Positions 1 through 57,833 of a stretch of DNA of 57,833 bases are shown in pieces. Every line of letters starts with the position of its first letter. The stretch's first letter is position 1. Made by a program: the position numbers and the translations under genes. The stretch lies in IMG/VR virus record IMGVR_UViG_3300033145_000723, positions 1-57,833 of that record; one strand, given 5' to 3'. This DNA comes from a virus. Its lineage: Duplodnaviria; Caudoviricetes. The notes under the pieces were generated by a model, which saw only the letters and a list, made by a program, of their open reading frames with translations, did not search any database and was not told the DNA's origin.

Positions 1-1003
1 TTGTACCCCTTAACTTTTTCAGACAAACCAAGCAAAGGAAGAATCGCTTGTTGAACTCTCGCCTGAAATCCGAGTGATTGCAATGCCGCTGTCCTCTCCT
101 CGACTCCCATTCCTTTGAGTGCTTTTGTGAGTTGCTTGATGATATTTGGAAAAGGAAGAAACCCTTTTGTTTGAGCATCGATGGTTTCAATATTCAGTTT
201 CTTGAAAGCATCTTTGTTATTTGTAACTGCTTTAGACATGAGTAGGAACATTCTACTGAGGGTATTACCAGCAAGCTCACCCTTTATACCTTGATTCTAC
301 TGAGGGTATTACCAGCAAGCTCACCCTTTATACCTTGATCGGCGTAAGCGGCGAGAATTGCAATCCCCTCTTCAGCTTCAATGTTAAAAGACTTCATTGC
401 GGTTGCAGCTTTACTCGTAAGAGCCGTGGAGAATTGTTCAACAGATGCATTCGCAAGCGTATTAGCTCTCACGAGCATATCTGAAAGCTTGAGCATGTTC
501 GCTTGATTCTGAGCGGTGTCATCTACAGTCAATCCAAGAGCCGATTGAGCATCTGTCAAAAGATCAGTTGCTTTTGCCATATCAAAGTTACCGGCAACAG
601 AGAACTTTTCAACAGTTGCTAGAGCCGCAATCGATTGTTTGGCATCCATCCCTGCAGAAGCGAGAAAGAAATATGACTTCGCAAGGTCTTCCGCTGATGT
701 TACAGAATTGCGTGAGATGGAGTTTGCCATGTCCTCCATCTCACCACGCAATTCTTTCGTAACCCCTGACATGATTGCAGTTGATTTTGTCATCGCATCA
801 TCAAACGTTGCGAAAGACTTCACTGCTTTTCTGGCAATGAGGGCAAGAGGCAAAGTCAAAGCCAAGGACATTTTCATACCCATAGCAGAAACCGCCTGAG
901 ATGTTGCCATCATCTTGGCTTGCACTCGATTCATCGTACCTATGAACTGTACTGCATTCGCCATAAGACGAACCGAAAGCGTTCCGAGATTCAGAGCCAA
1001 CAT
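1..1003 (-). CDS. Tail tape measure protein (TP901-family core), N-terminal part; interrupted by a 44-bp tandem duplication and running off the window edge
   Basis: Ala-rich helical sequence with TP901-type motifs (FDDAMTKS, SAEDLAKSYFFLASAG, ADQGIKGELAGNTL), directly after the tail chaperones. Removing one duplicated copy restores an open frame (...GNTLSRMFLLMSKAVTNNKDAFKKLNI...) to base 1. Confidence 0.92.
250..337. repeat. Perfect 44-bp tandem duplication (250-293, 294-337)
   Basis: attctactgagggtattaccagcaagctcaccctttataccttg occurs twice back to back. Confidence 0.97.
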
Positions 1004-1006
1004 GAT

Positions 1007-1354
1007 TTACTCCTCTTTCCTTGAGAGTCCTACAGCAGCGAACCAAAAACTTTTGGACTCTTCCATTGTTGGTACAATTTTCTTCTTCGTTTTGAATCTA
1101 GGTTCAGTGAATTCAAGAAGCATTTGTTTCAACTTCACAGCGCGAGGATTCTTGACGTAACTTCTGCGAACCTCTGTAGCAATCTGAGCAAGGAAATAGT
1201 CTTGTCGATGAAACTCGTTTGCTTCCTTCTCAATGTAAACTTGCCACCTCGTAAATTCTGAGGAAGAGATTCGTTGCTTTATTTCCTCGACGGTGCAATG
1301 CATTCGGGTTGCAAGCTTGAACCAATCAAGCTCCTCTCCCGTTACTCGTTTTTT
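1007..1354 (-). CDS. Tail assembly chaperone, C-terminal (gpT-like) frame reached by -1 frameshift
   Basis: The -1 frame from the slippery site reads KRVTGEELDWFKLATRMHCTVEEIKQRISSSEFTRWQVY..., continuous with ORF 1007-1303; lies immediately upstream of the tape measure gene. Confidence 0.88.
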   Translation of the reverse strand, partial: KKRVTGEELDWFKLATRMHCTVEEIKQRISSSEFTRWQVYIEKEANEFHRQDYFLAQIATEVRRSYVKNPRAVKLKQMLLEFTEPRFKTKKKIVPTMEESKSFWFAAVGLSRKEE

Positions 1355-1704
1355 GCTTCTGCTTCACCAAGGTCTCCGAGACCATTCATTTCTTGAGCTT
1401 TTTCGAAAAGAGCATTCTGCACACGCGCGGGAAACTCTTGAAGGTCTTTGACAGAAATGATAGTGTCGTGCGGGTCTCTCAAAACAAGATTCAAGAGCAT
1501 TGCATGTAGTCCCTGGTAATCCTTCAGCCCAGAGGGATTTCCTTTTGCATCGAACTTCATTTTCGAGGACATTTTCGTGAGGTAGTTGTCACGTTCCTTG
1601 CCGGAAAGTTCACGGAGAGTATATGTCAACACCTCCCCATCCTGTTGCTCAATTTCAACCGGCTCTATGTTCAACTTCAGCGATAGATTCAGTGTCTCAC
1701 TCAT
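1342..1704 (-). CDS. Tail assembly chaperone (gpG-like), probable start MSETL
   Basis: Between tail tube and tape measure genes; LRELSGKERDNY...LFEKAQEMNGL...EAKN pattern typical of tail chaperones. Confidence 0.85.
   Translation of the reverse strand: MSETLNLSLKLNIEPVEIEQQDGEVLTYTLRELSGKERDNYLTKMSSKMKFDAKGNPSGLKDYQGLHAMLLNLVLRDPHDTIISVKDLQEFPARVQNALFEKAQEMNGLGDLGEAEAKNE
1348..1354 (-). other. Programmed -1 ribosomal frameshift heptamer A AAA AAC
   Basis: Minus strand GCA AAA AAC GAG TAA at the end of the gpG-like ORF fits X XXY YYZ, and the -1 frame is open into the next ORF. Confidence 0.88.
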
Positions 1705-1753
1705 AACGGTCCTTCCCAGGACTTTGCAAGACAAACGCCTTGCGGTTTCGGAA

Positions 1754-1782
1754 GGGAGGGGTTGACCCATGCAACCCCTCCC
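1754..1782 (-). terminator. 11-bp GC-rich hairpin after the tail tube gene (stabiliser or partial terminator)
   Basis: gggaggggttg / caacccctccc with a 7-nt loop; no strong U-tract. Confidence 0.5.
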
Positions 1783-1794
1783 ACCGTTAAAGAA

Positions 1795-2220
1795 TTACGC
1801 AGCGGCATAAACCGGTGCAGTTTCCACGAGCGAATCATTCTGATTGCTGGCGATGATTGTAACGTCAACTGTGGGTTGCTCTCCCTCGACTGCAGCACCG
1901 GGAGTGAAGGAATCAATCCATCCCCAGAACGCGAGAGTAGAACCATCAGCAAACGTAACAGTAATCAGCTGATTCGTATTCAACATGGTGATAACCTCTT
2001 CGTAAACGGCGGGATCATATGCAGCCGTGAACGAACTTTCACCAAGCGTTTTCAATTTCTTCGGTGCCTTTGTTCTCCAGATCAAATTGTGCATCGTCGT
2101 GGTATCGTTCTCCCCACCACCTTCAACACTGGGGGGAGTAACTTCTTTCTCCCACATTGCTACGTCTGCATCTTCAGCGAACCCAATTTTCGTGGGGTGT
2201 CCATCGTCGATTCTCGGCAT
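1795..2220 (-). CDS. Major tail tube protein
   Basis: 141 aa with VTPPSVEGG..DTTTM, AAYDP, ITVTFADGSTLAFWGWI motifs typical of siphovirus tail tube proteins; upstream of chaperones. Confidence 0.85.
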   Translation of the reverse strand: MPRIDDGHPTKIGFAEDADVAMWEKEVTPPSVEGGGENDTTTMHNLIWRTKAPKKLKTLGESSFTAAYDPAVYEEVITMLNTNQLITVTFADGSTLAFWGWIDSFTPGAAVEGEQPTVDVTIIASNQNDSLVETAPVYAAA

Positions 2221-2274
2221 TTCATTCTCCTTCGTTCCAGTTCGAAAACTTCAAATCAAAAAATTGAAAAGAAA

Positions 2275-2910
2275 CTATCCCGCTACATTGTTGTAGATAA
2301 TACCGAGACGGAAAAGAACACCCGCCGCTGCAGTATCCATATGAGAAACGTAAACTCTTCCAAGGTCTTCCCCTGCGAACGGGTTGTCATCGCCGTCTTC
2401 GTCATGCCACATTTTGACGGCACCTTCACCGATAGTCCAGTATGTAATCTCAACATCACTCACATCGATATCCAAGAAAACAACTTGACCATATTTCGCA
2501 AGAGATGCAAGACAAGCGTCAATGTTGTCACCGTCAACCACAACATCCAACTCCACAACGGCGCAACCGATGATCACAGCATCTTGCGTGGGAAGGTTGT
2601 CACCGTCTCCACCAGAGATAGGAACGGTAACACCCGAAACAGTTCCGGCGGTTACTCCGCGTCTTGCATACACGACTCCAGCAGTTGTCCAGTAGAGGTC
2701 AATGCGGTCACCGGTTTCGATGGTCTGTGTACTTTCATCCATCGTAATTTCGCCATCGGTGGCATCCGTGCGCGTGGTCAACGTTCCCGCGTTCGCTGCA
2801 GGAATTGTAACATCGTGGACAATTTGTCCATCACCTTCAATCGTTTTTGATTCTGCAAAACTCTTTCCACCAACCACAGAATTTTGCCGAATGGTTGCAG
2901 CTACACTCAT
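2275..2910 (-). CDS. Putative virion structural protein (beta-rich, acidic)
   Basis: 211 aa, Gly/Thr/Asp-rich, between tail terminator and tail tube genes. Confidence 0.6.
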   Translation of the reverse strand: MSVAATIRQNSVVGGKSFAESKTIEGDGQIVHDVTIPAANAGTLTTRTDATDGEITMDESTQTIETGDRIDLYWTTAGVVYARRGVTAGTVSGVTVPISGGDGDNLPTQDAVIIGCAVVELDVVVDGDNIDACLASLAKYGQVVFLDIDVSDVEITYWTIGEGAVKMWHDEDGDDNPFAGEDLGRVYVSHMDTAAAGVLFRLGIIYNNVAG

Positions 2911-3350
2911 GATTCTTCCTCCAAAGTTATGGTCAACAGAAAATTACAAACCCAATCAACTTTCCTCCCTTTATCTTCAGTCATTCCTAACGGCAAAATT
3001 GGTGAAGTCTGCGACACGCTTTTAATTTCATAAGTGCTTGTGTCCACTTCCACCTCTTCATTCTGGAGTGAGGCGAGATTGGTTACAACGTCTTGAATCT
3101 TTTCTCGCACCACTTCATTGTCAAGACCTCGAACGCGCAGTTGTACCCCCTCATGGAAAATCGTTTCCCCAGATTCCATTAACCTTCCGTCTCTTGTTCC
3201 GGCGGTATCAAAGAGAGCGGCAATCTTCGTTGGCTGAGGTGGAAACGCATTCATGTACAAAGCATAATCTGCAGAGAGGGTGCCAGAGAATAATCCCTCT
3301 GCAACCAGATACGTTTGAAGAATCTTTGAAGTTGGATGGTTCTGATTCAT
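2907..3350 (-). CDS. Tail terminator / 'minor capsid' family protein
   Basis: ALFDTAG...VQLRVRG...SPILPLG...NF pattern; position after the HK97-gp10-like gene. Confidence 0.78.
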   Translation of the reverse strand: MNQNHPTSKILQTYLVAEGLFSGTLSADYALYMNAFPPQPTKIAALFDTAGTRDGRLMESGETIFHEGVQLRVRGLDNEVVREKIQDVVTNLASLQNEEVEVDTSTYEIKSVSQTSPILPLGMTEDKGRKVDWVCNFLLTITLEEES

Positions 3351-3793
3351 TTCGCTATTGCCCTCGCAATCATTCCAAGAATCACTTCACGGTTTTTTCT
3401 CGCGGGTCTCTCAAGGAATTTCGCCTGTTGATTCTCTCCTCTTGTCTTAAACGGTTTACCATCTTTCGTTTTGTGTTTCGCAGCAATTTGCAGCGCATGC
3501 TTTTCGTTGTATTTCTTTCCATGCGCTGCAGTCAAATCCTCATGGACAAAGACTGCATACTCTGCGGTGTACCCCACGATCACAGAAGTGAAAAGTCCAA
3601 CTCCAGACGCGCGAGTAAACGCAGTATTTTTTAAGTTCCCCTCTTCAACAGGAACAATCTCTTGACTTTTCCTCTGGAGGTAAAGACCCGCCGCAATTAT
3701 CCCTTTCCGAAAACGCGATTCGATCAATTTGTTGGCTCTATTCAGATTCCCTAGAACCTGATTCAAACCAGTGATGTTATTCATAATCGGCAT
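3347..3793 (-). CDS. HK97 gp10-like tail completion/neck protein
   Basis: SQEIVPVEEGNLKNT, VGYTAEYAVFVHE, QAKFLERP motifs. Confidence 0.85.
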   Translation of the reverse strand: MPIMNNITGLNQVLGNLNRANKLIESRFRKGIIAAGLYLQRKSQEIVPVEEGNLKNTAFTRASGVGLFTSVIVGYTAEYAVFVHEDLTAAHGKKYNEKHALQIAAKHKTKDGKPFKTRGENQQAKFLERPARKNREVILGMIARAIAK

Positions 3794-3802
3794 AGCTATT
3801 TC

Positions 3803-4588
3803 CTAGAGATACGCAATTCTCAAGTAACCAGTTTTCCTCAAGTTCGGCATCTCTTTGAATTCTAGAATCTCTTCAGCGTTCACGTTTTCATTTGGGTTGA
3901 CGTAATCTAAAACGTCATCCATAACCCCTTTCATCAAAACGCCAGCACGTTGGACAACTCTGTCGGTGTAAATTTGTGCCTTTGACATTTGTGTAGTTCC
4001 ATCTGAGTTAACAATTTCCATCAAATTGTCTTCCCATCTGCAAGCAATTTGTATCGGAGCATCGAATGTAGGATTCCCATATTCATCAAAGGTGCTTTGC
4101 GGTGCCCAATAAACTGCCGCTTGTCTCATAGCTCTTCTGACAAAAGGAATGTTTCCTGTATCATCGCCAACATCTGAAATCGGTGCACGAATCATAAGTG
4201 AATCAGTTGAACCGTCTCCACCAACTGAGCGACAAAAAACAAAATACGTTCCTAAATCAGTAATATCAAGAGCCATGTTATTTTCATCCCAAGTAAAACC
4301 GTAGGATGCAAAAATGTCACCACTCCCTGCCCTGGAAGCATAAATTGTATCGACCACACCACCAATTTCTTGATCGCGCGTGATAACGGTTCCAGTTCCA
4401 TCTTTGTTATCTTCTTCAGTTAACACTTTCGGTACTGGAGAGGAACCACTTGGACAGTAGAGACCGGTCTTTCCTCCAAGCGTATCAGTATCCAACACGT
4501 TTACAAGAGATGGTAAATCCATCCCGGTTTCTAAACCGAGAGTGACTACCCCTAAACCAGTTCCAATATAGTTAAAATTTTCTGGCAT
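3803..4588 (-). CDS. Head-closure (stopper)-like protein with ~140-aa N-terminal extension
   Basis: C-terminal ~115 aa (QAAVYWAP..FDEYGNPTFDAPIQIACRWED...SKAQIYTD...RIAYL) resembles head-closure proteins; precedes the gp10-like gene. Confidence 0.7.
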   Translation of the reverse strand: MPENFNYIGTGLGVVTLGLETGMDLPSLVNVLDTDTLGGKTGLYCPSGSSPVPKVLTEEDNKDGTGTVITRDQEIGGVVDTIYASRAGSGDIFASYGFTWDENNMALDITDLGTYFVFCRSVGGDGSTDSLMIRAPISDVGDDTGNIPFVRRAMRQAAVYWAPQSTFDEYGNPTFDAPIQIACRWEDNLMEIVNSDGTTQMSKAQIYTDRVVQRAGVLMKGVMDDVLDYVNPNENVNAEEILEFKEMPNLRKTGYLRIAYL

Positions 4589-4591
4589 TAC

Positions 4592-6196
4592 TTACTCCCA
4601 TGAAGGTGTCCAGGTGTAAGGTCCAGGATCATCCCCAGAACGATTAAGAGTTGACATCAACACGTTGGATTCATTGTAGATTAGAACTTGTGTCCCTTCC
4701 GCATTGATCACCTTCTTTCCTGCAACGGCTCCAAGCACCTTACTCAATTCACTCGCTTGAGCATAAAGATTTGCTACAAGAGTTCGCGCATTCATCTGCA
4801 CGGTGGTTGGTTGTGTTCCGAGTGTCACAGCAAGAGCGTCATTTTGATCTGCAACATCCGAAATATCATCTTCGATATCTAAATGCTCACCTGAAAGAAC
4901 TGCATGTTCTGCGGTCATCTCTGCGTGAGTCGCTGCATCAATCTCTGCAGAAATTTGAGCAGGAGTTACCATCGCTTGCATCACATAAAGTTCTGCAGCG
5001 GTGTCTAAAGCAACTGGTGATGGTCTTCCAAGAATAACCGCCCCCGCATTATCCATACTCAAAATCCAAGAGCCATAGAATTGATCGTTATTCGTCACAT
5101 CATGAATAAGTACGCGGTGACCTTGATACATATTTGTTACAGCCGGAAGCGATGCACAAGTGACATGGGACGCATCGGCCACGGCTGTGATTCCATACTC
5201 GTCGATCAAAGAAAGCGAAGCACGAAAGCCGAAACTATTGTGATCGGTATGTTCAGACACGTTATGTTCCGCAACCGCTTGTGCATATTCTTCCAGAGTA
5301 GGACCGGCAACAACACTATCAACCTGGACCAACCCAAGATACAAACGTTTTGCGCCGTTAGTATTCGTAGAGGTATAACGGACTTTGACTTCGCCCGTAC
5401 CATCCTCTTGGTTCTGAGCATAAACGGTATAACTATGAGGCGTGTACGAATTCCCACTAATGGCAGATGAAGTCTCCGACACCTGCTCCCACGCAACAGT
5501 CATATAGTTCCACAGCCAAACATGAACGACACCAGCAATATCTTCTTTGGCTGTGATCCGAATAATGTTTGCAGACTTCCCCGGAAGCGTGAAGGTTTGA
5601 TCGACGTTCAAACCAAATCCACCCACGAGAGCGGTCGGTGCAATCGTCCAAGGAGAACCATCATTCAACCAAGTGTTATCACCATCCCCAGCGATGTTGG
5701 TGCCTGTCGTTATATTACCACCTCCAGGCTCCACGTCGGCATGATCGGAAGTAGGAACACCGGCAACAATTGCAGTCACCACTTCTGCTAAACTATCACC
5801 TTCAGCAAAAACAGAACCATCATTTGTATTGTCTGCCATTTTGGTAAGCATCCCTGAGAGCGTGGGTAACCCCCCATTCAATACAACAGGAAGTCCCTGC
5901 TTATCTGAGATAGAAAAACCATACCGTTTGTCTTCACATCCCGCGCATTCAACCTGGAAGTACAAACCTCCAAAGGTATCATTTCTGGCAGCAAGAAGAG
6001 TAAGTTTGTAAGCGCCTAGGCTCATCTCTGTGAGCGTGAAATGTGTAGTTGCTGTTTGTAATTCCCAATCTGCTGAATCTGCATTCATAAGGCGAAGGGT
6101 AATGTCACCAACAACCTTTCCGGTTACATCTGCTTGCTCAGATGTTTCAAGCCGAATTTGAAAAACAACATCTACACCTTTTGCAAAATCAAGCAT
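4592..6196 (-). CDS. Putative virion fibre/whisker protein (534 aa)
   Basis: Beta-rich acidic domains followed by a heptad-like segment (HAEMTAEHAVLSGEHLDIEDDISDV); inside the neck module. Confidence 0.55.
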   Translation of the reverse strand: MLDFAKGVDVVFQIRLETSEQADVTGKVVGDITLRLMNADSADWELQTATTHFTLTEMSLGAYKLTLLAARNDTFGGLYFQVECAGCEDKRYGFSISDKQGLPVVLNGGLPTLSGMLTKMADNTNDGSVFAEGDSLAEVVTAIVAGVPTSDHADVEPGGGNITTGTNIAGDGDNTWLNDGSPWTIAPTALVGGFGLNVDQTFTLPGKSANIIRITAKEDIAGVVHVWLWNYMTVAWEQVSETSSAISGNSYTPHSYTVYAQNQEDGTGEVKVRYTSTNTNGAKRLYLGLVQVDSVVAGPTLEEYAQAVAEHNVSEHTDHNSFGFRASLSLIDEYGITAVADASHVTCASLPAVTNMYQGHRVLIHDVTNNDQFYGSWILSMDNAGAVILGRPSPVALDTAAELYVMQAMVTPAQISAEIDAATHAEMTAEHAVLSGEHLDIEDDISDVADQNDALAVTLGTQPTTVQMNARTLVANLYAQASELSKVLGAVAGKKVINAEGTQVLIYNESNVLMSTLNRSGDDPGPYTWTPSWE

Positions 6197-6205
6197 TCGA
6201 CTCTC

Positions 6206-9200
6206 CTAGTTAAACGGCTGATTGAACGGTTCATTGACCGAGTTATTGAAAATCGTTTGCAAGACTTCTCCAGTCTCGCCTTCGATGATTTCAAGTTTCA
6301 TAATGATATTGCAAGGATCATCAGCAGTTACTGAAGAAGCGCCTGCAAGATTTTGTTGATCGTAACTATTCGCCGCTGTCTTATAGTAGTAGCCAAGACC
6401 ACCAAGATTGATACTGTAAGCGGTTCCAGCTTTTCCAGCAGTTCCGCCTACATCTGTAATGAGCAGATAATCCCTAGCAGGATTGATATTGAAATTCGTG
6501 GCATCACTTCTTTCCTGTTGATATGCTTCATGTATTTTCACACCGCTTCTGGTATCGAAAAGAATTTCAGTTGGAGTCGTTGTGCCGTTTGCCGTTTCTC
6601 CATCGCGTTCAACAATTGAAATGTTATCCGCATACAAACCTTCGTGACCACCACCACTGACCGTCACACGAACTTGCGTCCCTGCTGTCTCTAACCATTC
6701 TGCAGGTATGATTGTGCGGATAGTATAATTCGCCCACCCCCACGAAGCACCACCCGCCATGTACTTTTGAAATTGATTCAACCATCCATCTGGATCAACC
6801 GTTTCTTGAAGGTCAACTTTCTCAACCCAATAATCTATCGCCTCAGTTCCACCATCATTATAGATTTGTGGTGCCATCAAGTATTGATAAGACTTCACGC
6901 TTGAGTTGATCGGTATCGCAAGAAGATCAACTTGCGTTCGCATTTCTTCATCAGCAAAAATCTGGCAATAGAGAGTTCCATAGGTTCCGGCATCTGGGTC
7001 CATGCCAATTTTCAGATAGTAAATTTCATTCGCGACCATACTGTTCCATGAATCAACGGTAAGAGCGCCGCCATCGCATTCCGTAATTTCAATCCGTTCA
7101 GGAAAACTACCCGCACCGTCAAGAAGGAAATGCACCTCAAGAAAATCACCACTCGCATCGTCAATAGTTTTCAAATCACTTTCAACATTTGTCAGAGCAT
7201 AGATAGAAGCCCACCCCCACGTTCCGGTTGAAGTATGTTTACAGCAGCACGCCAACGTATGTTCCCACCTGCCGGTGAAATGGTCAACTCCATGATCCTT
7301 CACGGTCCAAGCGTCTTCATCTCTGGCGAAATCTTCCATCGTCAAGCGTGTGCGCTGTTCAGTTGAAATCGTATCGGACGGGTCTTCCTCAATGTAGTCA
7401 TTGAAGAAATCTTCATACGGCGCGACGGACAAACCGAGGTCATGGCATTCGGTGTAGCCGTAGCTAATATCTCCGACTGCTCCCGAATCATAGCCGCTTA
7501 AAGCGGAGTAATATCGAAGATCAAATTTCTCATGGAGGGTGACGGACATGGTATCTAATAAAACTGTCCGATCAAAATCGGAATAGATATACATGTACTG
7601 CGTTCCGTAAGTACCTACCGCTTCATCGCGAACGATTGTAGCAAAGTATTTCGTGTCATAACTGATGGTGTAAGAATCGCTATAGAAAGTTCCTTCAAAT
7701 AGTTCACGGCAATAAATAGACTTCGCTCCACCAGTCGAAAGGAAGGTATGAGCGCAAAGATAGCTTCCATCGTTATCGAAAGTCTCCCAAGGCTCTTCGT
7801 CTACTAAAGTCAACATCCAAACAAAAAGCACCGCACCATTTGCAGCCGCCGAACTTTCACTACCAAAATAGAAAGCAAACTTATGGGCAAAGTCACCGTC
7901 AAAATATCCCGCGCCGAAATCTTTATTAGTCCAAATGGTAGTCTCACGATTGACACCACTCGCAATCATTCGCGTCGCGGTATGGAATAGTCGCGGCTCT
8001 TCAAGGTTGAAGTTGTACGTCCGAAAATCTTCATACGGTTCGATCTTCACATCGCCAAGGTCAACGTCTGCCACCTCAAAAGTACAAGGAAGATTGCCAC
8101 CAGTGTTCCATGAATTCACCGGATAATAATAACGGAAATGATAGATCGCTGTAGAGAGCGTCACGACCAAAGTATCCGCGAGCGTTTGCATCGCTGCATC
8201 GGTGTAGATATAGGCATACAAATCACCGTTTGCAGAACCCGCGAGTTCACGCCACACCCTAATCCAATATCGCGTTCCAGCCGTATGCGTAAACGTATCA
8301 GTGCTCCCACCACCGCCGGGAGGATTTTCCCAAAGAATTGTCCTTTCATTTGAATCATAATAATAGAGATTGAAGAAAGCTCCACCAGCATCATAGAGTT
8401 CCTTGCTTCCCTGAAGTGTATCCGAAAGCATCCAAGCGAGAACTATTGCGCCATTGTTAGTGTCAGAGAGAGGTAAGTACGAAAACTTGTGGTCAATCTC
8501 CGTGAAGTATTCATCCCCGAAATCATAACCGAGATACGCCGTTTCGTTATTGTTGATTGCGGTCGCGACCACTTCAAACCGATCAAGGGCAATAGTCGAA
8601 TTTGGATCAAGCTCAATCGCTTGTGTCAAATCCTGGAGATAGTCGGGTTCTGCGCCAGCGATTTCAAAATGACTTACAGTAAAATCTATCTGAGCGCTAA
8701 GCCCACTGTTGTAAGTATTCACCGCAAAGAAAAATTCAAATTCGTAGACTTCATTCAGTGCAATGGTTACTGTATCGTAAAGTGTATTGTGACTCGCATC
8801 AGTATAGATGTAGCAATATCCATTTGTCCCGATCCGCTGAAAGATGCAATAGTATTTTGTTCCGACAACAACGGTCGATGGGGTACGATCTTGCGTCCAA
8901 GCCCCATCACGCATTTCAGAAATACGGAGATCGTTATCACCACCAGACCCATCCCAAAGCATAATAAAAAGGGTATTACCAGGATCGCCAGTATAGATAC
9001 TAGAGACATCATTCACAACGTCTTGCACTCCGCAGACAACAGCCAAGCCGCCTCCGTTTACGTCAACATCCAAAGACACATCGAATTCAATCGAAAAATC
9101 ACCAGCGAAGGACATACGCTCGTAGGCCCATGCATCTTCATCCCTCTGAAGACCATCAACGACAATGGTAGACTTCCCACGGTCGAACCGAGAGTTTACA

Positions 9201-9232
9201 TCCCACCATTTATATAGAGACAAGTCCTGCAT
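6206..9232 (-). CDS. 1008-aa putative virion adhesin with four ~200-aa lectin-like beta-sandwich repeats plus a C-terminal domain
   Basis: Repeats start MQDLSLY / LQDLTQA / YEDFRTY / YEDFFND and each contains G..Y.(Y/Q)I(Y/F).D.....L.D(T/L) and (Y/W)(N/D).G; aromatic- and Asp-rich. Confidence 0.7.
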   Translation of the reverse strand: MQDLSLYKWWDVNSRFDRGKSTIVVDGLQRDEDAWAYERMSFAGDFSIEFDVSLDVDVNGGGLAVVCGVQDVVNDVSSIYTGDPGNTLFIMLWDGSGGDNDLRISEMRDGAWTQDRTPSTVVVGTKYYCIFQRIGTNGYCYIYTDASHNTLYDTVTIALNEVYEFEFFFAVNTYNSGLSAQIDFTVSHFEIAGAEPDYLQDLTQAIELDPNSTIALDRFEVVATAINNNETAYLGYDFGDEYFTEIDHKFSYLPLSDTNNGAIVLAWMLSDTLQGSKELYDAGGAFFNLYYYDSNERTILWENPPGGGGSTDTFTHTAGTRYWIRVWRELAGSANGDLYAYIYTDAAMQTLADTLVVTLSTAIYHFRYYYPVNSWNTGGNLPCTFEVADVDLGDVKIEPYEDFRTYNFNLEEPRLFHTATRMIASGVNRETTIWTNKDFGAGYFDGDFAHKFAFYFGSESSAAANGAVLFVWMLTLVDEEPWETFDNDGSYLCAHTFLSTGGAKSIYCRELFEGTFYSDSYTISYDTKYFATIVRDEAVGTYGTQYMYIYSDFDRTVLLDTMSVTLHEKFDLRYYSALSGYDSGAVGDISYGYTECHDLGLSVAPYEDFFNDYIEEDPSDTISTEQRTRLTMEDFARDEDAWTVKDHGVDHFTGRWEHTLACCCKHTSTGTWGWASIYALTNVESDLKTIDDASGDFLEVHFLLDGAGSFPERIEITECDGGALTVDSWNSMVANEIYYLKIGMDPDAGTYGTLYCQIFADEEMRTQVDLLAIPINSSVKSYQYLMAPQIYNDGGTEAIDYWVEKVDLQETVDPDGWLNQFQKYMAGGASWGWANYTIRTIIPAEWLETAGTQVRVTVSGGGHEGLYADNISIVERDGETANGTTTPTEILFDTRSGVKIHEAYQQERSDATNFNINPARDYLLITDVGGTAGKAGTAYSINLGGLGYYYKTAANSYDQQNLAGASSVTADDPCNIIMKLEIIEGETGEVLQTIFNNSVNEPFNQPFN

Positions 9233-9235
9233 GAA

Positions 9236-9619
9236 CTACTCCACGACCGGACCTTCAGTGGCGACGACTTTCGCGTCTTTCAAACCGCCGACGTAAACAA
9301 CCTTTGACTCAGGAGCATCGACCCACCGTTTTGATTTCAAGCCTGCCGTCTTCAAGAGTTCATCGGGTGTTGGTTCAACAGGAATTTCCTGTCCATCTTC
9401 TGTTCTTTCAGGAGGACCGACAGAAGATTGATCGCGCAACGGATTCAAGACCGCAAAGTATTCGCGCTGAATCGCAAGGCATTCCGCGCGCGCAGCATCG
9501 CCGCTGGAATTCTTTGCTTGCTTGTTATGCTCTTCCCTGTACTTCTCGATCATGCTCCACAGAAATTCCTTTTTCAATTCATCTGTGGTACAATCTTTCG
9601 GAATCACAACCGCCATCAC
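9236..9619 (-). CDS. Hypothetical protein
   Basis: 127-aa ORF tightly packed in the operon, with SD. Confidence 0.7.
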   Translation of the reverse strand: MMAVVIPKDCTTDELKKEFLWSMIEKYREEHNKQAKNSSGDAARAECLAIQREYFAVLNPLRDQSSVGPPERTEDGQEIPVEPTPDELLKTAGLKSKRWVDAPESKVVYVGGLKDAKVVATEGPVVE

Positions 9620-9888
9620 GCTTCCTCCTTGAGATCAATAATCATTCGCTCTTTCAACCAGAGCAAAAACTTAACACAAGAGCCGCAAAGAACATCGGTT
9701 CGCTTGAATCCAAAAAATGTAATCAACGCTTCACATTCCTCTTCACTTCTTTGCCAAAGTGGAAGACCATCTTGCCGATTACAATGAGGAACCATACAAG
9801 AAGGCATTCGTTCCCCTCTTCTTTTCCCACCCGAAGTAAAAATTGCCAGCAAGATACCGATGACAATAATTGCAATCGCCCATTCCAT
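9616..9888 (-). CDS. Small membrane protein with Cys motifs (start MEWAI)
   Basis: N-terminal TM helix, then CMVPHC and LCGSC. Confidence 0.65.
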   Translation of the reverse strand: MEWAIAIIVIGILLAIFTSGGKRRGERMPSCMVPHCNRQDGLPLWQRSEEECEALITFFGFKRTDVLCGSCVKFLLWLKERMIIDLKEEA

Positions 9889-9890
9889 CT

Positions 9891-10820
9891 TTAACCCTCG
9901 TAATTCTTGCAGACTTCTTTGAGACCTTCTGGGAGAGAGACACCCGCCGACCATCCGAGAGCGTTGATCTTCGAAACGTCCAATCGCTTCAGCGGCATCC
10001 CATCTGGCATTGAAGAATCGTAACGCAATTCTCCATAGTAATTCAAATTCATCGCAATCTTTTCTGCTAGCATTGCAATTGAAATATCTACGCCCGTTCC
10101 AACGTTAATGACCTCTTCAGAATCGTAATGTTCAGCAAGGAAAAGACATGCACTAGCCAAATCATCAACGTGCATAAACTCTCTACGCGGTTTTCCTGTT
10201 CCCCAAATCTGAACACATTCTTTCTTCGCCTCTCGCGCGGCATAAATCTTCGCAATGAGAGCAGGAAGAACATGACTATTTTCAAAATCGTAATTGTCAT
10301 TCGGTCCATATAGATTCGTGGGCAGAAGACAAATTCCAGGGAATCCAAATTGCTTTCGATAAGCCTGAACACCCATTATGCCAGCAAGCTTTGCGCAAGC
10401 GTATGGTGCGTTCGTAGGCTCTAGGGGTCCACTCCAAAGCGATTCCTCTTTTAAAGGCTGTGGTGCGTTGCGTGGGTATGCACAAGAGGAGCCTAGATAG
10501 ATAAACTTGGTAACTTTGAACTTCCATGCCGCTTTAACCGTGTTCATTGCCATCATTACGTTGTCGTACAAAAAGGTAGCAGGAAATGTATTGTTCGCGT
10601 GGATACCTCCCACCGTTCCCGCGCACATGAAAACGTAATCGGGTCTCTCTCTGAGGAAAAACTCATCAACCTTTTGCGGGTCTCTAAGGTCAAGCCAATC
10701 ATGTCCAGACCAAACTATATTTATTGGCGGGTGTCCTTGAGCAGTTAACGCACGAACCACAGCAGAACCAACCATTCCCCTGTGACCAGCTACATAAACT
10801 TTTGCTTCTTTGTCAATCAT
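9891..10820 (-). CDS. fcl: GDP-L-fucose synthase (GDP-4-keto-6-deoxymannose epimerase/reductase)
   Basis: VAGHRGMVGSA, VGGIHAN, LGSSCAYP, LEPTNAPYACAK, PTNLYGPNDN, SHVLPAL, WGTGKPRREFMHVDDLA are canonical Fcl/WcaG motifs. Confidence 0.97.
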   Translation of the reverse strand: MIDKEAKVYVAGHRGMVGSAVVRALTAQGHPPINIVWSGHDWLDLRDPQKVDEFFLRERPDYVFMCAGTVGGIHANNTFPATFLYDNVMMAMNTVKAAWKFKVTKFIYLGSSCAYPRNAPQPLKEESLWSGPLEPTNAPYACAKLAGIMGVQAYRKQFGFPGICLLPTNLYGPNDNYDFENSHVLPALIAKIYAAREAKKECVQIWGTGKPRREFMHVDDLASACLFLAEHYDSEEVINVGTGVDISIAMLAEKIAMNLNYYGELRYDSSMPDGMPLKRLDVSKINALGWSAGVSLPEGLKEVCKNYEG

Positions 10821-11179
10821 GCTAAGAGTCTTTCCAAACCAAGTAGAATGAGGAGACCGATACCCGCCGCTTTAATAAAGAACTTGATGATTTCAGTTTT
10901 TCCAGTTTGTATAAGAGCCGCTTCTGCTTTCTTCTCTTCTGCTTTCTCTTCCTGGAGCGCAATCATTTCTGGACAAGGCTGAACGGGTACTTTCAAATGT
11001 CTCCGTTCATCTTCAAGGAAAGTCACACGCTTTGTAACGTCCTTATCAAATGCCTCTCGTTTTTCATCCTGCTTTTCCATTCGTTTGTAGACACCTTTGA
11101 AACCTTCGTTCATTGTTGTATGAAATGAATCTACAATGTTTACTAATTGCCCTTCGTTCTCATTGTTGTCTGGCATCAT
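10817..11179 (-). CDS. Coiled-coil protein with C-terminal membrane anchor
   Basis: Charged coiled coil followed by hydrophobic IIKFFIKAAGIGLLILLGL. Confidence 0.65.
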   Translation of the reverse strand: MMPDNNENEGQLVNIVDSFHTTMNEGFKGVYKRMEKQDEKREAFDKDVTKRVTFLEDERRHLKVPVQPCPEMIALQEEKAEEKKAEAALIQTGKTEIIKFFIKAAGIGLLILLGLERLLA

Positions 11180-11589
11180 TCATCCTCTTCGGGGTACGGG
11201 TCTTTTCCCATCCAAACCATTCCAGCGGTACGTGATTTCTTTCCATCCTGAATCTGTTTATTCAAGAGCGCAAGATTCCCCGCAGAATCTAAACCCATTG
11301 CCATTTGACCATAATGCGTGACAGAAAAACCAATATCCACTTTCGATTGAAGACCTTGACCAACGCTACCCGCTTTTTCACTTTTCGCGCGAGGGTCTTT
11401 GACTGCATAGAAATGTGCCGACAACCACAACTCGATTTTTGCAAGCTTGGCATCTGAATAATCTGAGTCAGTACAATTTTCTGTGACAAGATCATTCGCG
11501 GCATCAATGAACACGGTAATATCTGGAGTCGTTTCAGTATCTAGTTCAATGATGACGGCAACTTCAGCTTGCGTTACACGATTCGCCAT
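11176..11589 (-). CDS. Head-tail adaptor (DUF4054/gp6-like)
   Basis: FIDAANDLV...IELWLSAHF...SEKAGSV...THYGQMA motif typical of adaptors. Confidence 0.82.
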   Translation of the reverse strand: MANRVTQAEVAVIIELDTETTPDITVFIDAANDLVTENCTDSDYSDAKLAKIELWLSAHFYAVKDPRAKSEKAGSVGQGLQSKVDIGFSVTHYGQMAMGLDSAGNLALLNKQIQDGKKSRTAGMVWMGKDPYPEEDE

Positions 11590-11592
11590 GAT

Positions 11593-11913
11593 CTATTCCC
11601 CTCTAGTCTTTTTCTTCAGAGCTTTGAATTCTTTTTCTACTTCTTCAAGCTCTTTGTATTTCAATTTGAGTGACTTCCAATGATCAGGATGCATCATAAT
11701 CCAACCGCCGATATCTTGTTGGCATACATCCACTTCTCCCATCCCAGTTTCTGTAAGCACTCGGCAATCAACTACAGTTTGCGTAAGAACTTCAATTGGT
11801 GTTCCCGCCTGAACAATAATCATTTTCTTTTCGACTCTGGGGCCAAGCGTAACATTGCAACCAGTGAGACAGATTACGAAGAGACTACAGACCCAAATCT
11901 TTGAGGTGTTCAT
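11593..11913 (-). CDS. Lipoprotein, possible o-spanin-like lysis protein
   Basis: Signal peptide with lipobox LTG-C; start overlaps the upstream small ORF; follows the holin-like gene. Confidence 0.6.
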   Translation of the reverse strand: MNTSKIWVCSLFVICLTGCNVTLGPRVEKKMIIVQAGTPIEVLTQTVVDCRVLTETGMGEVDVCQQDIGGWIMMHPDHWKSLKLKYKELEEVEKEFKALKKKTRGE

Positions 11914-12049
11914 CTTTGTCCTTTCCATCATCAACTTTCAAATCAGGTTCGGGATGGGACACGGTTGTCTTGAGCGGTTTCTTAGTTCCAAAAATTCCCT
12001 TGAAGAATTCTAGAACCACTTTGGCGATAACCGTGACCCATCCCATCAT
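11885..12049 (-). CDS. 54-aa protein absent from the ORF track (possible i-spanin-like partner)
   Basis: Translated by hand: MMGWVTVIAKVVLEFFKGIFGTKKPLKTTVSHPEPDLKVDDGKDKDEHLKDLGL*; fills the gap between the holin-like and lipoprotein genes. Confidence 0.65.
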   Translation of the reverse strand: MMGWVTVIAKVVLEFFKGIFGTKKPLKTTVSHPEPDLKVDDGKDKDEHLKDLGL

Positions 12050-12058
12050 CAACCCTTT

Positions 12059-12625
12059 CTACAAAGTCGAGTTCGAATCAGCTTCATCATGAACAACATT
12101 CAACGCCTGTCCAAGTGCATCTTTGTCAAGGACAGACGGATTTTTCTTCCCGGCTTGAATTACGCCCAGTGCATAGTTCAATGCAGCGGTTGCGCGTCTT
12201 TCAGCCGTAGTTGCATTATCTCCCTTCGGTACAGTTTTCTCAGCAAATTTGATTGCAGCAACCAAGTATCCTTGGTAGTCATCGTAATACTTTTTCCATT
12301 TTGGTTTCGTGAGGTAAATTTTTCCTGCAACGAAAGCACAAAATATGGCAACAAGTTCAAGACCTGCGGGGGTGTTCATTTTTTCCCAAAGAAAAGCCAT
12401 AACACTTTTCAAAGAGAATCCTTCTTCGTCACTAACGTTTGGTACATCTGCAGGTGATGTTTCTACTGCGGGTACTTCAACGACAGGCAATTCGGGTGCC
12501 CCCTCAGTAGGTTCAGAGGCCATACAAGTTTTTGTCATCAACGTACCGTCTTGGAATTGCATGCTCGTTGCCGACATGTAACAAACCATCAGCAAAAGTG
12601 TAGCCATGACTCTACCACATTTCAT
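12059..12625 (-). CDS. LL-H-like holin with N-terminal signal/extension
   Basis: TM segment followed by LVAAIKFAEK...RRATAALNYA...LNVVH, the pattern of LL-H family holin C-termini. Confidence 0.55.
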   Translation of the reverse strand: MKCGRVMATLLLMVCYMSATSMQFQDGTLMTKTCMASEPTEGAPELPVVEVPAVETSPADVPNVSDEEGFSLKSVMAFLWEKMNTPAGLELVAIFCAFVAGKIYLTKPKWKKYYDDYQGYLVAAIKFAEKTVPKGDNATTAERRATAALNYALGVIQAGKKNPSVLDKDALGQALNVVHDEADSNSTL

Positions 12626-13263
12626 GCCACTCTCCTTTCAGCCAAAAATTCCTCCATGGACATCATGGGGAAAAATTTCAATGCCGAGTCATCATTTACA
12701 TTGATGATTTCTCGGTCACTGAACTTTGCACGCCAATCTTGCGCAACAGTTTTGAACGAACGTAGAAATCTGGGGTAAGAGGAGTCGCGTTTCTTCTTGT
12801 CCTTTGCATACTCATCATGCCAATGGGTTCTAGAATCTACTCGTTTCATATCAAAACCCAAAAGGTAAACACGTTTGCAACCAAGAAGGAAAGCTAAGTT
12901 GATCGCACCCGCTCCCACATTTCCATTCCATCCGATTCCATCGGTGTACAATCCTTGAGGTCTCCGCGAGACTACATACAACCAATCCGCTGGAGGATCA
13001 TTCCAAAACTTTCTTGCATCAGAAAAGACAGGACCGCCATTCACATTAAATTCGCGCAGTCCATCGTGATGTTCCTTGAACGATTGTCGATCTGACCAAA
13101 GAACTGCAGTACAGATTTCATTCCCCAATTTGTACGCAACGTTGCAACCTATCGTCATCTCGCCGCGCAAAATATCCCATGGGAAATCATGCAGCGATTC
13201 TCCACCACCTATAATGATGGCATCAGAATCTAACCACAAAGTTTCAGGAGTCCAGCGTGGCAT
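12622..13263 (-). CDS. Maf/MptE-like (GT29-like fold) putative glycosyltransferase
   Basis: AIIIGGGESL, TIGCN, WSD, GAGAINLAFLLGCKRVYLLGFDM, HWH, IINVN motif set. Confidence 0.75.
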   Translation of the reverse strand: MPRWTPETLWLDSDAIIIGGGESLHDFPWDILRGEMTIGCNVAYKLGNEICTAVLWSDRQSFKEHHDGLREFNVNGGPVFSDARKFWNDPPADWLYVVSRRPQGLYTDGIGWNGNVGAGAINLAFLLGCKRVYLLGFDMKRVDSRTHWHDEYAKDKKKRDSSYPRFLRSFKTVAQDWRAKFSDREIINVNDDSALKFFPMMSMEEFLAERRVA

Positions 13264-13267
13264 TTGC

Positions 13268-13720
13268 CTAACCCCCCTGAGAATAACTTTCGAGGAGTTT
13301 GTTGATGCCGGTCACACCAAGAGGTGCTTTGTTGAGTGACTTGTCCATGTCTTCAGGATCGAAGAGATTGAAACGGTTCTTTGCTTTGGCTTTATGCACG
13401 ACAAGGAAAATTTTCGATGCAGTTGGAAAATCTTTTGTTACATCATTCGGGTTGACCTTTTCCTTTTCCGTGTCATCATCTTCCTTCGCCGCTTCATTTT
13501 TCGCTTCTGCTTCCTTTTTCTTTGAGAGAGCAGTAGGAATTGCAGCGGGTTTTGCTGTGTCGCGTTCTTCATCTTCATCTGGGGGAAGAACCCGTTCAAA
13601 CTTCTTACCGAAGAGCTTCACCAAATTCACATCGGTTTTGATAATTGATCCACGCGGATACGTGAGACCGTCTTGAACGTGACTCCCACCAACAACTCGA
13701 TACTCTTTTACTTTACCCAT
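13268..13720 (-). CDS. Hypothetical protein following the major capsid gene
   Basis: N-terminal YRVVGGSHVQDG.TY..GSII domain is common after MCP genes; charged linker. Confidence 0.7.
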   Translation of the reverse strand: MGKVKEYRVVGGSHVQDGLTYPRGSIIKTDVNLVKLFGKKFERVLPPDEDEERDTAKPAAIPTALSKKKEAEAKNEAAKEDDDTEKEKVNPNDVTKDFPTASKIFLVVHKAKAKNRFNLFDPEDMDKSLNKAPLGVTGINKLLESYSQGG

Positions 13721-13758
13721 TTTCGTTTCTCCCTTCCCAGGACAGTACAAAAATTGTC

Positions 13759-13806
13759 AAAAAAGAAAAGTGGTAGAGGAACGGGTTTTTACACCCGCCC
13801 CCCTAC
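13759..13806 (-). terminator. Intrinsic terminator after the major capsid gene
   Basis: Minus strand stem gtaggggggcgggt / acccgttcctctac (with G-U pairs) followed by cacttttctttttt. Confidence 0.75.
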
Positions 13807-13818
13807 TCGCTTCAAAAA

Positions 13819-14877
13819 CTACGAAGCGACAGAACCATGAACGATACCAGTATTCCCATTCTGGTCAGCGCGAAGCTGAGGAACGAGAATTGCCATGACC
13901 TTGAAGTTGACTTGCATGCCACCCTTTGATTCCCACTGCAAGGTTGTGATATCCATGCCAACCACTTCACGCACGACATCACTTGTCATCTGGACCAAGA
14001 TCATATCGTAATTCGTGAGGTAATCCAGCGTTTCAATGGATTGGATGTTGTTGATCTTCAAGATGCGGTCACGCAAAGTATTATCACCCTTTGCCGTGGA
14101 GAAATCGTCATCAAGATACAAATCCCAGTTCGGGGAAGTGTACAATTTCCAAGGACCGTAATGATACGCTCCCTGACTTGACGCACGCATGGTCAGAACT
14201 TCACCAAGAAGCGTGGCACCAGTCCAACCGCCTGTAGTCGGACTCGTAAGAACCTGAGTCAAGCGACTTGGGAAATTCGTGTAACCGTAAAGAGAACCGC
14301 CCCCGTAAGCATACGAGGAAGCAGTACCGATTAGAAGTTGCTCAGCCATTTCCGCGACACGCCGAGCCGCAAGCTCTGCGGACGTTGTATCAAGAGGACT
14401 CCCACCATTCCGACTTGCCATGAGTTGACGCGCGGAATAATTGAAATCCTTGTGGATAATGGGGAGAGGCAAGTTGTTCAGTTCGAAAACCGGACGATCT
14501 GCAACGCTCTCGCGCAATCCGTCCATGCTCACGATGGCATCAGAAATATCACTCTGCGTTTCCGTTTCCAGAACGGTCTTGCCCATACCATTCGGGATAA
14601 CAAACTGCAAACCACTTCCACGCAAATCAGCAACCGCGCGGAGTCTTGTCTTTGCAGCTTTGACAATCGCATCGTCAAGCAGCTTCCAGTCATCCTTGCG
14701 AAGTGTTGCCGTTGCATTCATGGTGGGCACCGCAACCGCCACACCATTTTGAATGACCGTTGTGTACGTTCGGCCATCTTCACCGCGATACGGACGCAAA
14801 CAATTTACGTCAAAGTTGTTCATGATGAGAGTTTCTGCCACGCTCCCATGCGCTTGACCATTGAGGATAAAATCCAT
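13819..14877 (-). CDS. Major capsid protein, HK97 fold (encapsulin/linocin-M18-like)
   Basis: 352 aa; LRKDDWKLLDDAIV, PLPIIHKDF, PLDTTSAELAARRVAEMAE, YGYTNFP, FKVMAILVP motifs; position after protease and decoration genes. Confidence 0.9.
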   Translation of the reverse strand: MDFILNGQAHGSVAETLIMNNFDVNCLRPYRGEDGRTYTTVIQNGVAVAVPTMNATATLRKDDWKLLDDAIVKAAKTRLRAVADLRGSGLQFVIPNGMGKTVLETETQSDISDAIVSMDGLRESVADRPVFELNNLPLPIIHKDFNYSARQLMASRNGGSPLDTTSAELAARRVAEMAEQLLIGTASSYAYGGGSLYGYTNFPSRLTQVLTSPTTGGWTGATLLGEVLTMRASSQGAYHYGPWKLYTSPNWDLYLDDDFSTAKGDNTLRDRILKINNIQSIETLDYLTNYDMILVQMTSDVVREVVGMDITTLQWESKGGMQVNFKVMAILVPQLRADQNGNTGIVHGSVAS

Positions 14878-14944
14878 AACTCTTACTCCTTCACAAAAAC
14901 CATTCTCGTTTGTTCACAAAAAGAGGTACATCCTCTCAGGTTGC

Positions 14945-15397
14945 TTAACCAGCACAAACTCGCACACGAATTCTTGAAACAACAGCCCCGCTCACAGAGA
15001 GGTCTTTTGCTTCACGCGCAATTGCAATAACTTCCACAACCGTAGTCGAGGAATCTTCATTACCGTTCTTGATGAGCGTACCGTCACCCGCGCTAATCAA
15101 CTCATCACCGATATCCACATCCTCACCGACCTTCAACCATGCCTGTGTTTCACTGCCGATGTATTCAATGTTCAGAGCAACCAAAGACTCCGCTGCATAA
15201 GCGGTGTCCTGATTCGCTCCCTGCAGACCATCTACCTCTGCAAACATTCTTTCCGCTCTCCCGCCTTCAGTGCTATGCGGTTGGACGTTACCACCTGCAA
15301 TCAACTCGCAAAGCATAGCAGGAGTAATTTCACTTTCAGCTCTCTCCTCTTCACGGTTGAACAAACCAAGCAAATGACTCTGATTTTCGGAACTCAT
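14945..15397 (-). CDS. Capsid decoration/cement protein
   Basis: 150 aa; ITPAMLCEL, IGDELISAGDGTL, VIAIAREA pattern; between protease and MCP genes. Confidence 0.75.
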   Translation of the reverse strand: MSSENQSHLLGLFNREEERAESEITPAMLCELIAGGNVQPHSTEGGRAERMFAEVDGLQGANQDTAYAAESLVALNIEYIGSETQAWLKVGEDVDIGDELISAGDGTLIKNGNEDSSTTVVEVIAIAREAKDLSVSGAVVSRIRVRVCAG

Positions 15398-15465
15398 ATC
15401 AACCCTCCATCGATAACCATTTCAATTCACGAACCCACCATCACAAGACAGGGGATTTTTGGTTC

Positions 15466-17205
15466 TTACTTCTCACCGAAATCCATGGTGGGTGCTTCAA
15501 GAGCCTCTTGCGGTTCAGCGTTTGTATCAATCGCACCAGCTTCACCACCTTGACCAAGATAATGACCAACGGAACCGATGGCTGATACCTCTTCAGGTTT
15601 CACAGCGAGTCTTGCAATGCTGTTCAACTGATCGAGAGGCATAGCAATCAAAGCTTCCTGCGTGAACGAATTAGCATCATTCGCCATGATCGCAGAAATG
15701 GTTTTCGCTTTCGCTTGATTATGAGTATTGATACCACTCACAACCATATCACGATACTCTGCGGGAGCATCTGCAAGAAACTCTTTCAGAGTCGGCTTCT
15801 TTTCTGAGGAGGAGTTGTCCTCGACTTTCGTCTTCTCTTCTTTCTTGACAGGAACTTCAACATTCTTTTCCGTTCCGTCTGCATTCTTTTCCGGTTCGTC
15901 CGGTTTGCGCTCAGCCGACAACTTTGTCAACTGCTCTTCGTTCATCTCCATCAAAAACTCGCGGTCATCCTCAGTCCACGCGGAATTCTTGATGATCTTA
16001 TCAACTACCTGCTTCTTGTCCATCGTGTTTCCTTTCGTGTCATCGTTACCCACAAAATTTCCGTCAAGCGTTCGGTATTCTGTAATCCGATCAACTTGAA
16101 CCGGTTCCCCAACAAACTCCGCTCCTGCAACTTCACCTTCAAGATAAGGTTGCTTGAAAAACTTCCCGCCGGTTTCATAAATGAAGAAACCGTCATAGAC
16201 ATCTTCCACCCATGCATTGCTGATGCCTTCACCATTTGAAAACTTGGTTTCAAGCAACCCTCTCAACACCTGTTTCAAATTTTCGTGGCTTTGCTTGTTG
16301 TCCGCAAAAACCGGTTCCTCAATTTCCTCCTCTCCATCGGCATCCTGGTTTCGTAAGAAACCTGCTCCGTCTTCTAAAGAGCAAGCACCTTTTTTATCTG
16401 GTAAAAGAGCCAAGTGATCTGGACGGTAATTCCGTGTGATACCATCATACGGTTCACCATTGAAATCACCTGACTCAAATTCTACATCAGTGAAGAGACC
16501 GGTGGAAAGTTCCATCATCTCTCCGTTATCAATTGCCTCCATCACTCGCGAGTCAACTTCCGCAATTCGATTCGTCTCTAACCATGCTTCAGCTTTCAGT
16601 TTCCCCTCTTCGAATTTGGTGTTCATAATCGTACCCACTTTTCGATTCGTTAGGATATCAGGATCGCAAGCAGAGACCCCGACTCCATTCATAGTGGGAT
16701 GGTAGACAACGACAGGTTTGTGATTCCAAACCATCGGAGTTTTACCAAGTTCATCAGCCGGATAATACAACCGACCATTCGACCCGTTCAAAACTCCCTC
16801 AGTAATCATTACCATGGGAGCAACCAAAAACTCACGCCCTTCCATATTATCAATGCGGGTTTCACCTGTGAAGTTGATTGAGATATTCTGGAGGAGAGTG
16901 GTCTTGCTTGGTGCTACCTTTTTCTTTGCAGACTTCAAAACTTTATGCGCCTTACTCATAATCTTTCTTTGGACACCTTTCGGCATACCGTTTGTTACTG
17001 GGATGTTTGCAATTGCGTTTTGAAGATGTGGAATGTCAACTTCGCCTTGGTCATTCTTGAAAGGGAATAGTCTCAGGTTCCGTGGAGTGGTCATACCATC
17101 TGAATCTTTCTTGCCCCCTTTTGCAACGTGAAGAAAATATGAATCAGGAAGATTGTTCACATATGCAGAGTTCCACTTGCCATTCGACTTCCCCACCATC
17201 GGCAT
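15466..17205 (-). CDS. Prohead protease/scaffold fusion (DUF2213-type) with extra N-terminal domain; start MPMVGK
   Basis: EGVLNG, WNHKPVVVYHP, ELSTG, PDHLALLP..GACS core; charged C-terminal scaffold; SD GGAGG upstream of 17205. Confidence 0.85.
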   Translation of the reverse strand: MPMVGKSNGKWNSAYVNNLPDSYFLHVAKGGKKDSDGMTTPRNLRLFPFKNDQGEVDIPHLQNAIANIPVTNGMPKGVQRKIMSKAHKVLKSAKKKVAPSKTTLLQNISINFTGETRIDNMEGREFLVAPMVMITEGVLNGSNGRLYYPADELGKTPMVWNHKPVVVYHPTMNGVGVSACDPDILTNRKVGTIMNTKFEEGKLKAEAWLETNRIAEVDSRVMEAIDNGEMMELSTGLFTDVEFESGDFNGEPYDGITRNYRPDHLALLPDKKGACSLEDGAGFLRNQDADGEEEIEEPVFADNKQSHENLKQVLRGLLETKFSNGEGISNAWVEDVYDGFFIYETGGKFFKQPYLEGEVAGAEFVGEPVQVDRITEYRTLDGNFVGNDDTKGNTMDKKQVVDKIIKNSAWTEDDREFLMEMNEEQLTKLSAERKPDEPEKNADGTEKNVEVPVKKEEKTKVEDNSSSEKKPTLKEFLADAPAEYRDMVVSGINTHNQAKAKTISAIMANDANSFTQEALIAMPLDQLNSIARLAVKPEEVSAIGSVGHYLGQGGEAGAIDTNAEPQEALEAPTMDFGEK

Positions 17206-17217
17206 TTCAAATCCTCC

Positions 17218-17252
17218 AACAAAAGAAATGGGGCCACTAAACAAGTGGCCCC
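17218..17252 (-). terminator. Terminator-like hairpin immediately upstream of the protease RBS
   Basis: 9-bp stem ggggccact / agtggcccc followed on the minus strand by atttcttttg. Confidence 0.7.
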
Positions 17253-17298
17253 GTTCATCGGGTACGAACTAAATTGTACTTCAAACTACTTAACCAAA

Positions 17299-17327
17299 AA
17301 ACTACGTATCACATATTCGATATGCAA
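17299..17327 (-). promoter_or_regulatory. Putative sigma70-type promoter for head genes
   Basis: Minus strand TTGCAT-N17-TAGTTT with an AT-rich upstream segment. Confidence 0.45.
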
Positions 17328-17349
17328 TAACTATTTTCAAAATTCTTTT

Positions 17350-17529
17350 CTAGCGTGGAGGGAGGATGCTTTCACGCTTTACCAGTCGGCGTATTTCCCC
17401 ATTCTCCATTACTAAAGAAAGTTCCCCGTAGAAACCAGATGCTTGCGCTTCTGAAAGTTTCGCGAGTATCCACGCACGTTGCGCGTCTCGCTTTGAACTG
17501 GAGAGAACCCTCTTTTTGTCACCCGCCAT
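17350..17529 (-). CDS. Small DUF2292/YezD-like protein
   Basis: FYGELSLVMENGEIRRLVKRESI resembles the YG(S/E)V.I..Q(D/N)G.V..I...E motif of DUF2292. Confidence 0.6.
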   Translation of the reverse strand: MAGDKKRVLSSSKRDAQRAWILAKLSEAQASGFYGELSLVMENGEIRRLVKRESILPPR

Positions 17530-17737
17530 TATCATCTCCAGGTTCTTCTTGCGGTTTCGGTTGCGCTCTGAGCACCGGTTTTCCACCTAGTGCATCAATA
17601 GACGCTCCAAGGAATTTCAATTGCTCACCCATCTCTGCGTATTGTTTGCACATCAAGAAAAATGTACCTTTAACGTTTTGGAGTGCTGTCAATTTCCTTT
17701 CCTGTTGCCTTGCCTTCTGCTTCTTTGACACGTGCAT
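17519..17737 (-). CDS. Hypothetical protein
   Basis: 72-aa ORF with SD, packed in the operon. Confidence 0.55.
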   Translation of the reverse strand: MHVSKKQKARQQERKLTALQNVKGTFFLMCKQYAEMGEQLKFLGASIDALGGKPVLRAQPKPQEEPGDDNGG

Positions 17738-17864
17738 TCTCCTTCATCTTATTCGCTCTTCTCTGATCCCACCGAATGGCAGCAGCTAACCCCAATAGGC
17801 AACCGCTCCCCCAAACCAACGTAGAAACGACAACACAAAACAGTAACACTTTCTGCAACTTCAT
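17670..17864 (-). CDS. Small membrane protein
   Basis: Hydrophobic N-terminal half; ATGA overlap with the upstream gene. Confidence 0.5.
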   Translation of the reverse strand: MKLQKVLLFCVVVSTLVWGSGCLLGLAAAIRWDQRRANKMKENARVKEAEGKATGKEIDSTPKR

Positions 17865-18094
17865 TCCTTTGCCCTTTCTGTAACCAGCGCAACAAATTCC
17901 TTCTCACCATCGTCAAGCTCTGCGGATTGTTTAAAAACTGTTCCCCCATCTCCCTTGACTGCTTCTAAATGATACTCACCTCCATAGACAAACTTTTCCG
18001 GGATGCCATTTGGAAATGCCGCGCATGTCCATGGCTCCTGATCCTGCCCAAAGAAATGCTCACAGAAATAGCAGAGTGGTGTACCCGAAGTCAT
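17861..18094 (-). CDS. Small Cys/His metal-binding protein coupled to MuF (candidate immunity/partner)
   Basis: CYFCEH...CAAFPNGIP...H motif; ATGA overlap with the MuF stop codon. Confidence 0.75.
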   Translation of the reverse strand: MTSGTPLCYFCEHFFGQDQEPWTCAAFPNGIPEKFVYGGEYHLEAVKGDGGTVFKQSAELDDGEKEFVALVTERAKE

Positions 18095-20151
18095 GATTCT
18101 CCTTTCCAAGCTTTCATTGCTCTCTCCCATGCTTTGTCAAATTTCATTCCATAGTTCGATGCTGCTTCTCCCGTTACTGTTTCTGAATATGCTTCTGCAA
18201 ATGTTTCTCCAGGAGTCTTTGCGGCATACTTACTTAAATTCTTTCGACCGAAAGCAATTTTATTTGCTCTCTTGTAATTTGTTATCCCACGAAAAGCAAC
18301 ATCCATGATTTTTTCTGCTTCTTTAATTCGTAATCCTTCAGACCCTCTAATCATCCAAGAGATTTTAAGTTGTGCATCAACCAAATGACCAAACTCATGC
18401 GTACCAATATCTTTAATCTTACTACAAACCGCCGGATGATAACCAGTCTTGGCTGAATAAAGTGCATCATGTTTGAGTTGTTGATACTCGTTAAATCGTT
18501 TTGGATTGATTCCAAGATACTGCCCGTTATGCGTACCCGCATGCGCCCACGTTCTTTCATCCCACTTGAAACCTCTGGGATACTGAGGACTTGCTTTTGC
18601 ATGCGTTCCGATGTACTTTAAACGGCGCAAAGGTTCAGGACAATTCTTTGCAGATATACGAATACCTTCCATAAAATCGCGTGCTGATCTTACATCCAAA
18701 CCTTTAAATTCAAATTCGACACGCGGAAAAACTTTCCTACAATAACTATCTAATCTCCCGGTTGTCTTGAACGTTGTAGGTATTGGCGTATCAATCAACT
18801 CAGGATTGAACATTGGCTTGACTTTGTTATCAGGATTCACAAGCCACCCATTATGCCTTACACCTTTCGCTTCTGCCTTTAACGCTGCAACTCTTGCTTC
18901 CACCGCTTTTAATTTCTCTCCTGCAGCCGCTGTACGTTTCTTTGCCTCTGCTAATTCCTTTTTTAATTGTGCCGTCTTCGAAAGTTTCTTCGGTGGCTTT
19001 GGCTTAGGTGTTGGCTTAGGTTTCGGTTTAGGTTTCGGTTTCGGCTTTGGCTTTGGTCTTGGTGTTGGTACTCGTGGAGGTGCTGGAGGTGTTGATACTT
19101 TCTTTGCTCTGAGCGCAAGTTTCTTTCCGGCTCCCAGTCGAGTATTTGATGGAGTGGTGAATGTCTTTTCCTTACCAAGCCAAGTTGACTTCGCTCTCGC
19201 AACTGCCCACGGTGAATTCGGTCTTTCATCTTTGATGGACTTCACCACGGCACTTTCCTTTTGTGATTTAGTCCATTTCCTGTTCTTCTTTTTCTCCCCA
19301 ACGTTTGCAGGTATCCAAGCACAACGGCAATTCGGATGACGGGGTATCAAACCCCTTGCCTCATCAATCGTCATCACCGTTCCCTCTAGGTCTTCACACA
19401 TCGCACACACACGGTCATCACCCGCTGTAGACCATTCTGCCATGAGTCCAACTTCTTCTACCCCTAAGTCGCGAAAAGCGTCTAGCTGTCCTTCTGCATG
19501 TGCGTGAATAACCTCTGTCCGCGCGAGTGCTCGCGCACGAGTGCGGCTGATAGTTCCGATTGTCTTTGCTAGAGCACTTGCAATTTTTCTGGGGTGGTGT
19601 CCTGCTGCCAATCCGTCCGCGAGAGTACGCGAAACCTGTTGAGCCATAACAGAATTGATACCCTTTAGCTCTTCGTAAGTTCTGGTGGAGAGGAGTTGCA
19701 GTTTGCTCAGTCGTTCAGGCGCTAGGAAAGATGACTCAAGGAATTCTTTCTTGCTACCCTGGAAGAAATCGTGGTTCCCTGATAACTCAGCCGCATGCGT
19801 ATCGGTGTACGCTCTAATCGTTCCTTTCTTGTATGCACTATCTACATATCTTGCAGTCCAGGGAGGGACCGTACCAGTTGACAGAATCCCCATGTTCGTT
19901 TGCTCTTGGAACCACGTATTGAACGCTCCAAGCTTTTGACCGTCTCGCATAAACCTGTACGCTTGCCGTGGAGGTACGTTCAGATTCATCGTGAATGGTT
20001 TCGGTGCAGTCAGTCCAAAAACGTCTTGCGTTACAACCGCTTCACGCACCAGTCGAATGATATCACGAAAGCGGCGGTTCATCTCAGAGACAAATTGCTT
20101 TCGCAAAGTGATTGTGCGCGTGGGGTCTAGCCTTAGAGTATTAGTTGCCAT
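18091..20151 (-). CDS. MuF/SPP1 gp7-family minor head protein with Pro-Lys linker and C-terminal zincin-like domain
   Basis: ARALARTEVIHAH, WSTAGDDRVCAMC, IPRHPNCRCAW (MuF); (PK)n linker; THEFGH...SKYA...ETFAEAY. Confidence 0.92.
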   Translation of the reverse strand: MATNTLRLDPTRTITLRKQFVSEMNRRFRDIIRLVREAVVTQDVFGLTAPKPFTMNLNVPPRQAYRFMRDGQKLGAFNTWFQEQTNMGILSTGTVPPWTARYVDSAYKKGTIRAYTDTHAAELSGNHDFFQGSKKEFLESSFLAPERLSKLQLLSTRTYEELKGINSVMAQQVSRTLADGLAAGHHPRKIASALAKTIGTISRTRARALARTEVIHAHAEGQLDAFRDLGVEEVGLMAEWSTAGDDRVCAMCEDLEGTVMTIDEARGLIPRHPNCRCAWIPANVGEKKKNRKWTKSQKESAVVKSIKDERPNSPWAVARAKSTWLGKEKTFTTPSNTRLGAGKKLALRAKKVSTPPAPPRVPTPRPKPKPKPKPKPKPKPTPKPKPPKKLSKTAQLKKELAEAKKRTAAAGEKLKAVEARVAALKAEAKGVRHNGWLVNPDNKVKPMFNPELIDTPIPTTFKTTGRLDSYCRKVFPRVEFEFKGLDVRSARDFMEGIRISAKNCPEPLRRLKYIGTHAKASPQYPRGFKWDERTWAHAGTHNGQYLGINPKRFNEYQQLKHDALYSAKTGYHPAVCSKIKDIGTHEFGHLVDAQLKISWMIRGSEGLRIKEAEKIMDVAFRGITNYKRANKIAFGRKNLSKYAAKTPGETFAEAYSETVTGEAASNYGMKFDKAWERAMKAWKGES

Positions 20152-20154
20152 GCC

Positions 20155-20352
20155 TTACCCTTTTCGTACTTTTTGAATTCCTAAGTACAAACCATAGAAG
20201 AAACAGAACGTCCAGAAGATTGGCCAAAAGATACCAGCAAGAAAGCAAAAAACTATCAGCCACTTTCCATCCCCGTTATTTTCAAAGAGGAGAGAGGTAG
20301 CCGTACCGATAGCGATATACAAAATCACACCGATAATCGAAAGCGTTGACAT
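20155..20352 (-). CDS. Small membrane protein
   Basis: Two hydrophobic segments with a FWP motif. Confidence 0.65.
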   Translation of the reverse strand: MSTLSIIGVILYIAIGTATSLLFENNGDGKWLIVFCFLAGIFWPIFWTFCFFYGLYLGIQKVRKG

Positions 20353-20585
20353 TATTCGTCCTCGACTTGATCCGATACGGTCAAAGAAAGCTTTGAAATT
20401 ATATCTGCACCTTGTGAGTAAGATACGGTACAAACTTTACCGATAACTTTTCCCGTACTCTTAACGATAGGAATGAGAACACCATTCTGATAGATATGCG
20501 AAATCGTATCCTCCCCACGCTCTTCGATAGCTGCTGTAATCTCCTTATAAAACTTTGCCATCTCTGCACTGGGATTCGCTGCCAT
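20352..20585 (-). CDS. Hypothetical protein
   Basis: ORF from MAANP with SD. Confidence 0.55.
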   Translation of the reverse strand: MAANPSAEMAKFYKEITAAIEERGEDTISHIYQNGVLIPIVKSTGKVIGKVCTVSYSQGADIISKLSLTVSDQVEDE

Positions 20586-20666
20586 TATCTTCCTCTCAAA
20601 ATACAGTAGAGCCAACGAACGAACATCACGAACCAAACAGCACCAAACGAAATCATGATTCCAGGT

Positions 20667-20906
20667 TCAAGAAGTCTCATTTGCCCACTCCTTATTCAAT
20701 TGATCGATGAAGTTACAAATATCACCAAGAATTGAACGCGCAATTGACCTTTCTGCAACTGGGATAAAAGCGTAACCTCTTGAGTACCATTGAACGAATC
20801 CAATCGGGTCTCCTGCCTCTTTCATATAGCAAGTGTAAATCCAAGTCTTGCCCGTTGGTGACTTACGCCGATCCTTAAACGTGATTAGTTCGTAACGGGT
20901 TTTCAT
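20667..20906 (-). CDS. Hypothetical phage protein
   Basis: 79 aa; KTWIY...IGFVQWY...ICNFIDQLN; overlaps the portal stop. Confidence 0.7.
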   Translation of the reverse strand: MKTRYELITFKDRRKSPTGKTWIYTCYMKEAGDPIGFVQWYSRGYAFIPVAERSIARSILGDICNFIDQLNKEWANETS

Positions 20907-22441
20907 TTTGTTCCCGCCAATCGTGCTTCCTCTTTCGCTGCATCCTCTTCCTCTCTCTGTAAGCGTTCTTCCTCTGCATCATCATCGTCATCAAGTTCTT
21001 TCTCTCGTACTACTGCAGCTTTACCAATCACATCAATTTCCTCTTGTGTCAATTCCATAAAGAGCTTGAGAAATTCGGCGGGAGGAATGAGAGCATCAAC
21101 TTGACCGGCAACATACTTTGAAAGTGCTTCCGTTCTCTTTGCAGCAACTTCAGCCTTGACGGTATCGGTAACCGTATTCAAATCAACCCATTCTGTTTTG
21201 TAAGTTCCGTCTGCAGGAGCAGGAATGATTTCGAGCACAATCAAACGATCAATGAACGGTCTCAGCACTAACGGCGAAAGGTATTTCGTTTGCCGTCTTG
21301 CTATGCGTTTGTTCCAAGTGATAACATCCTGTCCAGATGCAAGTTTCGCTTCTTCGGTCCCTAGGAAAATGCGATAGGGAATTGAAAGCGTGATGGCAAT
21401 GTAACGCATCTGAGATTCAAGATGGCTCTTCGGATCGGCAACTTGAACATCCAAGCTCTTCACTGAAACGCCAGTTGTGGCAATGTAACGCTGAAGACCA
21501 TTCATCCAGTCTTCCGCTTCATCTCGAATCGCATCGGTGTCAATCTCTGCACCCTCTGCAGCGGCATCAGGATCAACCTCAAAAGAGTACCCTGGAAATG
21601 CACCCTTCCAAAACATCTCACCCGAACCACTCAGCACTTTCCTGATATCCATGAGCCGATTGAACACAGGTTTCATTCTGGGGGTGCCGTAGGTCTCTGA
21701 CATCTTCCGATTGTCGGCAACATGCAACACCCGACTCCAATGCACTTCCAGTTCATTTGATTTGGTTTTGGTGGAGGTCTCTTTCGCGATACCTGAAACC
21801 TGTCCATCTGAAAGAGCTTCCACCGTCTCCTGGAATGTGATCTTGTACATGAGGGGGAGACCGTAACGCGGATTCGCTTGATCTTTCTCGCGCGTTGCAA
21901 TCTCTACCGCCGATTCATCGAACGCGCGAACGTACAAAAGTTTCATGTCTTTGTTTTGCGCTACCTTTTTCATTTCCCCGGTCTCAAGGTTCATCTCTGC
22001 AACTGGTTCGTTTAACTTCCCTCCATCATTCAGACCTAAGAGGAGCACACCGAATTTGCCAATCCCTGACAGTACATCGATTCGGTGGAGGTAGTGGTAA
22101 AGGTTTTTCGATTCCTGTAGCTTTCCCCATCCCTCTTCAAAATCAGTTTCATCCGCTTCTTCATCTTCGTAAACCAACGGATCAACACTCCATGAGTCTT
22201 CAGGCATAACGCCCACGACACGAGAGGCAACACCTTCCCTGTCATACATGTAGGAATACTGCTCCATCTTTATTTCTTTTGGATACCCACACTCAACATC
22301 AATATCGCGGCGGTCATCAAAAATTTTCGTGAGAAGACTACTCCTGACAAGAGAGGCATTCCCCGAAAAGACTTCTCGCATGTTCTCTGCGATTTGCTGA
22401 TTGTGTGTTAATGAATTCTGTGTCAATGTTTCCTTTGGCAT
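20903..22441 (-). CDS. Portal protein (DUF1073-type), start MPKET
   Basis: ECGYP, YDREGVASRVV, VHWSRVLH, YGTPRMKPVFNRL, GSGEMFWKGA, IPYRIFLG motifs; downstream of TerL. Confidence 0.9.
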   Translation of the reverse strand: MPKETLTQNSLTHNQQIAENMREVFSGNASLVRSSLLTKIFDDRRDIDVECGYPKEIKMEQYSYMYDREGVASRVVGVMPEDSWSVDPLVYEDEEADETDFEEGWGKLQESKNLYHYLHRIDVLSGIGKFGVLLLGLNDGGKLNEPVAEMNLETGEMKKVAQNKDMKLLYVRAFDESAVEIATREKDQANPRYGLPLMYKITFQETVEALSDGQVSGIAKETSTKTKSNELEVHWSRVLHVADNRKMSETYGTPRMKPVFNRLMDIRKVLSGSGEMFWKGAFPGYSFEVDPDAAAEGAEIDTDAIRDEAEDWMNGLQRYIATTGVSVKSLDVQVADPKSHLESQMRYIAITLSIPYRIFLGTEEAKLASGQDVITWNKRIARRQTKYLSPLVLRPFIDRLIVLEIIPAPADGTYKTEWVDLNTVTDTVKAEVAAKRTEALSKYVAGQVDALIPPAEFLKLFMELTQEEIDVIGKAAVVREKELDDDDDAEEERLQREEEDAAKEEARLAGTK

Positions 22442-22758
22442 TACTCTCTCCCTTTTCTTTTTGGTGCAATGTAATCTCTCTCGAAATCCTGTTCCATTAA
22501 ATCCCAATCAACTGCATTGATATCATCTTGCGTGATAGGTGGCATCCACTTGAATTTTTTGAACTCCTTTGCTGTAAATTCGATGTATTCAAGGTGGGTG
22601 AATTGCGTGCGGTTATGGGCCATCTTGAATCTCCTTTCGATGATCGCAAACAATTGGTCTTGTACCTTTTTCATTGCAGCGTAAAAATGACTGGGGTTAG
22701 CAGTAATGCTGCAACGGCAATTCTTATTCAAAGTTCTAAATCCATTCTTTGGCGTCAT
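22441..22758 (-). CDS. Hypothetical protein
   Basis: ORF packed between neighbours. Confidence 0.55.
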   Translation of the reverse strand: MTPKNGFRTLNKNCRCSITANPSHFYAAMKKVQDQLFAIIERRFKMAHNRTQFTHLEYIEFTAKEFKKFKWMPPITQDDINAVDWDLMEQDFERDYIAPKRKGRE

Positions 22759-23048
22759 TCCTCTTGCCCTCCAAGTTTCTTCGTATCCACCACCTCTAGC
22801 ACAATTCGCTTTCCTTTTCCTCCACCAAACGAAATACTTTTAACGTTTTTATATCTAACAGTTGAATAACATTTTGGACAAACGTGAGTTGCAGCGCACT
22901 CCACCATTTCCTTGTGACCACATTTCCCACAAGTGAAAAGTCCTTCTGGTAACGGTATCTCTTTCTGGGGGTGAAGGTTGATCGCTTTCATCATTCTCCT
23001 ACTCCAAATCCAAATCGTGCCAATCTCTGCACTTGTCGTGATCTTCAC
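22755..23048 (-). CDS. Zinc-ribbon protein
   Basis: CGKC...CPKC. Confidence 0.6.
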   Translation of the reverse strand: MKITTSAEIGTIWIWSRRMMKAINLHPQKEIPLPEGLFTCGKCGHKEMVECAATHVCPKCYSTVRYKNVKSISFGGGKGKRIVLEVVDTKKLGGQEE

Positions 23049-23250
23049 GGCTCAAAGTAAATGAATCCGAAAGCCCCTGCATGTATGAGGATACATCCGC
23101 CATCTCGTGACAGATAAAGAGAAAGTGAGTTCCAGGTCTGAAAATACGAAACGCACCTTCCTCTGCAACAAGATCAAACCCTGTTTGCTGAAGCTGCAAT
23201 CGAAGCCGAAGGAACATCTCAACGATTTTTGGTTGCTCAATGCTCATCAT
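22999..23250 (-). CDS. Hypothetical protein
   Basis: 83-aa ORF with SD AAGGAG. Confidence 0.6.
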   Translation of the reverse strand: MMSIEQPKIVEMFLRLRLQLQQTGFDLVAEEGAFRIFRPGTHFLFICHEMADVSSYMQGLSDSFTLSREDHDKCRDWHDLDLE

Positions 23251-23401
23251 TCTCCTTCCGGGTCTTGACCAACAAGTTCCCTCTTACGTCATTTAGGGCA
23301 AACGTATCCGCAAGCTTCCGCAGTATCGCCATTCACTTTCACTTTGCATTTATCGTTTACGCATACCCAAGTTTTAATATAACGAGTTTCTAAGAACGGT
23401 C

Positions 23402-24889
23402 TCATCTTCTCCTACTCCTCTGCTTTCGAGGTGCGTTGCTCCTCTTCTTCAAACCGCCGATGACTTTACGCTTACCAAAGAGCTTTGCAAATGCTGCACT
23501 ACTCGCATCGATTTGATCTTTGAACTTTGCGAAGGGGAAGAACTGCATTTCGTTTATGTACTCAAGATTCCATGGAGCAATGAGGATGATTACATTCCCA
23601 CCGTTGACTTGAACTGCAAACGGGTCTGCTCTGAAAACCTTATCGCCTCTCGGAAGGTCTGCAACGATTGAGTATCCCGCAAGATTTCGTACCGTGTTCT
23701 GCGCCGATTCTTTTCCACCGCTTCCAGGTTCTTGCTCTACTCCAATTTCAACTTCAGGGCCATCCATCTTAGCTGTGTTCTTGATAATCTTCTCGCGCGT
23801 GAATGCTTCCCATTGTCCACGCACCACATCAAGAATCCAAAACCGTCCTCCTAAATCCCATCCCATTTTTATGCCAACAGTATAGGCACCATCTCCACCC
23901 GTTCCTGCCTTATCCCAAAAGCGTACCACTCGTTTAAACTTTCGTCTAGCGGGTGCTACCTTTTCGTACTGCAGATTCTCCACCTTGAACATACCACCTT
24001 CAAGCGGTACTGGGTTCTGTCCTGCTTGCCCCGCGTATCCAAACTCACCCAAATCAGCACGGAGAGATTTGAGTACAACTCTGTCCAGTCTCACCGGATC
24101 AAGTAGACCATCTTTGTAAAACCTTCTGACATGTCCAGGCTTTACATTGTCAGCCAACTCAGCAGGTAAACAGATATGCCGAATCTTACTTGCCTTTTTC
24201 TCAATCATGTTTCCGGTGGGATCATTCTGATGTAGTCGCTGCATGATTAAAATCGTTGGCGTGACTCGTTTGTTGACCTTTCGAGTTGGTAGTGTTTCAG
24301 ACATCCATGCGTTGACCTTTTTCAAATCTGCTTCCGACTTGGCACCTTGCGGGTCTAACGGATCATCGATGATAATTATATGAGCATGCATCCCAGTGAT
24401 CGTACCGCCAACCCCTACGCACATTCTTGAACCGCCTAGCGTGTTCATGAAGTGCTGCTTGCCAAACTGTTCTGGGGAGAGACGGACTTCAGGAAATGCC
24501 GCGCGGTATTTATCTGAGTTGATAACCTCTCTGGTTCTTCTGCTTAATTCCATCGCAAGGAAAAATGTGTAGCTCCCGCAAATGATTTTGTACTTTGGTT
24601 TAATAGTCCAGACCCACGCGGGAAACATCACGCTACAAATTGTGGACTTGGTTGAACCGGGAGGAACGTTGATAATCACATCATGTTTTTTCGGAAGACC
24701 TGCAAAGACACGTTCAGCAGTTTTTTGTAGTTCGTTACAAATAAATTCGATATGCCAATTCCAAACCGGATCATCTGGAATGATTGTATCCCAAAATTCC
24801 TTGACGAATTCATAGAACGATTCGCGACAAATAGATTGAATCAAATCGTCTTCACTGTAACTAGGTTGCGCTAGAGAGGCATCAACCAA
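23402..24889 (-). CDS. terL: Terminase large subunit
   Basis: NWHIEFIC, INVPPGSTKS (Walker A), IIIIDDP (Walker B), IMQRLH, QNP, WDKA, EQEPGSGGK, FPFAKFKDQIDA nuclease motifs. Confidence 0.96.
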   Translation of the reverse strand: MVDASLAQPSYSEDDLIQSICRESFYEFVKEFWDTIIPDDPVWNWHIEFICNELQKTAERVFAGLPKKHDVIINVPPGSTKSTICSVMFPAWVWTIKPKYKIICGSYTFFLAMELSRRTREVINSDKYRAAFPEVRLSPEQFGKQHFMNTLGGSRMCVGVGGTITGMHAHIIIIDDPLDPQGAKSEADLKKVNAWMSETLPTRKVNKRVTPTILIMQRLHQNDPTGNMIEKKASKIRHICLPAELADNVKPGHVRRFYKDGLLDPVRLDRVVLKSLRADLGEFGYAGQAGQNPVPLEGGMFKVENLQYEKVAPARRKFKRVVRFWDKAGTGGDGAYTVGIKMGWDLGGRFWILDVVRGQWEAFTREKIIKNTAKMDGPEVEIGVEQEPGSGGKESAQNTVRNLAGYSIVADLPRGDKVFRADPFAVQVNGGNVIILIAPWNLEYINEMQFFPFAKFKDQIDASSAAFAKLFGKRKVIGGLKKRSNAPRKQRSRRR

Positions 24890-25574
24890 CTTTATCCCCT
24901 CGCATTTTCTTGGAGTCGCGTACTGCCTTGAGTAGTTTCTTGCGAACGTCTAACGGAAGTTCAATATCATCCATGAGAACAATATGCTGAGCCACCATAG
25001 CACGAACATCAATTTCATTCTTCTGAACAGGTCTCCCGTCAATTCGATTCCAAAGATCGGCGGCATGGGTCGAGGAGCCGCGCAAAGTTTGTGCAATCTG
25101 GGCATGAACTACGCAATCAAAAACCGTAGAGGTTGCAGCGTTGATGTTTTCCTTTTCACAATATTGAATCGTCTCTTGAAGTTGGTTCGCTGGCATGCGC
25201 ATAATCTCACGCAAGCGCATGGTCAAACTTTCGACTCGTGGGGTGCGAGCAAAGTCACCACCTTTCCGCATCATCACAGACTTCGGAAGAACTGAGAGCG
25301 GACGTTTTGCAGCGGCATCAATTTCATTCGTTGCCATTACAGCGGCATCAAGTATGTCAACTTCCTTTGGCTTTCCCTTGCCTCTCCTTCTGGGGGGAGA
25401 GGTGGCTTTTGTTGACTTCTTCTTTGCCACTTTTTTCTTGGTGACTTTTTTCTTGGTTGTCTTCTTCTTTTTCTTTATCATCATGCCTCTACCATGGAAT
25501 ACGAAATCTGAATAGCAAACCCTTAATCGGTGCCAGAACAGTATTGTCTCAAACTCCAAAACAACTGAACTCAT
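24882..25574 (-). CDS. Putative terminase small subunit with Lys-rich N-terminus (likely start at 25484)
   Basis: Directly upstream of TerL; LWNRIDGRPVQK motif common in TerS; KKVTKKKVAKKK tract. Confidence 0.65.
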   Translation of the reverse strand: MSSVVLEFETILFWHRLRVCYSDFVFHGRGMMIKKKKKTTKKKVTKKKVAKKKSTKATSPPRRRGKGKPKEVDILDAAVMATNEIDAAAKRPLSVLPKSVMMRKGGDFARTPRVESLTMRLREIMRMPANQLQETIQYCEKENINAATSTVFDCVVHAQIAQTLRGSSTHAADLWNRIDGRPVQKNEIDVRAMVAQHIVLMDDIELPLDVRKKLLKAVRDSKKMRGDKVG

Positions 25575-25660
25575 AATGCCCTATGCCTAGCGTACTATAC
25601 CTATGCGTTGTATTCTTATAATTCTTTTTGTCATAAACCTATGAAACATATAATTACGTA
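25575..25660. promoter_or_regulatory. Divergent AT-rich promoter region
   Basis: Strand-switch point; TATAAT at 25649-25654 on plus and TATAGT on minus near 25594-25599; -35 spacings imperfect. Confidence 0.4.
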
Positions 25661-25692
25661 TGTCGTTCGTTTATCTCTGGAAAGGGGAAAGT

Positions 25693-25899
25693 ATGAGTGA
25701 AGAGAATCCTGAATGGTGTCCAACGTGTGCAGAACCAATTGGAAATTTGAGTAGAGATGGCAAGAAGTGTAACAAGTGCGGCGCTATCGGTTGCTACCTT
25801 TGTATGCCAACTCCAAGCACTTGTCAAAACTGTTGGGATGCTGCAGTGTACCGCTACTCGAATGGTATCGTAGGAAAACCGAAAGGAAATGCTCAATGA
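25693..25899 (+). CDS. Small Cys-rich (zinc-binding) protein
   Basis: Four CxxC pairs. Confidence 0.7.
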   Translation: MSEENPEWCPTCAEPIGNLSRDGKKCNKCGAIGCYLCMPTPSTCQNCWDAAVYRYSNGIVGKPKGNAQ

Positions 25900-26129
25900 G
25901 TAAAGTCAGTCAAATTCGTTTGCGAATCCTAGCGCACTACCAAGAAGTTTTGTTCCGTCTCTGGTACAAGGTAGAGCTAGGCTTTTACGATAGCCGCTCC
26001 GAAATCGGTGACCTGGCCCTCGAAATGCGCGACACCTATTACAAACACGAAAGCATATTCAATGTTGAGTATGGTGCATGGAGAGAGCAGGAAATAGCAA
26101 AGAAAGGAAAAGCAAATGGTGGAACCTGA
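25896..26129 (+). CDS. Hypothetical protein
   Basis: Start MSKVSQ overlapping the upstream stop. Confidence 0.6.
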   Translation: MSKVSQIRLRILAHYQEVLFRLWYKVELGFYDSRSEIGDLALEMRDTYYKHESIFNVEYGAWREQEIAKKGKANGGT

Positions 26130-26355
26130 ACAGTATAACGATGCACGAAAGATATCAGCAGGACTCACTGAATATGACAGGAGGAAAAAGATAGTGGATA
26201 AGACAAAGCGAACAACAATTCAACTCTCTGCATTATTCCTTGCGGGTGCTATCAGTGAAATGTCTGAGTATATGCAGGACGTAACTACAGCCGACATATT
26301 CCTTGAGGCACTAATCAAAGGCTTAGAGAAAGAAAGGAAAGACCGCTATGCCTAA
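26116..26355 (+). CDS. Hypothetical protein
   Basis: 79-aa ORF overlapping neighbours. Confidence 0.6.
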   Translation: MVEPEQYNDARKISAGLTEYDRRKKIVDKTKRTTIQLSALFLAGAISEMSEYMQDVTTADIFLEALIKGLEKERKDRYA

Positions 26356-26578
26356 ACGATCAAAGAAGCAGGACAAACTTGGAGTCAGAGCACATACAAA
26401 AAAGGGTTGCAAGCATTTGTTCATCCCGAATATCTCAGAGGAAACTAAACGCCGGTTTAAATCTGCCTGTAGTGTGGCAGGGCATTCCATGACGCATGTC
26501 ATCACATCTTTCATGGTTAAGTATTCTGACCTCCAACTCATTCCCGGTAAAGGTGAACAGGAAGGAGAGGAACCATAG
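26348..26578 (+). CDS. Ribbon-helix-helix DNA-binding protein (Arc/ParG-like)
   Basis: KHLFIPNISEETKRRFKSAC...GHSMTHVITSFMVKY fits the beta-alpha-alpha RHH pattern. Confidence 0.72.
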   Translation: MPKRSKKQDKLGVRAHTKKGCKHLFIPNISEETKRRFKSACSVAGHSMTHVITSFMVKYSDLQLIPGKGEQEGEEP

Positions 26579-26682
26579 AAGCGCACAAGTATCATTCGTT
26601 CAATCGGTGCAACTTATGCTAACAAATATCATCGATGCTCTTCGATGTTATCTGTTCTACGTGATGCAACGCGATGCTCTCT

Positions 26683-26864
26683 CTTGTATTTCAAAACGCC
26701 CTGCTCTACCCCCCAATAGGGTGTCTTATCTTACTCTCTTTACTACTTTATAGAATATAGAATATAGGTTATGCATAAGTAAGAGTATCTATATTGGGGG
26801 GGTGGAACCGGTCGTTTTCAAATACAAGTAGCGAGACAGAAACGCCCTGTTCTTGCCCCCCAAT
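26683..26864. repeat. Imperfect inverted repeat around an AT-rich core plus a third direct copy (candidate origin or packaging site)
   Basis: cttgtatttcaaaacgccctgctctaccccccaat (from 26683) versus attgggggggtggaaccggtcgttttcaaatacaag (to 26828); aaacgccctgttcttgccccccaat at 26840-26864. Confidence 0.7.
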
Positions 26865-27109
26865 GAAAAGGGGAATCGTGCTACCTGGGCGCACCCTGGG
26901 CGCAATTGTACTAAGGGGGTCCGAGGGGGGTCAAGACCGGAAACCCCCTATTTTTCGGGTCTTTTCTCCCTCTCTTGTACGATTACTAAAATAATCGAAC
27001 GAATAATAACGCCTGTAACATAGGGCTTTCGTAACGACTTGCAAGACCGTCTCCACAACTCCTTTAATACCAGTCGGTTAAAATCCTCAGAATCTTTCAG
27101 AGAATTATC

Positions 27110-27165
27110 TTGCTATCGGTCGAGAATCGGCTATTATTGTTAATGTATTAAACGTTCATTGACAA
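27110..27165 (+). promoter_or_regulatory. Putative early sigma70 promoter followed by a boxA-like antitermination element
   Basis: TTGCTA (27110)-N16-TATTAT (27132); GTTCATTGACAA at 27154-27165 resembles rrn/nut boxA (GCTCTTTAACAA). Confidence 0.6.
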
Positions 27166-27690
27166 CCGGGTTTGGAACGCAGGAGGGCGGCAAAGCCAAA
27201 CAACCCCCATGAGAGGGTGAGGCGTTGCAGTCATCTGCCAGACAAACTTTTATCTGCCTATGGTAAGACGAGAGAATTTCCAACCTCTCAACCAGTTACC
27301 TTGAATGGCTGCAAGCGAACCGCAGAGCGTTCGCAAAAATGGCTTTGGTCCTACGCCTAGCTTAACAGCAAAGACCGCCTATCTAAAATTCTGCACGAAA
27401 GCACTAACGAGAATTCAGTCAAACTTATCTGCCACCAAATAACTCCCTCTGAGAGAGTGAGGTGGTAATTCCTACAAACAGATAACGCAAGCGAAACTGT
27501 CACTTGCAAGACTGAATGAAACTCTATGACTTTCTGTTATCGTGAGGGACCGGGAACGGAGATCAGAACTCGGATAGGAATTTCGTTGAATCGAAACGCA
27601 CAAAATCGAACGCGCAAATCAAAAATAGATTCGGTTCGTGAGTGCGTCTCAGGAATTGGCAACCCTGACTGAAGAGATGCCAAACGGAAG
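27166..27690 (+). ncRNA. Large structured non-coding RNA or 5' leader of unknown family
   Basis: No credible ORF; many complementary helices, a duplicated covarying hairpin module, a GNRA loop, a long-range closing helix and a potential pseudoknot (see findings). Confidence 0.65.
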
Positions 27691-27718
27691 TTAGTTCAGA
27701 ACCACAGGGAGATGGAAA

Positions 27719-27889
27719 ATGGCAAAGAAAACAAAGAAACAAATACAAAAGCTTTGGGCTAAACAGGAAAAGGCATGGACAAAGTGGCGTGAGCAATTTA
27801 CTGAATTTGAAAAAGAACACCTTCGTGATTTAATTATCCGGGAGCATCATCAGGATATGACAAAGATTTACGATGAAAGAATCGGTTGA
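27719..27889 (+). CDS. 56-aa early protein absent from the ORF track
   Basis: Translated by hand: MAKKTKKQIQKLWAKQEKAWTKWREQFTEFEKEHLRDLIIREHHQDMTKIYDERIG*, with SD GGGAG. Confidence 0.7.
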   Translation: MAKKTKKQIQKLWAKQEKAWTKWREQFTEFEKEHLRDLIIREHHQDMTKIYDERIG

Positions 27890-27954
27890 AAACTTCACCC
27901 CACTCATTCGAGTGAGGCTCTGCAGTTAATTCAGAAGCACAAAGGAGAAAGACC

Positions 27955-28308
27955 ATGTTCGTATCAAACGTATCGATGCAAGACATGCGCACCGCACTCG
28001 GCAACCTCGAAAGAAAGTACGGCGGGAACATTTTGTTTGCGAAGATCGAACAGAAATCAAAAGTCAGAATTCAGTTCACTCTGAAAGTTGACTGCGCGAG
28101 TGGACATGGTTCAGCGCGTTCGCGCTCTGGACGCAAAACTGGTTCGGCTTGCTGGCATGCTCATGGTCATTTCTTTGATGCTCTGATGAAAGTCAATACG
28201 CATGCAATCGTCACCACTCGCGACACGCAAAAGATTTCGATCTACGGTGGTAACTGGCAAGACAACAACAATATGAAAAGTCTCTGCGAGTGTGAAGCGA
28301 AGAACTAA
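27955..28308 (+). CDS. Early hypothetical protein (Cys/His motif)
   Basis: ACWHAHGHFFDAL...CEC; strong SD. Confidence 0.8.
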   Translation: MFVSNVSMQDMRTALGNLERKYGGNILFAKIEQKSKVRIQFTLKVDCASGHGSARSRSGRKTGSACWHAHGHFFDALMKVNTHAIVTTRDTQKISIYGGNWQDNNNMKSLCECEAKN

Positions 28309-28332
28309 TTCAAATCCAAAAAGCGAAAACGC

Positions 28333-28361
28333 AACCCTCCACCCATTCGGGTGGGGGTTTT
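28333..28361 (+). terminator. Hairpin with short U-tract between early genes
   Basis: cctccaccc-attc-gggtggggg followed by tttt. Confidence 0.6.
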
Positions 28362-28393
28362 GAAGTTGATACAGAACCATAGAGGAGAATCAA

Positions 28394-29023
28394 ATGCCTA
28401 AGCTCAGAAAGAAAAGCACACGCAAGTCAACATACAATCTCATTTGCACTCTGGAAGATATGGAAAATCGTTTGACCGAAAATGCCAAGCATGACGTTTT
28501 GGATTACGTCAAGCAACTTCAGAAGATCGTGAACGGGAGACGGAAGAAAGATATTACTCTGCGTCTCTGCAAAGCGCAAGACCGCCGCGCATACCTTCGG
28601 CTGAACGTTGGCGAAACTTATTTGAATGTCATCGTGGATACTTACGGCTACTCCTACTATGGAATTGGTTTTGGATCAAGCGAAACTGAAAAGCCCCGCA
28701 CGATCATCAGCGCAGTCCTACGCAAAGCCAAGAAAGAGCAAGCGAAGAGAGACAAAAATGCAAAGATGATCGCGGATGCAAAAGCGCGTACCGAAAAACA
28801 TCTGCTCCCCATCAAGAAACTAATGGAGATGCTTGTTCCAGGTGTCACGATCAAAGAATCATTCTCAGAGCGTTATGCAGAAATTACTGTATCGAAAAAG
28901 ATGAAGAACGGAAAGCTTGTTGAAGCTGAGATCAGTGTCAACTCGAAAGATGAACTTCAGATTCAATTGGACGCGCCAAACATCAGCGCGAATGAATTGA
29001 TCGCAATCTTTTCGGTCCTCTAG
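28394..29023 (+). CDS. Early hypothetical protein
   Basis: 209 aa, SD GAGGAG. Confidence 0.8.
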   Translation: MPKLRKKSTRKSTYNLICTLEDMENRLTENAKHDVLDYVKQLQKIVNGRRKKDITLRLCKAQDRRAYLRLNVGETYLNVIVDTYGYSYYGIGFGSSETEKPRTIISAVLRKAKKEQAKRDKNAKMIADAKARTEKHLLPIKKLMEMLVPGVTIKESFSERYAEITVSKKMKNGKLVEAEISVNSKDELQIQLDAPNISANELIAIFSVL

Positions 29024-29069
29024 TCAGAACCCTTTTGCAACTCATTCAGAAACCCAAAGGAGATGAATC

Positions 29070-29297
29070 ATGGCAGCAAAGAAAAAGACTCTAAGCCAAA
29101 GACTCGCAGCAGAGATCAAACGTAATCCCATGCTTGCAGGATTTGTTGCACACGCGATTGTAGCTGAAGCAGATCGTGTAGCGAATGCATCTGAAGAGGC
29201 AAAGAAACAATTCGACAAGGGTCTTGTAACTTACGATTACTGGAACTCCCTTGGACAAGTTTGTAAAGGGATCGTGGGAGATAGCAGAGGAGAGTAG
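29070..29297 (+). CDS. Early hypothetical protein
   Basis: 75 aa, SD AAGGAG. Confidence 0.75.
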   Translation: MAAKKKTLSQRLAAEIKRNPMLAGFVAHAIVAEADRVANASEEAKKQFDKGLVTYDYWNSLGQVCKGIVGDSRGE

Positions 29298-29301
29298 AAA
29301 G

Positions 29302-29547
29302 ATGGTTCAGTCAACTTACGTCAAGCAAGAATACCTGGACACGGCAACCGATATCCATAAGCTGAATGATTTATTCCTGGAAGGTCTTGCGAACCACGAG
29401 AAAGGAGCAGAGGAAAACCGCTATCACTTTAGCTATGCTTTCACTCTCGAACTCGTTCGCGATGCTCTCCGCGTCTGTGTCAAATGGCTCCTGACCATCA
29501 CCGACAAAGAATTGAATACCGTCCTTGAAAGGAATCGTCAAGAATAG
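29302..29547 (+). CDS. Hypothetical protein
   Basis: Start MVQST with SD. Confidence 0.65.
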   Translation: MVQSTYVKQEYLDTATDIHKLNDLFLEGLANHEKGAEENRYHFSYAFTLELVRDALRVCVKWLLTITDKELNTVLERNRQE

Positions 29548-30128
29548 TGAGACCGGTTGTAACCGCTCTCGTTTTGAACCTGGATCAGAAAGGAATTCGC
29601 ACGATGAAAATGTTCAGCGTACTAGACCCGCTAAAGGAAGCGCACGAAGTAGCTTTGGAAATGGCGAGAGCCACTGGTGGCTCTATGTTTTTTGTTGAAT
29701 CCATTAACGATGACAAAGTTGTTATCCGTGATGAATTCAGTGAAATGCTAACAACCTTTTGCAGAAAGCCTGACACACGAACGATCTTCGAAAAGGCTGA
29801 TGAAAGTTTCAAAGCACTCGTGAAGGACACAAGTTTTGAAGCGGTCTTAGTTGCTGCTTTGGAACATGCGAAAGGACAGGCGGTTGCTGCTGGCATCGGC
29901 TTTGTCGAATCGCAACCCCATTCCCAGATCGAACAGATGTATGAAGATGATGAACAACAATGGAAGAACATCTCAATTCTTTTAGATAACGCGAGACAGG
30001 AAATCCCAGTAAGACCCATTGGAGAGGAAAGCGAAAAACCTACTGCAGAAGATATGGTCGAGGAAGATGAAAGGGAAACTGATGGCAACGAAGAAGAAAA
30101 AGGTTTGGAAGTTCCTTCGGGCGGGTGA
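29547..30128 (+). CDS. Acidic hypothetical protein
   Basis: 193-aa ORF. Confidence 0.7.
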   Translation: MRPVVTALVLNLDQKGIRTMKMFSVLDPLKEAHEVALEMARATGGSMFFVESINDDKVVIRDEFSEMLTTFCRKPDTRTIFEKADESFKALVKDTSFEAVLVAALEHAKGQAVAAGIGFVESQPHSQIEQMYEDDEQQWKNISILLDNARQEIPVRPIGEESEKPTAEDMVEEDERETDGNEEEKGLEVPSGG

Positions 30129-30348
30129 CCGTTTCAAGAATGTTCGTTCGAGACTTGTTTACCTTCTGGCAGTGATCCGATGCCAAGAACATGTCGAAGA
30201 GGTTGTCTTAATCTGCATGCAAACTGGCAACCGATTCTACATGCCTTATTGGGTGCGGGACTCAAAGACAATCACCGAAAAAGAATGGGAGATGGTTACA
30301 GATGGAATGGCTCACATCTTCAAGCACCTCCCACGGAAAGGGGAATGA
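30082..30348 (+). CDS. Hypothetical protein; probable paralogue of 30538-30801
   Basis: LRAGDRF...VVLICMQTGNRF...V.DSKTITEKEW versus IKRSDLF...ARLVCLNDGEFW...V.DIFDISQKEF. Confidence 0.7.
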   Translation: MATKKKKVWKFLRAGDRFKNVRSRLVYLLAVIRCQEHVEEVVLICMQTGNRFYMPYWVRDSKTITEKEWEMVTDGMAHIFKHLPRKGE

Positions 30349-30572
30349 TGTTCAAGCTCTCTCGCCTTGAACAGATTGCATGTATTGTTTCTGCTATCTT
30401 TATTGCTTTGCTTATCATCTTTGATACTCCAGATGAAGAAAGTATTGCCCTGAAGAAAACGCATCAACTCCAAAGACAAAAGAAGCATTTGCAACTCGAA
30501 GTTGAAATTCAGGAACTACAAAAACGAAAGGAAAGTAATGAGCAAGAAGAAAAGAAAGATCAAGCGCAGTGA
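30345..30572 (+). CDS. Small membrane-anchored coiled-coil protein
   Basis: N-terminal TM helix, then Gln/Lys/Glu heptads. Confidence 0.6.
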   Translation: MMFKLSRLEQIACIVSAIFIALLIIFDTPDEESIALKKTHQLQRQKKHLQLEVEIQELQKRKESNEQEEKKDQAQ

Positions 30573-30801
30573 TTTGTTCATCAGTAAAGTTGATGGAGAG
30601 CTTTATATGATGACCGCCGAAAGTTACGGACACCGTGCGCGTCTCGTTTGTTTGAATGATGGTGAATTCTGGGGTGCTGGTGTAAACGTCAAAGATATCT
30701 TCGATATCTCCCAGAAAGAATTCCACGGCATCACCGTAGGCAGTGAAAAATCCTTCATGCGAGTTAGCAAGCACAAAAGCTTAGTCCTAACAAAAGACTG
30801 A
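30538..30801 (+). CDS. Hypothetical protein; probable paralogue of 30082-30348
   Basis: Shared motif pattern as above. Confidence 0.7.
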   Translation: MSKKKRKIKRSDLFISKVDGELYMMTAESYGHRARLVCLNDGEFWGAGVNVKDIFDISQKEFHGITVGSEKSFMRVSKHKSLVLTKD

Positions 30802-30804
30802 ATT

Positions 30805-31030
30805 GCAAAACCTCGCTCACGGCATTCCCGGACTCAGAAATTTCCGTCCCGTCAAAGAAGCGAAAACCTCACACCCTTCCGAACCCGTGAGCTTGGTTTT
30901 GTTATTCACCCACAACGGATACGTTGTCAAAGGAGAGAACTATGTAACCTTTGGACTAAAGCCCAGAACGTTGCTCTCGCGTTGACGAGCGGAGAGAGTA
31001 GCGTTGTGTGTTTTGTCTTTGCAGTTTTTG
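30805..31030 (+). ncRNA. Second putative structured intergenic RNA
   Basis: Helices gcaaaacc/ggttttgt, gctcacgg/ccgtgagc, acaacg/cgttgt, caaagg/cctttg, aacgttgctctc/gagagtagcgtt. Confidence 0.5.
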
Positions 31031-31056
31031 CAGCATCACGAAAGGGAGGAAGAGTT

Positions 31057-31266
31057 ATGGTCACGAAGATGAAAACGGTTACGCATAATGGTACGAGCTA
31101 CGGTTTGGAAGTCATCGGAGACAAGAAGAGCCATTACAAGTATCGTACACCAGACGGCAAGAAACATCGAAGCGAAGTTGGTGCGGTGAGGCACATCGAA
31201 GAAAAGAAAATGGCAACATCCATGCTCAACCTCGAAAAAAGATGGGGTGTCACCCTGAGTGCCTGA
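31057..31266 (+). CDS. Small protein (YRTPDGKKHRS motif)
   Basis: SD GGGAGG; motif reminiscent of the MBD-like Y.(S/T)P.GK..RS. Confidence 0.65.
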   Translation: MVTKMKTVTHNGTSYGLEVIGDKKSHYKYRTPDGKKHRSEVGAVRHIEEKKMATSMLNLEKRWGVTLSA

Positions 31267-31280
31267 AGGAGAAAGGATCA

Positions 31281-31652
31281 ATGTTATACAACGGGGAGTA
31301 CAAAGTAATTGACACAGAGGGAAGGGAAAAGATTTTCACTATCAAACTCCAACCAAGCGATTCAACCTTCGCTCCTGGCATGAGAGTTGTTTCTGCCATT
31401 ACACAGAGAGGAGCACGAAAGTATGTAAATGGTTTTGCTTTCCTCTCTGGGAGCGATGACCCGCGAGTTGATCTATGGAGACGAAAGGACAACGAGCAGT
31501 ACAGACGGTATGCAAGACTCTTGGAGTCTATCGGGAGAATGGATATCCGAGAGGGTCAACCGAATTCAATTGCTGCCATGGACGGTATGCAATTCATTGT
31601 GAACGTCACTGAAAAGAAAGACAAAACAAATGGCAAAGAAAACTGTAGTTAA
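31281..31652 (+). CDS. Hypothetical phage protein
   Basis: FTIKLQPSDSTFAPGMRVV...GFAFL; SD present. Confidence 0.7.
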   Translation: MLYNGEYKVIDTEGREKIFTIKLQPSDSTFAPGMRVVSAITQRGARKYVNGFAFLSGSDDPRVDLWRRKDNEQYRRYARLLESIGRMDIREGQPNSIAAMDGMQFIVNVTEKKDKTNGKENCS

Positions 31653-31923
31653 GGTTACAAAGATTCCATTATTCTATGAGGGCAAGAGTGATGTACTTCT
31701 GAAGCTGAAGAGCACCGAATTTCCCCAGACTGCAGCGGGTCAGAATGCGTACTGCGATTACATGATTCTGAAATGGTCCAAAAAGAAAAGTGGAGTCGCT
31801 GAAAAGTTTGATCCGAAGGCAAAGGAAAAGGGCAAACTCCAGCGGCGGTTGGAACGCATGAAGGCAAAGCAGGAAGAGCTTGAAGCAGAACTCGAGGAGA
31901 TGGGGGATGGCTCAGAGGAATAG
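31630..31923 (+). CDS. Hypothetical coiled-coil protein
   Basis: 97 aa with C-terminal heptads. Confidence 0.7.
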   Translation: MAKKTVVKVTKIPLFYEGKSDVLLKLKSTEFPQTAAGQNAYCDYMILKWSKKKSGVAEKFDPKAKEKGKLQRRLERMKAKQEELEAELEEMGDGSEE

Positions 31924-32185
31924 GCACAAGAGACGCTTGCATGATCTTGAGCAAGAATTGATTCTAATACCAAACCTGTTAGAGCAAGCGGCGAAGCATT
32001 TAACTCATTTGGATAAGAGGTTGAGAGAACTTCCAGATGAAATTGACATGGCAAAAATGCTAGTGGACTTTCATTCAAAGGGCAAGACGGTCAACATGAC
32101 AAAGAAAAAACTAGCTGCATTGCGTAAACAAATCGCCGCTACGAAAAAGCGTATCATGGAACTCATGCGGGAGGGAGATTTATGA
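31907..32185 (+). CDS. Hypothetical coiled-coil protein
   Basis: Leu heptads; overlaps neighbours. Confidence 0.6.
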   Translation: MAQRNRHKRRLHDLEQELILIPNLLEQAAKHLTHLDKRLRELPDEIDMAKMLVDFHSKGKTVNMTKKKLAALRKQIAATKKRIMELMREGDL

Positions 32186-32421
32186 AGTTTATCAAACTGG
32201 TGTCAAAGAGCAGAGCGACAACTGTCCTCTTCGTGAACCCTGAAACGATTACGCATATTGAGGGGTATGATGAAGGCACTTGCGTTTACACTTCAGACGG
32301 TTTTTTCACAAAGGTGGAAGATGCTCCTGAAACCGTTAAGCGTATGGCAGAGAACGCAACGAGTGACGTTGAAATTATGGATGTAGAAACGTTAAAAGAA
32401 CGAGTGAGGCAAAATGGCTAA
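32182..32421 (+). CDS. FlbD-like small protein
   Basis: FIKL...LFVNPETITHIE...T.V...DG...V.DAPETV matches the FlbD family pattern. Confidence 0.7.
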   Translation: MKFIKLVSKSRATTVLFVNPETITHIEGYDEGTCVYTSDGFFTKVEDAPETVKRMAENATSDVEIMDVETLKERVRQNG

Positions 32422-33280
32422 GAAGAAATTCAAAGTCGCAAAGAAAAAGTTCCAGGTAAAAAAGAACAAGAAGTTCGTGGTGAAGAAAAAGAAGTTCCAA
32501 GTGAAAAAGAATAACGCGCACCCGATTCCAATTGTTCCATTCCCCCCTGCAGAATTCAATTCAATCCTGATGGAGTCTGCGAAGCATTTCGGGTGGAGGT
32601 GCTTTTCACTTCGAACGCAAACGCGAAGTGGAGTTAGAGCAGAGAAACGATTTGTAATGGAGGAGTATGAAAGGTTCTTTGGTGAACCGCCTCCAGAAAA
32701 AATGCGTTGGCGTTTAGTCAAGACAAGAATCATCACCCATTGTCAATATCTCTTGGCTAGGCAAGATGGAAAGGAGAACGAACTCAAAGAGAAGTTTTGG
32801 AAAAGCTACTTTGCGGCATGGGGTCGCAAAGCAGAGAAGAATGATGTGCGGGATTTTGATGAACTTTCGAGATTTTTGTTTAACGTACTGGAGGAAAGTG
32901 ACATGGCGAAAAAGTCGAGCAAGAAAAAGGTTTCCAAGAAGGTCGCGAAGAAACAGTTGATCGTGAAGAAGAAGGTAGCCAAGAAAGCCACAAAGAAAAC
33001 CACAAAGAAAGTGGCGAAGAAGAAGACAACGAAAAAGGTTGCCAAGAAAAAGTCATCGAAAAAGGGCAACATCAGAACTCCCGCCGGTAGTCCTTTCAAG
33101 AAGGGCACCGCTGCTGGAATCGCGTGGGAGATTATCAAGCAGCAAAAGGCAAAGGGCAAAAAGGGTGACAAGATCAAAGAGATTCTTGATGCCGCGAGTG
33201 AATCAGGAAAGCTCCCTGCCCAGAATGGCAGTCGTTACTATGACTACATCATTGCGAAGTGCCCGAAGCTCAAGAGCTAG
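32414..33280 (+). CDS. Highly basic histone-H1-like DNA-binding protein; internal in-frame start at 32903
   Basis: KKKF.V repeats at the N-terminus, KKVAKK repeats in the C-half; SD GGAGG 8 nt before ATG 32903. Confidence 0.75.
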   Translation: MAKKKFKVAKKKFQVKKNKKFVVKKKKFQVKKNNAHPIPIVPFPPAEFNSILMESAKHFGWRCFSLRTQTRSGVRAEKRFVMEEYERFFGEPPPEKMRWRLVKTRIITHCQYLLARQDGKENELKEKFWKSYFAAWGRKAEKNDVRDFDELSRFLFNVLEESDMAKKSSKKKVSKKVAKKQLIVKKKVAKKATKKTTKKVAKKKTTKKVAKKKSSKKGNIRTPAGSPFKKGTAAGIAWEIIKQQKAKGKKGDKIKEILDAASESGKLPAQNGSRYYDYIIAKCPKLKS

Positions 33281-33296
33281 AACAAGCGCACAATCT

Positions 33297-33333
33297 GAGG
33301 GGGTCTGGGGAGCTTTTCTCCAGACCCCTTTTT
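33297..33333 (+). terminator. Intrinsic terminator
   Basis: ggggtctggggag / ttctccagacccc stem followed by ttttt. Confidence 0.85.
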
Positions 33334-33471
33334 GCGTTGGCATATGTCCTCTCAGGAGCTTACATCGCCTCAGTCAGACCGATTTCCCGCCTCTGTGAGC
33401 GACTTTGATCAGAATCCCCGGTAACGAGACCCGCAAGCGGTTCCAAGACCGCCAGAAGGAGAGCAGGAGCC

Positions 33472-34182
33472 ATGGCACAACGGAAAAAGAAGTTCAAGGT
33501 AACGAAAAGGAAAACGGTTGTCAAAAAGAAACCGAAGAGCTTGAAAGAGCGACTAATCGAAATGAAGTTATCCTCTCTCAATTTCCATCCAAAGAATCCG
33601 CGAGACCACGATGAAGGAAATCTCAAGGATATCATGGAGAGCTATGAAAACTTTGGAGAGATGCAACCGGTTGTCGTTTGGGGAATGAAAAATTATGTCA
33701 TTGTTGGTAACGGTAGGCTAGAAGCTGCAACCCGCCTTGGTTTGAAAGTTCTTTCTATAGTTCGTGCGGATCATCTTACAAAAGATGAAGCCGAATCATA
33801 CATGATCGCAGATAACAAATCGAGTGATTCCAGTAAGTTCAATAAGGAATTGCTTGCTGATATGTTCCAAGGTCTTCATGGACGTGGAGCAGATTTATCT
33901 CAGACGGGTTTCAGCCGGTTTGAAATTGAACCGCTGATTACTCCTGATGATGGAAACCATGATTTTTCACAGTTCGAAGATGAGATTGAAAAACTCTCTG
34001 GGGAGGACAGAGTTATAATCGGCGTGGAGGTTCAAGTGAAATTTGTGGAGCGAGTCACTGAGTGGCTTGCAAATGGGGAAAAGAAAACGGCATCCGGTTT
34101 AGGAAAAGGAGTAATGAAAAGATGCGGATTGCGCTCATCGAAGTCAAAAGTAAAGGTGAACTCTTCCCGATCCAGTTCCTAA
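33472..34182 (+). CDS. ParB/Srx-like N-terminal domain protein
   Basis: HPKNPRDH, SYENFG..QPVVV, IVGNGRLEAA, YMIADNK, DLSQTGF. Confidence 0.9.
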   Translation: MAQRKKKFKVTKRKTVVKKKPKSLKERLIEMKLSSLNFHPKNPRDHDEGNLKDIMESYENFGEMQPVVVWGMKNYVIVGNGRLEAATRLGLKVLSIVRADHLTKDEAESYMIADNKSSDSSKFNKELLADMFQGLHGRGADLSQTGFSRFEIEPLITPDDGNHDFSQFEDEIEKLSGEDRVIIGVEVQVKFVERVTEWLANGEKKTASGLGKGVMKRCGLRSSKSKVKVNSSRSSS

Positions 34183-35279
34183 AGATTGGGGCAATGCTCA
34201 GAAAGAAAAAGCACAAGGTGACACTTTTCAAGAACAAGCCACCGAAAGAACCAAAACGCTACGATGAAATTTGGCTCAGTGTCATTTTTACTTATGACTA
34301 TGAGTTGACTCACAAAATCGTGAGTGCGATTCGTGCAATGACAAAAGGGAAGAAGGTCAAACTTAAACTTGGGGGAACCGCGCCATCAATTTTCCCAGAA
34401 CAATTCAAGCATCTCGGCATCCCAATTCATACCGGTCTCATTCCAGAAGCGGAAAAGTGTACCCCCGATTACAGTTTGTTGGAAGAGGACTATGATTATT
34501 CAATCGGGTGGACTTCTCGCGGGTGCGTTCGGAAGTGTAAGTTTTGCGCCGTGCCAGTTGTTGAACCAAAGTTTTATCATGTAGACTGGTTCAAGAATAT
34601 TAACAAAACGAAAAAGAAGATTCTGTTCTACGATAACAACTGGTTGGCAAAGTCAAAGAAAGTCTTGAAGAAAGATGTTGAGCAAATGGTGCAACTTCAA
34701 GAGGAGTTTGGAATCACAGAGATCGATTTCAATCAAGCTCTTGACGCGCGTCTAATGACTGAAGAGATTGCAGATATTATTGCACCGGTAAAGCTGAGTC
34801 CAGTTCGTTTTGCGTTCGATGGAATGTGGGAAGATGGTTTGTGGCAGAATGCAATTAAGATGATGATTGATCGGGGATTTCGCACTTACAATAGTTTGGT
34901 GCTGTACAATTTCAAAGACACGCCAGAAGATTTGTACTATCGAATTCGTGAGCATGCAAGAATGACAAAGTTGATGGGGGGTAGTGATCTTGTCAAAGCT
35001 TTCCCCATGCGCTACCAACCACTCAAGATGATCAAACGTGATTTTCTGGGTGAGAATTGGACACGAAAGGAACGCTCTGCATTCCTACGCATCGTTTCGA
35101 TCCATGGAAGTTCTGGAACTGTCTCTTGCAGGAATCTAAACGAATTTGAATATTGGTTTGGGAAAAACGACAAAGAATTTAAAGCTCTGCTTAACTACCC
35201 GAGACTAAATGAACTTTTATTAAAACGCAAAGGGTATCTCATGGCAAATCGTGCCAAGGTGATAGAGGCTAAGAGATGA
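34122..35279 (+). CDS. Radical SAM enzyme with N-terminal cobalamin-binding-like domain; start MRIALI
   Basis: FPIQFLKIGAML, LSVIFTY, LGG.APS, TSRGCVRKCKFC (CX3CX2C), FYDNN, DFNQALDARL, RFAFD, FPMRYQP. Confidence 0.88.
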   Translation: MRIALIEVKSKGELFPIQFLKIGAMLRKKKHKVTLFKNKPPKEPKRYDEIWLSVIFTYDYELTHKIVSAIRAMTKGKKVKLKLGGTAPSIFPEQFKHLGIPIHTGLIPEAEKCTPDYSLLEEDYDYSIGWTSRGCVRKCKFCAVPVVEPKFYHVDWFKNINKTKKKILFYDNNWLAKSKKVLKKDVEQMVQLQEEFGITEIDFNQALDARLMTEEIADIIAPVKLSPVRFAFDGMWEDGLWQNAIKMMIDRGFRTYNSLVLYNFKDTPEDLYYRIREHARMTKLMGGSDLVKAFPMRYQPLKMIKRDFLGENWTRKERSAFLRIVSIHGSSGTVSCRNLNEFEYWFGKNDKEFKALLNYPRLNELLLKRKGYLMANRAKVIEAKR

Positions 35280-36667
35280 AGAAGGAATTTTACCCGCATC
35301 AAAAGAAAGCGTTTCATTATTCTATGGTTACTCGGCACCCTGCATATTTCATGGAGATGCGTCTTGGCAAAACGCTACCTTGTATTCGACGCTGCAAGCT
35401 TTACAAGCCACGTACTCCAGAACTAGGATTGCGTGCGCTTGTTGCAGCACCGAATAGCGCACTCGGTTCGTGGGAGCGCGAGTGTAAGAGTGAAGGCGTT
35501 GATATCAAATGGCTCACTGGAACAAAACGCGCGAGACAAGATGAACTGAGAGATGCAATGACCTTCAGCGAAAATCCTACTCCCACTTTTTGTTTAATGA
35601 ACAAGGAAGGTTGGATGACCATCCCAGAGATAAAGGATTGTCCATGGGATGCTGTAGTTATAGACGAGAGTACAGGAATCAAAGAGCAAAGAGCAAAGAT
35701 TACAAAGTTCTTCATGAAATATTTTCGTGGGAGTCTCCCGCACCGTTGGATTCTAACAGGAACACCGGACCCCGAAGGAGCACAAAACTATTTCTGCCAG
35801 TTGAAATTTCTGGACGGTCGTGCGTTCGGTCGAAAAGATTACTGGGGATTTCGTCAAGCGTACATGGAACCGCCGTATATTGGGCACGATTGGGTTTTTC
35901 AACCTGGAGCCGTTGACCATATCCGCAGAGAGGTGGGGAGACGCGCGTTTGTTCTTCGCCGTAAAGATGTAGACCTGGAAGAGAACAAAGTTCGTGAGCG
36001 GCGGGAGTTTGAATTTCCAACGAAACTCCGCAAGGCTTATGACAAACTCGAAAGTGAATTCGTTTTAGATTATAAGGAAACTTCAAAGAAAACTATTTGG
36101 AGCGGTGCCCGTTATCAATGGATGCGTCAAATTTGTGGCGGGTGCATTGACATGGAAATGATTTGGGATGGAAAGCTCCAAGATATTATTGAACTTCTGG
36201 AGGGGGAGTTAGCAAAGCAGCAGGTTGTGATTTGGTGCGCGTACAATCCTGAGATCAAAGCGATATATGAAACCCTCTCTGCATTAAAAATCAGTGTTGC
36301 GTATATGATCGGTGCAACAAAACCTACAGTTCGTCGCCAGATGGAAGCTGCTTTTTTGAAAGGAAAGCCACGGGTAATGATTTTGCAAGTCGCGATTGGA
36401 AACTTTGGTCTGAATTTATCATCATCAGATGTTGTCATGTACCATAGTTCACCAGTTGCACATCTCATGCGAGTCCAGACAGAAGATAGAATTGTAACGG
36501 TTCAAAAAGCAAAGGACAAACGTCCGCTCCTCTACATAGATTTTGTTGTCAAAGATTCAATTGATGAAGATGCTCTGTTACTGTTAGCAGGGAAGAAGAA
36601 AAGTTCTGACTTGAATCATTCACGCGCTTTAGCTTGTGCAATCAGAGAAAGGAAATCATGGGTATGA
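35276..36667 (+). CDS. SNF2-family helicase/ATPase
   Basis: MEMRLGKT, VVIDES, ILTGTP, QVVIWC, GNFGLNL, QTEDRI. Confidence 0.92.
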   Translation: MKKEFYPHQKKAFHYSMVTRHPAYFMEMRLGKTLPCIRRCKLYKPRTPELGLRALVAAPNSALGSWERECKSEGVDIKWLTGTKRARQDELRDAMTFSENPTPTFCLMNKEGWMTIPEIKDCPWDAVVIDESTGIKEQRAKITKFFMKYFRGSLPHRWILTGTPDPEGAQNYFCQLKFLDGRAFGRKDYWGFRQAYMEPPYIGHDWVFQPGAVDHIRREVGRRAFVLRRKDVDLEENKVRERREFEFPTKLRKAYDKLESEFVLDYKETSKKTIWSGARYQWMRQICGGCIDMEMIWDGKLQDIIELLEGELAKQQVVIWCAYNPEIKAIYETLSALKISVAYMIGATKPTVRRQMEAAFLKGKPRVMILQVAIGNFGLNLSSSDVVMYHSSPVAHLMRVQTEDRIVTVQKAKDKRPLLYIDFVVKDSIDEDALLLLAGKKKSSDLNHSRALACAIRERKSWV

Positions 36668-37170
36668 TTCGAAAGTTGTTTGTTGATCCTGGCATCAGTG
36701 GTACCGGTTGGGCATTCTTTGAGTTACCGGAAGCACCTGGACGGAAACCGATTCCTCCCTCTGCAACTGGTGTACTCGTGGGTCCAAAAGGGGAGCGGTG
36801 GGATAACCGTGTATGGTCCATCTGCAGAGCGTTTGCAGGGACTCTCGCGGCGGTCAAACCTGAAGAGGTAGTTCTGGAGATGGGTGAGCTTTGGGGAGGT
36901 AGCGCACGAAGTCACGCAAGCGTAACCCACAAATCAAAAAAAGGTGAGCCATCTGATTTACATAAGCTCATTTATTTAATCGGTGGGCTTGCATCTGAGG
37001 CGAGAGAGAAAACAAATAAGATTCCAATTCTAATTCCTGTCCAGGGGTGGAAAGGACAACTTCCGAAAGAGGTTGTTATCAAACGACTCGAATCAGCTTT
37101 CGGAAAAACCTACAAAAACCATGAAGCTGATGCTGTAGGAATGGGTCTCTCGGATCAAGGGGGGTTATAG
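36658..37170 (+). CDS. RuvC-like Holliday junction resolvase
   Basis: VDPGISGTGWA, VVLE, WKGQLPK, HEADAVGMG. Confidence 0.85.
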   Translation: MGMIRKLFVDPGISGTGWAFFELPEAPGRKPIPPSATGVLVGPKGERWDNRVWSICRAFAGTLAAVKPEEVVLEMGELWGGSARSHASVTHKSKKGEPSDLHKLIYLIGGLASEAREKTNKIPILIPVQGWKGQLPKEVVIKRLESAFGKTYKNHEADAVGMGLSDQGGL

Positions 37171-37710
37171 TTGCATGACTCTCTCACGAAATGGAGACGG
37201 TGCAAGCGTTGCGGATTATCCAAGACGCGCAAGAAAGTTGTCATGGGGAAAGGTTCCTTGCCATGTGATGTACTCTTCATCAGTGACGCGCCACACCGGT
37301 CTGATGACATGACAGGCTTACCATTTTCCGGTCCTGATGGAAGAGTTTTAAGAAGTGCTTTGAAAAGTGCTATCCTCTTAGCAAATATATCGAGTGATTA
37401 TATTACTTATTACATCACTCATTGCGTAGCTTGCCGTCCGTGTGATGATCGAACGGAACCAAATCGAGACCCGACAGGCGAAGAGATTTGGGCATGCTTC
37501 CAGAGGCTAGAGGAAGAGGCACTTTTAGCGGACCCGCAGCACGTTGTCTTTCTTGGAAAACTTGCAGAGAAAAGTTGCCGGCAATTATTTCCTGCAGGCA
37601 TTGCTCTTCAGCATCCGAGTTACGTTTATAGTCAAGGTGGTACAAATTGTGCTGCTTACACTCAGTTCATTCGGGAACTTTCGGAGGTCTTTAGAAAATG
37701 TACAAGATAA
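37171..37710 (+). CDS. Family-4 uracil-DNA glycosylase-like [4Fe-4S] protein with divergent active site
   Basis: CKRCGL, G.PFSGPDG, CRP...NRDPT..EI.AC, LGKLA, HPSY; GEAPG replaced by SDAPH and YITN by YITH. Confidence 0.88.
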   Translation: MHDSLTKWRRCKRCGLSKTRKKVVMGKGSLPCDVLFISDAPHRSDDMTGLPFSGPDGRVLRSALKSAILLANISSDYITYYITHCVACRPCDDRTEPNRDPTGEEIWACFQRLEEEALLADPQHVVFLGKLAEKSCRQLFPAGIALQHPSYVYSQGGTNCAAYTQFIRELSEVFRKCTR

Positions 37711-38576
37711 CTGATGGAGTGACGCAGAGTTTACTTTCCGCATGGGTGAACTGCAGGCAGTACGCACGGTTTTATCTCCAGGGATGGGAGCAAGACTATC
37801 CGAAACGCGCTCTCCAGCTTGGAAGTCTCATGCATAACGCTCTGGAAGGTTGGCATGGAGAAAAGAAACAAAAGCTTCCTGCAAAATTGTGGAGAGCAAA
37901 AGCATTAAAAGATGGTGATGATGCACAAGCAATTGAAAATGATATCTCTACAGTTTCTGTTCTTCTGAAAGGCTACATTGACAAGTGGCAAAAGAAAGAT
38001 AAGAAGAAGAAGTTCAAAAGGGTGGAAGGACTCTTCGATGAAAAGTGGCGTGGCTTTCGTTTGAGAGGAAAGGTTGATGGAGTTTATGAAATCGGGAAAA
38101 AACTTTGGCTCCTCGAAACGAAAACAACTTCACGAATTGATGAAGCAGCACTCAAGACCTATCTCCAGATTGATTTCCAAAGTCTCTTTTACATTCTGGC
38201 AATGGAACAGGTTCTTGATCGACCGATTGCGGGAGTGATGTACAATCTCATTCGCAAACCACAATTGAAAATGGGGAACGCTCTTCCAAAGCTTCATTGG
38301 AATCGAGTTGCGGAAGATATTGCCTCTCGCCCAGCGTTTTATTATGTCAGACTTGAAACAAGAATGACTCGCTCTCGGATTGCAATGTTTGAAATGCAAC
38401 TCCATGAAAAGTTGCGGGACTTTCGATTTTGGGCTAATGATGCTCTTCCAACCTACCGAAATGAATCTGCGTGTCGGAGTCCCTGGACTTGTCGCTATCT
38501 AAAAGCATGCGGTGATAATTGTATGACCGGTTACAAGAAGACAGGAAAACTTTTCTCTGAGCTTGAAGATGAATAA
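37698..38576 (+). CDS. PD-(D/E)xK exonuclease (RecB/Cas4-like)
   Basis: C...GSLMH, LRGKVDG, LETKTT, QSLFY, YNLIRKP, C....C.Y...C. Confidence 0.9.
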   Translation: MYKITDGVTQSLLSAWVNCRQYARFYLQGWEQDYPKRALQLGSLMHNALEGWHGEKKQKLPAKLWRAKALKDGDDAQAIENDISTVSVLLKGYIDKWQKKDKKKKFKRVEGLFDEKWRGFRLRGKVDGVYEIGKKLWLLETKTTSRIDEAALKTYLQIDFQSLFYILAMEQVLDRPIAGVMYNLIRKPQLKMGNALPKLHWNRVAEDIASRPAFYYVRLETRMTRSRIAMFEMQLHEKLRDFRFWANDALPTYRNESACRSPWTCRYLKACGDNCMTGYKKTGKLFSELEDE

Positions 38577-38685
38577 TGATGAGTTCAGTCAGTTAATTGC
38601 TGACAAAACATGTAAGATTTTTCAAGACGATTATGATTTGTACTGTTGTGGTTTACCCTCGAAATACTTTGGGAGACAAAGAAGC

Positions 38686-39167
38686 ATGGACAAGCAGATG
38701 GATGCAGATATTATATTCAAGCAGCAATCAGAGCAAACCTCTCGGCTGAAGTCGGTGACGTTTTGCGTGAACGTCTTGCACAAATGGAAACGCTGGAAAA
38801 GACTCTGGAAAAGAAAGAGAAGTCACTTGCACTTTTCAGTGAAGCTTCTGTGGAGTTACATAGGACTCTTGACGCCCATGATAAACTTGGTAAGCGAAAG
38901 GAAGTGCTTGATAGAATCGAAACGGAACTTTGCGCGAGAGAGGAGCAGGTATACAAAGCAAACCTTGCTCTGCGTGCTGACATTGCTGAGATCAAAATGG
39001 TGGAAGCTGCAAAACGTGCGGCTGATGCTCTAAGCTTCCTTACACTCGTTTTTGGAACGCCGACCATTCGCAAACATGTCGAAATGAAAAGACGGGGGGA
39101 AGGTGATGACGGTTACATGACAGACAAGGAAGAAGTAGAAAGAGATGAAACGATTGTAACTGAATAG
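38686..39167 (+). pseudogene. Coiled-coil phage protein apparently frameshifted by a 5-nt duplication (ATATT x2 at 38708-38717)
   Basis: Removing one ATATT joins MDKQMDAD to IQAAIRANLSAEVGDVLRERL...; SD GGGAG upstream of 38686. Confidence 0.65.
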
Positions 39168-39247
39168 TATTCGTCTGGGGGAGAGCATGAAGATTGGTAG
39201 GGACCAAATCTTTGCAGTTCGCTCTCACCCCAGACACTTTTGGAGGG

Positions 39248-39592
39248 ATGATGAAATCAAACTGCCCTAAAACTTGTACGGTTGGTTACACTCTTCTGTT
39301 CACTACGAATTTGAGACTCGTGAACAAACGTACAACTATCTCTGTAGCAGAAGCGGCTAAAGCTCTTGCAAAGATGACGGGAAAGATGATGAAAGCGGGT
39401 GACGTTTTCAAAAAGTTTGAAAGTTTGCTTGATGAAGAAAGGGAAAGGAGAGATGGCGAAAAAGAAAAAGAAAGTAGCGAAAAAGAAAGTGGCAAAGAAA
39501 AAGGTAGCGAAGAAAAAAGCCAAGAAGAAATCGAAAAAGAAAGTGGCGAAAAAGAAGCACCGTTCAGTAATGGATTTGTCCCTGCCGACTGA
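39248..39592 (+). CDS. Hypothetical protein overlapping the ATPase start
   Basis: SD GGAGG before MMKSNC; the C-terminus is an alternate-frame read of the Lys-rich tract. Confidence 0.45.
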   Translation: MMKSNCPKTCTVGYTLLFTTNLRLVNKRTTISVAEAAKALAKMTGKMMKAGDVFKKFESLLDEERERRDGEKEKESSEKESGKEKGSEEKSQEEIEKESGEKEAPFSNGFVPAD

Positions 39593-40424
39593 GGAGAAAA
39601 CACCAGAGGAAGATTTCTTCCTGTATGCAACTCTGATTTATGGCAGACCTGGAATCGGCAAGACTTCTTTCATTGCTGGATTCCCAGATGCAATTCTATT
39701 CTCATGTGAAAGGGTGAGCAAAGGAATCGTTGCATTTGATTTCAATACTGAAAACGGTGGTCCAGGTGTTAATACTTGGGAAGTGTTCAAGGCGGGTGTT
39801 AAGCTACTCGAAAAGTCGGATCGGTTTACAACCGTTGCGATTGATACAATCGATGCTGCATATTCTCACTGCATGGATTACGTTTGCAGAATGCGGGGGA
39901 TTGAACACCCGACCGATGAAGGTTATGGTAAAGCATGGAACGCAGTCAAGGATGAATTCTGTGGGGTCATGGATCGCTTGTGGTCAACGGGTAGAGGAAT
40001 CGTTTTCACAAGCCACGCAAAAGAGGTTCAAATCACAAGTCACTCTGGAGAGGAGTACACAAGAATCCAGCCGACCATGAGCGGTCAAGCGTATGCATTT
40101 ATCAAAGCGAAAAGCGACTTCGTTTTGTACGCTGAATATGTCAAGAATCAACAAGGGAAGTCTCAGAGGATTTTGATTACAACAGGTGATGAAGTGGTAG
40201 ACGCAAAACACGCTGGAAGTCTCCCACAATTTTTGCCCTTTAAGAAAGGAGAGGCAGGAGTCAAGGTTATTCAGGAAGCGTTCAATGGTGAAGATGTTGG
40301 TATTGCTCTCAGGGAATTTAAACCTGGAAAGAAAACGAGCAAGGCAGGTGGTAAGATGATCGCAATGGAAAAGGTGAAAGCAGTCAAGAAGGCTGCCGCC
40401 AAAAAGAAAACTGGAAGACGTTAA
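39453..40424 (+). CDS. Sak4-like / AAA_24 ATPase (single-strand annealing recombinase)
   Basis: LIYGRPGIGKTS, TVAIDTID, GYGKAW, IVFTSHAK; between exonuclease and SSB genes. Confidence 0.88.
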   Translation: MAKKKKKVAKKKVAKKKVAKKKAKKKSKKKVAKKKHRSVMDLSLPTEEKTPEEDFFLYATLIYGRPGIGKTSFIAGFPDAILFSCERVSKGIVAFDFNTENGGPGVNTWEVFKAGVKLLEKSDRFTTVAIDTIDAAYSHCMDYVCRMRGIEHPTDEGYGKAWNAVKDEFCGVMDRLWSTGRGIVFTSHAKEVQITSHSGEEYTRIQPTMSGQAYAFIKAKSDFVLYAEYVKNQQGKSQRILITTGDEVVDAKHAGSLPQFLPFKKGEAGVKVIQEAFNGEDVGIALREFKPGKKTSKAGGKMIAMEKVKAVKKAAAKKKTGRR

Positions 40425-40439
40425 CAGGAGAAAGTAACA

Positions 40440-41624
40440 ATGGCGAAAAAGAGTAAGTTTGCAGGCAAGCTAAAGAACATGGAAGGCGTTTGGGCTGATG
40501 CGCGTCCTGCTGGCGAGAGCTTGCCGGAAGGAACGTATGAACTTCAAGTCCAGAACATTGAACTGAAAGAGACGCAGAACAATGACCCGCGCGTTTCTAT
40601 CACCTATCTTGTTACGGATGGTGAATTCTCTGGAGAGATGGCCTTTGATGGATTCGTTCTGTCTGAGGAAAAGCCTTTCGGCATTCGTCTCTTTAAGGGT
40701 TGGCTGCAGAAGATGGGTTACGAAGTTCCTGAAACATTCCAAGAGATCGAAGACCTGCTTGCAGATATTGCCAAGGACAATCCTGTTGTCGTTGGTAAGG
40801 CAGTCAAGAGCGGAGACTTTACAAACATTCGTCTCCAGGAAGTTCTTGCCAAGTCGAGTGATGGTGAAGGAACTGCGGCGGGTGACGATTCGTGGGTAGG
40901 AAAATCAGTTCTCTACCAAGAGGAAGAGACTGCTTGTGAAGTAACGGTTGATGATGGTGGTGATGAAGTCACTATCACAGATGAAGCCGGAACAAATTAT
41001 GACGTTGCACGTTCCGATTGTGCTCTACAGGAAGAGGAAGAAGAAGAGGAAGAGGAAGAAGAGGAAACCGAAGAGGAAGAGGAAGAGGAAGAGGAGAGTG
41101 AAGAGGAAGAGGATGAATCCTGGAAGGACAAACAAATAACCTATCAGGAAGAAGAAGAACCGTGTACCGTTACGGTTGACGATGGTGGTGATGGTATCAC
41201 GATTCAGGATAGTGACGGAACGGATTATGAAGTTAAGCGTTCTGAATGTACTTTGGTTGAAACTGAAGAAGAAGAGGAGGAGGAAGAGGAAGAGGAAGAG
41301 GAGAGTAGTGGTGCTGCAGCACTCATTGAGTTTGCAGTTGGCTACGGTGTTGCTGAGGATGCACTGAATGATGAAATGTCCACGGAAGAAGTTGTCGCGG
41401 TACTTGACGGTTACGATTGGCCTGAAGACAAGTTCATGGAAGAAGAGGTTGCACTTCTGAAGGAGCATGGGGTCAAGATGATTAAGGCAAAGAAGAAACC
41501 CGCCGCCAAGAAACCCGCTGCAAAGAAAAAGACAACTACCAAGAAACCTGCAGCGAAAAAGAAAACCGCAACGAAGAAGAAGACAGCAACGAAAAAGAAA
41601 ACAAAGACTAAGGGCAAAAAGTAA
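40440..41624 (+). CDS. DUF669-type ssDNA-binding protein with two repeated acidic beta domains, poly-Glu tracts and a Lys-rich tail
   Basis: LPEGTYELQVQNIELKET...DGEFSG...FD.F.L; internal repeats SWVGK...CAL / SWKDK...CTL. Confidence 0.82.
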   Translation: MAKKSKFAGKLKNMEGVWADARPAGESLPEGTYELQVQNIELKETQNNDPRVSITYLVTDGEFSGEMAFDGFVLSEEKPFGIRLFKGWLQKMGYEVPETFQEIEDLLADIAKDNPVVVGKAVKSGDFTNIRLQEVLAKSSDGEGTAAGDDSWVGKSVLYQEEETACEVTVDDGGDEVTITDEAGTNYDVARSDCALQEEEEEEEEEEEETEEEEEEEEESEEEEDESWKDKQITYQEEEEPCTVTVDDGGDGITIQDSDGTDYEVKRSECTLVETEEEEEEEEEEEEESSGAAALIEFAVGYGVAEDALNDEMSTEEVVAVLDGYDWPEDKFMEEEVALLKEHGVKMIKAKKKPAAKKPAAKKKTTTKKPAAKKKTATKKKTATKKKTKTKGKK

Positions 41625-41644
41625 ATCCCTGTTCTGGTGGACGG

Positions 41645-41690
41645 GGTTGCGGGTGGGAGGTTTGGACCACGACTCCCACCCGCAATTTTC
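41645..41690 (+). terminator. Intrinsic terminator
   Basis: ttgcgggtgggag / ctcccacccgcaa 13-bp stem followed by ttttc. Confidence 0.8.
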
Positions 41691-41707
41691 TAATAGGAGG
41701 AAAGAGA

Positions 41708-41857
41708 ATGAAACACGATCAAGCAGAACCTATCAGTGGGGAAGCAACCCCAAAGAGAAAACGACACCTTTCAGATTATGCCGACTACCTTTTTTGGATG
41801 ATCGTTCCTGCTTTTTTTCTCTTTGGTTTATCTCTTCTTGTGATGCTATACAGTTAA
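41708..41857 (+). CDS. 49-aa membrane protein absent from the ORF track
   Basis: SD AGGAGG; MKHDQAEP...YLFWMIVPAFFLFGLSLLVMLYS*. Confidence 0.65.
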   Translation: MKHDQAEPISGEATPKRKRHLSDYADYLFWMIVPAFFLFGLSLLVMLYS

Positions 41858-41874
41858 CTGAGCAGGAGGTATCT

Positions 41875-43650
41875 ATGCAGTGCATCAGTTACGATACAGA
41901 GACAACTGGACTAAGCCCATACAAAGATGGGGAGATTTTTGCCTACAGCACTTGCGATTCAAATGGTGAAATCTACGTAGGAAGAACCGATGAAAAAAGT
42001 CGCGCACCAAATAAAGCAAGAAGAATCCTTCGTGAGCTTTGGGATAACGTAAAGATTGCGAAGGTCATGCACAATGCAAAATTTGATTTATCGATGACAG
42101 AGAAATACTTTGACCGCCGACTCGCTGAAGATCATCCGATTCATGACACCATGATTCAAAGTCACTTACTCCAGAACGATCATCATAATCATGCACTCAA
42201 GCAGGTGGCATGGGAACTAGCTGGAGTACCGCGAGATGATGAAGAAGCAATTAAACCGTATACAACTGGAGAGTTTGAAAACTACAGCACCGTTCCAAAT
42301 CGTTTGATGCGTGAGTACCAAAAACGTGACGCTGAAAGAACGATGCTTTTACATATGTTTTTCTATCCAAAGATCAAAGCGAATGCCGGTCTCCTGGATA
42401 CGTATGAAACTGAGATGGAATTGATTCGTACTACTCTGCGTATGGAAGGACGTGGAGTAATGGTCCACCGGGGGAACTGTATTAAGCTCAGAGAAAAACT
42501 CAAGGTTGATTGTGAAATTGTCCTTCAGGAATGTGAGCAACTTCTTGGAGAGAGGATCAATCTTGGAAATGACAATCGAATTCGAGCACTCCTTTACCAC
42601 GAATTGAATATGCCCAGACTAAAACTCACTCCGAAAGGTACTGGGGTAAGTGTAGCAAAAGAAGTGTTGATGGAACTGAGGGAACTGAAACCGCACCCTA
42701 TTATCAATATGATTTTGAAGTACAAGTCATGGAGAAGAGGAATCACAATTCTCAATGGCTACCTGGAGCTATGCGGTGAAGATGGTATTGTACACCCCCA
42801 GTTAAAAACATGCGGTGCAAAATCTGGGAGAGAGTCTTGCCGTAAACCTAACCTTCAGAACGTGGCGAAGGAAGAAGTTTTACTGAACCCCTATCCTATC
42901 GCTGCACGAAAAGCCTTTAGACCCAAACCTGGATTTGTGAATCTTCACTTTGACTATAAAGGGATTCAATTCAAGCTTGCCGTTTGGCTCACTGGTGACG
43001 AGAATCTTTTTGCGATGGTGAGGAAAGGAATTGATCTGCATGTTGTCGGTGCTGAAATCCTTTGCGGTAATCGCTGGATCAAAGCAACGAAGGATCAAAA
43101 GAAAATTCTGAGGAGTGCCTGTAAGAACGCGAACTTCGCAAAGATGTTTGGAGCGGGTCTCGCAAAGGTGAGTGCCACCCTTGGCTTTAGTGTTACCGCT
43201 GCAATCTTCCGCGCGTACAATCAAGTCTTTGGTAGTTTGGATGTGAGTGCCAAGAAAATCATTAGAGCCGCGAAAGAAGATGGGTACATCACAACGATTC
43301 TCGGAAGGCGTTTGCGGATTCCATCTTCGAAAGCGTACATCGCAACGAACTATATGATGCAAGGATCGGAAGCAGATATTCTCAAGAGAGCACAAAACAG
43401 AGTCCACCATTTTCTTGAGAAAGCTACTGGAGGGGAAGCGGGTTTGATTCTTCCAGTGCATGATGAAATTATTATTGAGTACCCCCGCAACCGTTTGGGA
43501 GACGTGGATGAAATTGTCACTGAGATCAAAAGATTGATGTCAGATTTTCCTCAGGTGGGAATTCCACTTGATGTAGATGTTGAGGTTACAACATTGAATT
43601 GGGCAAGCAAAAAGAAGTACAGAAAGGAGAGCTTCCACCATGCCGCTTAG
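41875..43650 (+). CDS. polA: Family A DNA polymerase with 3'-5' exonuclease; start MQCIS
   Basis: YDTETTG, HNAKFD, YQKRD (exo); PNLQN, FDYKGIQ, RSACKNANF, NYMMQGSEAD, VHDE (pol). Confidence 0.95.
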   Translation: MQCISYDTETTGLSPYKDGEIFAYSTCDSNGEIYVGRTDEKSRAPNKARRILRELWDNVKIAKVMHNAKFDLSMTEKYFDRRLAEDHPIHDTMIQSHLLQNDHHNHALKQVAWELAGVPRDDEEAIKPYTTGEFENYSTVPNRLMREYQKRDAERTMLLHMFFYPKIKANAGLLDTYETEMELIRTTLRMEGRGVMVHRGNCIKLREKLKVDCEIVLQECEQLLGERINLGNDNRIRALLYHELNMPRLKLTPKGTGVSVAKEVLMELRELKPHPIINMILKYKSWRRGITILNGYLELCGEDGIVHPQLKTCGAKSGRESCRKPNLQNVAKEEVLLNPYPIAARKAFRPKPGFVNLHFDYKGIQFKLAVWLTGDENLFAMVRKGIDLHVVGAEILCGNRWIKATKDQKKILRSACKNANFAKMFGAGLAKVSATLGFSVTAAIFRAYNQVFGSLDVSAKKIIRAAKEDGYITTILGRRLRIPSSKAYIATNYMMQGSEADILKRAQNRVHHFLEKATGGEAGLILPVHDEIIIEYPRNRLGDVDEIVTEIKRLMSDFPQVGIPLDVDVEVTTLNWASKKKYRKESFHHAA

Positions 43651-43822
43651 TCTTGAACGTCATCCTGATATTGTCGATGAAATTTGTCGTCTGTCAGGGA
43701 TTAACGAAAGAAGAAATCCGAGTACAACTCTCACGAAAAAAGAAGCGCAACAAGTTCTAGCACATATTCGTGCAATGCATGAATTGGTAGGGGAGGGAAG
43801 CAATGAGCAAGGTGGTCAATGA
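43640..43822 (+). CDS. Small hypothetical protein
   Basis: 60 aa with SD, overlapping polymerase and primase genes. Confidence 0.6.
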   Translation: MPLSLERHPDIVDEICRLSGINERRNPSTTLTKKEAQQVLAHIRAMHELVGEGSNEQGGQ

Positions 43823-45836
43823 CTATCCTGATTTGAAAGGCTTTGAACAACACGGTGTGCTTTTCACTTCTGTCCAGGGAGGTCAAGCAATTGGTTCATG
43901 CCCTCTATGCAGGAAAAGTGATAAGTTCTTCGTGAACGTAAAGAATAAATTATGGGATTGCAAACGTTGTGGGTTGAAAGGAAATCTCCAAAAGTTCTTT
44001 GCAGAAGTTCAAGCGCGTAAAGAAACAAAGAATGATATTGTGGTAAGAAAAAGGTTAGCTGCTGACAGAGGATTAAATTCTCTCACCCTAAAAAGGTGGG
44101 GGGTACGTTTCGATGGGAAGCAATTCACAATCCCTGTGACAGATGCAACCGGAAAAGTAATTGACCTTCGCCGGTATAAGATTGGTGGAAAAGCCATGGC
44201 TTCAAAAGGTGGGAAGTCTGGACTCCTTACACCAAAGGAAAAGTACAACTCGTCAACCGTTTGGATATGTGAAGGTGAATGGGATTCCATGGCACTTGAA
44301 GAAGCTCTACGAAAGATCAAAGTGAAACAAGATGTCTATGGAATTTGTGGAGCAGGGAATTTTCCAAAAGGAATGGCTGACCACTTTGCCAGGAAAAATG
44401 TCATCTTCGTTTTTGATAATGATGAACCTGGAAACAGAGGAATGACTCGCGCGTGGAATCTCTTAGAGGGATTCGCAGAGAAACGTCAATGCGTCAAATG
44501 GTCAGAGAGTTTACCAGAAGGATTCGACGTGCGAGACCTTTACCTTGAGGAAAAGCGTAGGGGCAAGACTACTCTCAATAAGCTAAAGAAGATGCTTGTT
44601 TCAACCCCTCCAGTAGACGCCACAGCAACCACACAAGCGACTTTAGACGAAAAAGAGCCTACCGGGAGGGGTAAGGGTCCAAAGTTCGCTGAGAAGGCGT
44701 TTTCTAAGTGGTTAGACATGCCAGGATATGAGGTTTTAGATGTATTATTCGGATCGATCTTTGCCAATCGAATTGATGCTGATCCTCTATGGATGTTTCT
44801 GGTTGCTCCTAGCGGTGGAATGAAAAGTGAATTGCTAATGAGTTTGTCAGAAGCTCCGAAGATTTTCTGTACCACAAGCATCACACCGCATGCACTTATC
44901 AGCGGCGCAAACTTTGGAGGGGGTGACCCTAGTCTGATTCCAAAACTTTTGGGGAAGTGTTTAATCATCAAAGATTTCACAGCAATCTTGACTTTGAATC
45001 AAATGGCACGAGATGAAATCCTTGGCATTCTCCGCGATGCTTATGATGGAAGAACAGAAAAGGTTTTTGGCAACAATGTCATTCGTCGTTATCGTGGAAA
45101 GTTTGGAATTGTTGCGGGAGTGACACCAAAGATCGATGACCCCATGCATCAAATGAGTATTCTGGGGGAGAGGTTTATTAAGTATCGGATTCGGCAAAGG
45201 GGAAAAATTAACGTAGGGAGGAACGCGATTCGAAGAGCGTTAGATAACATCACAAAAGAAAGTAATATGCGTCAAGACTTGATGGATGCTGCTGCACAAG
45301 TTCTTGATCGTTCAGTTACCGAAGAGGATACGCCAGACCTTCCAGACTGGTTCAAGGATAAAGCTCTTGAGCTTGGTCAATGGGTAAGTGCCATGAGAGG
45401 TTGTGTGAGTCGAGACCGATTCAGTCAACGAGTGATGTTCAAACCTACCGCTGAAATTGGAACACGACTTGCAAAGCAATTTTGCATTCTTGGTTTAGGA
45501 ATTGGTGTCTATCGCAGAAAGAAAGTGTTAGATGATGATATCTACAAAATCATTCGCCACGTTGCGAGAGACACGGCACCCGATCAAGTGGAAGAGATTA
45601 TCAAGCAGATGTATGTCAACCTGGATGACGAATATGGCACCACGGATGAAATCGCGCGGCTCACTCGTCAACCGGTTGAGACCTGCAGGTATCTCCTTCA
45701 GGATTTGAATTTGCTCCATGTGGTCACTGCAGGAAAGAGACGCAGAGGAACTTGGAAATTGCATAGCAGTTTGTTAAAGATGATGAAAAACATCGGTCTC
45801 TATGGAGAGGAGAAAGCGTGGAAGAAAGAGAAATGA
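43803..45836 (+). CDS. Primase-helicase fusion (Zn finger + TOPRIM + AAA+/MCM-like ATPase + wHTH)
   Basis: CPLC..C..C, ICEGEWD, FDND..G, GFDVRD; APSGGMKS, IIKDF, LRDAYDG, GERF. Confidence 0.88.
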   Translation: MSKVVNDYPDLKGFEQHGVLFTSVQGGQAIGSCPLCRKSDKFFVNVKNKLWDCKRCGLKGNLQKFFAEVQARKETKNDIVVRKRLAADRGLNSLTLKRWGVRFDGKQFTIPVTDATGKVIDLRRYKIGGKAMASKGGKSGLLTPKEKYNSSTVWICEGEWDSMALEEALRKIKVKQDVYGICGAGNFPKGMADHFARKNVIFVFDNDEPGNRGMTRAWNLLEGFAEKRQCVKWSESLPEGFDVRDLYLEEKRRGKTTLNKLKKMLVSTPPVDATATTQATLDEKEPTGRGKGPKFAEKAFSKWLDMPGYEVLDVLFGSIFANRIDADPLWMFLVAPSGGMKSELLMSLSEAPKIFCTTSITPHALISGANFGGGDPSLIPKLLGKCLIIKDFTAILTLNQMARDEILGILRDAYDGRTEKVFGNNVIRRYRGKFGIVAGVTPKIDDPMHQMSILGERFIKYRIRQRGKINVGRNAIRRALDNITKESNMRQDLMDAAAQVLDRSVTEEDTPDLPDWFKDKALELGQWVSAMRGCVSRDRFSQRVMFKPTAEIGTRLAKQFCILGLGIGVYRRKKVLDDDIYKIIRHVARDTAPDQVEEIIKQMYVNLDDEYGTTDEIARLTRQPVETCRYLLQDLNLLHVVTAGKRRRGTWKLHSSLLKMMKNIGLYGEEKAWKKEK

Positions 45837-46033
45837 TTATTTACACTCAAGATGGTTGTCGGAATTGCGATGAAGTCAAGAAACGATTTCCAAATGCAAC
45901 AGTGAAAATGGCAAGTGAACTTGCTGAGGAAGATCGGATCGAAATCATCATGGCTTCAAATGGTGTTCTGCCTATTCTAAAAGTTGATGGCATTTTCTGG
46001 GGTTACCTTGGTAGAGATTGGGGGGTTGAGTAA
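45833..46033 (+). CDS. Glutaredoxin/NrdH-like protein
   Basis: IYTQDGCRNC...LPILKVDG. Confidence 0.8.
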   Translation: MIIYTQDGCRNCDEVKKRFPNATVKMASELAEEDRIEIIMASNGVLPILKVDGIFWGYLGRDWGVE

Positions 46034-46318
46034 ATGCGGGACAAATGGTACTTGAGCAAAGAAGATGTTTTAATCGGTTTCCGTTTCGATGCAATAAGAA
46101 ATGAATTGATGATGGGAGGGAAGGCAAGATTCGTTCCTCAGATGCGGGAGATCGCAAGACTCCTGGAGTTACCTGAAAGCATGGGTCTTCATACAAAGGA
46201 ATGCCAGAACCGTGTCAAAATGTTTTACGGTAGCGTCAAGGAAGTGGACATGGAAATTCTTCGGAAAGATGGTTGGCTCCTCACATCTACAAAAAGCTTT
46301 CGGAGACTCACGAGATGA
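46034..46318 (+). CDS. Hypothetical protein
   Basis: 94-aa ORF. Confidence 0.6.
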   Translation: MRDKWYLSKEDVLIGFRFDAIRNELMMGGKARFVPQMREIARLLELPESMGLHTKECQNRVKMFYGSVKEVDMEILRKDGWLLTSTKSFRRLTR

Positions 46319-46692
46319 AGAAGAAGTTTGTAGTCAAAAAGAAAAAGTTTCAGGTGAAGAGGAAAGAGAAAACTGATTCGTTACCCATGTCTTTTGAGTG
46401 GAAACATTGTGATCTCAAAGTACGAAGTGCTGATGATGGAAGCTTCTTCTTCAGCATTTGTGTAGATGGTCATATGTGGATCGATGGACGTTTACTCCGT
46501 GAGATGCCAGACGCTAACCGCATCCATTTATTTCCCCACCTCCAGAAAGAATTGGGGTGGCCCTATGACAAAAAGATTTTCAAGAAGCTTGAAGCATTCG
46601 ACAAGGCATGTAGGGAAAGAGAAAAAGCAAATAAGGATGGAGGAAAATGCCAAAGGTTAGGAAAAAGTATCAAGTCAAGAAAAAGAAAATGA
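46315..46692 (+). CDS. Hypothetical protein with KKKFVVKKKKFQVK N-terminus
   Basis: ATGA-coupled ORF. Confidence 0.65.
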   Translation: MKKKFVVKKKKFQVKRKEKTDSLPMSFEWKHCDLKVRSADDGSFFFSICVDGHMWIDGRLLREMPDANRIHLFPHLQKELGWPYDKKIFKKLEAFDKACREREKANKDGGKCQRLGKSIKSRKRK

Positions 46693-46904
46693 AGAAGCAA
46701 TCAACTAAGAAAACTACCATCGGCGGGTGCATGCTCTCAATCATTACGCGTAAAGTTGCACCAGATAACCCTCAAATTATTCTGGAGAATGATAAAGGTG
46801 AAGCGTTACTAATATTGAATGGTAGAGGTTTAGTCGATGGGCAATGTACATGGGCAACCGCTGGAGTTGCACTCAGGAAAAAGCTAGAGAGGATTTACGG
46901 ATGA
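46647..46904 (+). CDS. Hypothetical protein with basic N-terminus
   Basis: SD GGAGG. Confidence 0.65.
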   Translation: MPKVRKKYQVKKKKMKKQSTKKTTIGGCMLSIITRKVAPDNPQIILENDKGEALLILNGRGLVDGQCTWATAGVALRKKLERIYG

Positions 46905-47620
46905 CACTTTTTTCAAAAGCAAACCTTGTCGTGAGTCAAGTGGCAAGTAAAGACAAATTCGACAAGGGATTAAGTGGAGTGCAATTTGAACCAGATGGTT
47001 CCACCGTTGCAGGGAACGGTAGAGTCCTCATGGCAGTTGGACCCGCGAACGAAGACAAGATTCATTTTCCAGATGTAGGAGAGCGCGACTCTCCTGGAAA
47101 AAGTGGCGTGGTCCTGAGTGTTAATTTTGTCACTGAGGCGTTAAAGAATCTTCCAAAGGACAAACGAATTTCTCTTCAACATGTTGCTATGACAAAAGCA
47201 AAGAGTTCAGGAAAGAAAGAGTTCACTTGTATTACTGGGGGAGGGTTGGAGCGGAGAGTTGCCGATAAACCTATGCGGGAGGTGTACCCGAATTGGAAAG
47301 GTGTCATCAAAAAGGTTCGCGGTGATGATCCTGTCAAAGTTTGTGTTAATCGGCGTGACTTGATCGATCTTCTAAAAGCTCTTGAGTCTGCTTGCCCAGA
47401 TAAAGGAAATGAAAATCCACTCTTCCTTGAGATCAACAAAGGAATTGTTCTTCGATGCTTTAACCGGGAGACCGGTCAACATGCTATCGGCGCTATCAAT
47501 GCTTTCAACACTCAAGGGCATTGGATGGAACGCGACGAATGGGAGAAGAGTATTTTTCAAAAGAACATGTTACCAAAGCGGAAGAAATTCACCGTCAAGA
47601 AAAGGGGAGAGAAGAAATGA
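46901..47620 (+). CDS. DNA sliding clamp (beta-clamp)-like protein
   Basis: LSGVQFE...TVAGNGRVL...YPNWKGVI...VCVNRRDLIDLLK resembles LNGV...VATDGHRL...YPNYR.VI...V.VNR..L of DnaN. Confidence 0.72.
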   Translation: MTLFSKANLVVSQVASKDKFDKGLSGVQFEPDGSTVAGNGRVLMAVGPANEDKIHFPDVGERDSPGKSGVVLSVNFVTEALKNLPKDKRISLQHVAMTKAKSSGKKEFTCITGGGLERRVADKPMREVYPNWKGVIKKVRGDDPVKVCVNRRDLIDLLKALESACPDKGNENPLFLEINKGIVLRCFNRETGQHAIGAINAFNTQGHWMERDEWEKSIFQKNMLPKRKKFTVKKRGEKK

Positions 47621-48645
47621 AACGTGCACTCATTACTGGAATCACTGGACAAGATGGAAGCTATCTAACCGAATTACTTCTGGGGAAAGGGTACGAGGTT
47701 CACGGTATCATTCGCAGAGCGTCGAACTTTAATACGCAAAGAATTGAACACCTCTATGAAGACAGTCATGAAAAAGGTGTAAGACTTTTTCTTCACTTCG
47801 GTGACATGGCAGATGGAAACGGACTTCATAAAATTGTGAATGAAGTTGAACCACATGAAGTTTACAACCTTGCAGCGCAAAGTCATGTTGCAGTCAGTTT
47901 TAAGCAACCAGAATATACCGCTAACATTGTGGCAACAGGAACACTCAGGTTACTTGAAGCAGTTTGGCAATTTGAAAAAGCAAGAAAACAAGCAGTCAGA
48001 TTTTACCAAGCGGGAACGAGTGAGATGTTTGGTAACGGAACAACAGTTCAAAATGAATCCACTCGGTTCAATCCCTGCAGTCCCTACGCAATCAGTAAAG
48101 TTGCGGCGCATCATTATTGCGTGAACTACCGAGAGGCACACGGTATGTTTGTCTGTAATGGCATCCTCTTCAATCACGAGAGTCCAAGACGCGGTGAAAC
48201 TTTTCTTACCAGGAAAATCACTCGCGCAATGACTCGCATCCGTGTGGGAATCCAAGATGAAATTTACCTTGGAGATTTAACAACGGAACGCGATTGGGGT
48301 CATGCAAAAGATTACGTGCTGGCAATGTGGCTTATGCTACAGCAAGATTGTCCAAACGATTATGTTATTGCAACTGGAGAAGCGCATACCGGACAAGAGT
48401 TCTTAGAGTTTGTTTGTGATATTCTGGAGCTTAACTGGAGAAAGTACTTTCGGTTTGATGAACGGTACTGTAGACCTCGTGACGTTTACTCCCTCTGTGG
48501 TGACGCAGAGAAAGCACGAAGGTGCCTGAATTGGAAACCAGAAATTCCTTATGGAAACATGGTTGCTGAAATGGTTGCGCAGGATATGAAGCTTGCGCTT
48601 GAAGAAAAGTTGACTATTGAAAACTTTGGAGACGAAACGAAATGA
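47617..48645 (+). CDS. gmd: GDP-mannose 4,6-dehydratase
   Basis: ALITGITGQDGSYL, YNLAAQSHV, YQAGTSEMFG, PCSPYAISK, NGILFNHESPRRGETF, RDWGHAKDYV. Confidence 0.98.
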   Translation: MKRALITGITGQDGSYLTELLLGKGYEVHGIIRRASNFNTQRIEHLYEDSHEKGVRLFLHFGDMADGNGLHKIVNEVEPHEVYNLAAQSHVAVSFKQPEYTANIVATGTLRLLEAVWQFEKARKQAVRFYQAGTSEMFGNGTTVQNESTRFNPCSPYAISKVAAHHYCVNYREAHGMFVCNGILFNHESPRRGETFLTRKITRAMTRIRVGIQDEIYLGDLTTERDWGHAKDYVLAMWLMLQQDCPNDYVIATGEAHTGQEFLEFVCDILELNWRKYFRFDERYCRPRDVYSLCGDAEKARRCLNWKPEIPYGNMVAEMVAQDMKLALEEKLTIENFGDETK

Positions 48646-49124
48646 TTATTCCCAATGGCATCAAATTTTTTGACACAGAAGACGAAGCAGTAGAGGAAAG
48701 CCAACGCGCTGTTGCACTACTTCCTGATGACTGGAGGCATTCAACAGCACAAGCAGTCAATAAAAAAGGAGAGGTAGAACAAAGTTGGTCCTACTCCCTA
48801 CTGTCAAAAAATGGAAAGATTATGATCTATCCGCATATTGATGGTGGATGGATTGGAATGTTATGGAGAGCAGGGAGTCAATCCATCACTGGACCTATGG
48901 ACCATCCTGGGAAAGTGGCGATGGGTTGCGGGGTCAAACTTCGTGCCGCCGTTCAGAGCAATGTTATTTTCCTCCAGATTATTTGTGAAGAATTGCGAGG
49001 ATTAGAGAAATTTGAAAAGGAGATGCAAGCATGGTTGGAAACACCCGACGAAGACTTACCCCCAGACAACGAGCAGTCCAACGAGAACGATACAACCTCT
49101 TCGGAAGCGTCACCCTCCCTATAA
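48642..49124 (+). CDS. Hypothetical protein
   Basis: 160-aa ORF coupled to gmd. Confidence 0.65.
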   Translation: MIIPNGIKFFDTEDEAVEESQRAVALLPDDWRHSTAQAVNKKGEVEQSWSYSLLSKNGKIMIYPHIDGGWIGMLWRAGSQSITGPMDHPGKVAMGCGVKLRAAVQSNVIFLQIICEELRGLEKFEKEMQAWLETPDEDLPPDNEQSNENDTTSSEASPSL

Positions 49125-49236
49125 AGATGGAGCAACTGAGGAAAAGAGTAAAGCGGTACGATCCTGGAATAATGGTTGGAGTGGGTGATGTGGAAACGAA
49201 ACAGGTGTTAGAAAAGATGGAGGAAAGGAAAAAGGA

Positions 49237-49752
49237 ATGACGAAAGAATACCACGGCCACAAGTTGAGGTACGAGGGCTATATTTGTGGGGATGAGCGAG
49301 TTGACTTCCTGTCAAGAGATACGAGATTTGATTACGCACAAGACCTCACCCGCCAGCTTCTCCGCGACCTCGCGCCGCAGGGTTGGGTTAGCTACAGGAA
49401 ATACAATAGTGTATGGCATGTCGATTATTCTGGCATCACTTCTTGCGGAGTAATGGATGATGGGCATCCCTACAATGTTCGCATCAAGCTCGACGCAGAC
49501 GGCGAGGTGCCTGTGGTGGAGAAGGGAGATGGTACAACTTGGGGACCGATTGACGGAGTAAGATACAAACAACAATCACCCGTAGAGAAGCTGATAGCGC
49601 GTGGCTTAGGTGATTACAGCCAATTCACGCACAACACTCTTTTACAAAGGGACGTTGGAAAGCTTGCGCGGATCGTGGAGGTCTTACTTGTGGACACATA
49701 TCCAACAAGTGACACACACGAGAAGATCAACCGTATAGCAGAGGGAGAGTGA
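49237..49752 (+). CDS. Hypothetical protein
   Basis: 171-aa ORF. Confidence 0.65.
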   Translation: MTKEYHGHKLRYEGYICGDERVDFLSRDTRFDYAQDLTRQLLRDLAPQGWVSYRKYNSVWHVDYSGITSCGVMDDGHPYNVRIKLDADGEVPVVEKGDGTTWGPIDGVRYKQQSPVEKLIARGLGDYSQFTHNTLLQRDVGKLARIVEVLLVDTYPTSDTHEKINRIAEGE

Positions 49753-50126
49753 TGTTTGATGATCCTGCATTCTGGAACGAGGTTAAAGCAGATGAATCTA
49801 TGCTATTCCCAGAAGTGAAAAAAGAGAGTTGGAAAGAACGCTTGATAAGAATTATCTTCAAGCAACGCTACACTTTTATGAGTCCAATTCGGTACGTAGC
49901 TATCTGGTGGAAGAGTAGACAAGAACAGCCAAAGTATTACATGGATGCAAGGTTGCGCGTTGACAATTGGGGACGCAGTATTCAAACCACTTACATTTAT
50001 GCTGATAAGTGGCGTTTAATCCTTTTGGATGTTGTCTCAGTAACAATGACCGATGTGAACAGGGGAAAGCGTCCACCGTTTATTATTATTGATGATCCAA
50101 TGCCGGAGGAAAAGAAAGATGGGTGA
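49749..50126 (+). CDS. Hypothetical protein
   Basis: 125-aa ORF. Confidence 0.6.
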   Translation: MMFDDPAFWNEVKADESMLFPEVKKESWKERLIRIIFKQRYTFMSPIRYVAIWWKSRQEQPKYYMDARLRVDNWGRSIQTTYIYADKWRLILLDVVSVTMTDVNRGKRPPFIIIDDPMPEEKKDG

Positions 50127-50559
50127 AGCATGCAGCTTTTTGTATATCTCTGGATCGCCGGATGAAGTGTTGACTTTTGAGGTGAACGAAATTTGTAAGG
50201 CTGAAGCACTTCATTATTGTTTTGAATGTCAACAGCAGATTTTAGTCGGTCAAAGGTTTGAGTTCCATCGTGGCTACTACTTCGAGACAAAGAAAGGAGT
50301 ACGCGAAAAACGATACAAGCTCTATCGAACTTGTCTTCACTGTGTAAGTATCAAGAAAGTATTTTTCTGTGAAGACTATCGGTATGGGCGCGTCTTGTAT
50401 GACTTGCGAGAGCATCTTGAAAAAATCAACGGAAACGTATCAACGAAATGCATGAGTGGCTTAACAGCAAAAGCAAAACGGCGTGTTGTCGTTATGGTTC
50501 AAAATGTTTGGGATGCAATAGAAAAAGAAGAGAGGAGAGAACTTGCGGCGACAGTATGA
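50119..50559 (+). CDS. Zinc-finger phage protein
   Basis: HYCFECQQQILVG...YRTCLHC motif. Confidence 0.75.
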   Translation: MGEACSFLYISGSPDEVLTFEVNEICKAEALHYCFECQQQILVGQRFEFHRGYYFETKKGVREKRYKLYRTCLHCVSIKKVFFCEDYRYGRVLYDLREHLEKINGNVSTKCMSGLTAKAKRRVVVMVQNVWDAIEKEERRELAATV

Positions 50560-50965
50560 GGAAAGAATTGTACTCCATGGTGGTTTTGTTGCAATGCTCA
50601 CACCGGATGATGAAAATGAGTGGCGAGAGCATTTACTTGAGAACGTACCACAATTTGAACAGTGGATGCATCTCAGAACAGAATTAGATATGTTGAAACA
50701 CTCTCAAGGTCCAGAGGTAGTCGGTGAGATTCAAGTAATCAAAAACAACATGGAGGAAGCTACACAAATTTTGAATAGAACTATAGCAATTGAAAGAATT
50801 TTCTTTGAAGAGGCAAAGGTTTGGTGCTCTCGTTTGGAACAAAGAAAAGAAAAGGCAGACGCAGAGGCGAAAGAGGAGCGGCGCATTAAGCGACGGGAAG
50901 AGTTGAAGAAAGAAGCGGTTGACCTGGAAGAAAAGATATTGGATTTTGTTCCTGATGATGGCTAA
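50543..50965 (+). CDS. Hypothetical coiled-coil protein
   Basis: 140-aa ORF, last plus-strand gene. Confidence 0.65.
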   Translation: MRRQYEERIVLHGGFVAMLTPDDENEWREHLLENVPQFEQWMHLRTELDMLKHSQGPEVVGEIQVIKNNMEEATQILNRTIAIERIFFEEAKVWCSRLEQRKEKADAEAKEERRIKRREELKKEAVDLEEKILDFVPDDG

Positions 50966-50972
50966 AAATGAA

Positions 50973-51026
50973 GAGAGGGAGTCGGTTTTTGTTGCGTGGG
51001 TGCCTGGGAAGGCCCGACTCCCTCTC
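50973..51026. terminator. Hairpin at the convergence of plus- and minus-strand operons
   Basis: 13-bp perfect stem gagagggagtcgg / ccgactccctctc with a 28-nt loop. Confidence 0.7.
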
Positions 51027-51031
51027 AAATT

Positions 51032-51670
51032 TTATACCCAAACTGGTTTTCCGTTATCATCAAATTGCTGACCTACAAAACCTTCCCACGGTTCATGTTT
51101 AGGAAATGGTTGCGCGTCACCCCATGCCTTACGAATGGGTACAGACGAATGACGCAAGAGACTATTTTGAATCTGGGGTAAAACGATTCGCGCGAGTAAC
51201 TTCATATCACCAACTCGCGGAATCGGTCTCCTGAATCGCATCTTTAATGGGCAAGGTTGCGCGAGTACCTTCCCCATCACTCCCCACATCCCACCAAAAA
51301 TTGGAAGGCTTGCATGATGTACATGATCGTGCATGCAGTGAGCTTTCTTCCCTGATTGAATCCAATGTTCAACAGCTGCCGCCTCTCGCGGGTTAATGCG
51401 AGAGTCAGTATCACGGAAGATAACCCGCTCAACTTTCTCATCCCACGCTGGCAAAAACCTCCAAAGCATTCCAGAATGAAGATTACTCTTTCCCATCCTG
51501 TGAATCTCTACCCCTAACCTCTTCAATTTTGAAGTAGGAGTTCTGTCCTCACAATAGACAACCATTTTCCATCCTGGATAAACCGATGACATAAGTTTGG
51601 CGTTTTCGATAGCGCCTTGAACGTACATCGGTTTCTTGCCATAGACAGAAAAACTAACTACCTGTTTCAT
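51032..51670 (-). CDS. Putative GT-A glycosyltransferase (paralogue of 52271-52912)
   Basis: SFSVYG, GAIENA, YPGW, GMLWRFLP, IFRDTDSR (DxD), MHDH.HH, GGMWG. Confidence 0.7.
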   Translation of the reverse strand: MKQVVSFSVYGKKPMYVQGAIENAKLMSSVYPGWKMVVYCEDRTPTSKLKRLGVEIHRMGKSNLHSGMLWRFLPAWDEKVERVIFRDTDSRINPREAAAVEHWIQSGKKAHCMHDHVHHASLPIFGGMWGVMGKVLAQPCPLKMRFRRPIPRVGDMKLLARIVLPQIQNSLLRHSSVPIRKAWGDAQPFPKHEPWEGFVGQQFDDNGKPVWV

Positions 51671-52286
51671 ATCCCCATTCCTTTGCAACGGGTCCGCACT
51701 TCTCAGCCATCAATTCATATCCCCATGGAGGAATAATAGATCGCCAAAGACCAGGAGTTACGGTACCGATATGTCCTGGACCCATACGAAATCTATTCTC
51801 ACCTTTCACTACCGGTTGAGCACACCGCTTTCTATTCTTGTCCAAACTAAACTTATCCTTGATCGTGTCGCGTAAAGCCATCGGTACAATTTTGTTCAAT
51901 CGTTCCTCAATCAAATCGAAAATCAAATCGTAATTGTTGTAGAAATCCTCATAGCGTAGCAGAGCCATTTCAGGAAGTTCCTTAACCCATGCAGTAAGCG
52001 GAGCAAAATGTTTTATCATTTCATTTAACTCTGCATCAAGTCCTGCAAGATTCGCAATGTTGACAAGACCAGTTTGGTCTCTAAGTGTTCTATGTCTGAA
52101 TCGACTCGCACCAACATCGTAAGGATTTCGAATGGTCACAATAATGAAACTTCCATCCGGTTCCCATGCGGCGGGATGCGTCTTGCCAATTTTTACTTTT
52201 GGGAATACCTCACTGATTAACTGCCAAACCAACGTTGACCCTGAACGTGGAATTCCCCCTACTGTAATTTTCATATCTTCGGCCAT
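51654..52286 (-). CDS. Sulfotransferase (PAPS-dependent)
   Basis: GIPRSGST (5'-PSB loop), KTH, IRNPYD..AS (3'-PB), RYEDF, G.W. Confidence 0.88.
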   Translation of the reverse strand: MAEDMKITVGGIPRSGSTLVWQLISEVFPKVKIGKTHPAAWEPDGSFIIVTIRNPYDVGASRFRHRTLRDQTGLVNIANLAGLDAELNEMIKHFAPLTAWVKELPEMALLRYEDFYNNYDLIFDLIEERLNKIVPMALRDTIKDKFSLDKNRKRCAQPVVKGENRFRMGPGHIGTVTPGLWRSIIPPWGYELMAEKCGPVAKEWGYETGS

Positions 52287-52912
52287 ACTGCTTTCCCCCC
52301 ATCATCAAACTGCTGTCCAACGAAACCTCTCCATGACTTATGAGCAGGGAAAGGAAGATGTTCCCATTCAACGGGAACGGAACTATGCCGCATCAAACTA
52401 TTTTTTATGTGTGGCCAAATGTACAAACGCAAAAGATGCAAATCAGAAGTACCTCTTTCGAGGTGTGACATATAGCGAGTCCAAGGGTACATGATATTCG
52501 GGAGGATGTTCCCTTTCACTCCCATCATCCCACTCATCAAATACAAACTCTGGTGATGGGGATGGTCATGCATGCAATGTGCGTCTAGCCCAGAATTTTC
52601 CCATTCCATAACCGCCGCTGATTCTCGTGGTCCAATTCTGGAATCTGCATCTCGAAAAATAACTCTCTCCACCCCCTCCAGCCACGCCGGTAGAAATCGC
52701 CAAAGCATCCCAGAGTGAAGATGTGAAATTCCCATACGTTCGATAACACAACCTAACGCTTCAAGATCAGTTGTATCTACATCATCAGCAGCAAAAACTC
52801 GCATCTGCCACCCTGGATAAATTCGCGGCATGAGCTTTGCATTTTCTAATGCACCGTTAAGGTATCTTGGAGATTTCCCATAGAGAGGGAAACTCACAAT
52901 CTTCAAGCCCAT
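52271..52912 (-). CDS. Putative GT-A glycosyltransferase (paralogue of 51032-51670)
   Basis: SFPLYG, GALENA, YPGW, GMLWRFLP, IFRDADSR, MHDHPHH. Confidence 0.7.
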   Translation of the reverse strand: MGLKIVSFPLYGKSPRYLNGALENAKLMPRIYPGWQMRVFAADDVDTTDLEALGCVIERMGISHLHSGMLWRFLPAWLEGVERVIFRDADSRIGPRESAAVMEWENSGLDAHCMHDHPHHQSLYLMSGMMGVKGNILPNIMYPWTRYMSHLERGTSDLHLLRLYIWPHIKNSLMRHSSVPVEWEHLPFPAHKSWRGFVGQQFDDGGKAVWPKI

Positions 52913-53676
52913 TCCAAAATCCTTTCTCTCCAATAACCCATGTCCAATTTTTTCATAGAGTCATGCGAGAATCTCTCGTGTAGTTTTGCGTGCTCATTCA
53001 TCAAAAGTCTTTCAGTTACTTGCGCCCAATGATCAATTCTGAGGCAAGGCATATCTGCAAGGATATCTGTAGCTCGTGAACGAATCACAATAGGAATGGA
53101 GCCTAGTGCAATCGCTTCCCAATGCCTATGGCAATCCGGTCCTGCTCCTGGAGGTGAGATCGTGAACGGATGGTGCCTCATGTCTTGATAGAAAATATCT
53201 GCAGGGATATGTTCAAAGCCTCCCTTTGCTGTGATCCAAGGTCCCCCACCAAGAAGTTCATAGATTCCCTCGCGCGGATTTGGATTGCAAGGAATGTTTC
53301 TCAAGAAACACATGGTGCAAGTATTCACAGGCGGTTGCACTCCCAGAGAAATTTGATCTGAAAGAATCTGTTCTTTCTCTACGCTCTGGAGCATTCCAAT
53401 TGGAATTGCAGTAACCTTCGGATGCGTGGTCTCTACGTTATTCGAAAACCAATGCTCTACATTTTTCGGGAGACGGTTTGCCATTCGAGTTGTTACGATA
53501 GCATCTGAGAATGATGTAAGCAAAACGCAAGGCCCAAACGTAGAGAGTTGTTTGAACTGCTTCCTTATGGAATGCGTTCTGCAATAAACGAATCGACCTG
53601 GAAGCGCAATCTCTTGAGCATAGTTTGCTCCAGCGATATCCGCAACTCTCTGGTTATTGACTGGTTGAAAATTCAT
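52903..53676 (-). CDS. Exostosin/GT47-like glycosyltransferase
   Basis: HWFSNN, IPIG, FTISPPGAGPDCHRHWEAIALGSIPIV. Confidence 0.8.
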   Translation of the reverse strand: MNFQPVNNQRVADIAGANYAQEIALPGRFVYCRTHSIRKQFKQLSTFGPCVLLTSFSDAIVTTRMANRLPKNVEHWFSNNVETTHPKVTAIPIGMLQSVEKEQILSDQISLGVQPPVNTCTMCFLRNIPCNPNPREGIYELLGGGPWITAKGGFEHIPADIFYQDMRHHPFTISPPGAGPDCHRHWEAIALGSIPIVIRSRATDILADMPCLRIDHWAQVTERLLMNEHAKLHERFSHDSMKKLDMGYWRERILEWA

Positions 53677-54269
53677 TTCGTTTTCCTTCTAAACTCACCG
53701 AAGAAACGATTGTCAGAACGCACACCATTATTTACAGTTGGAGATGGAATCACACGAATGGTTTCAAAGTGTCGCTCAAATTCTTCTTGTAGTTTTGGAA
53801 ATTGATCGTTCGCATGAGACTCAAAGAAAAGCGTTCCTCCCTGGAAGAGAAGAGACGCAACCTTTGCAAGATAATGTTCAAAAGGAACCTGAGTATAGTA
53901 CCAAACGGCGAATGAAAATAAAACATCATACTTCACTTTGATACTCATAGTGACAAAGGAACCAACTTCAAAAGAGCAATTTGGAAAGGGGTAAAGATGC
54001 CGCGCGAGATCGATAGATTCAGGGTCTATATCAATCCCATGATAGCCACTACAAGACTTCGAACAGAAACGGGAGAATCCCCCGATATTGCATCCAACGT
54101 CCAGGATACTCTTGCTCTGGATGTTCTCAGGAGAGATATCGTAAAGCTTCCAACGTGTTTCCATATCACGAGTGGCACCCGCTACCCCCTCGACACTCTG
54201 GTAAAGCTCACCCGATTCTGAGAAGCGTAGTTTCTTCTTGAGATATTCCTGGATCTTACTATCCATCAT
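53673..54269 (-). CDS. Class I SAM-dependent methyltransferase
   Basis: ILDVGCNIGGF, GIDID, YDVLF, GGTLFFES. Confidence 0.88.
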   Translation of the reverse strand: MMDSKIQEYLKKKLRFSESGELYQSVEGVAGATRDMETRWKLYDISPENIQSKSILDVGCNIGGFSRFCSKSCSGYHGIDIDPESIDLARHLYPFPNCSFEVGSFVTMSIKVKYDVLFSFAVWYYTQVPFEHYLAKVASLLFQGGTLFFESHANDQFPKLQEEFERHFETIRVIPSPTVNNGVRSDNRFFGEFRRKTK

Positions 54270-54717
54270 TTACCTTTCTGAATAAGGGAACTTGAGATGA
54301 AAGATTTAACAAAAGCTCAAAGAGAAACTTTGCCAAGGGGTCAAAAAGAATTTTGCATTTCTCGTCAAGCAAAAGACAAATATGATTCTCGCTTGACATA
54401 TAAAGTTGAGCTACCTTTCCAAATGGAAACTCTGCCATCTTTTCTTTGGTGAATCCTTCCGGTGTCTTTTGCAAAGGGTTGATGACACCATCTACAATCA
54501 CAGCTTCAATTGGAAAGTCAATTCTCTTTGCTGCACATAATCGATGCGTTCCATCAATCGCTTGATAATACTCACCGCAATCAACAAGTGGAATCGGACG
54601 AAAGCACCAACCATGTCTTTGCAATAACGATGCAAACAAACTAGCTTTATTCGGATAGGCTACATGATGCCCGCTCCAAATTGGCTTGCCTTTGTATTCG
54701 TAAGAAAAAAAGTCCAT
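54259..54717 (-). CDS. ParB/Srx-like domain protein
   Basis: SLLQRHGW...PI...YQAIDGTHRLCAAK. Confidence 0.75.
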   Translation of the reverse strand: MDFFSYEYKGKPIWSGHHVAYPNKASLFASLLQRHGWCFRPIPLVDCGEYYQAIDGTHRLCAAKRIDFPIEAVIVDGVINPLQKTPEGFTKEKMAEFPFGKVAQLYMSSENHICLLLDEKCKILFDPLAKFLFELLLNLSSQVPLFRKVNDG

Positions 54718-54725
54718 GAGATTCC

Positions 54726-55478
54726 TTACAGATAATTTCTTTCCACGAGTGCCTTCAAATTTTCATGCCGATCCCATTGATGAATCACGGTAGGAACTTC
54801 ACCAGCTATATTCAAAATCTTTTCTTCGTCAACTCTAACTGTCTCTCGTGGCATATATCCCACGGTGTAAACTTCACTCTTCTCACTCTCATGAATTTCG
54901 CCAGAGAACTTTCTTTGCCGGATGATATGATTGTGACAAGATTGATCTTGTGGTTTCGTCGTGAGATGCTGCAGTCTTTTGAGTTCATGCACGAGCTTGA
55001 GTAAATGCGCCGCTACATGTTCCCGACTACCGCAGAACGTTCCAACACAAGAGATAGGGAAATTTCTCAACCGATCAAGTTCCGTTTCTCCATAACCAAT
55101 ATCAACCCAATCAGAATTGTACGGGCAAGTTCCAATTGTCATGCAACGATCTTCTTCATAAGCATGGAATCCATTCGACTTCATTAGATCAGGATTCTTT
55201 TGAAAAATTACATCTCTCGTATCGCAACAAAGAACACCGTTGCAAGATATCTGCGCAAGAGCTTCCTGAATCCAATAGAATCTTTCTGCATGCGGAAGCG
55301 TTTTTACTGGGGGAGGTGTCCGCACATCTGCATCCCAGTCTTGTGCTTCTTTCGCTGCTCCTTTCGTTGCAAAAAGAATGACGCGCTTTTGGTATCCTGT
55401 TGCACGGAGACTTTTCAAGAACGGTCTGATCTGTTCCCGATTGTAACCAACAGCCGCACCAATAATACAATCAATCAT
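54726..55478 (-). CDS. Putative GT-A glycosyltransferase
   Basis: PFLKSLR.TG, ERF, CDTRDVIFQKNP, DQ..HN, VIHQWDR. Confidence 0.75.
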   Translation of the reverse strand: MIDCIIGAAVGYNREQIRPFLKSLRATGYQKRVILFATKGAAKEAQDWDADVRTPPPVKTLPHAERFYWIQEALAQISCNGVLCCDTRDVIFQKNPDLMKSNGFHAYEEDRCMTIGTCPYNSDWVDIGYGETELDRLRNFPISCVGTFCGSREHVAAHLLKLVHELKRLQHLTTKPQDQSCHNHIIRQRKFSGEIHESEKSEVYTVGYMPRETVRVDEEKILNIAGEVPTVIHQWDRHENLKALVERNYL

Positions 55479-56128
55479 GCTCTCTCTTTCTTTACATAGA
55501 TTCCATTCCCGCCGATGGTCAAAAGTTTCTGAACGTACCCACGCTCCACAAGTAAGTTGTCAATTTCTTCTGAGGGCAACCAAATCCCTTTGTCATTCTT
55601 TCGATCCACGTTTGTCATGTCCAGTGTCTCAATGCAAACTAAATCAGGATCGAAACTCCAATCCATCCCTAGAAGAACTTTGAAATCATGTCCCTCAGTA
55701 TCAATCTGAAGGTAATCGATTTTCGGTGGCGCGTAACTTGCAAGCAATTCTTCAAGGGTAAACGTCTCTACTGTTAACGGCGGTTCATAATTGATATGCT
55801 CCCACCAATTTTCACAACTCTGCGCCCACGCTTTTTCCAAAGTGGAGACACCATCACAGGGATAAAGAGTTGCTTGACCTCTTACGTCTGAACATGCAGC
55901 TTGAATACAAGTTACACCTTTTTCATTCTGGTAAGCGGTCTGAAGAAGTGCGAACGCTTTTGGAAGTGGTTCCACTAGCATTCCGCGCCAACCCTTGACC
56001 ATTAACTCTCGTGACATACTCCCACGCTCTACTCCATCGTGTGCACCGATATCAACCAAGTAACCAATTCGGTCACCGAAAAAATCAATGATGTAGTCAA
56101 GACCTAAATCATCAGGAGCCATTTTCAA
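55475..56128 (-). CDS. FkbM-family methyltransferase
   Basis: VDIGAHDG, GWRGMLVEP, IDYLQIDTEGHDFKVL. Confidence 0.92.
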   Translation of the reverse strand: MKMAPDDLGLDYIIDFFGDRIGYLVDIGAHDGVERGSMSRELMVKGWRGMLVEPLPKAFALLQTAYQNEKGVTCIQAACSDVRGQATLYPCDGVSTLEKAWAQSCENWWEHINYEPPLTVETFTLEELLASYAPPKIDYLQIDTEGHDFKVLLGMDWSFDPDLVCIETLDMTNVDRKNDKGIWLPSEEIDNLLVERGYVQKLLTIGGNGIYVKKERA

Positions 56129-56786
56129 CTTCCTCCAACTCTACAGTAAATCCCCAAAGCTTTTTTGCATGACAATCAACCACTCGCTGCAGTAACTCTA
56201 GGGGGAGAGGTCTATACGAAAATATATCAGTCCATGGAATACGATGAACTTTTGCAATGTATCCTTCTGGAGCAAAGCGATAATGGTACCAACCCACCAT
56301 GGCATCTTCAAGAAGTTCGTAGCAATAAAACTCTGGGCTATTCGGTTCAAGATCGTGGAGCACAACCAAATCTGCAAAAGGAGAAAGGTTGATAAATGCT
56401 GGCACTCGCGCGCAAGCAAATGTATCAACGAAAAGAAAATCAACGTGTGCAATCTTCAGTTCCTCTTCATACCAATGATCTACTTTCGCAAGTTCCTCAG
56501 GTGTTAAATCTGGGCGACGAATCCCATTGTGACAGGAACCGAAAGGATGGATGGTCCATTGATGCTTTTCCGTTGCGGGGAATTTCTTCTGCATCTTTCT
56601 TGCCCACGCAACATCATGCTCAATCGAATGCAGTTGCTCTGCGCAGTCATGAAGAATTGGGGTAGAGTATTCCCCACATCCACATTCAATCACACGTTCG
56701 GGCTTCATCACTTCAGCGATTGCATAGAGAACTGGTTTATGACTACCCCATGTCTGTTCAATTTCTTTCTTGGTACTGAGTGTCAT
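56112..56786 (-). CDS. Putative SAM-dependent (glycan O-)methyltransferase
   Basis: SHKPVL, VIECGCGEYST, SIEHD..W, FLFVD...AR, VVLHD. Confidence 0.75.
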   Translation of the reverse strand: MTLSTKKEIEQTWGSHKPVLYAIAEVMKPERVIECGCGEYSTPILHDCAEQLHSIEHDVAWARKMQKKFPATEKHQWTIHPFGSCHNGIRRPDLTPEELAKVDHWYEEELKIAHVDFLFVDTFACARVPAFINLSPFADLVVLHDLEPNSPEFYCYELLEDAMVGWYHYRFAPEGYIAKVHRIPWTDIFSYRPLPLELLQRVVDCHAKKLWGFTVELEEVENGS

Positions 56787-57718
56787 TTTCTACTCCCTTG
56801 CATAACTCCACAACACCAAACTTCATTGCAGGGGCTTCCAATTTCTTTGAAGTGCCTACCCTCTAACCGATGGATCAAAAGATTTCTTGCCTCTTCTTTA
56901 TGCATTGTAACCAAAGATTTTTCCATGACGTTTCCATAAGCCTGTTCTTGATTGCTATCCATGCAACATGGATACCAATTTCCTCTTGGAGAAATGAACG
57001 CTTCATTTTTAACTCGTGGGAGCATAGGGCACTGATAATTTTTTGGATCGCGTTCGATGGAACCACGTTCAGCCCATGCGAATGGTTTTGCTTGATTCAC
57101 TCCCACGGTATACGGTAACCATTCCAAACTCTTTTCCACTTCCTCAAATGAACTACTCTCCAAAGGAACCACTTTCAATTTCTGGGGGAGCTTACCGAAG
57201 TGCTTCAAGACTGCTTCAGTATAATCGTCAAGAGTAAGAACAGAAACCGCAAGTTGCGTCTCCCCTCCAGTATGCTCTTTCTCTCCCAAAAAATCTTTGA
57301 TGTTGCAAAACACTCGCGCAAGATTCAATCCCTTCTGAACAAAGTTAGTCTCGCGGTTGTGTCCGTCAATGTTCGTATGGATCACATCAATCAATCCCTC
57401 TTTCAAAATCACTCGTGACATTCGTTTTTGGAGATGACTGAAATTCGTTGCCATACTCATGCGCACTTTTGGCATCTTCCCTCGAATGAATCTGAGGATG
57501 GAGAGGAAAGCAGGATTAAGTGGGGCATCACCATTTTCCCCTACCTGAATTGTGTGAACCTCCCACGGGAAATCCTCTTGCACTACTTCGTTAATGACTC
57601 GTTGCGCTACTGTCAGCGGCATGTCTTCGTATTCATTTTTCCCCCTGTCCTCTGGACAGAAGACGCAGCTTGCAGTACAACGATTTGAAAGTGAAAGGTT
57701 CAAGCTAGTTATCGGCAC
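56783..57718 (-). CDS. Radical SAM protein with SPASM/twitch domain
   Basis: CTASCVFC, NGDAPL, TN, QCP...GNWYPCCMD...YGNV...PCNEVWC. Confidence 0.88.
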   Translation of the reverse strand: MPITSLNLSLSNRCTASCVFCPEDRGKNEYEDMPLTVAQRVINEVVQEDFPWEVHTIQVGENGDAPLNPAFLSILRFIRGKMPKVRMSMATNFSHLQKRMSRVILKEGLIDVIHTNIDGHNRETNFVQKGLNLARVFCNIKDFLGEKEHTGGETQLAVSVLTLDDYTEAVLKHFGKLPQKLKVVPLESSSFEEVEKSLEWLPYTVGVNQAKPFAWAERGSIERDPKNYQCPMLPRVKNEAFISPRGNWYPCCMDSNQEQAYGNVMEKSLVTMHKEEARNLLIHRLEGRHFKEIGSPCNEVWCCGVMQGSRK

Positions 57719-57833
57719 GAGATATCCTTTCCATGTCCAGGAAACTTCTTGTCTCTTCTCTCCTCAAAAAGTTTCTTACCAGCTTTCCATTTGTCGAGAG
57801 CTTGCATCAAGTGAGGGGGTCTCTTCCCTCCCT

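Follow-up and report, generated by a model that had tools for sequence, protein, structure and literature searches.

A string of stem-loops with paralogous tips in an orphan tailed phage: a possible modular leader of the rightward early genes

What does a tightly packed phage genome keep in a long stretch that carries no gene? The question is raised by positions 27166–27690 of a complete IMG/VR virus record, a linear sequence of 57,833 nt with a completeness estimate of 89%, which we analysed as a whole and refer to as the window. A preliminary description of these positions had proposed a large, elaborately structured non-coding RNA at the head of the early operon, either new in kind or acting in cis as a processive antiterminator of the early transcript. 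If true, a large RNA or an RNA antiterminator would represent a rare class of protein-independent transcription control in a phage lineage that is entirely uncharacterised; the nearest cultured relatives reach identities of ≤28% in PolA and ≤40% in TerL. The analysis described here best supports a different answer, namely that the region is a structured early leader, a kind of element already known from phages, of which this example has no relatives.

The gene map places the region between two groups of + strand genes. Leftward late and structural genes, among them portal, the large terminase (23402–24889) and an adjoining ORF of 230 aa, begin at 25574. Four small + strand genes lie at 25660–26578, the last of which shows a weak match to ParG/ribbon-helix-helix proteins (E 1.4e-4). 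Genes on the + strand restart at 27719 and extend to ~51000; their products comprise a ParB-like protein, radical SAM, SNF2 helicase, UDG, a PD-(D/E)XK nuclease, AAA_24, DUF669, a family A DNA polymerase and a Toprim primase. The interval between the two groups and the start of the second are as follows:

26579–27718 (1140 nt), no strand: ORF-free gap, the largest non-coding stretch and the sole large gap of the gene map, with low codon scores
27706–27721, + strand: start of the first downstream gene, with Shine-Dalgarno sequence GGGAGA and ATG (gene at 27719–27889, product of 56 aa; codon score 0.449)

Intergenic gaps elsewhere in this genome are mostly <100 nt. The region under study forms the right half of the gap and is separated from the four upstream genes by palindromes, repeats and a terminator-like hairpin on the + strand (26937–26958); the left part holds a 25-nt repeat in three copies and a long palindrome, beside the ParG-like ribbon-helix-helix gene. 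To describe it as the head of the early operon, as had been proposed, is imprecise because four small + strand genes precede it.

The region 27166–27690 is non-coding. Codon log-odds of the ORFs in the gap range from −0.21 to −0.01, compared with 0.28±0.08 in 55 long genes and >0.15 in most small genes, and the period-3 power of the region is 0.43 (shuffles, 0.73±0.42; genome median, 2.41), with lower values in only 4 of 107 windows. None of 11 gap ORFs matched Pfam or PHROGs at E<0.05, and a search of the presumed leader at 27166–27690 for mini-ORFs or leader peptides with ATG and Shine-Dalgarno sequence returned none. Six tested gap ORFs are missing from a collection of ~15 billion proteins in which the four flanking genes are present; they were therefore not called by the gene caller of the source. 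Codon scores, periodicity and family searches thus all lack a coding signal and bear out the original reading that no credible ORF is present.

Known RNA families do not account for the region. Rfam 15 returned 0 matches across the window at gathering thresholds and 0 at E≤10 in 27140–27725, with ROOL, GOLLD, riboswitches, 6S and Y-RNA-like families among those unmatched; between 26600 and 28000 the only hits are three look-alikes of miRNA precursors at 26680–26830, outside 27166–27690. The group I and II introns, RNase P and tmRNA, whose signatures had been reported absent, likewise gave no Rfam match. A tRNA-like element was rejected, as ARAGORN found 0 tRNA or tmRNA genes.

Structure is evident at the level of local hairpins. 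All helices listed in the preliminary description are present in the sequence where it placed them, and the local helices of its multibranch domain and further stems recur in the minimum free energy (MFE) folds of both strands: GGTA/TACC, GAGAG/CTCTC, GCGAAC/GTTCGC, ATTCAGTC/GACTGAAT, TTATCTG/CAGATAA, CCACC/GGTGG, GCAAG/CTTGC, ACGCAC/GTGCGT and CGAAC/GTTCG. They are arranged in the following elements, where the boundaries used for the domain z-scores were picked from the fold itself:

27169–27248, + strand: domain 1, an irregular hairpin of ~25 bp with module 1 at its tip (−29.8 kcal/mol, z −2.44 on +; −27.2 kcal/mol, z −2.34 on −)
27262–27300, + strand: hairpin of GGTA/TACC around GAGAG/CTCTC, found in each strand's MFE fold (z only −1.0 for the 86 nt around it)
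27315–27334, + strand: hairpin GCGAAC/GTTCGC, in the MFE folds of both strands and in the pair probabilities
27413–27517, + strand: domain 2, a three-way junction (z −3.95 on +, −3.84 on −; pair probabilities >0.85)
27596–27647, + strand: domain 3, a hairpin of ACGCAC/GTGCGT, CGAAC/GTTCG and AATC/GATT (z −3.09 on +, −3.08 on −)
27656–27699, + strand: two 3′ hairpins that exclude each other, TTGGCA/TGCCAA (27656–27683) or CTGAA/TTCAG (27669–27699)

In domain 2, P1 is formed by ATTCAGTC/GACTGAAT and P3 by GCAAG/CTTGC, while the P2 arm, composed of TTATCTG/CAGATAA and CCACC/GGTGG, bears the second copy of a hairpin module that also tips domain 1:

27195–27223, + strand: module copy 1, GCC-AAACA-ACCC-CCATGAGA-GGGT-GA-GGC, at the tip of domain 1
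27434–27463, + strand: module copy 2, ACC-AAATA-ACTC-CCTCTGAGA-GAGT-GA-GGT, carried on the P2 arm of domain 2

Scanned with a structural descriptor, the whole 57.8-kb window contains exactly two copies of this module on its + strand, 239 nt apart; in its loosest form the descriptor gave a single, unrelated chance match when applied to 239,374 nt from other loci. Six substitutions and one indel separate the copies. Two compensated pairs (G-C to A-T; C-G to T-A) account for four of the substitutions, and no stem pair is altered on one side only, an outcome with a probability of 0.0047 under random (neutral) placement, or of 0.013 if only two doubly hit pairs are required. The earlier observation of a module that occurs twice with compensatory stem changes is confirmed. 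The two modules are paralogous, with their pairing kept, and this compensation is the best single piece of evidence for selection on pairing, although it fits either strand, and hairpins in DNA, equally well.

We compared the module with two recurrent RNA motifs. Its terminal loops, CCATGAGA and CCTCTGAGA, comprise 8–9 nt, or 3–4 nt if closed across a C-A mismatch. T-loops consist of a five-nucleotide U-(G/U)-N-R-A that starts from the 5′ side of the loop and is followed by two extra nucleotides, as in tRNA. The word UGAGA fits this consensus in both copies, but occupies the last loop positions on the 3′ side, where it abuts the stem. Kink-turns combine a 3-nt bulge with tandem sheared G-A and A-G pairs; in the module, the bulged strand AAA-CA (copy 1) or AAA-TA (copy 2) stands opposite GA and the first G-A pair is absent (C or T in its place), and a kink-turn was rejected.

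Two shorter hairpins of related sequence are found between genes of the + strand operon:

27894–27921, + strand: intergenic hairpin CCCCACTC-ATTC-GAGTGAGG, whose 3′ arm belongs to the octamer family of the modules
28333–28360, + strand: intergenic hairpin CTCCACCC-ATTC-GGGTGGGG with TTTT behind it, terminator-like on + and paralogous to the hairpin at 27894–27921

The octamer family GRGTGRGG, which was defined post hoc after its members had been seen, has eight members in the genome (4.3 expected), four of them on the + strand within 27215–28356. Each of these four is the 3′ arm of an ACYC...GRGT hairpin, and two of the hairpins are intergenic in the + operon.

Do these hairpins add up to one large RNA? 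As a whole, the region is only moderately more structured than chance. We folded a 561-nt stretch of the + strand and obtained −162 kcal/mol, compared with −143.7±5.7 kcal/mol in shuffled controls (z −3.23; 0 of 100 shuffles as good), an energy below that of the shuffles. The reverse complement reaches an MFE of −178.9 kcal/mol (z −3.47). We further derived a native background from 205 genome windows of 560 nt, folded on both strands (410 folds) with energy regressed on composition. The SD of these native windows is 10.2 kcal/mol, about twice that of the shuffles, and relative to them the region lies at −1.7 SD on the + strand (19th most stable of 410) and at −2.0 SD on the − strand (11th). 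In windows of 120 nt, the strongest + strand z is only −2.05. The + strand ensemble is average in both diversity (120.05 vs 119.97±31.2) and entropy (0.935 vs 1.003±0.258). Perfect helices are mildly more numerous than in shuffles at ≥6 bp (36 vs 24.9±4.9; fraction of shuffles reaching this count, 0.02) and at ≥7 bp (11 vs 6.0±2.5; 0.048); at ≥8 bp there are 4 vs 1.6±1.3 (0.094). The proposed 8-bp pseudoknot (27467/27575) belongs to this last, chance-level set and is not above expectation. Helices with competing partners exclude each other: TTCAGTCA can pair at 27510 or 27666, and AATTCCT at 27576 or 27651. The proposed long-range closing helix ccgggttt/gaactcgg requires two G-U pairs and appears in the MFE fold of neither strand.

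One elaborate 520-nt unit is thus disfavoured, because the + ensemble is average, the long-range helices are at chance and the stability is strand-symmetric, and separate modules are favoured over one large fold because the global + fold is ordinary and its long-range helices are near chance. What stands of the 'large, elaborate' RNA is a set of local hairpins, two of them paralogous; the single folded unit is weakened. We consider it very unlikely that the region encodes a single multi-domain non-coding RNA of ~520 nt and of a new class, in trans or in cis, processive antiterminators acting on host RNA polymerase included. The lack of ORFs and of Rfam families, the z of −3.23, the helix counts and the sister hairpins, in which loops are conserved and stem changes compensated, would all agree with such an RNA, but the rank of only 19th among 410 native windows, the average ensemble of the + fold, a pseudoknot, 8-bp helices and a boxA at chance level, a closing helix absent from the MFE folds and the lack of a homologue in any collection searched (see below) speak against it.

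Two observations would suit an antiterminator in particular. No RNA polymerase gene, of T7 type or otherwise, was found among 48 phage proteins scanned, and the terminator-like hairpin at 28333–28360, inside the early operon, would give an antiterminator a use. The transcription signals of the region give it no direct support. Two promoter-like sites were noted:

27110–27137, + strand: promoter-like site TTGCTA-16-TATTAT, a 9/12 consensus match, with a possible leader start near 27145
27362–27389, + strand: second promoter-like site TTAACA-16-TAAAAT, a consensus match only (10/12), 24 nt upstream of domain 2

The sigma70-like promoter named in the preliminary description is therefore present as a match of 9/12, but such sites occur at chance frequency (six in 3 kb vs 4.4±2.1 expected). 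Its boxA fares similarly: the boxA-like GTTCATTGACAA at 27154 has three mismatches to the 12-nt boxA core, and the window contains 57 matches at ≤3 mismatches, compared with 66.4±7.3 in shuffles. In boxB, a short stem is capped by a GNRA-like pentaloop. With boxA at chance and module loops of 8–9 nt, unlike this pentaloop, a lambda-type nut site was rejected. A search of 27166–27718 for terminator-like sites on the + strand found none, all such sites there being on the − strand; a classical attenuator or riboswitch design is therefore unsupported. In the partition function the Shine-Dalgarno segment 27701–27716 pairs with 27249–27264 at p>0.9. Sequestration of the Shine-Dalgarno sequence by TTATCTGCC was nevertheless rejected: its duplex energy of −18.7 kcal/mol is matched in 6.6% of shuffled leaders (n = 1000) and in 21% of other genome windows (n = 412).

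We next ask which strand would be functional. The evidence is mixed, and the + strand has the edge on context only. In favour of + are the orientation of the flanking genes and the 3′-arm octamer that the modules have in common with the two hairpins between + strand genes. The A-T skew rises from 0.00 at 27000–27165 to +0.217 at 27166–27690, close to the +0.207 of the downstream + strand genes. Wobble pairs, by contrast, are more frequent in the MFE fold of the − strand (19 of 164 pairs vs 5 of 155), and the tips of both modules, P3 and the hairpin at 27894–27921 are extended by G-U only on the − strand, the corresponding + strand positions being C-A. Such a G-U excess is to be expected of an A+C-rich + strand. 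The hairpin at 28333–28360, with a wobble pair and T-run on the + strand, and the lower stem of domain 1, with three G-U pairs on that strand, are cleaner on +. Both modules, P3 and domain 3 scored as terminator-like on the − strand, which carries 14 such sites in 3 kb (3.0±1.8 expected), and T-rich tails follow the − strand versions of the hairpins.

These values could be read as a functional − strand that encodes a leftward RNA, or leftward terminators or insulators. The lower MFE and the z of −3.47 agree with this, and so does the − strand ensemble, which lies among the best 5% of 96 background folds in diversity (71.5; 5% quantile, 79.5) and entropy (0.597; 0.659). We regard this as highly unlikely. 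The 23 kb to the right contain no − strand gene, no promoter-like site of good quality points leftward near 27700, and a leftward transcript would have to cross four + strand genes in antisense on its way to the late genes. With TGTTTGG and TATTTGG the T-tails are poor, the shuffle-corrected z is equal on the two strands, and the related intergenic hairpins, one with its wobble pair on +, lie inside the + operon.

Strand-symmetric stability also raises the question of function at the level of DNA. In a distant contig, L009, a 480-nt ORF-free gap folds with a z of −3.31 and is plainly a cluster of DnaA boxes (nine at ≤1 mismatch in 7 kb, of which the gap holds four; expectation, 1.4 in 7 kb). 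A z near −3, reached here on both strands and there by the DnaA-box region of another phage, does therefore not by itself indicate RNA. For the region at hand, a DNA-level control region would consist of operators, of promoters in tandem or of a segment of a replication origin, with the hairpins and repeated words (TTATCTG, ATCTGCC) as protein-binding sites or incidental. TTATCTG occurs 13 times in the window (6.7±2.5 expected) and four times in the 1.1-kb gap; a promoter-like site precedes each module-bearing domain by 24–32 nt; and the repeats and palindrome near the ParG-like gene would suit this design. We nonetheless consider it unlikely. Two of the four TTATCTG copies in the gap merely pair with each other in domain 2, and the compensated module changes suggest that selection has acted on pairing and not on a linear site. 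That a cassette of promoter and hairpin had been duplicated was rejected, since the surroundings of the promoter-like sites are dissimilar outside the module (62 of 166 aligned columns identical). A DnaA-box origin was rejected as well, with no TTATCCACA-like box at ≤2 mismatches in 27166–27690 and only three in the whole gap. L009 itself was discarded as a syntenic comparator, as it shares only one protein, of 117 aa, with this phage.

We also searched for relatives in which covariation might be seen. blastn against GenBank phages gave no DNA match. Searches of IMG/VR anchored on TerL yielded seven loci (31–55% identity) that are not syntenic, and those anchored on the 117-aa protein two loci in IMG/VR and seven in JGI metagenome contigs (32–46% identity); neighbouring proteins of 209 aa and 76 aa gave no loci in IMG/VR. 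The gap has no homologue in any of the fetched loci by blastn and nhmmer (best E 0.13). In one of them, L016, the gap upstream of the 117-aa homologue was rejected as a counterpart: it is an AT-rich promoter region (z −1.39) with a 46-aa ORF of its own. The module pattern has 0 matches in IMG/VR and two in GTDB genomes, both without complementary stems, and the pattern of the intergenic hairpins retrieved 12 stretches from IMG/VR that are similar in the hairpin only. The four flanking proteins form single-member clusters, each on one contig, this one, among ~15 billion proteins. A singleton sequence without transcripts or relatives cannot carry the claim of a structured RNA.

The region, for which these searches returned no relatives, may also be considered as a largely neutral spacer, for instance decayed early genes with surviving intergenic hairpins, that serves spacing only. 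Similar hairpins do separate the downstream early genes, and a stability only ~1.7–2.0 SD from native windows, with a 120-nt z of only −2.05 on the + strand, is in keeping with such a remnant. It is, however, distinctly unlikely in our assessment: 0.5–1.1 kb of neutral DNA is unexpected in an otherwise tightly packed phage genome, neither a residual period-3 signal nor protein similarity was detected, and the compensated changes imply purifying selection on the modules.

We therefore tentatively favour, with somewhat less than even confidence, a modular untranslated + strand leader of the rightward early and replication genes, with hairpins that probably act in cis. The non-coding character, the stable local hairpins (z −2.4 to −3.95; pair probabilities >0.85), the paralogous modules, the four + strand octamers near the start of the operon, an A-excess like that of the downstream genes, the placement between + strand genes and the end at a good Shine-Dalgarno sequence and ATG argue for this leader; the equal or stronger stability of the − strand, the unusually well-defined ensemble of that strand only and the chance frequency of promoter-like sites argue against it. 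We infer transcription of the region, its strand and the role of its hairpins. In such a scheme, 27166–27690 would form the A-rich leader with which an orphan tailed phage opens its rightward early/replication transcription unit, folded not into a single globular RNA but into a string of four to five independent stem-loops (27169–27248, 27262–27334, 27413–27517, 27596–27647 and 27656–27699), two of which would be tipped by paralogous hairpins similar to the pair of short ones that separate the first genes downstream. The hairpins might serve as cis signals, either as (i) repeated docking sites for one phage or host factor, or as (ii) processing or stability signals of RNase III or 5′-hairpin type, and would thereby set the amount or survival of the downstream mRNA.

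A more ambitious proposal, which we rate as highly improbable, is a new class of phage cis-regulatory RNA in which the two paralogous hairpins at the domain tips, with their A-rich asymmetric internal loop and UGAGA-ending terminal loop, cooperate. They might both dock on a common factor or on RNA polymerase, or might switch 27413–27421 and 27467–27474 from one competing partner to the other, and the effect would be terminator-resistant early transcription or timed early gene expression.

Several described systems offer comparisons for the favoured leader and its rivals. The put elements of phage HK022 are two-stem units of ~70 nt, one per operon, located just downstream of an early promoter, that confer terminator resistance in cis. 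By analogy with HK022 putL/putR and lambda nut, the present hairpins are promoter-proximal and form two sisters with similar loops and differing stems, for which action in cis is conceivable; their position behind promoter-like sites is compatible with a put-type element, though such sites occur at chance frequency. In contrast to put, both copies lie on one putative transcript, 239 nt apart and inside larger domains; in contrast to lambda nut, the boxA match is at chance and the 8–9-nt loops are not boxB-type pentaloops. ROOL and GOLLD are outlined as large ornate RNAs that are often phage-borne (PMC5737381; bioRxiv 10.1101/2024.12.08.627333). As far as these accounts go, the likeness consists in size class (hundreds of nucleotides), phage context and a biochemical role that is unknown; those families are defined by strong covariation over many homologues, whereas the searches here returned no homologue, there is no Rfam match, and the + fold is defined at background level.

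Further parallels come from hairpins of early regions. PeSL elements of T4-type phages are repeated promoter/stem-loop cassettes in lytic phages. The present family differs from them in having only four members, two with enlarged loops and an internal loop, and in showing no sign of mobility and, in the alignment, no associated promoter consensus; like PeSL elements, its hairpins are phage-specific, recur with the same orientation within the early region and in part follow promoter-like sites. The early leader of T7 runs from tandem host promoters A1–A3 through a hairpin processed by RNase III to the first gene. Our region has no sequence relation to that leader, its promoters are consensus matches at chance frequency and the scanned proteins include no T7-type RNA polymerase. 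Like T7, however, it places hundreds of non-coding nucleotides and tandem promoter-like sites before the first early gene; the leader hairpins are long and irregular, spanning about two helical turns, and those between the early genes are shorter.

The left part of the 26579-27718 gap, between the mini-operon of four small + strand genes and the rightward early operon that resumes at 27719, contains the following elements:

26683-26864: repeat of ~25 nt in three copies, pattern AAACGCCCTG.TCT..CCCCCCAAT
26884-26904: tandem of two CCTGGGCGCA copies, spacing 11 nt
26937-26958, + strand: terminator-like hairpin CCGGAAACCCCCTATTTTTCGG with T-rich tail, 3′ of the CCTGGGCGCA tandem

Repeat copies at 26694 and 26840 are direct, that at 26793 is inverted, and the repeats build a palindrome with 32-nt arms that is centred on an AT-rich TATAGAA tandem. 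Three of the four genomic occurrences of CCCCCCAA fall within this region, immediately upstream of which lies a ParG-like ribbon-helix-helix gene (26348-26578). We consider the repeats, which also account for weak Rfam matches to miRNA precursors, a candidate operator, centromere-like site or origin. The hairpin at 26937-26958 may terminate the mini-operon (25660-26578).

Downstream, further hairpins lie between genes, two of them on either side of a small early gene:

27894-27921: intergenic hairpin, arms CCCCACTC/GAGTGAGG, loop ATTC
27955-28308: 117-aa early protein with motif CWHAHGHF and several Cys/His
28333-28360: intergenic hairpin, arms CTCCACCC/GGGTGGGG, loop ATTC
39172-39236: long GC-rich stem-loop GTCTGGGGGAGAGC...GCTCTCACCCCAGAC, then ACTTTTGG

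The two intergenic hairpins are paralogous, with identical loops and one compensated change (T-A to C-G); TTTT directly follows the second, which looks like a + strand terminator within the early operon. The GC-rich stem-loop occupies a 231-nt gap upstream of the AAA_24 gene and is a possible terminator or regulatory hairpin separating early from replication genes.

The 117-aa protein, for which no Pfam or PHROGs family was found, has relatives (30–46%) in at least nine contigs of viral or metagenome origin, a diverse set whose GC content spans 28% to 65%; it is a widespread phage early protein without assigned family. L009, an unrelated-looking phage contig, has only this protein in common with the window phage.

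L009 3385-3865: ORF-free gap

Four DnaA boxes (3533, 3602, 3658 and 3714) lie inside this gap, nine occur across the L009 locus vs 1.4 expected, and the gap folds with z = -3.31. Its probable role is as a DnaA-dependent origin or in titrating DnaA.

Candidate modification genes are found further along the window:

33472-35279: ParB-like nuclease/partition protein overlapping a 405-aa protein
47521-48645, + strand: GDP-mannose 4,6-dehydratase
51032-57718, leftward: gene block encoding methyltransferases (FkbM among them), proteins resembling glycosyl/sulfo-transferases, and a radical SAM/SPASM protein

The dehydratase and the leftward block look like a phage-borne sugar or glycan modification cluster. 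The 405-aa protein, in which no Pfam domain was found, matches the PHROGs radical SAM family phrog_9298, and with its ParB-like partner possibly forms a DNA-modification pair.

Follow-up and report, generated by a model that had tools for sequence, protein, structure and literature searches.

Introduction

To our knowledge, phage DNA is modified by few types of enzyme, namely SAM methylases, glycosyltransferases, TET dioxygenases, transglycosylases, and the combination of 5-hmdU kinase and transferases. In some DNA-modification systems, the modifying enzyme has a ParB-like companion. For instance, DpdB acts with DpdA, and 7-deazaguanine is introduced into DNA. Similarly, DndB has a role in the Dnd system, in which DNA is phosphorothioated with DndC, as the passages of PMC10853773 on this system describe. 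A radical SAM enzyme has also been placed among these activities. In phage M6, thymidine hypermodification involves gp53, a radical SAM isomerase that resembles spore-photoproduct lyase and acts on DNA after replication; in the sections of PMC8989533 that deal with it, the authors present it as the first radical SAM enzyme to install a DNA modification, and the only one known to them.

The locus described here lies in a 57,833-nucleotide stretch of viral DNA (Caudoviricetes), which is called the window below. As in the Dnd (DndB and DndC) and Dpd (DpdB and DpdA) systems, a ParB/Srx-fold NTPase stands in it beside a candidate DNA-modifying enzyme, which in this case belongs to a large unnamed family of radical SAM proteins that has a definite partner and architecture and occurs in settings of DNA conflict both in phages and in cells. 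A literature search over the texts of papers found no description of such a ParB-radical SAM pair.

Organization of the locus

The features of the locus are collected in Table 1. Both ORFs are present on the + strand, the ParB-like gene preceding the radical SAM gene, and they overlap, as the first-pass annotation had stated; the shared stretch measures 61 nt. Their homologues reach E 1e-112, which rules out chance ORFs. In the mechanical listing of ORFs, the second one extends from a GTG at 34062 to 35279. The true radical SAM gene is instead read as 34122-35279 (385 aa), with its start at the ATG at 34122 and not at 34062, because all 24 aligned homologues begin where this ATG stands (MRIAL...) and an AAGGAG lies upstream, within the GKGV codons of the ParB gene.

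The same annotation placed the pair at the opening of an operon. This is plausible, as a terminator-like hairpin separates the ParB gene from the preceding lysine-rich gene, while downstream the stop codon of the radical SAM gene overlaps the start of a gene for a minimal SNF2-family helicase (ATGA, 35276-35279). A scan for consensus promoters and terminators gave counts at the level of shuffled sequences and missed the hairpin at 33300. The helicase, which shows weak matches to DpdE and ZorD in PADLOC, may be a third partner or merely a replication helicase.

Table 1. Features of the ParB-radical SAM cassette and its flanks (window coordinates).
Feature	Position	Strand	Description and basis
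Terminator-like hairpin	33300-33334	+	12-bp stem, 5-nt loop, then TTTTT; inverted repeat search and direct reading
ParB_N/Srx-superfamily gene	33472-34182	+	236 aa
ParB_N core	33553-33831	+	Residues 28-120; Pfam stretch 28-98
GxxR motif GNGRLEAA	33706-33729	+	Residues 79-86 of the ParB protein
ParB C-terminal module	33958-34128	+	Residues 163-219; identity comparison and module HMM
Shine-Dalgarno-like AAGGAG	34106-34111	+	10 nt 5′ of the radical SAM start; sequence read directly
Radical SAM enzyme gene	34122-35279	+	phrog_9298 match, homologues, AF2 model, fold matches
N-terminal Rossmann-like (B12-binding-type) domain	34122-34457	+	Residues ~1-112; Pfam, family matches, fold
CxxxCxxC (CVRKCKFC), [4Fe-4S]/SAM motif	34524-34547	+	Residues 135-142
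Minimal SNF2-family helicase gene	35276-36667	+	SNF2-rel_dom 1.2e-13 and Helicase_C (Pfam); phrog_62 2.5e-69

The ParB-like protein

The first protein has the ParB_N fold and the GxxR motif and belongs to the ParB/Srx superfamily. It matches Pfam ParB_N with 28.3 bits (cut-off 26.3; E 1.8e-6) and phrog_620, a "ParB-like partition protein", with E 1.1e-33, and its model is nearest to the N-domains of the CTPases ParB, Noc, and KorB (Foldseek E 1.7e-6). The Arg of the GxxR motif, as read from the alignment, is kept in 15 of 18 aligned ParB partners. Residues 1-24 form a lysine-rich tail at the N-terminus, and the C-terminus is extended by 17 aa that are absent from relatives of the protein. Pfam found no DNA methylase domain in the 236 residues. 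The protein does not qualify as a partition ParB of the ParABS type, as it scores 31.8 bits against the partition-ParB model TIGR00180, far below the cut-off of 58.45, and no ParA-type ATPase occurs among the 62 window ORFs scanned.

Following the ParB_N core, there is a C-terminal module of about 57 aa, made up of an acidic stretch, a strand, a WLANGE helix, and a G.GKGV.KRCGL tail, with invariant Gly and Cys residues. This is the best-conserved part of the ParB partner, with a mean pairwise identity of 41% versus 23% for the core. The module is exclusive to the radical SAM clade of the window: its HMM matches 22 of 102 loci, all in or adjoining that clade, and none in the distant clades. These are one relative (L020) and the 21 loci of the close clade in which DNA upstream of the radical SAM gene is present. 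In the reverse scan, the radical SAM gene lies immediately 3′ in 15 of the 18 viral loci with the module; the other three, the L116-L118 lineage, keep the module and lack the radical SAM gene. In a protein database, the module matched the window's own protein alone, a result that, with so short a query, says nothing on its absence elsewhere. We propose that the module is a docking element for the radical SAM enzyme or, alternatively, its substrate.

The radical SAM enzyme

The second protein belongs to the radical SAM superfamily, as indicated by its CxxxCxxC motif and by a barrel core that is recognized by fold and family profile. The motif is invariant in 25 close and 45 diverse family members, and C135, C139, and C142 are the sole invariant cysteines, none being found within residues 1-112. 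The enzyme matches phrog_9298, a "radical SAM domain protein", with E 3.3e-39; against Pfam Radical_SAM (PF04055), it scores 16.6 bits, below the cut-off of 29.5, and 28 of the 45 diverse members match this profile. The family is large, unnamed, uncharacterised, and mostly viral: one search gave 2013 homologues at E<=1e-3, and a second gave 1419 cluster representatives. The fold search in BFVD returned solely unnamed phage radical SAM or COG1032 proteins, and a search of the ESM Atlas solely unnamed, mostly viral clusters. The NCBIfam matches to B12-radical SAM families are all sub-threshold, and PADLOC holds no model for the enzyme (0 families for 4 family members). The proteins of the family are basic, with a median pI of 9.1 in the 25 close members and 9.0 in the 45 diverse ones.

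That the N-terminal Rossmann-like domain is of the B12-binding type had been stated in the first-pass annotation. This assignment draws on the family and the fold; the enzyme's own score for the Pfam B12-binding profile (19.3 bits; E 1.1e-3) falls below the cut-off of 32.1. The profile, PF02310, is matched by 31 of the 45 diverse members at E<=0.01 (best 1.6e-8), and a relative, L020, reaches 33.4 bits and passes the cut-off. F56, G84, and G85 of the domain are invariant across the family. An AF2 model of the enzyme (pLDDT 89.5), in which the C-terminal 45 residues are helical, was aligned over both domains with VIA. The best match is AprD4 (Z 21.5; rmsd 3.2 Å over 334 residues; 12% identity), followed by MgmA (Z 20.7), a protein glutamine methylase that is also the best Foldseek match, and by TsrM (17.6), MiaB (17.3), and OxsB (17.2); in general, the model matches many radical SAM cores with Z 9-21. 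Thus, a class-B-type architecture is supported by the predicted fold and by the family-level Pfam matches. As for a cobalamin site, the fold comparison that had been suggested as a check returned a Rossmann fold like that of corrinoid-binding domains, but CheY receivers were nearly as close: the N-terminal domain alone gives Z ~10 to corrinoid-binding domains and ~9.4 to CheY-type receivers. AprD4 itself works with a partner reductase and is not known to use B12, so that a two-domain architecture of this kind can evidently work without B12.

Neither the enzyme nor two profiles gave a significant sequence match among solved structures, so no active-site inference can be transferred from them; the frataxin matches in that search (E of at least 0.18) are at the level of chance. 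A methylthiotransferase of the MiaB/RimO type was also rejected, since, despite a fold Z of 17, the enzyme lacks the auxiliary-cluster cysteines and a TRAM domain, for which no match was found even at E<=10.

Conservation and mobility of the cassette

The viral contig scan yielded loci with an alignment as query and none with a single protein. The close clade comprises 22 viral loci (L002-L019 and L028-L031). Examination of gene neighbourhoods, as had been recommended, showed that the pairing is conserved: the ParB gene is directly upstream in 21 of them, and the 22nd (L012) is cut and starts inside the radical SAM gene. The translational coupling is conserved as well, with the ParB stop codon 16 nt inside the radical SAM gene in 16 of the 21 loci. 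The tree places the window in a clade of 22 rows (SH-aLRT 100), and all of these have ParB upstream except the cut one. The two genes form a conserved cassette that is mobile and recurs in many phages.

A blastp search (E 1e-5) of the 22 viral loci related to the window gave no match for its replication genes. Instead, the cassette is within a few genes of the terminase large-subunit gene in 10 of 12 related loci scanned with Pfam, three of which also contain DNA methylases. Movement of the cassette is thus independent of the replication module, and the connection to the UDG and PolA of the window that the first-pass annotation had drawn is not upheld. The 62 window ORFs scanned include neither a DNA methylase nor a gene for nucleotide modification. 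In another virus (vir335), an SNF2 gene adjoins the radical SAM gene and a ParB gene. An apparent ParB-radical SAM fusion in a further locus (L120) was rejected, as the DNA there is rich in GC and the 735-aa ORF is an alternative frame that happens to be open; the two genes lie in different frames, like those of other loci.

Neighbours of distant clades

Sister clades have other neighbours and no ParB C-terminal module, yet they keep the same invariant residues. Here too, the neighbourhood check returned surroundings of the DNA-modification or restriction type, or fusions to C5 DNA methylases. DndB/DpdB-like proteins neighbour distant clades in 12 loci (Pfam DndB 2.2e-13 and PADLOC DpdB 1.7e-17 for the representative of this cluster), GHKL ATPases in 42, SNF2 genes of a size like that of the window helicase gene in 13, PbeA in 6, and PbeC in 8. 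The arrangements in cellular clades include DndB-radical SAM-GHKL and [DUF262-like]-SNF2-radical SAM-GHKL operons. One distant clade adjoins a cyclase-like gene together with a GHKL ATPase.

Two proteins from different clades, P0166 and P0260, are complete C5 DNA methylases fused to the radical SAM enzyme of the family, and in one locus (L096) a C5 methylase gene is directly 5′ of the radical SAM gene. Such fusions are rare, with two complete and one partial case in the 19 long forms scanned, among the 150 representatives listed. A metagenome scan with P0166 gave 8 loci for its radical SAM part and 72 for its C5 methylase, none with both; accordingly, the loci of all 8 metagenomic relatives of the radical SAM part are devoid of a C5 methylase. 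Any DNA methylase was detected by phmmer in only 6 of 102 loci. A word-index search for longer fusions returned 3 proteins, annotated as intein or radical SAM, and no further fusion.

A possible ParB-guided enzyme acting on DNA

We read this pair, tentatively and at a little short of an even chance, as a radical SAM enzyme that is guided by ParB and has DNA as its substrate. With their mobile cassette, phages would carry a radical SAM system of two subunits that is directed at DNA. The DNA-engaging subunit would be the ParB_N protein, a clamp or loader dependent on NTP, like the ParB modules that are fused to phage DNA methyltransferases, and its clade-specific C-terminal module would hold the basic radical SAM enzyme. 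In turn, the enzyme would bind a single [4Fe-4S] cluster together with SAM, and its N-terminal Rossmann domain would probably hold a corrinoid. Its radical chemistry would alter a nucleobase of the phage DNA, the likeliest reactions being C-methylation and the elaboration of an existing C5 substituent. The genome of the phage would thereby be marked, or protected from host restriction, before packaging. The two folds, the single cluster motif, the conserved coupling, the exclusive occurrence of the ParB C-terminal module with this radical SAM clade, and the DNA-conflict contexts of sister clades emerge from the analysis itself, whereas the DNA substrate, the use of B12, the nature of the product, and the protective role are what we infer. 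The proposal in the first-pass annotation that the radical SAM enzyme replaces the usual methylase is a fair description, given that the ParB protein resembles the ParB modules of methylase fusions.

A predicted complex of the two proteins points weakly in the same direction. Its median ipSAE is 0.48 (0.43, 0.48, and 0.52 in the individual runs), the best of three controls reaching 0.00; the runs share at least 83% of their contacts, and the pLDDT of the partners is at least 74. The predicted interaction passes a mark that 116 of 157 solved complexes and 2 of 215 mismatches also pass; of these, however, just 18 of the solved complexes but both of the mismatches have values of 0.60 or less. These counts hold roughly, as the predicted complex was made with its own alignments and accompanying ligands. 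Against a DNA substrate stands the activity of the best fold matches, since the substrate is an aminoglycoside for AprD4, a protein for MgmA, tryptophan for TsrM, tRNA or a ribosomal protein for MiaB and RimO, and a nucleotide for OxsB. The sub-cut-off Pfam scores of the enzyme, the rarity of methylase fusions and of methylases in the loci, the L116-L118 lineage, and the lack of DNA methylases and nucleotide-modifying genes among the window ORFs scanned also count against the reading.

It may also be asked whether the whole family is an unrecognised class of DNA-modifying radical SAM enzymes, delivered to DNA by its partners for oxygen-independent C-H chemistry on nucleobases, although we regard this broader proposition as rather unlikely. 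Delivery would rely on the dedicated ParB clamp in phages and, in cells, on DndB/DpdB-like proteins, GHKL ATPases, SNF2 helicases, or a fused C5 methylase. The reaction might be, for instance, a corrinoid-dependent C-methylation of a base, or the conversion of 5-methylcytosine to an ethyl or hydroxymethyl form, as an anaerobic counterpart of TET-type oxidation. If DNA is indeed the substrate, a new and probably oxygen-independent chemistry would join the epigenetic and anti-restriction repertoire, and a set of uncharacterised defence-island operons would be explained. If the family-wide proposition also holds, "radical SAM restriction-modification" systems and a matching phage self-protection cassette would be defined.

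Alternative explanations

The C-terminal module of the ParB protein might itself be the target. In this case, the enzyme would modify its partner on the conserved tail (..WLANGE..G.GKGV.KRCGLL), which would serve as substrate peptide, and the modified ParB would be the functional product, following the model of class B enzymes that modify proteins or peptides, such as MgmA, Mmp10, and the RiPP maturases. Modification of the ParB protein was not weighed in the first-pass annotation. The module's invariant Gly and Cys residues, its conservation above the rest of the partner, and its exclusive presence with this radical SAM clade all suit such a role, as does the position of MgmA, top in Foldseek and second in VIA; the weak predicted interaction fits a substrate as well as a subunit. 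Nevertheless, we consider the explanation improbable. Sister clades without the module keep the invariant residues, which argues for a common substrate other than the ParB tail, and the conservation of the tail derives in part from its dual coding with the radical SAM start and ribosome-binding site. Moreover, the L116-L118 lineage retains the module after losing the enzyme, and the tail of the window is 17 residues longer with the pair still intact.

Alternatively, the substrate of the enzyme could be a small molecule, for instance a free nucleotide, and the product a modified precursor or an inhibitory nucleotide, formed either by a dehydration like that of AprD4 and viperin or by a rearrangement of NTP or dNTP like that of OxsB, with the ParB NTPase domain supplying or sensing the nucleotide. 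ParB_N domains bind CTP, and the top fold matches of the ParB protein (ParB, Noc, and KorB) are structures with bound CDP or CTPgammaS. AprD4, with Z 21.5 over 334 residues, is the best VIA match of the enzyme, and OxsB has 17.2; this likeness in fold, at 10-15% identity, is uninformative on the substrate. The cassette is accompanied by no reductase, kinase, nucleotide-metabolism gene, or dedicated polymerase. The cyclase-like/GHKL clade also suits a small molecule, as neighbourhoods of this type appear among the predicted immune effector systems in the portion of a 2026 preprint that bears on them (10.64898/2026.10.19.760177). By contrast, the C5 DNA methylase fusions and the DndB/DpdB and Pbe contexts favour polymeric DNA, and we consider a small-molecule substrate improbable.

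Finally, it is very unlikely that no modification system exists at all, with ParB serving packaging or partition as a binder of a pac site or parS beside the terminase and the radical SAM protein being an unrelated auxiliary or anti-defence enzyme that just happens to be on the same transcript, or a weapon that damages host or competitor DNA: the cassette is immediately 5′ of the terminase genes in most relatives, and the ParB gene of L118 directly precedes and overlaps a TerL-like gene, but a functional pair is favoured by the overlap of 16 nt, by the module specific to the clade, and by the predicted interaction, weak as it is; the cassette of the window is ~8.6 kb from the terminase gene and on the opposite strand, and neither a ParA-like ATPase among the 62 ORFs nor a sufficient TIGR00180 score speaks for partition.

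Comparison with known systems

The ParB-guided enzyme that we propose differs from the systems described so far to varying degrees. M6 gp53 is SPL-like and has no Rossmann domain, SPL is not among the fold matches listed for the window enzyme, and the genes of the gp53 pathway (5-hmdU kinase, aGPT-Pplase) are absent from the window. The class B (cobalamin-dependent) enzymes MgmA, TsrM, OxsB, CysS, and TokK share with the window enzyme the N-terminal Rossmann domain and the radical SAM barrel (Foldseek E 1e-8 to 9e-5; VIA Z 13-21), at an identity of 10-15% and with no sequence-level match to solved chains. With its 385 aa, the window enzyme is much shorter than the class B enzymes and lacks the extra C-terminal domains of TokK, CysS, and OxsB. 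The best overall structural match, AprD4, is a radical SAM 1,2-diol dehydratase (PDB 6fd2) that acts on an aminoglycoside, whereas the cassette has no linked partner from aminoglycoside or sugar pathways.

Compared with Dnd and Dpd, the candidate for the modifying enzyme comes from a different superfamily, and the ORFs scanned in the window include no homologues of DndA/C/D/E or DpdA/C. There is also a likeness to the ParB-fused phage DNA methyltransferases. Plain ParB families aside, the best profiles of the ParB protein are the N-terminal ParB modules of such DNA methyltransferases: its residues 9-169 match positions 16-173 of the 633 in phrog_498 (E 4e-31), and it matches the ParB module of the PADLOC model MTase_II PDLC03229 with 3.9e-18. 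In both cases, the catalytic partner comes directly after ParB. In contrast to the fused N6, N4, or C5 methylase, the catalytic part in the window is a separate, coupled radical SAM enzyme, and its ParB protein adds a C-terminal module that is found only with this enzyme.

Conserved Pairing of a ParB-like Protein with a Radical SAM Protein

The window is a tailed phage, represented by a linear IMG/VR contig with an estimated completeness of 89%. Terminase-like, portal, Mu-F-like, capsid-like and tape-measure genes occupy the minus strand. A replication block on the plus strand encodes an SNF2 helicase, RuvC-like and UDG-family proteins, a PD-(D/E)XK nuclease, a Sak4-like AAA_24 protein, a DUF669 SSB-like protein, PolA and Toprim. 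The first two genes of this block encode a ParB-like and a radical SAM protein. In the first-pass annotation, these were described as overlapping genes that open the replication operon. The overlap is confirmed, at 61 nt; the pair does head the block, but it only probably starts a transcription unit, as judged from a terminator-like hairpin upstream of it. The radical SAM start at ATG 34122 was preferred to the mechanical GTG at 34062 because all aligned homologues begin at this ATG, with MRIAL, and an AAGGAG lies 10 nt upstream of it. The stop of this gene and the start of the SNF2 gene share the sequence ATGA.

Features of the window around the pair and in the glycan region
Feature	Position	Strand	Basis or remark
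Sugar/glycan tool kit	9891-10820, 47521-48645, 51032-57718		
Lysine-rich-tail protein, 288 aa	32414-33280		Directly 5′ of the pair; no Pfam or PHROG match
Terminator-like hairpin	33300-33334	+	12-bp stem then TTTTT; 5′ of the pair
ParB_N/Srx protein, 236 aa	33472-34182	+	Pfam, phrog_620, predicted fold
Lysine-rich N-terminus of ParB	33472-33543	+	
Radical SAM gene, 385 aa	34122-35279	+	ATG 34122; motif, family, fold
SNF2 helicase	35276-36667	+	Start overlaps radical SAM stop
UDG-family protein	37171-37710	+	
Lysine-rich N-terminus of Sak4-like protein	39399-39570	+	
DUF669 SSB-like protein	40440-41624	+	
Lysine-rich C-terminus of DUF669 protein	41540-41624	+	
PolA	41647-43650	+	
Second radical SAM gene, with SPASM domain	56783-57718		Within the glycan tool kit

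Several window proteins bear histone-H1-like lysine-rich tails with KKVAKKK repeats. Within the DUF669 protein, a unit of about 60 aa (..VTVDDGGD.VTI.D..GT.Y.V.RS.C.L..) occurs twice, and a poly-Glu run comes after each copy. The glycan tool kit comprises genes for GDP-mannose 4,6-dehydratase, NAD-dependent epimerase, FkbM-type and class I methyltransferases, and GT47-like and sulfotransferase-like proteins.

Homologous loci were taken from viruses (22 loci) and from species-representative genomes (80 loci), and a tree was built from 98 sequences, with rows shorter than 300 aa dropped. The window protein falls in a 22-row clade (SH-aLRT 100); the close clade is counted here as 22 loci, including L019, which is absent from the tree for length. 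The gene-neighbourhood analysis of homologues that had been proposed as a check bears out the pairing: a ParB gene lies directly upstream of the radical SAM gene in 21 of the 22 loci, and the remaining one (L012) starts inside the radical SAM gene. According to the coordinates, the ParB reading frame ends exactly 16 nt into the radical SAM gene in 16 of these 21 loci, the departures being L002, L006, L014, L016 and L019; the window has lost this stop, and its ParB is 17 residues longer as a result. In two related phage loci, a second, shorter radical SAM paralogue is found near the pair (L005, 2268-3083; L006, 3370-4275; 50 and 125 bits, respectively, against the family HMM).

The ParB partners are conserved mainly at their C-terminus. 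Mean identity is 23% in the ParB_N cores and 41% in a C-terminal module of about 57 residues, consisting of an acidic stretch, a strand, a WLANGE helix, a glycine-rich loop and a KRCGLL end. When six-frame translations of the 102 loci were searched with an HMM of this module, it was found in 22 (21 of the close clade plus the sister locus L020) and in none of the distant clades. In the reverse scan, 18 loci on viral contigs had the module, with a radical SAM gene directly downstream in 15; the other three (L116-L118) belong to a single lineage. In L118, the one looked at in detail (2416-4898), the ORF overlapping the ParB stop encodes the first seven residues of the radical SAM protein and then a 579-aa TerL-like protein, so the radical SAM gene has apparently been deleted. 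There is also a C5 methylase gene 1.3 kb upstream.

The pair is a conserved cassette with which the replication block does not travel, as a search of the 22 viral loci turned up no other gene of the block. A terminase large-subunit gene lies within a few genes of the cassette in 10 of the 12 Pfam-scanned loci. This bears on the altered UDG and PolA active sites, which had been cited as consistent with DNA modification. The deviations themselves are real. In the UDG-family protein, residues 38-42 read SDAPH, where family-4 enzymes have a GEAPG-type motif, and HPSY is kept; in PolA, motif A reads DYKGIQFK and motif B RSACKNANFAKMFG, which we take to be changes of the motif-A acidic residue to Gln and of the motif-B Tyr to Phe relative to the consensus. 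Nevertheless, they do not bear on the cassette, because relatives carry it without UDG or PolA genes.

The ParB assignment rests on Pfam (28.3 bits, over the cut-off), phrog_620 (1.1e-33) and a predicted model (pLDDT 78) whose nearest folds are the N-domains of nucleotide-bound ParB, Noc and KorB; the GxxR motif reads GNGRLEAA. Among its matches, plain ParB families rank first, followed by the ParB modules of ParB-fused DNA methyltransferases (phrog_498, 4e-31; PADLOC MTase_II, 3.9e-18). A partition ParB was considered and rejected, with TIGR00180 scoring 31.8 bits against a cut-off of 58.45 and no ParA among the 62 window ORFs scanned. The pI of the window protein is 9.5, against a median of 5.1 in its relatives.

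The two proteins were also modelled together, with both alignments supplied and the cluster and SAM included. The median score was 0.48 (runs of 0.43, 0.48 and 0.52), the best of three controls reaching 0.00; contacts agreed by at least 83% between runs, and partner pLDDT was at least 74. In calibration, 116 of 157 solved complexes and 2 of 215 mismatched pairs passed the mark; only 18 of the 157, plus both of these mismatches, did so at 0.60 or under. The prediction thus lends weak support to the proteins touching, a modest increase only, because the prior was already fairly high.

Fold and Family of the Radical SAM Protein

The radical SAM protein has a single CxxxCxxC motif, with no further invariant cysteine in the family alignments. 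Its AF2 model is confident (pLDDT 89.5, pTM 0.85). Foldseek places MgmA, TsrM, AprD4, MiaB, CysS, TokK, RimO and OxsB at the top (E 1e-8 to 9e-5), and a second, independent search returned AprD4 (Z 21.5), MgmA (20.7), TsrM (17.6), MiaB (17.3), OxsB (17.2) and RimO (16.9). From these matches, the predicted architecture is a Rossmann domain plus a radical SAM barrel, which is common to class B (cobalamin-dependent) enzymes, methylthiotransferases and AprD4. A methylthiotransferase was rejected, since auxiliary-cluster cysteines and a TRAM domain are lacking.

The first-pass annotation had assigned the N-terminal domain to the B12-binding type. The fold and the family-level Pfam results agree with this, B12-binding being matched in 31 and Radical_SAM in 28 of 45 diverse members (E<=0.01). 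However, both Pfam matches are sub-threshold in the window protein, and its N-domain alone is nearly as close to CheY receivers (Z about 9.4) as to corrinoid domains (Z about 10). Dependence on B12 and independence of it are about equally probable.

A word-indexed search for homologues yielded 2013 proteins (E<=1e-3). Identity to the window protein is 40-50% in the best 120, and any name given by the source is "hypothetical protein". Among 50%-identity representatives, an exhaustive search found 1419 at E<=1e-3, 618 at <=1e-10 and 119 at <=1e-30. ESM Atlas clusters of the family are unnamed and mostly viral. Only 16 GenBank phage records match, the best being Marinitoga camini virus 1 (31% identity), and a sequence search of solved structures gave no match. 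Intein or homing-endonuclease domains (LAGLIDADG or HNH) occur in six of 19 long homologues scanned (P0133, P0134, P0135, P0154, P0202 and P0220); in P0134, the insertion is close to the cluster-binding motif.

Genomic Contexts in Other Clades

Proteins encoded within four genes of the radical SAM gene (682) were clustered, and one representative per cluster was compared with Pfam and PADLOC.

Recurrent neighbours of the radical SAM gene
Neighbour	Loci	Remark
GHKL/HSP90-type ATPase	42	
340-aa protein	24	Weak PD-Lambda-5_A and PDC-M38A matches
mad8-like	14	
Minimal SNF2 helicase	13	
DndB/DpdB-like	12	
PbeC/DndD-like	8	Methanobacteriaceae and other archaea
PbeA	6	Methanobacteriaceae and other archaea
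Cyclase-like	5	
Metallo-beta-lactamase (MBL) fold	4	

In the distant clades (L032-L107, on genome contigs), the gene occurs in recurrent operons that resemble uncharacterised defence systems. Their gene orders include 340-aa (DUF262-like?), 137-aa, SNF2, 340-aa, radical SAM, GHKL; 387-aa, mad8-like, GHKL, radical SAM; DndB/DpdB, radical SAM, GHKL; and DndB/DpdB, MBL, radical SAM. In methanogens, it adjoins PbeA/PbeC genes. A 2026 preprint (10.64898/2026.10.19.760177) includes, with its predicted immune systems, a neighbourhood of cyclase, HSP90 and radical SAM genes; this is probably one of the clades described here.

Links to DNA methylases are suggestive but thin. In a survey of 19 long representatives out of 150 listed, a complete C5 DNA methylase (motifs read by eye) was fused to the radical SAM protein in two, from different clades, and a C-terminal methylase fragment in one. 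In L096, the gene immediately upstream encodes a C5 methylase, and phmmer found any DNA methylase in only six of 102 loci. When metagenomes were scanned with one of the fusions, eight relatives of its radical SAM part came back, and none of their loci held a methylase.

In Bacteroides phage BI-TP1, a phrog_9298 radical SAM gene has an annotated DNA methyltransferase on either side and a PAPS-reductase-like gene nearby; such reductase-like enzymes are often paired with ParB-like proteins. In another virus (vir335), a phrog_62 helicase, the radical SAM gene and a ParB gene are adjacent, and a three-part ParB-radical SAM-SNF2 unit is possible.

Interpretation

The weightiest evidence is the obligate, translationally coupled pairing together with the partner-specific module, followed by the DNA-centred contexts seen in every clade, namely ParB, DndB/DpdB, SNF2, GHKL, Pbe, C5 methylase and positions close to terminase genes. 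With the basic character of the enzyme (median pI about 9) added, this makes a ParB-guided radical SAM enzyme that acts on DNA the preferred reading, which we hold tentatively, at somewhat short of an even chance. It seems unlikely that the enzyme modifies the ParB tail itself, and slightly less likely again that its substrate is a nucleotide or small molecule. An unrelated or packaging-linked role is improbable.

A ParB-guided enzyme acting on DNA would extend a known theme, in which a ParB-superfamily protein accompanies a DNA-modifying enzyme. Full-text searches of the literature outside subscription journals turned up neither a ParB-radical SAM pair nor a member of this radical SAM family acting on DNA; the nearest precedent is M6 gp53 (PMC8989533).
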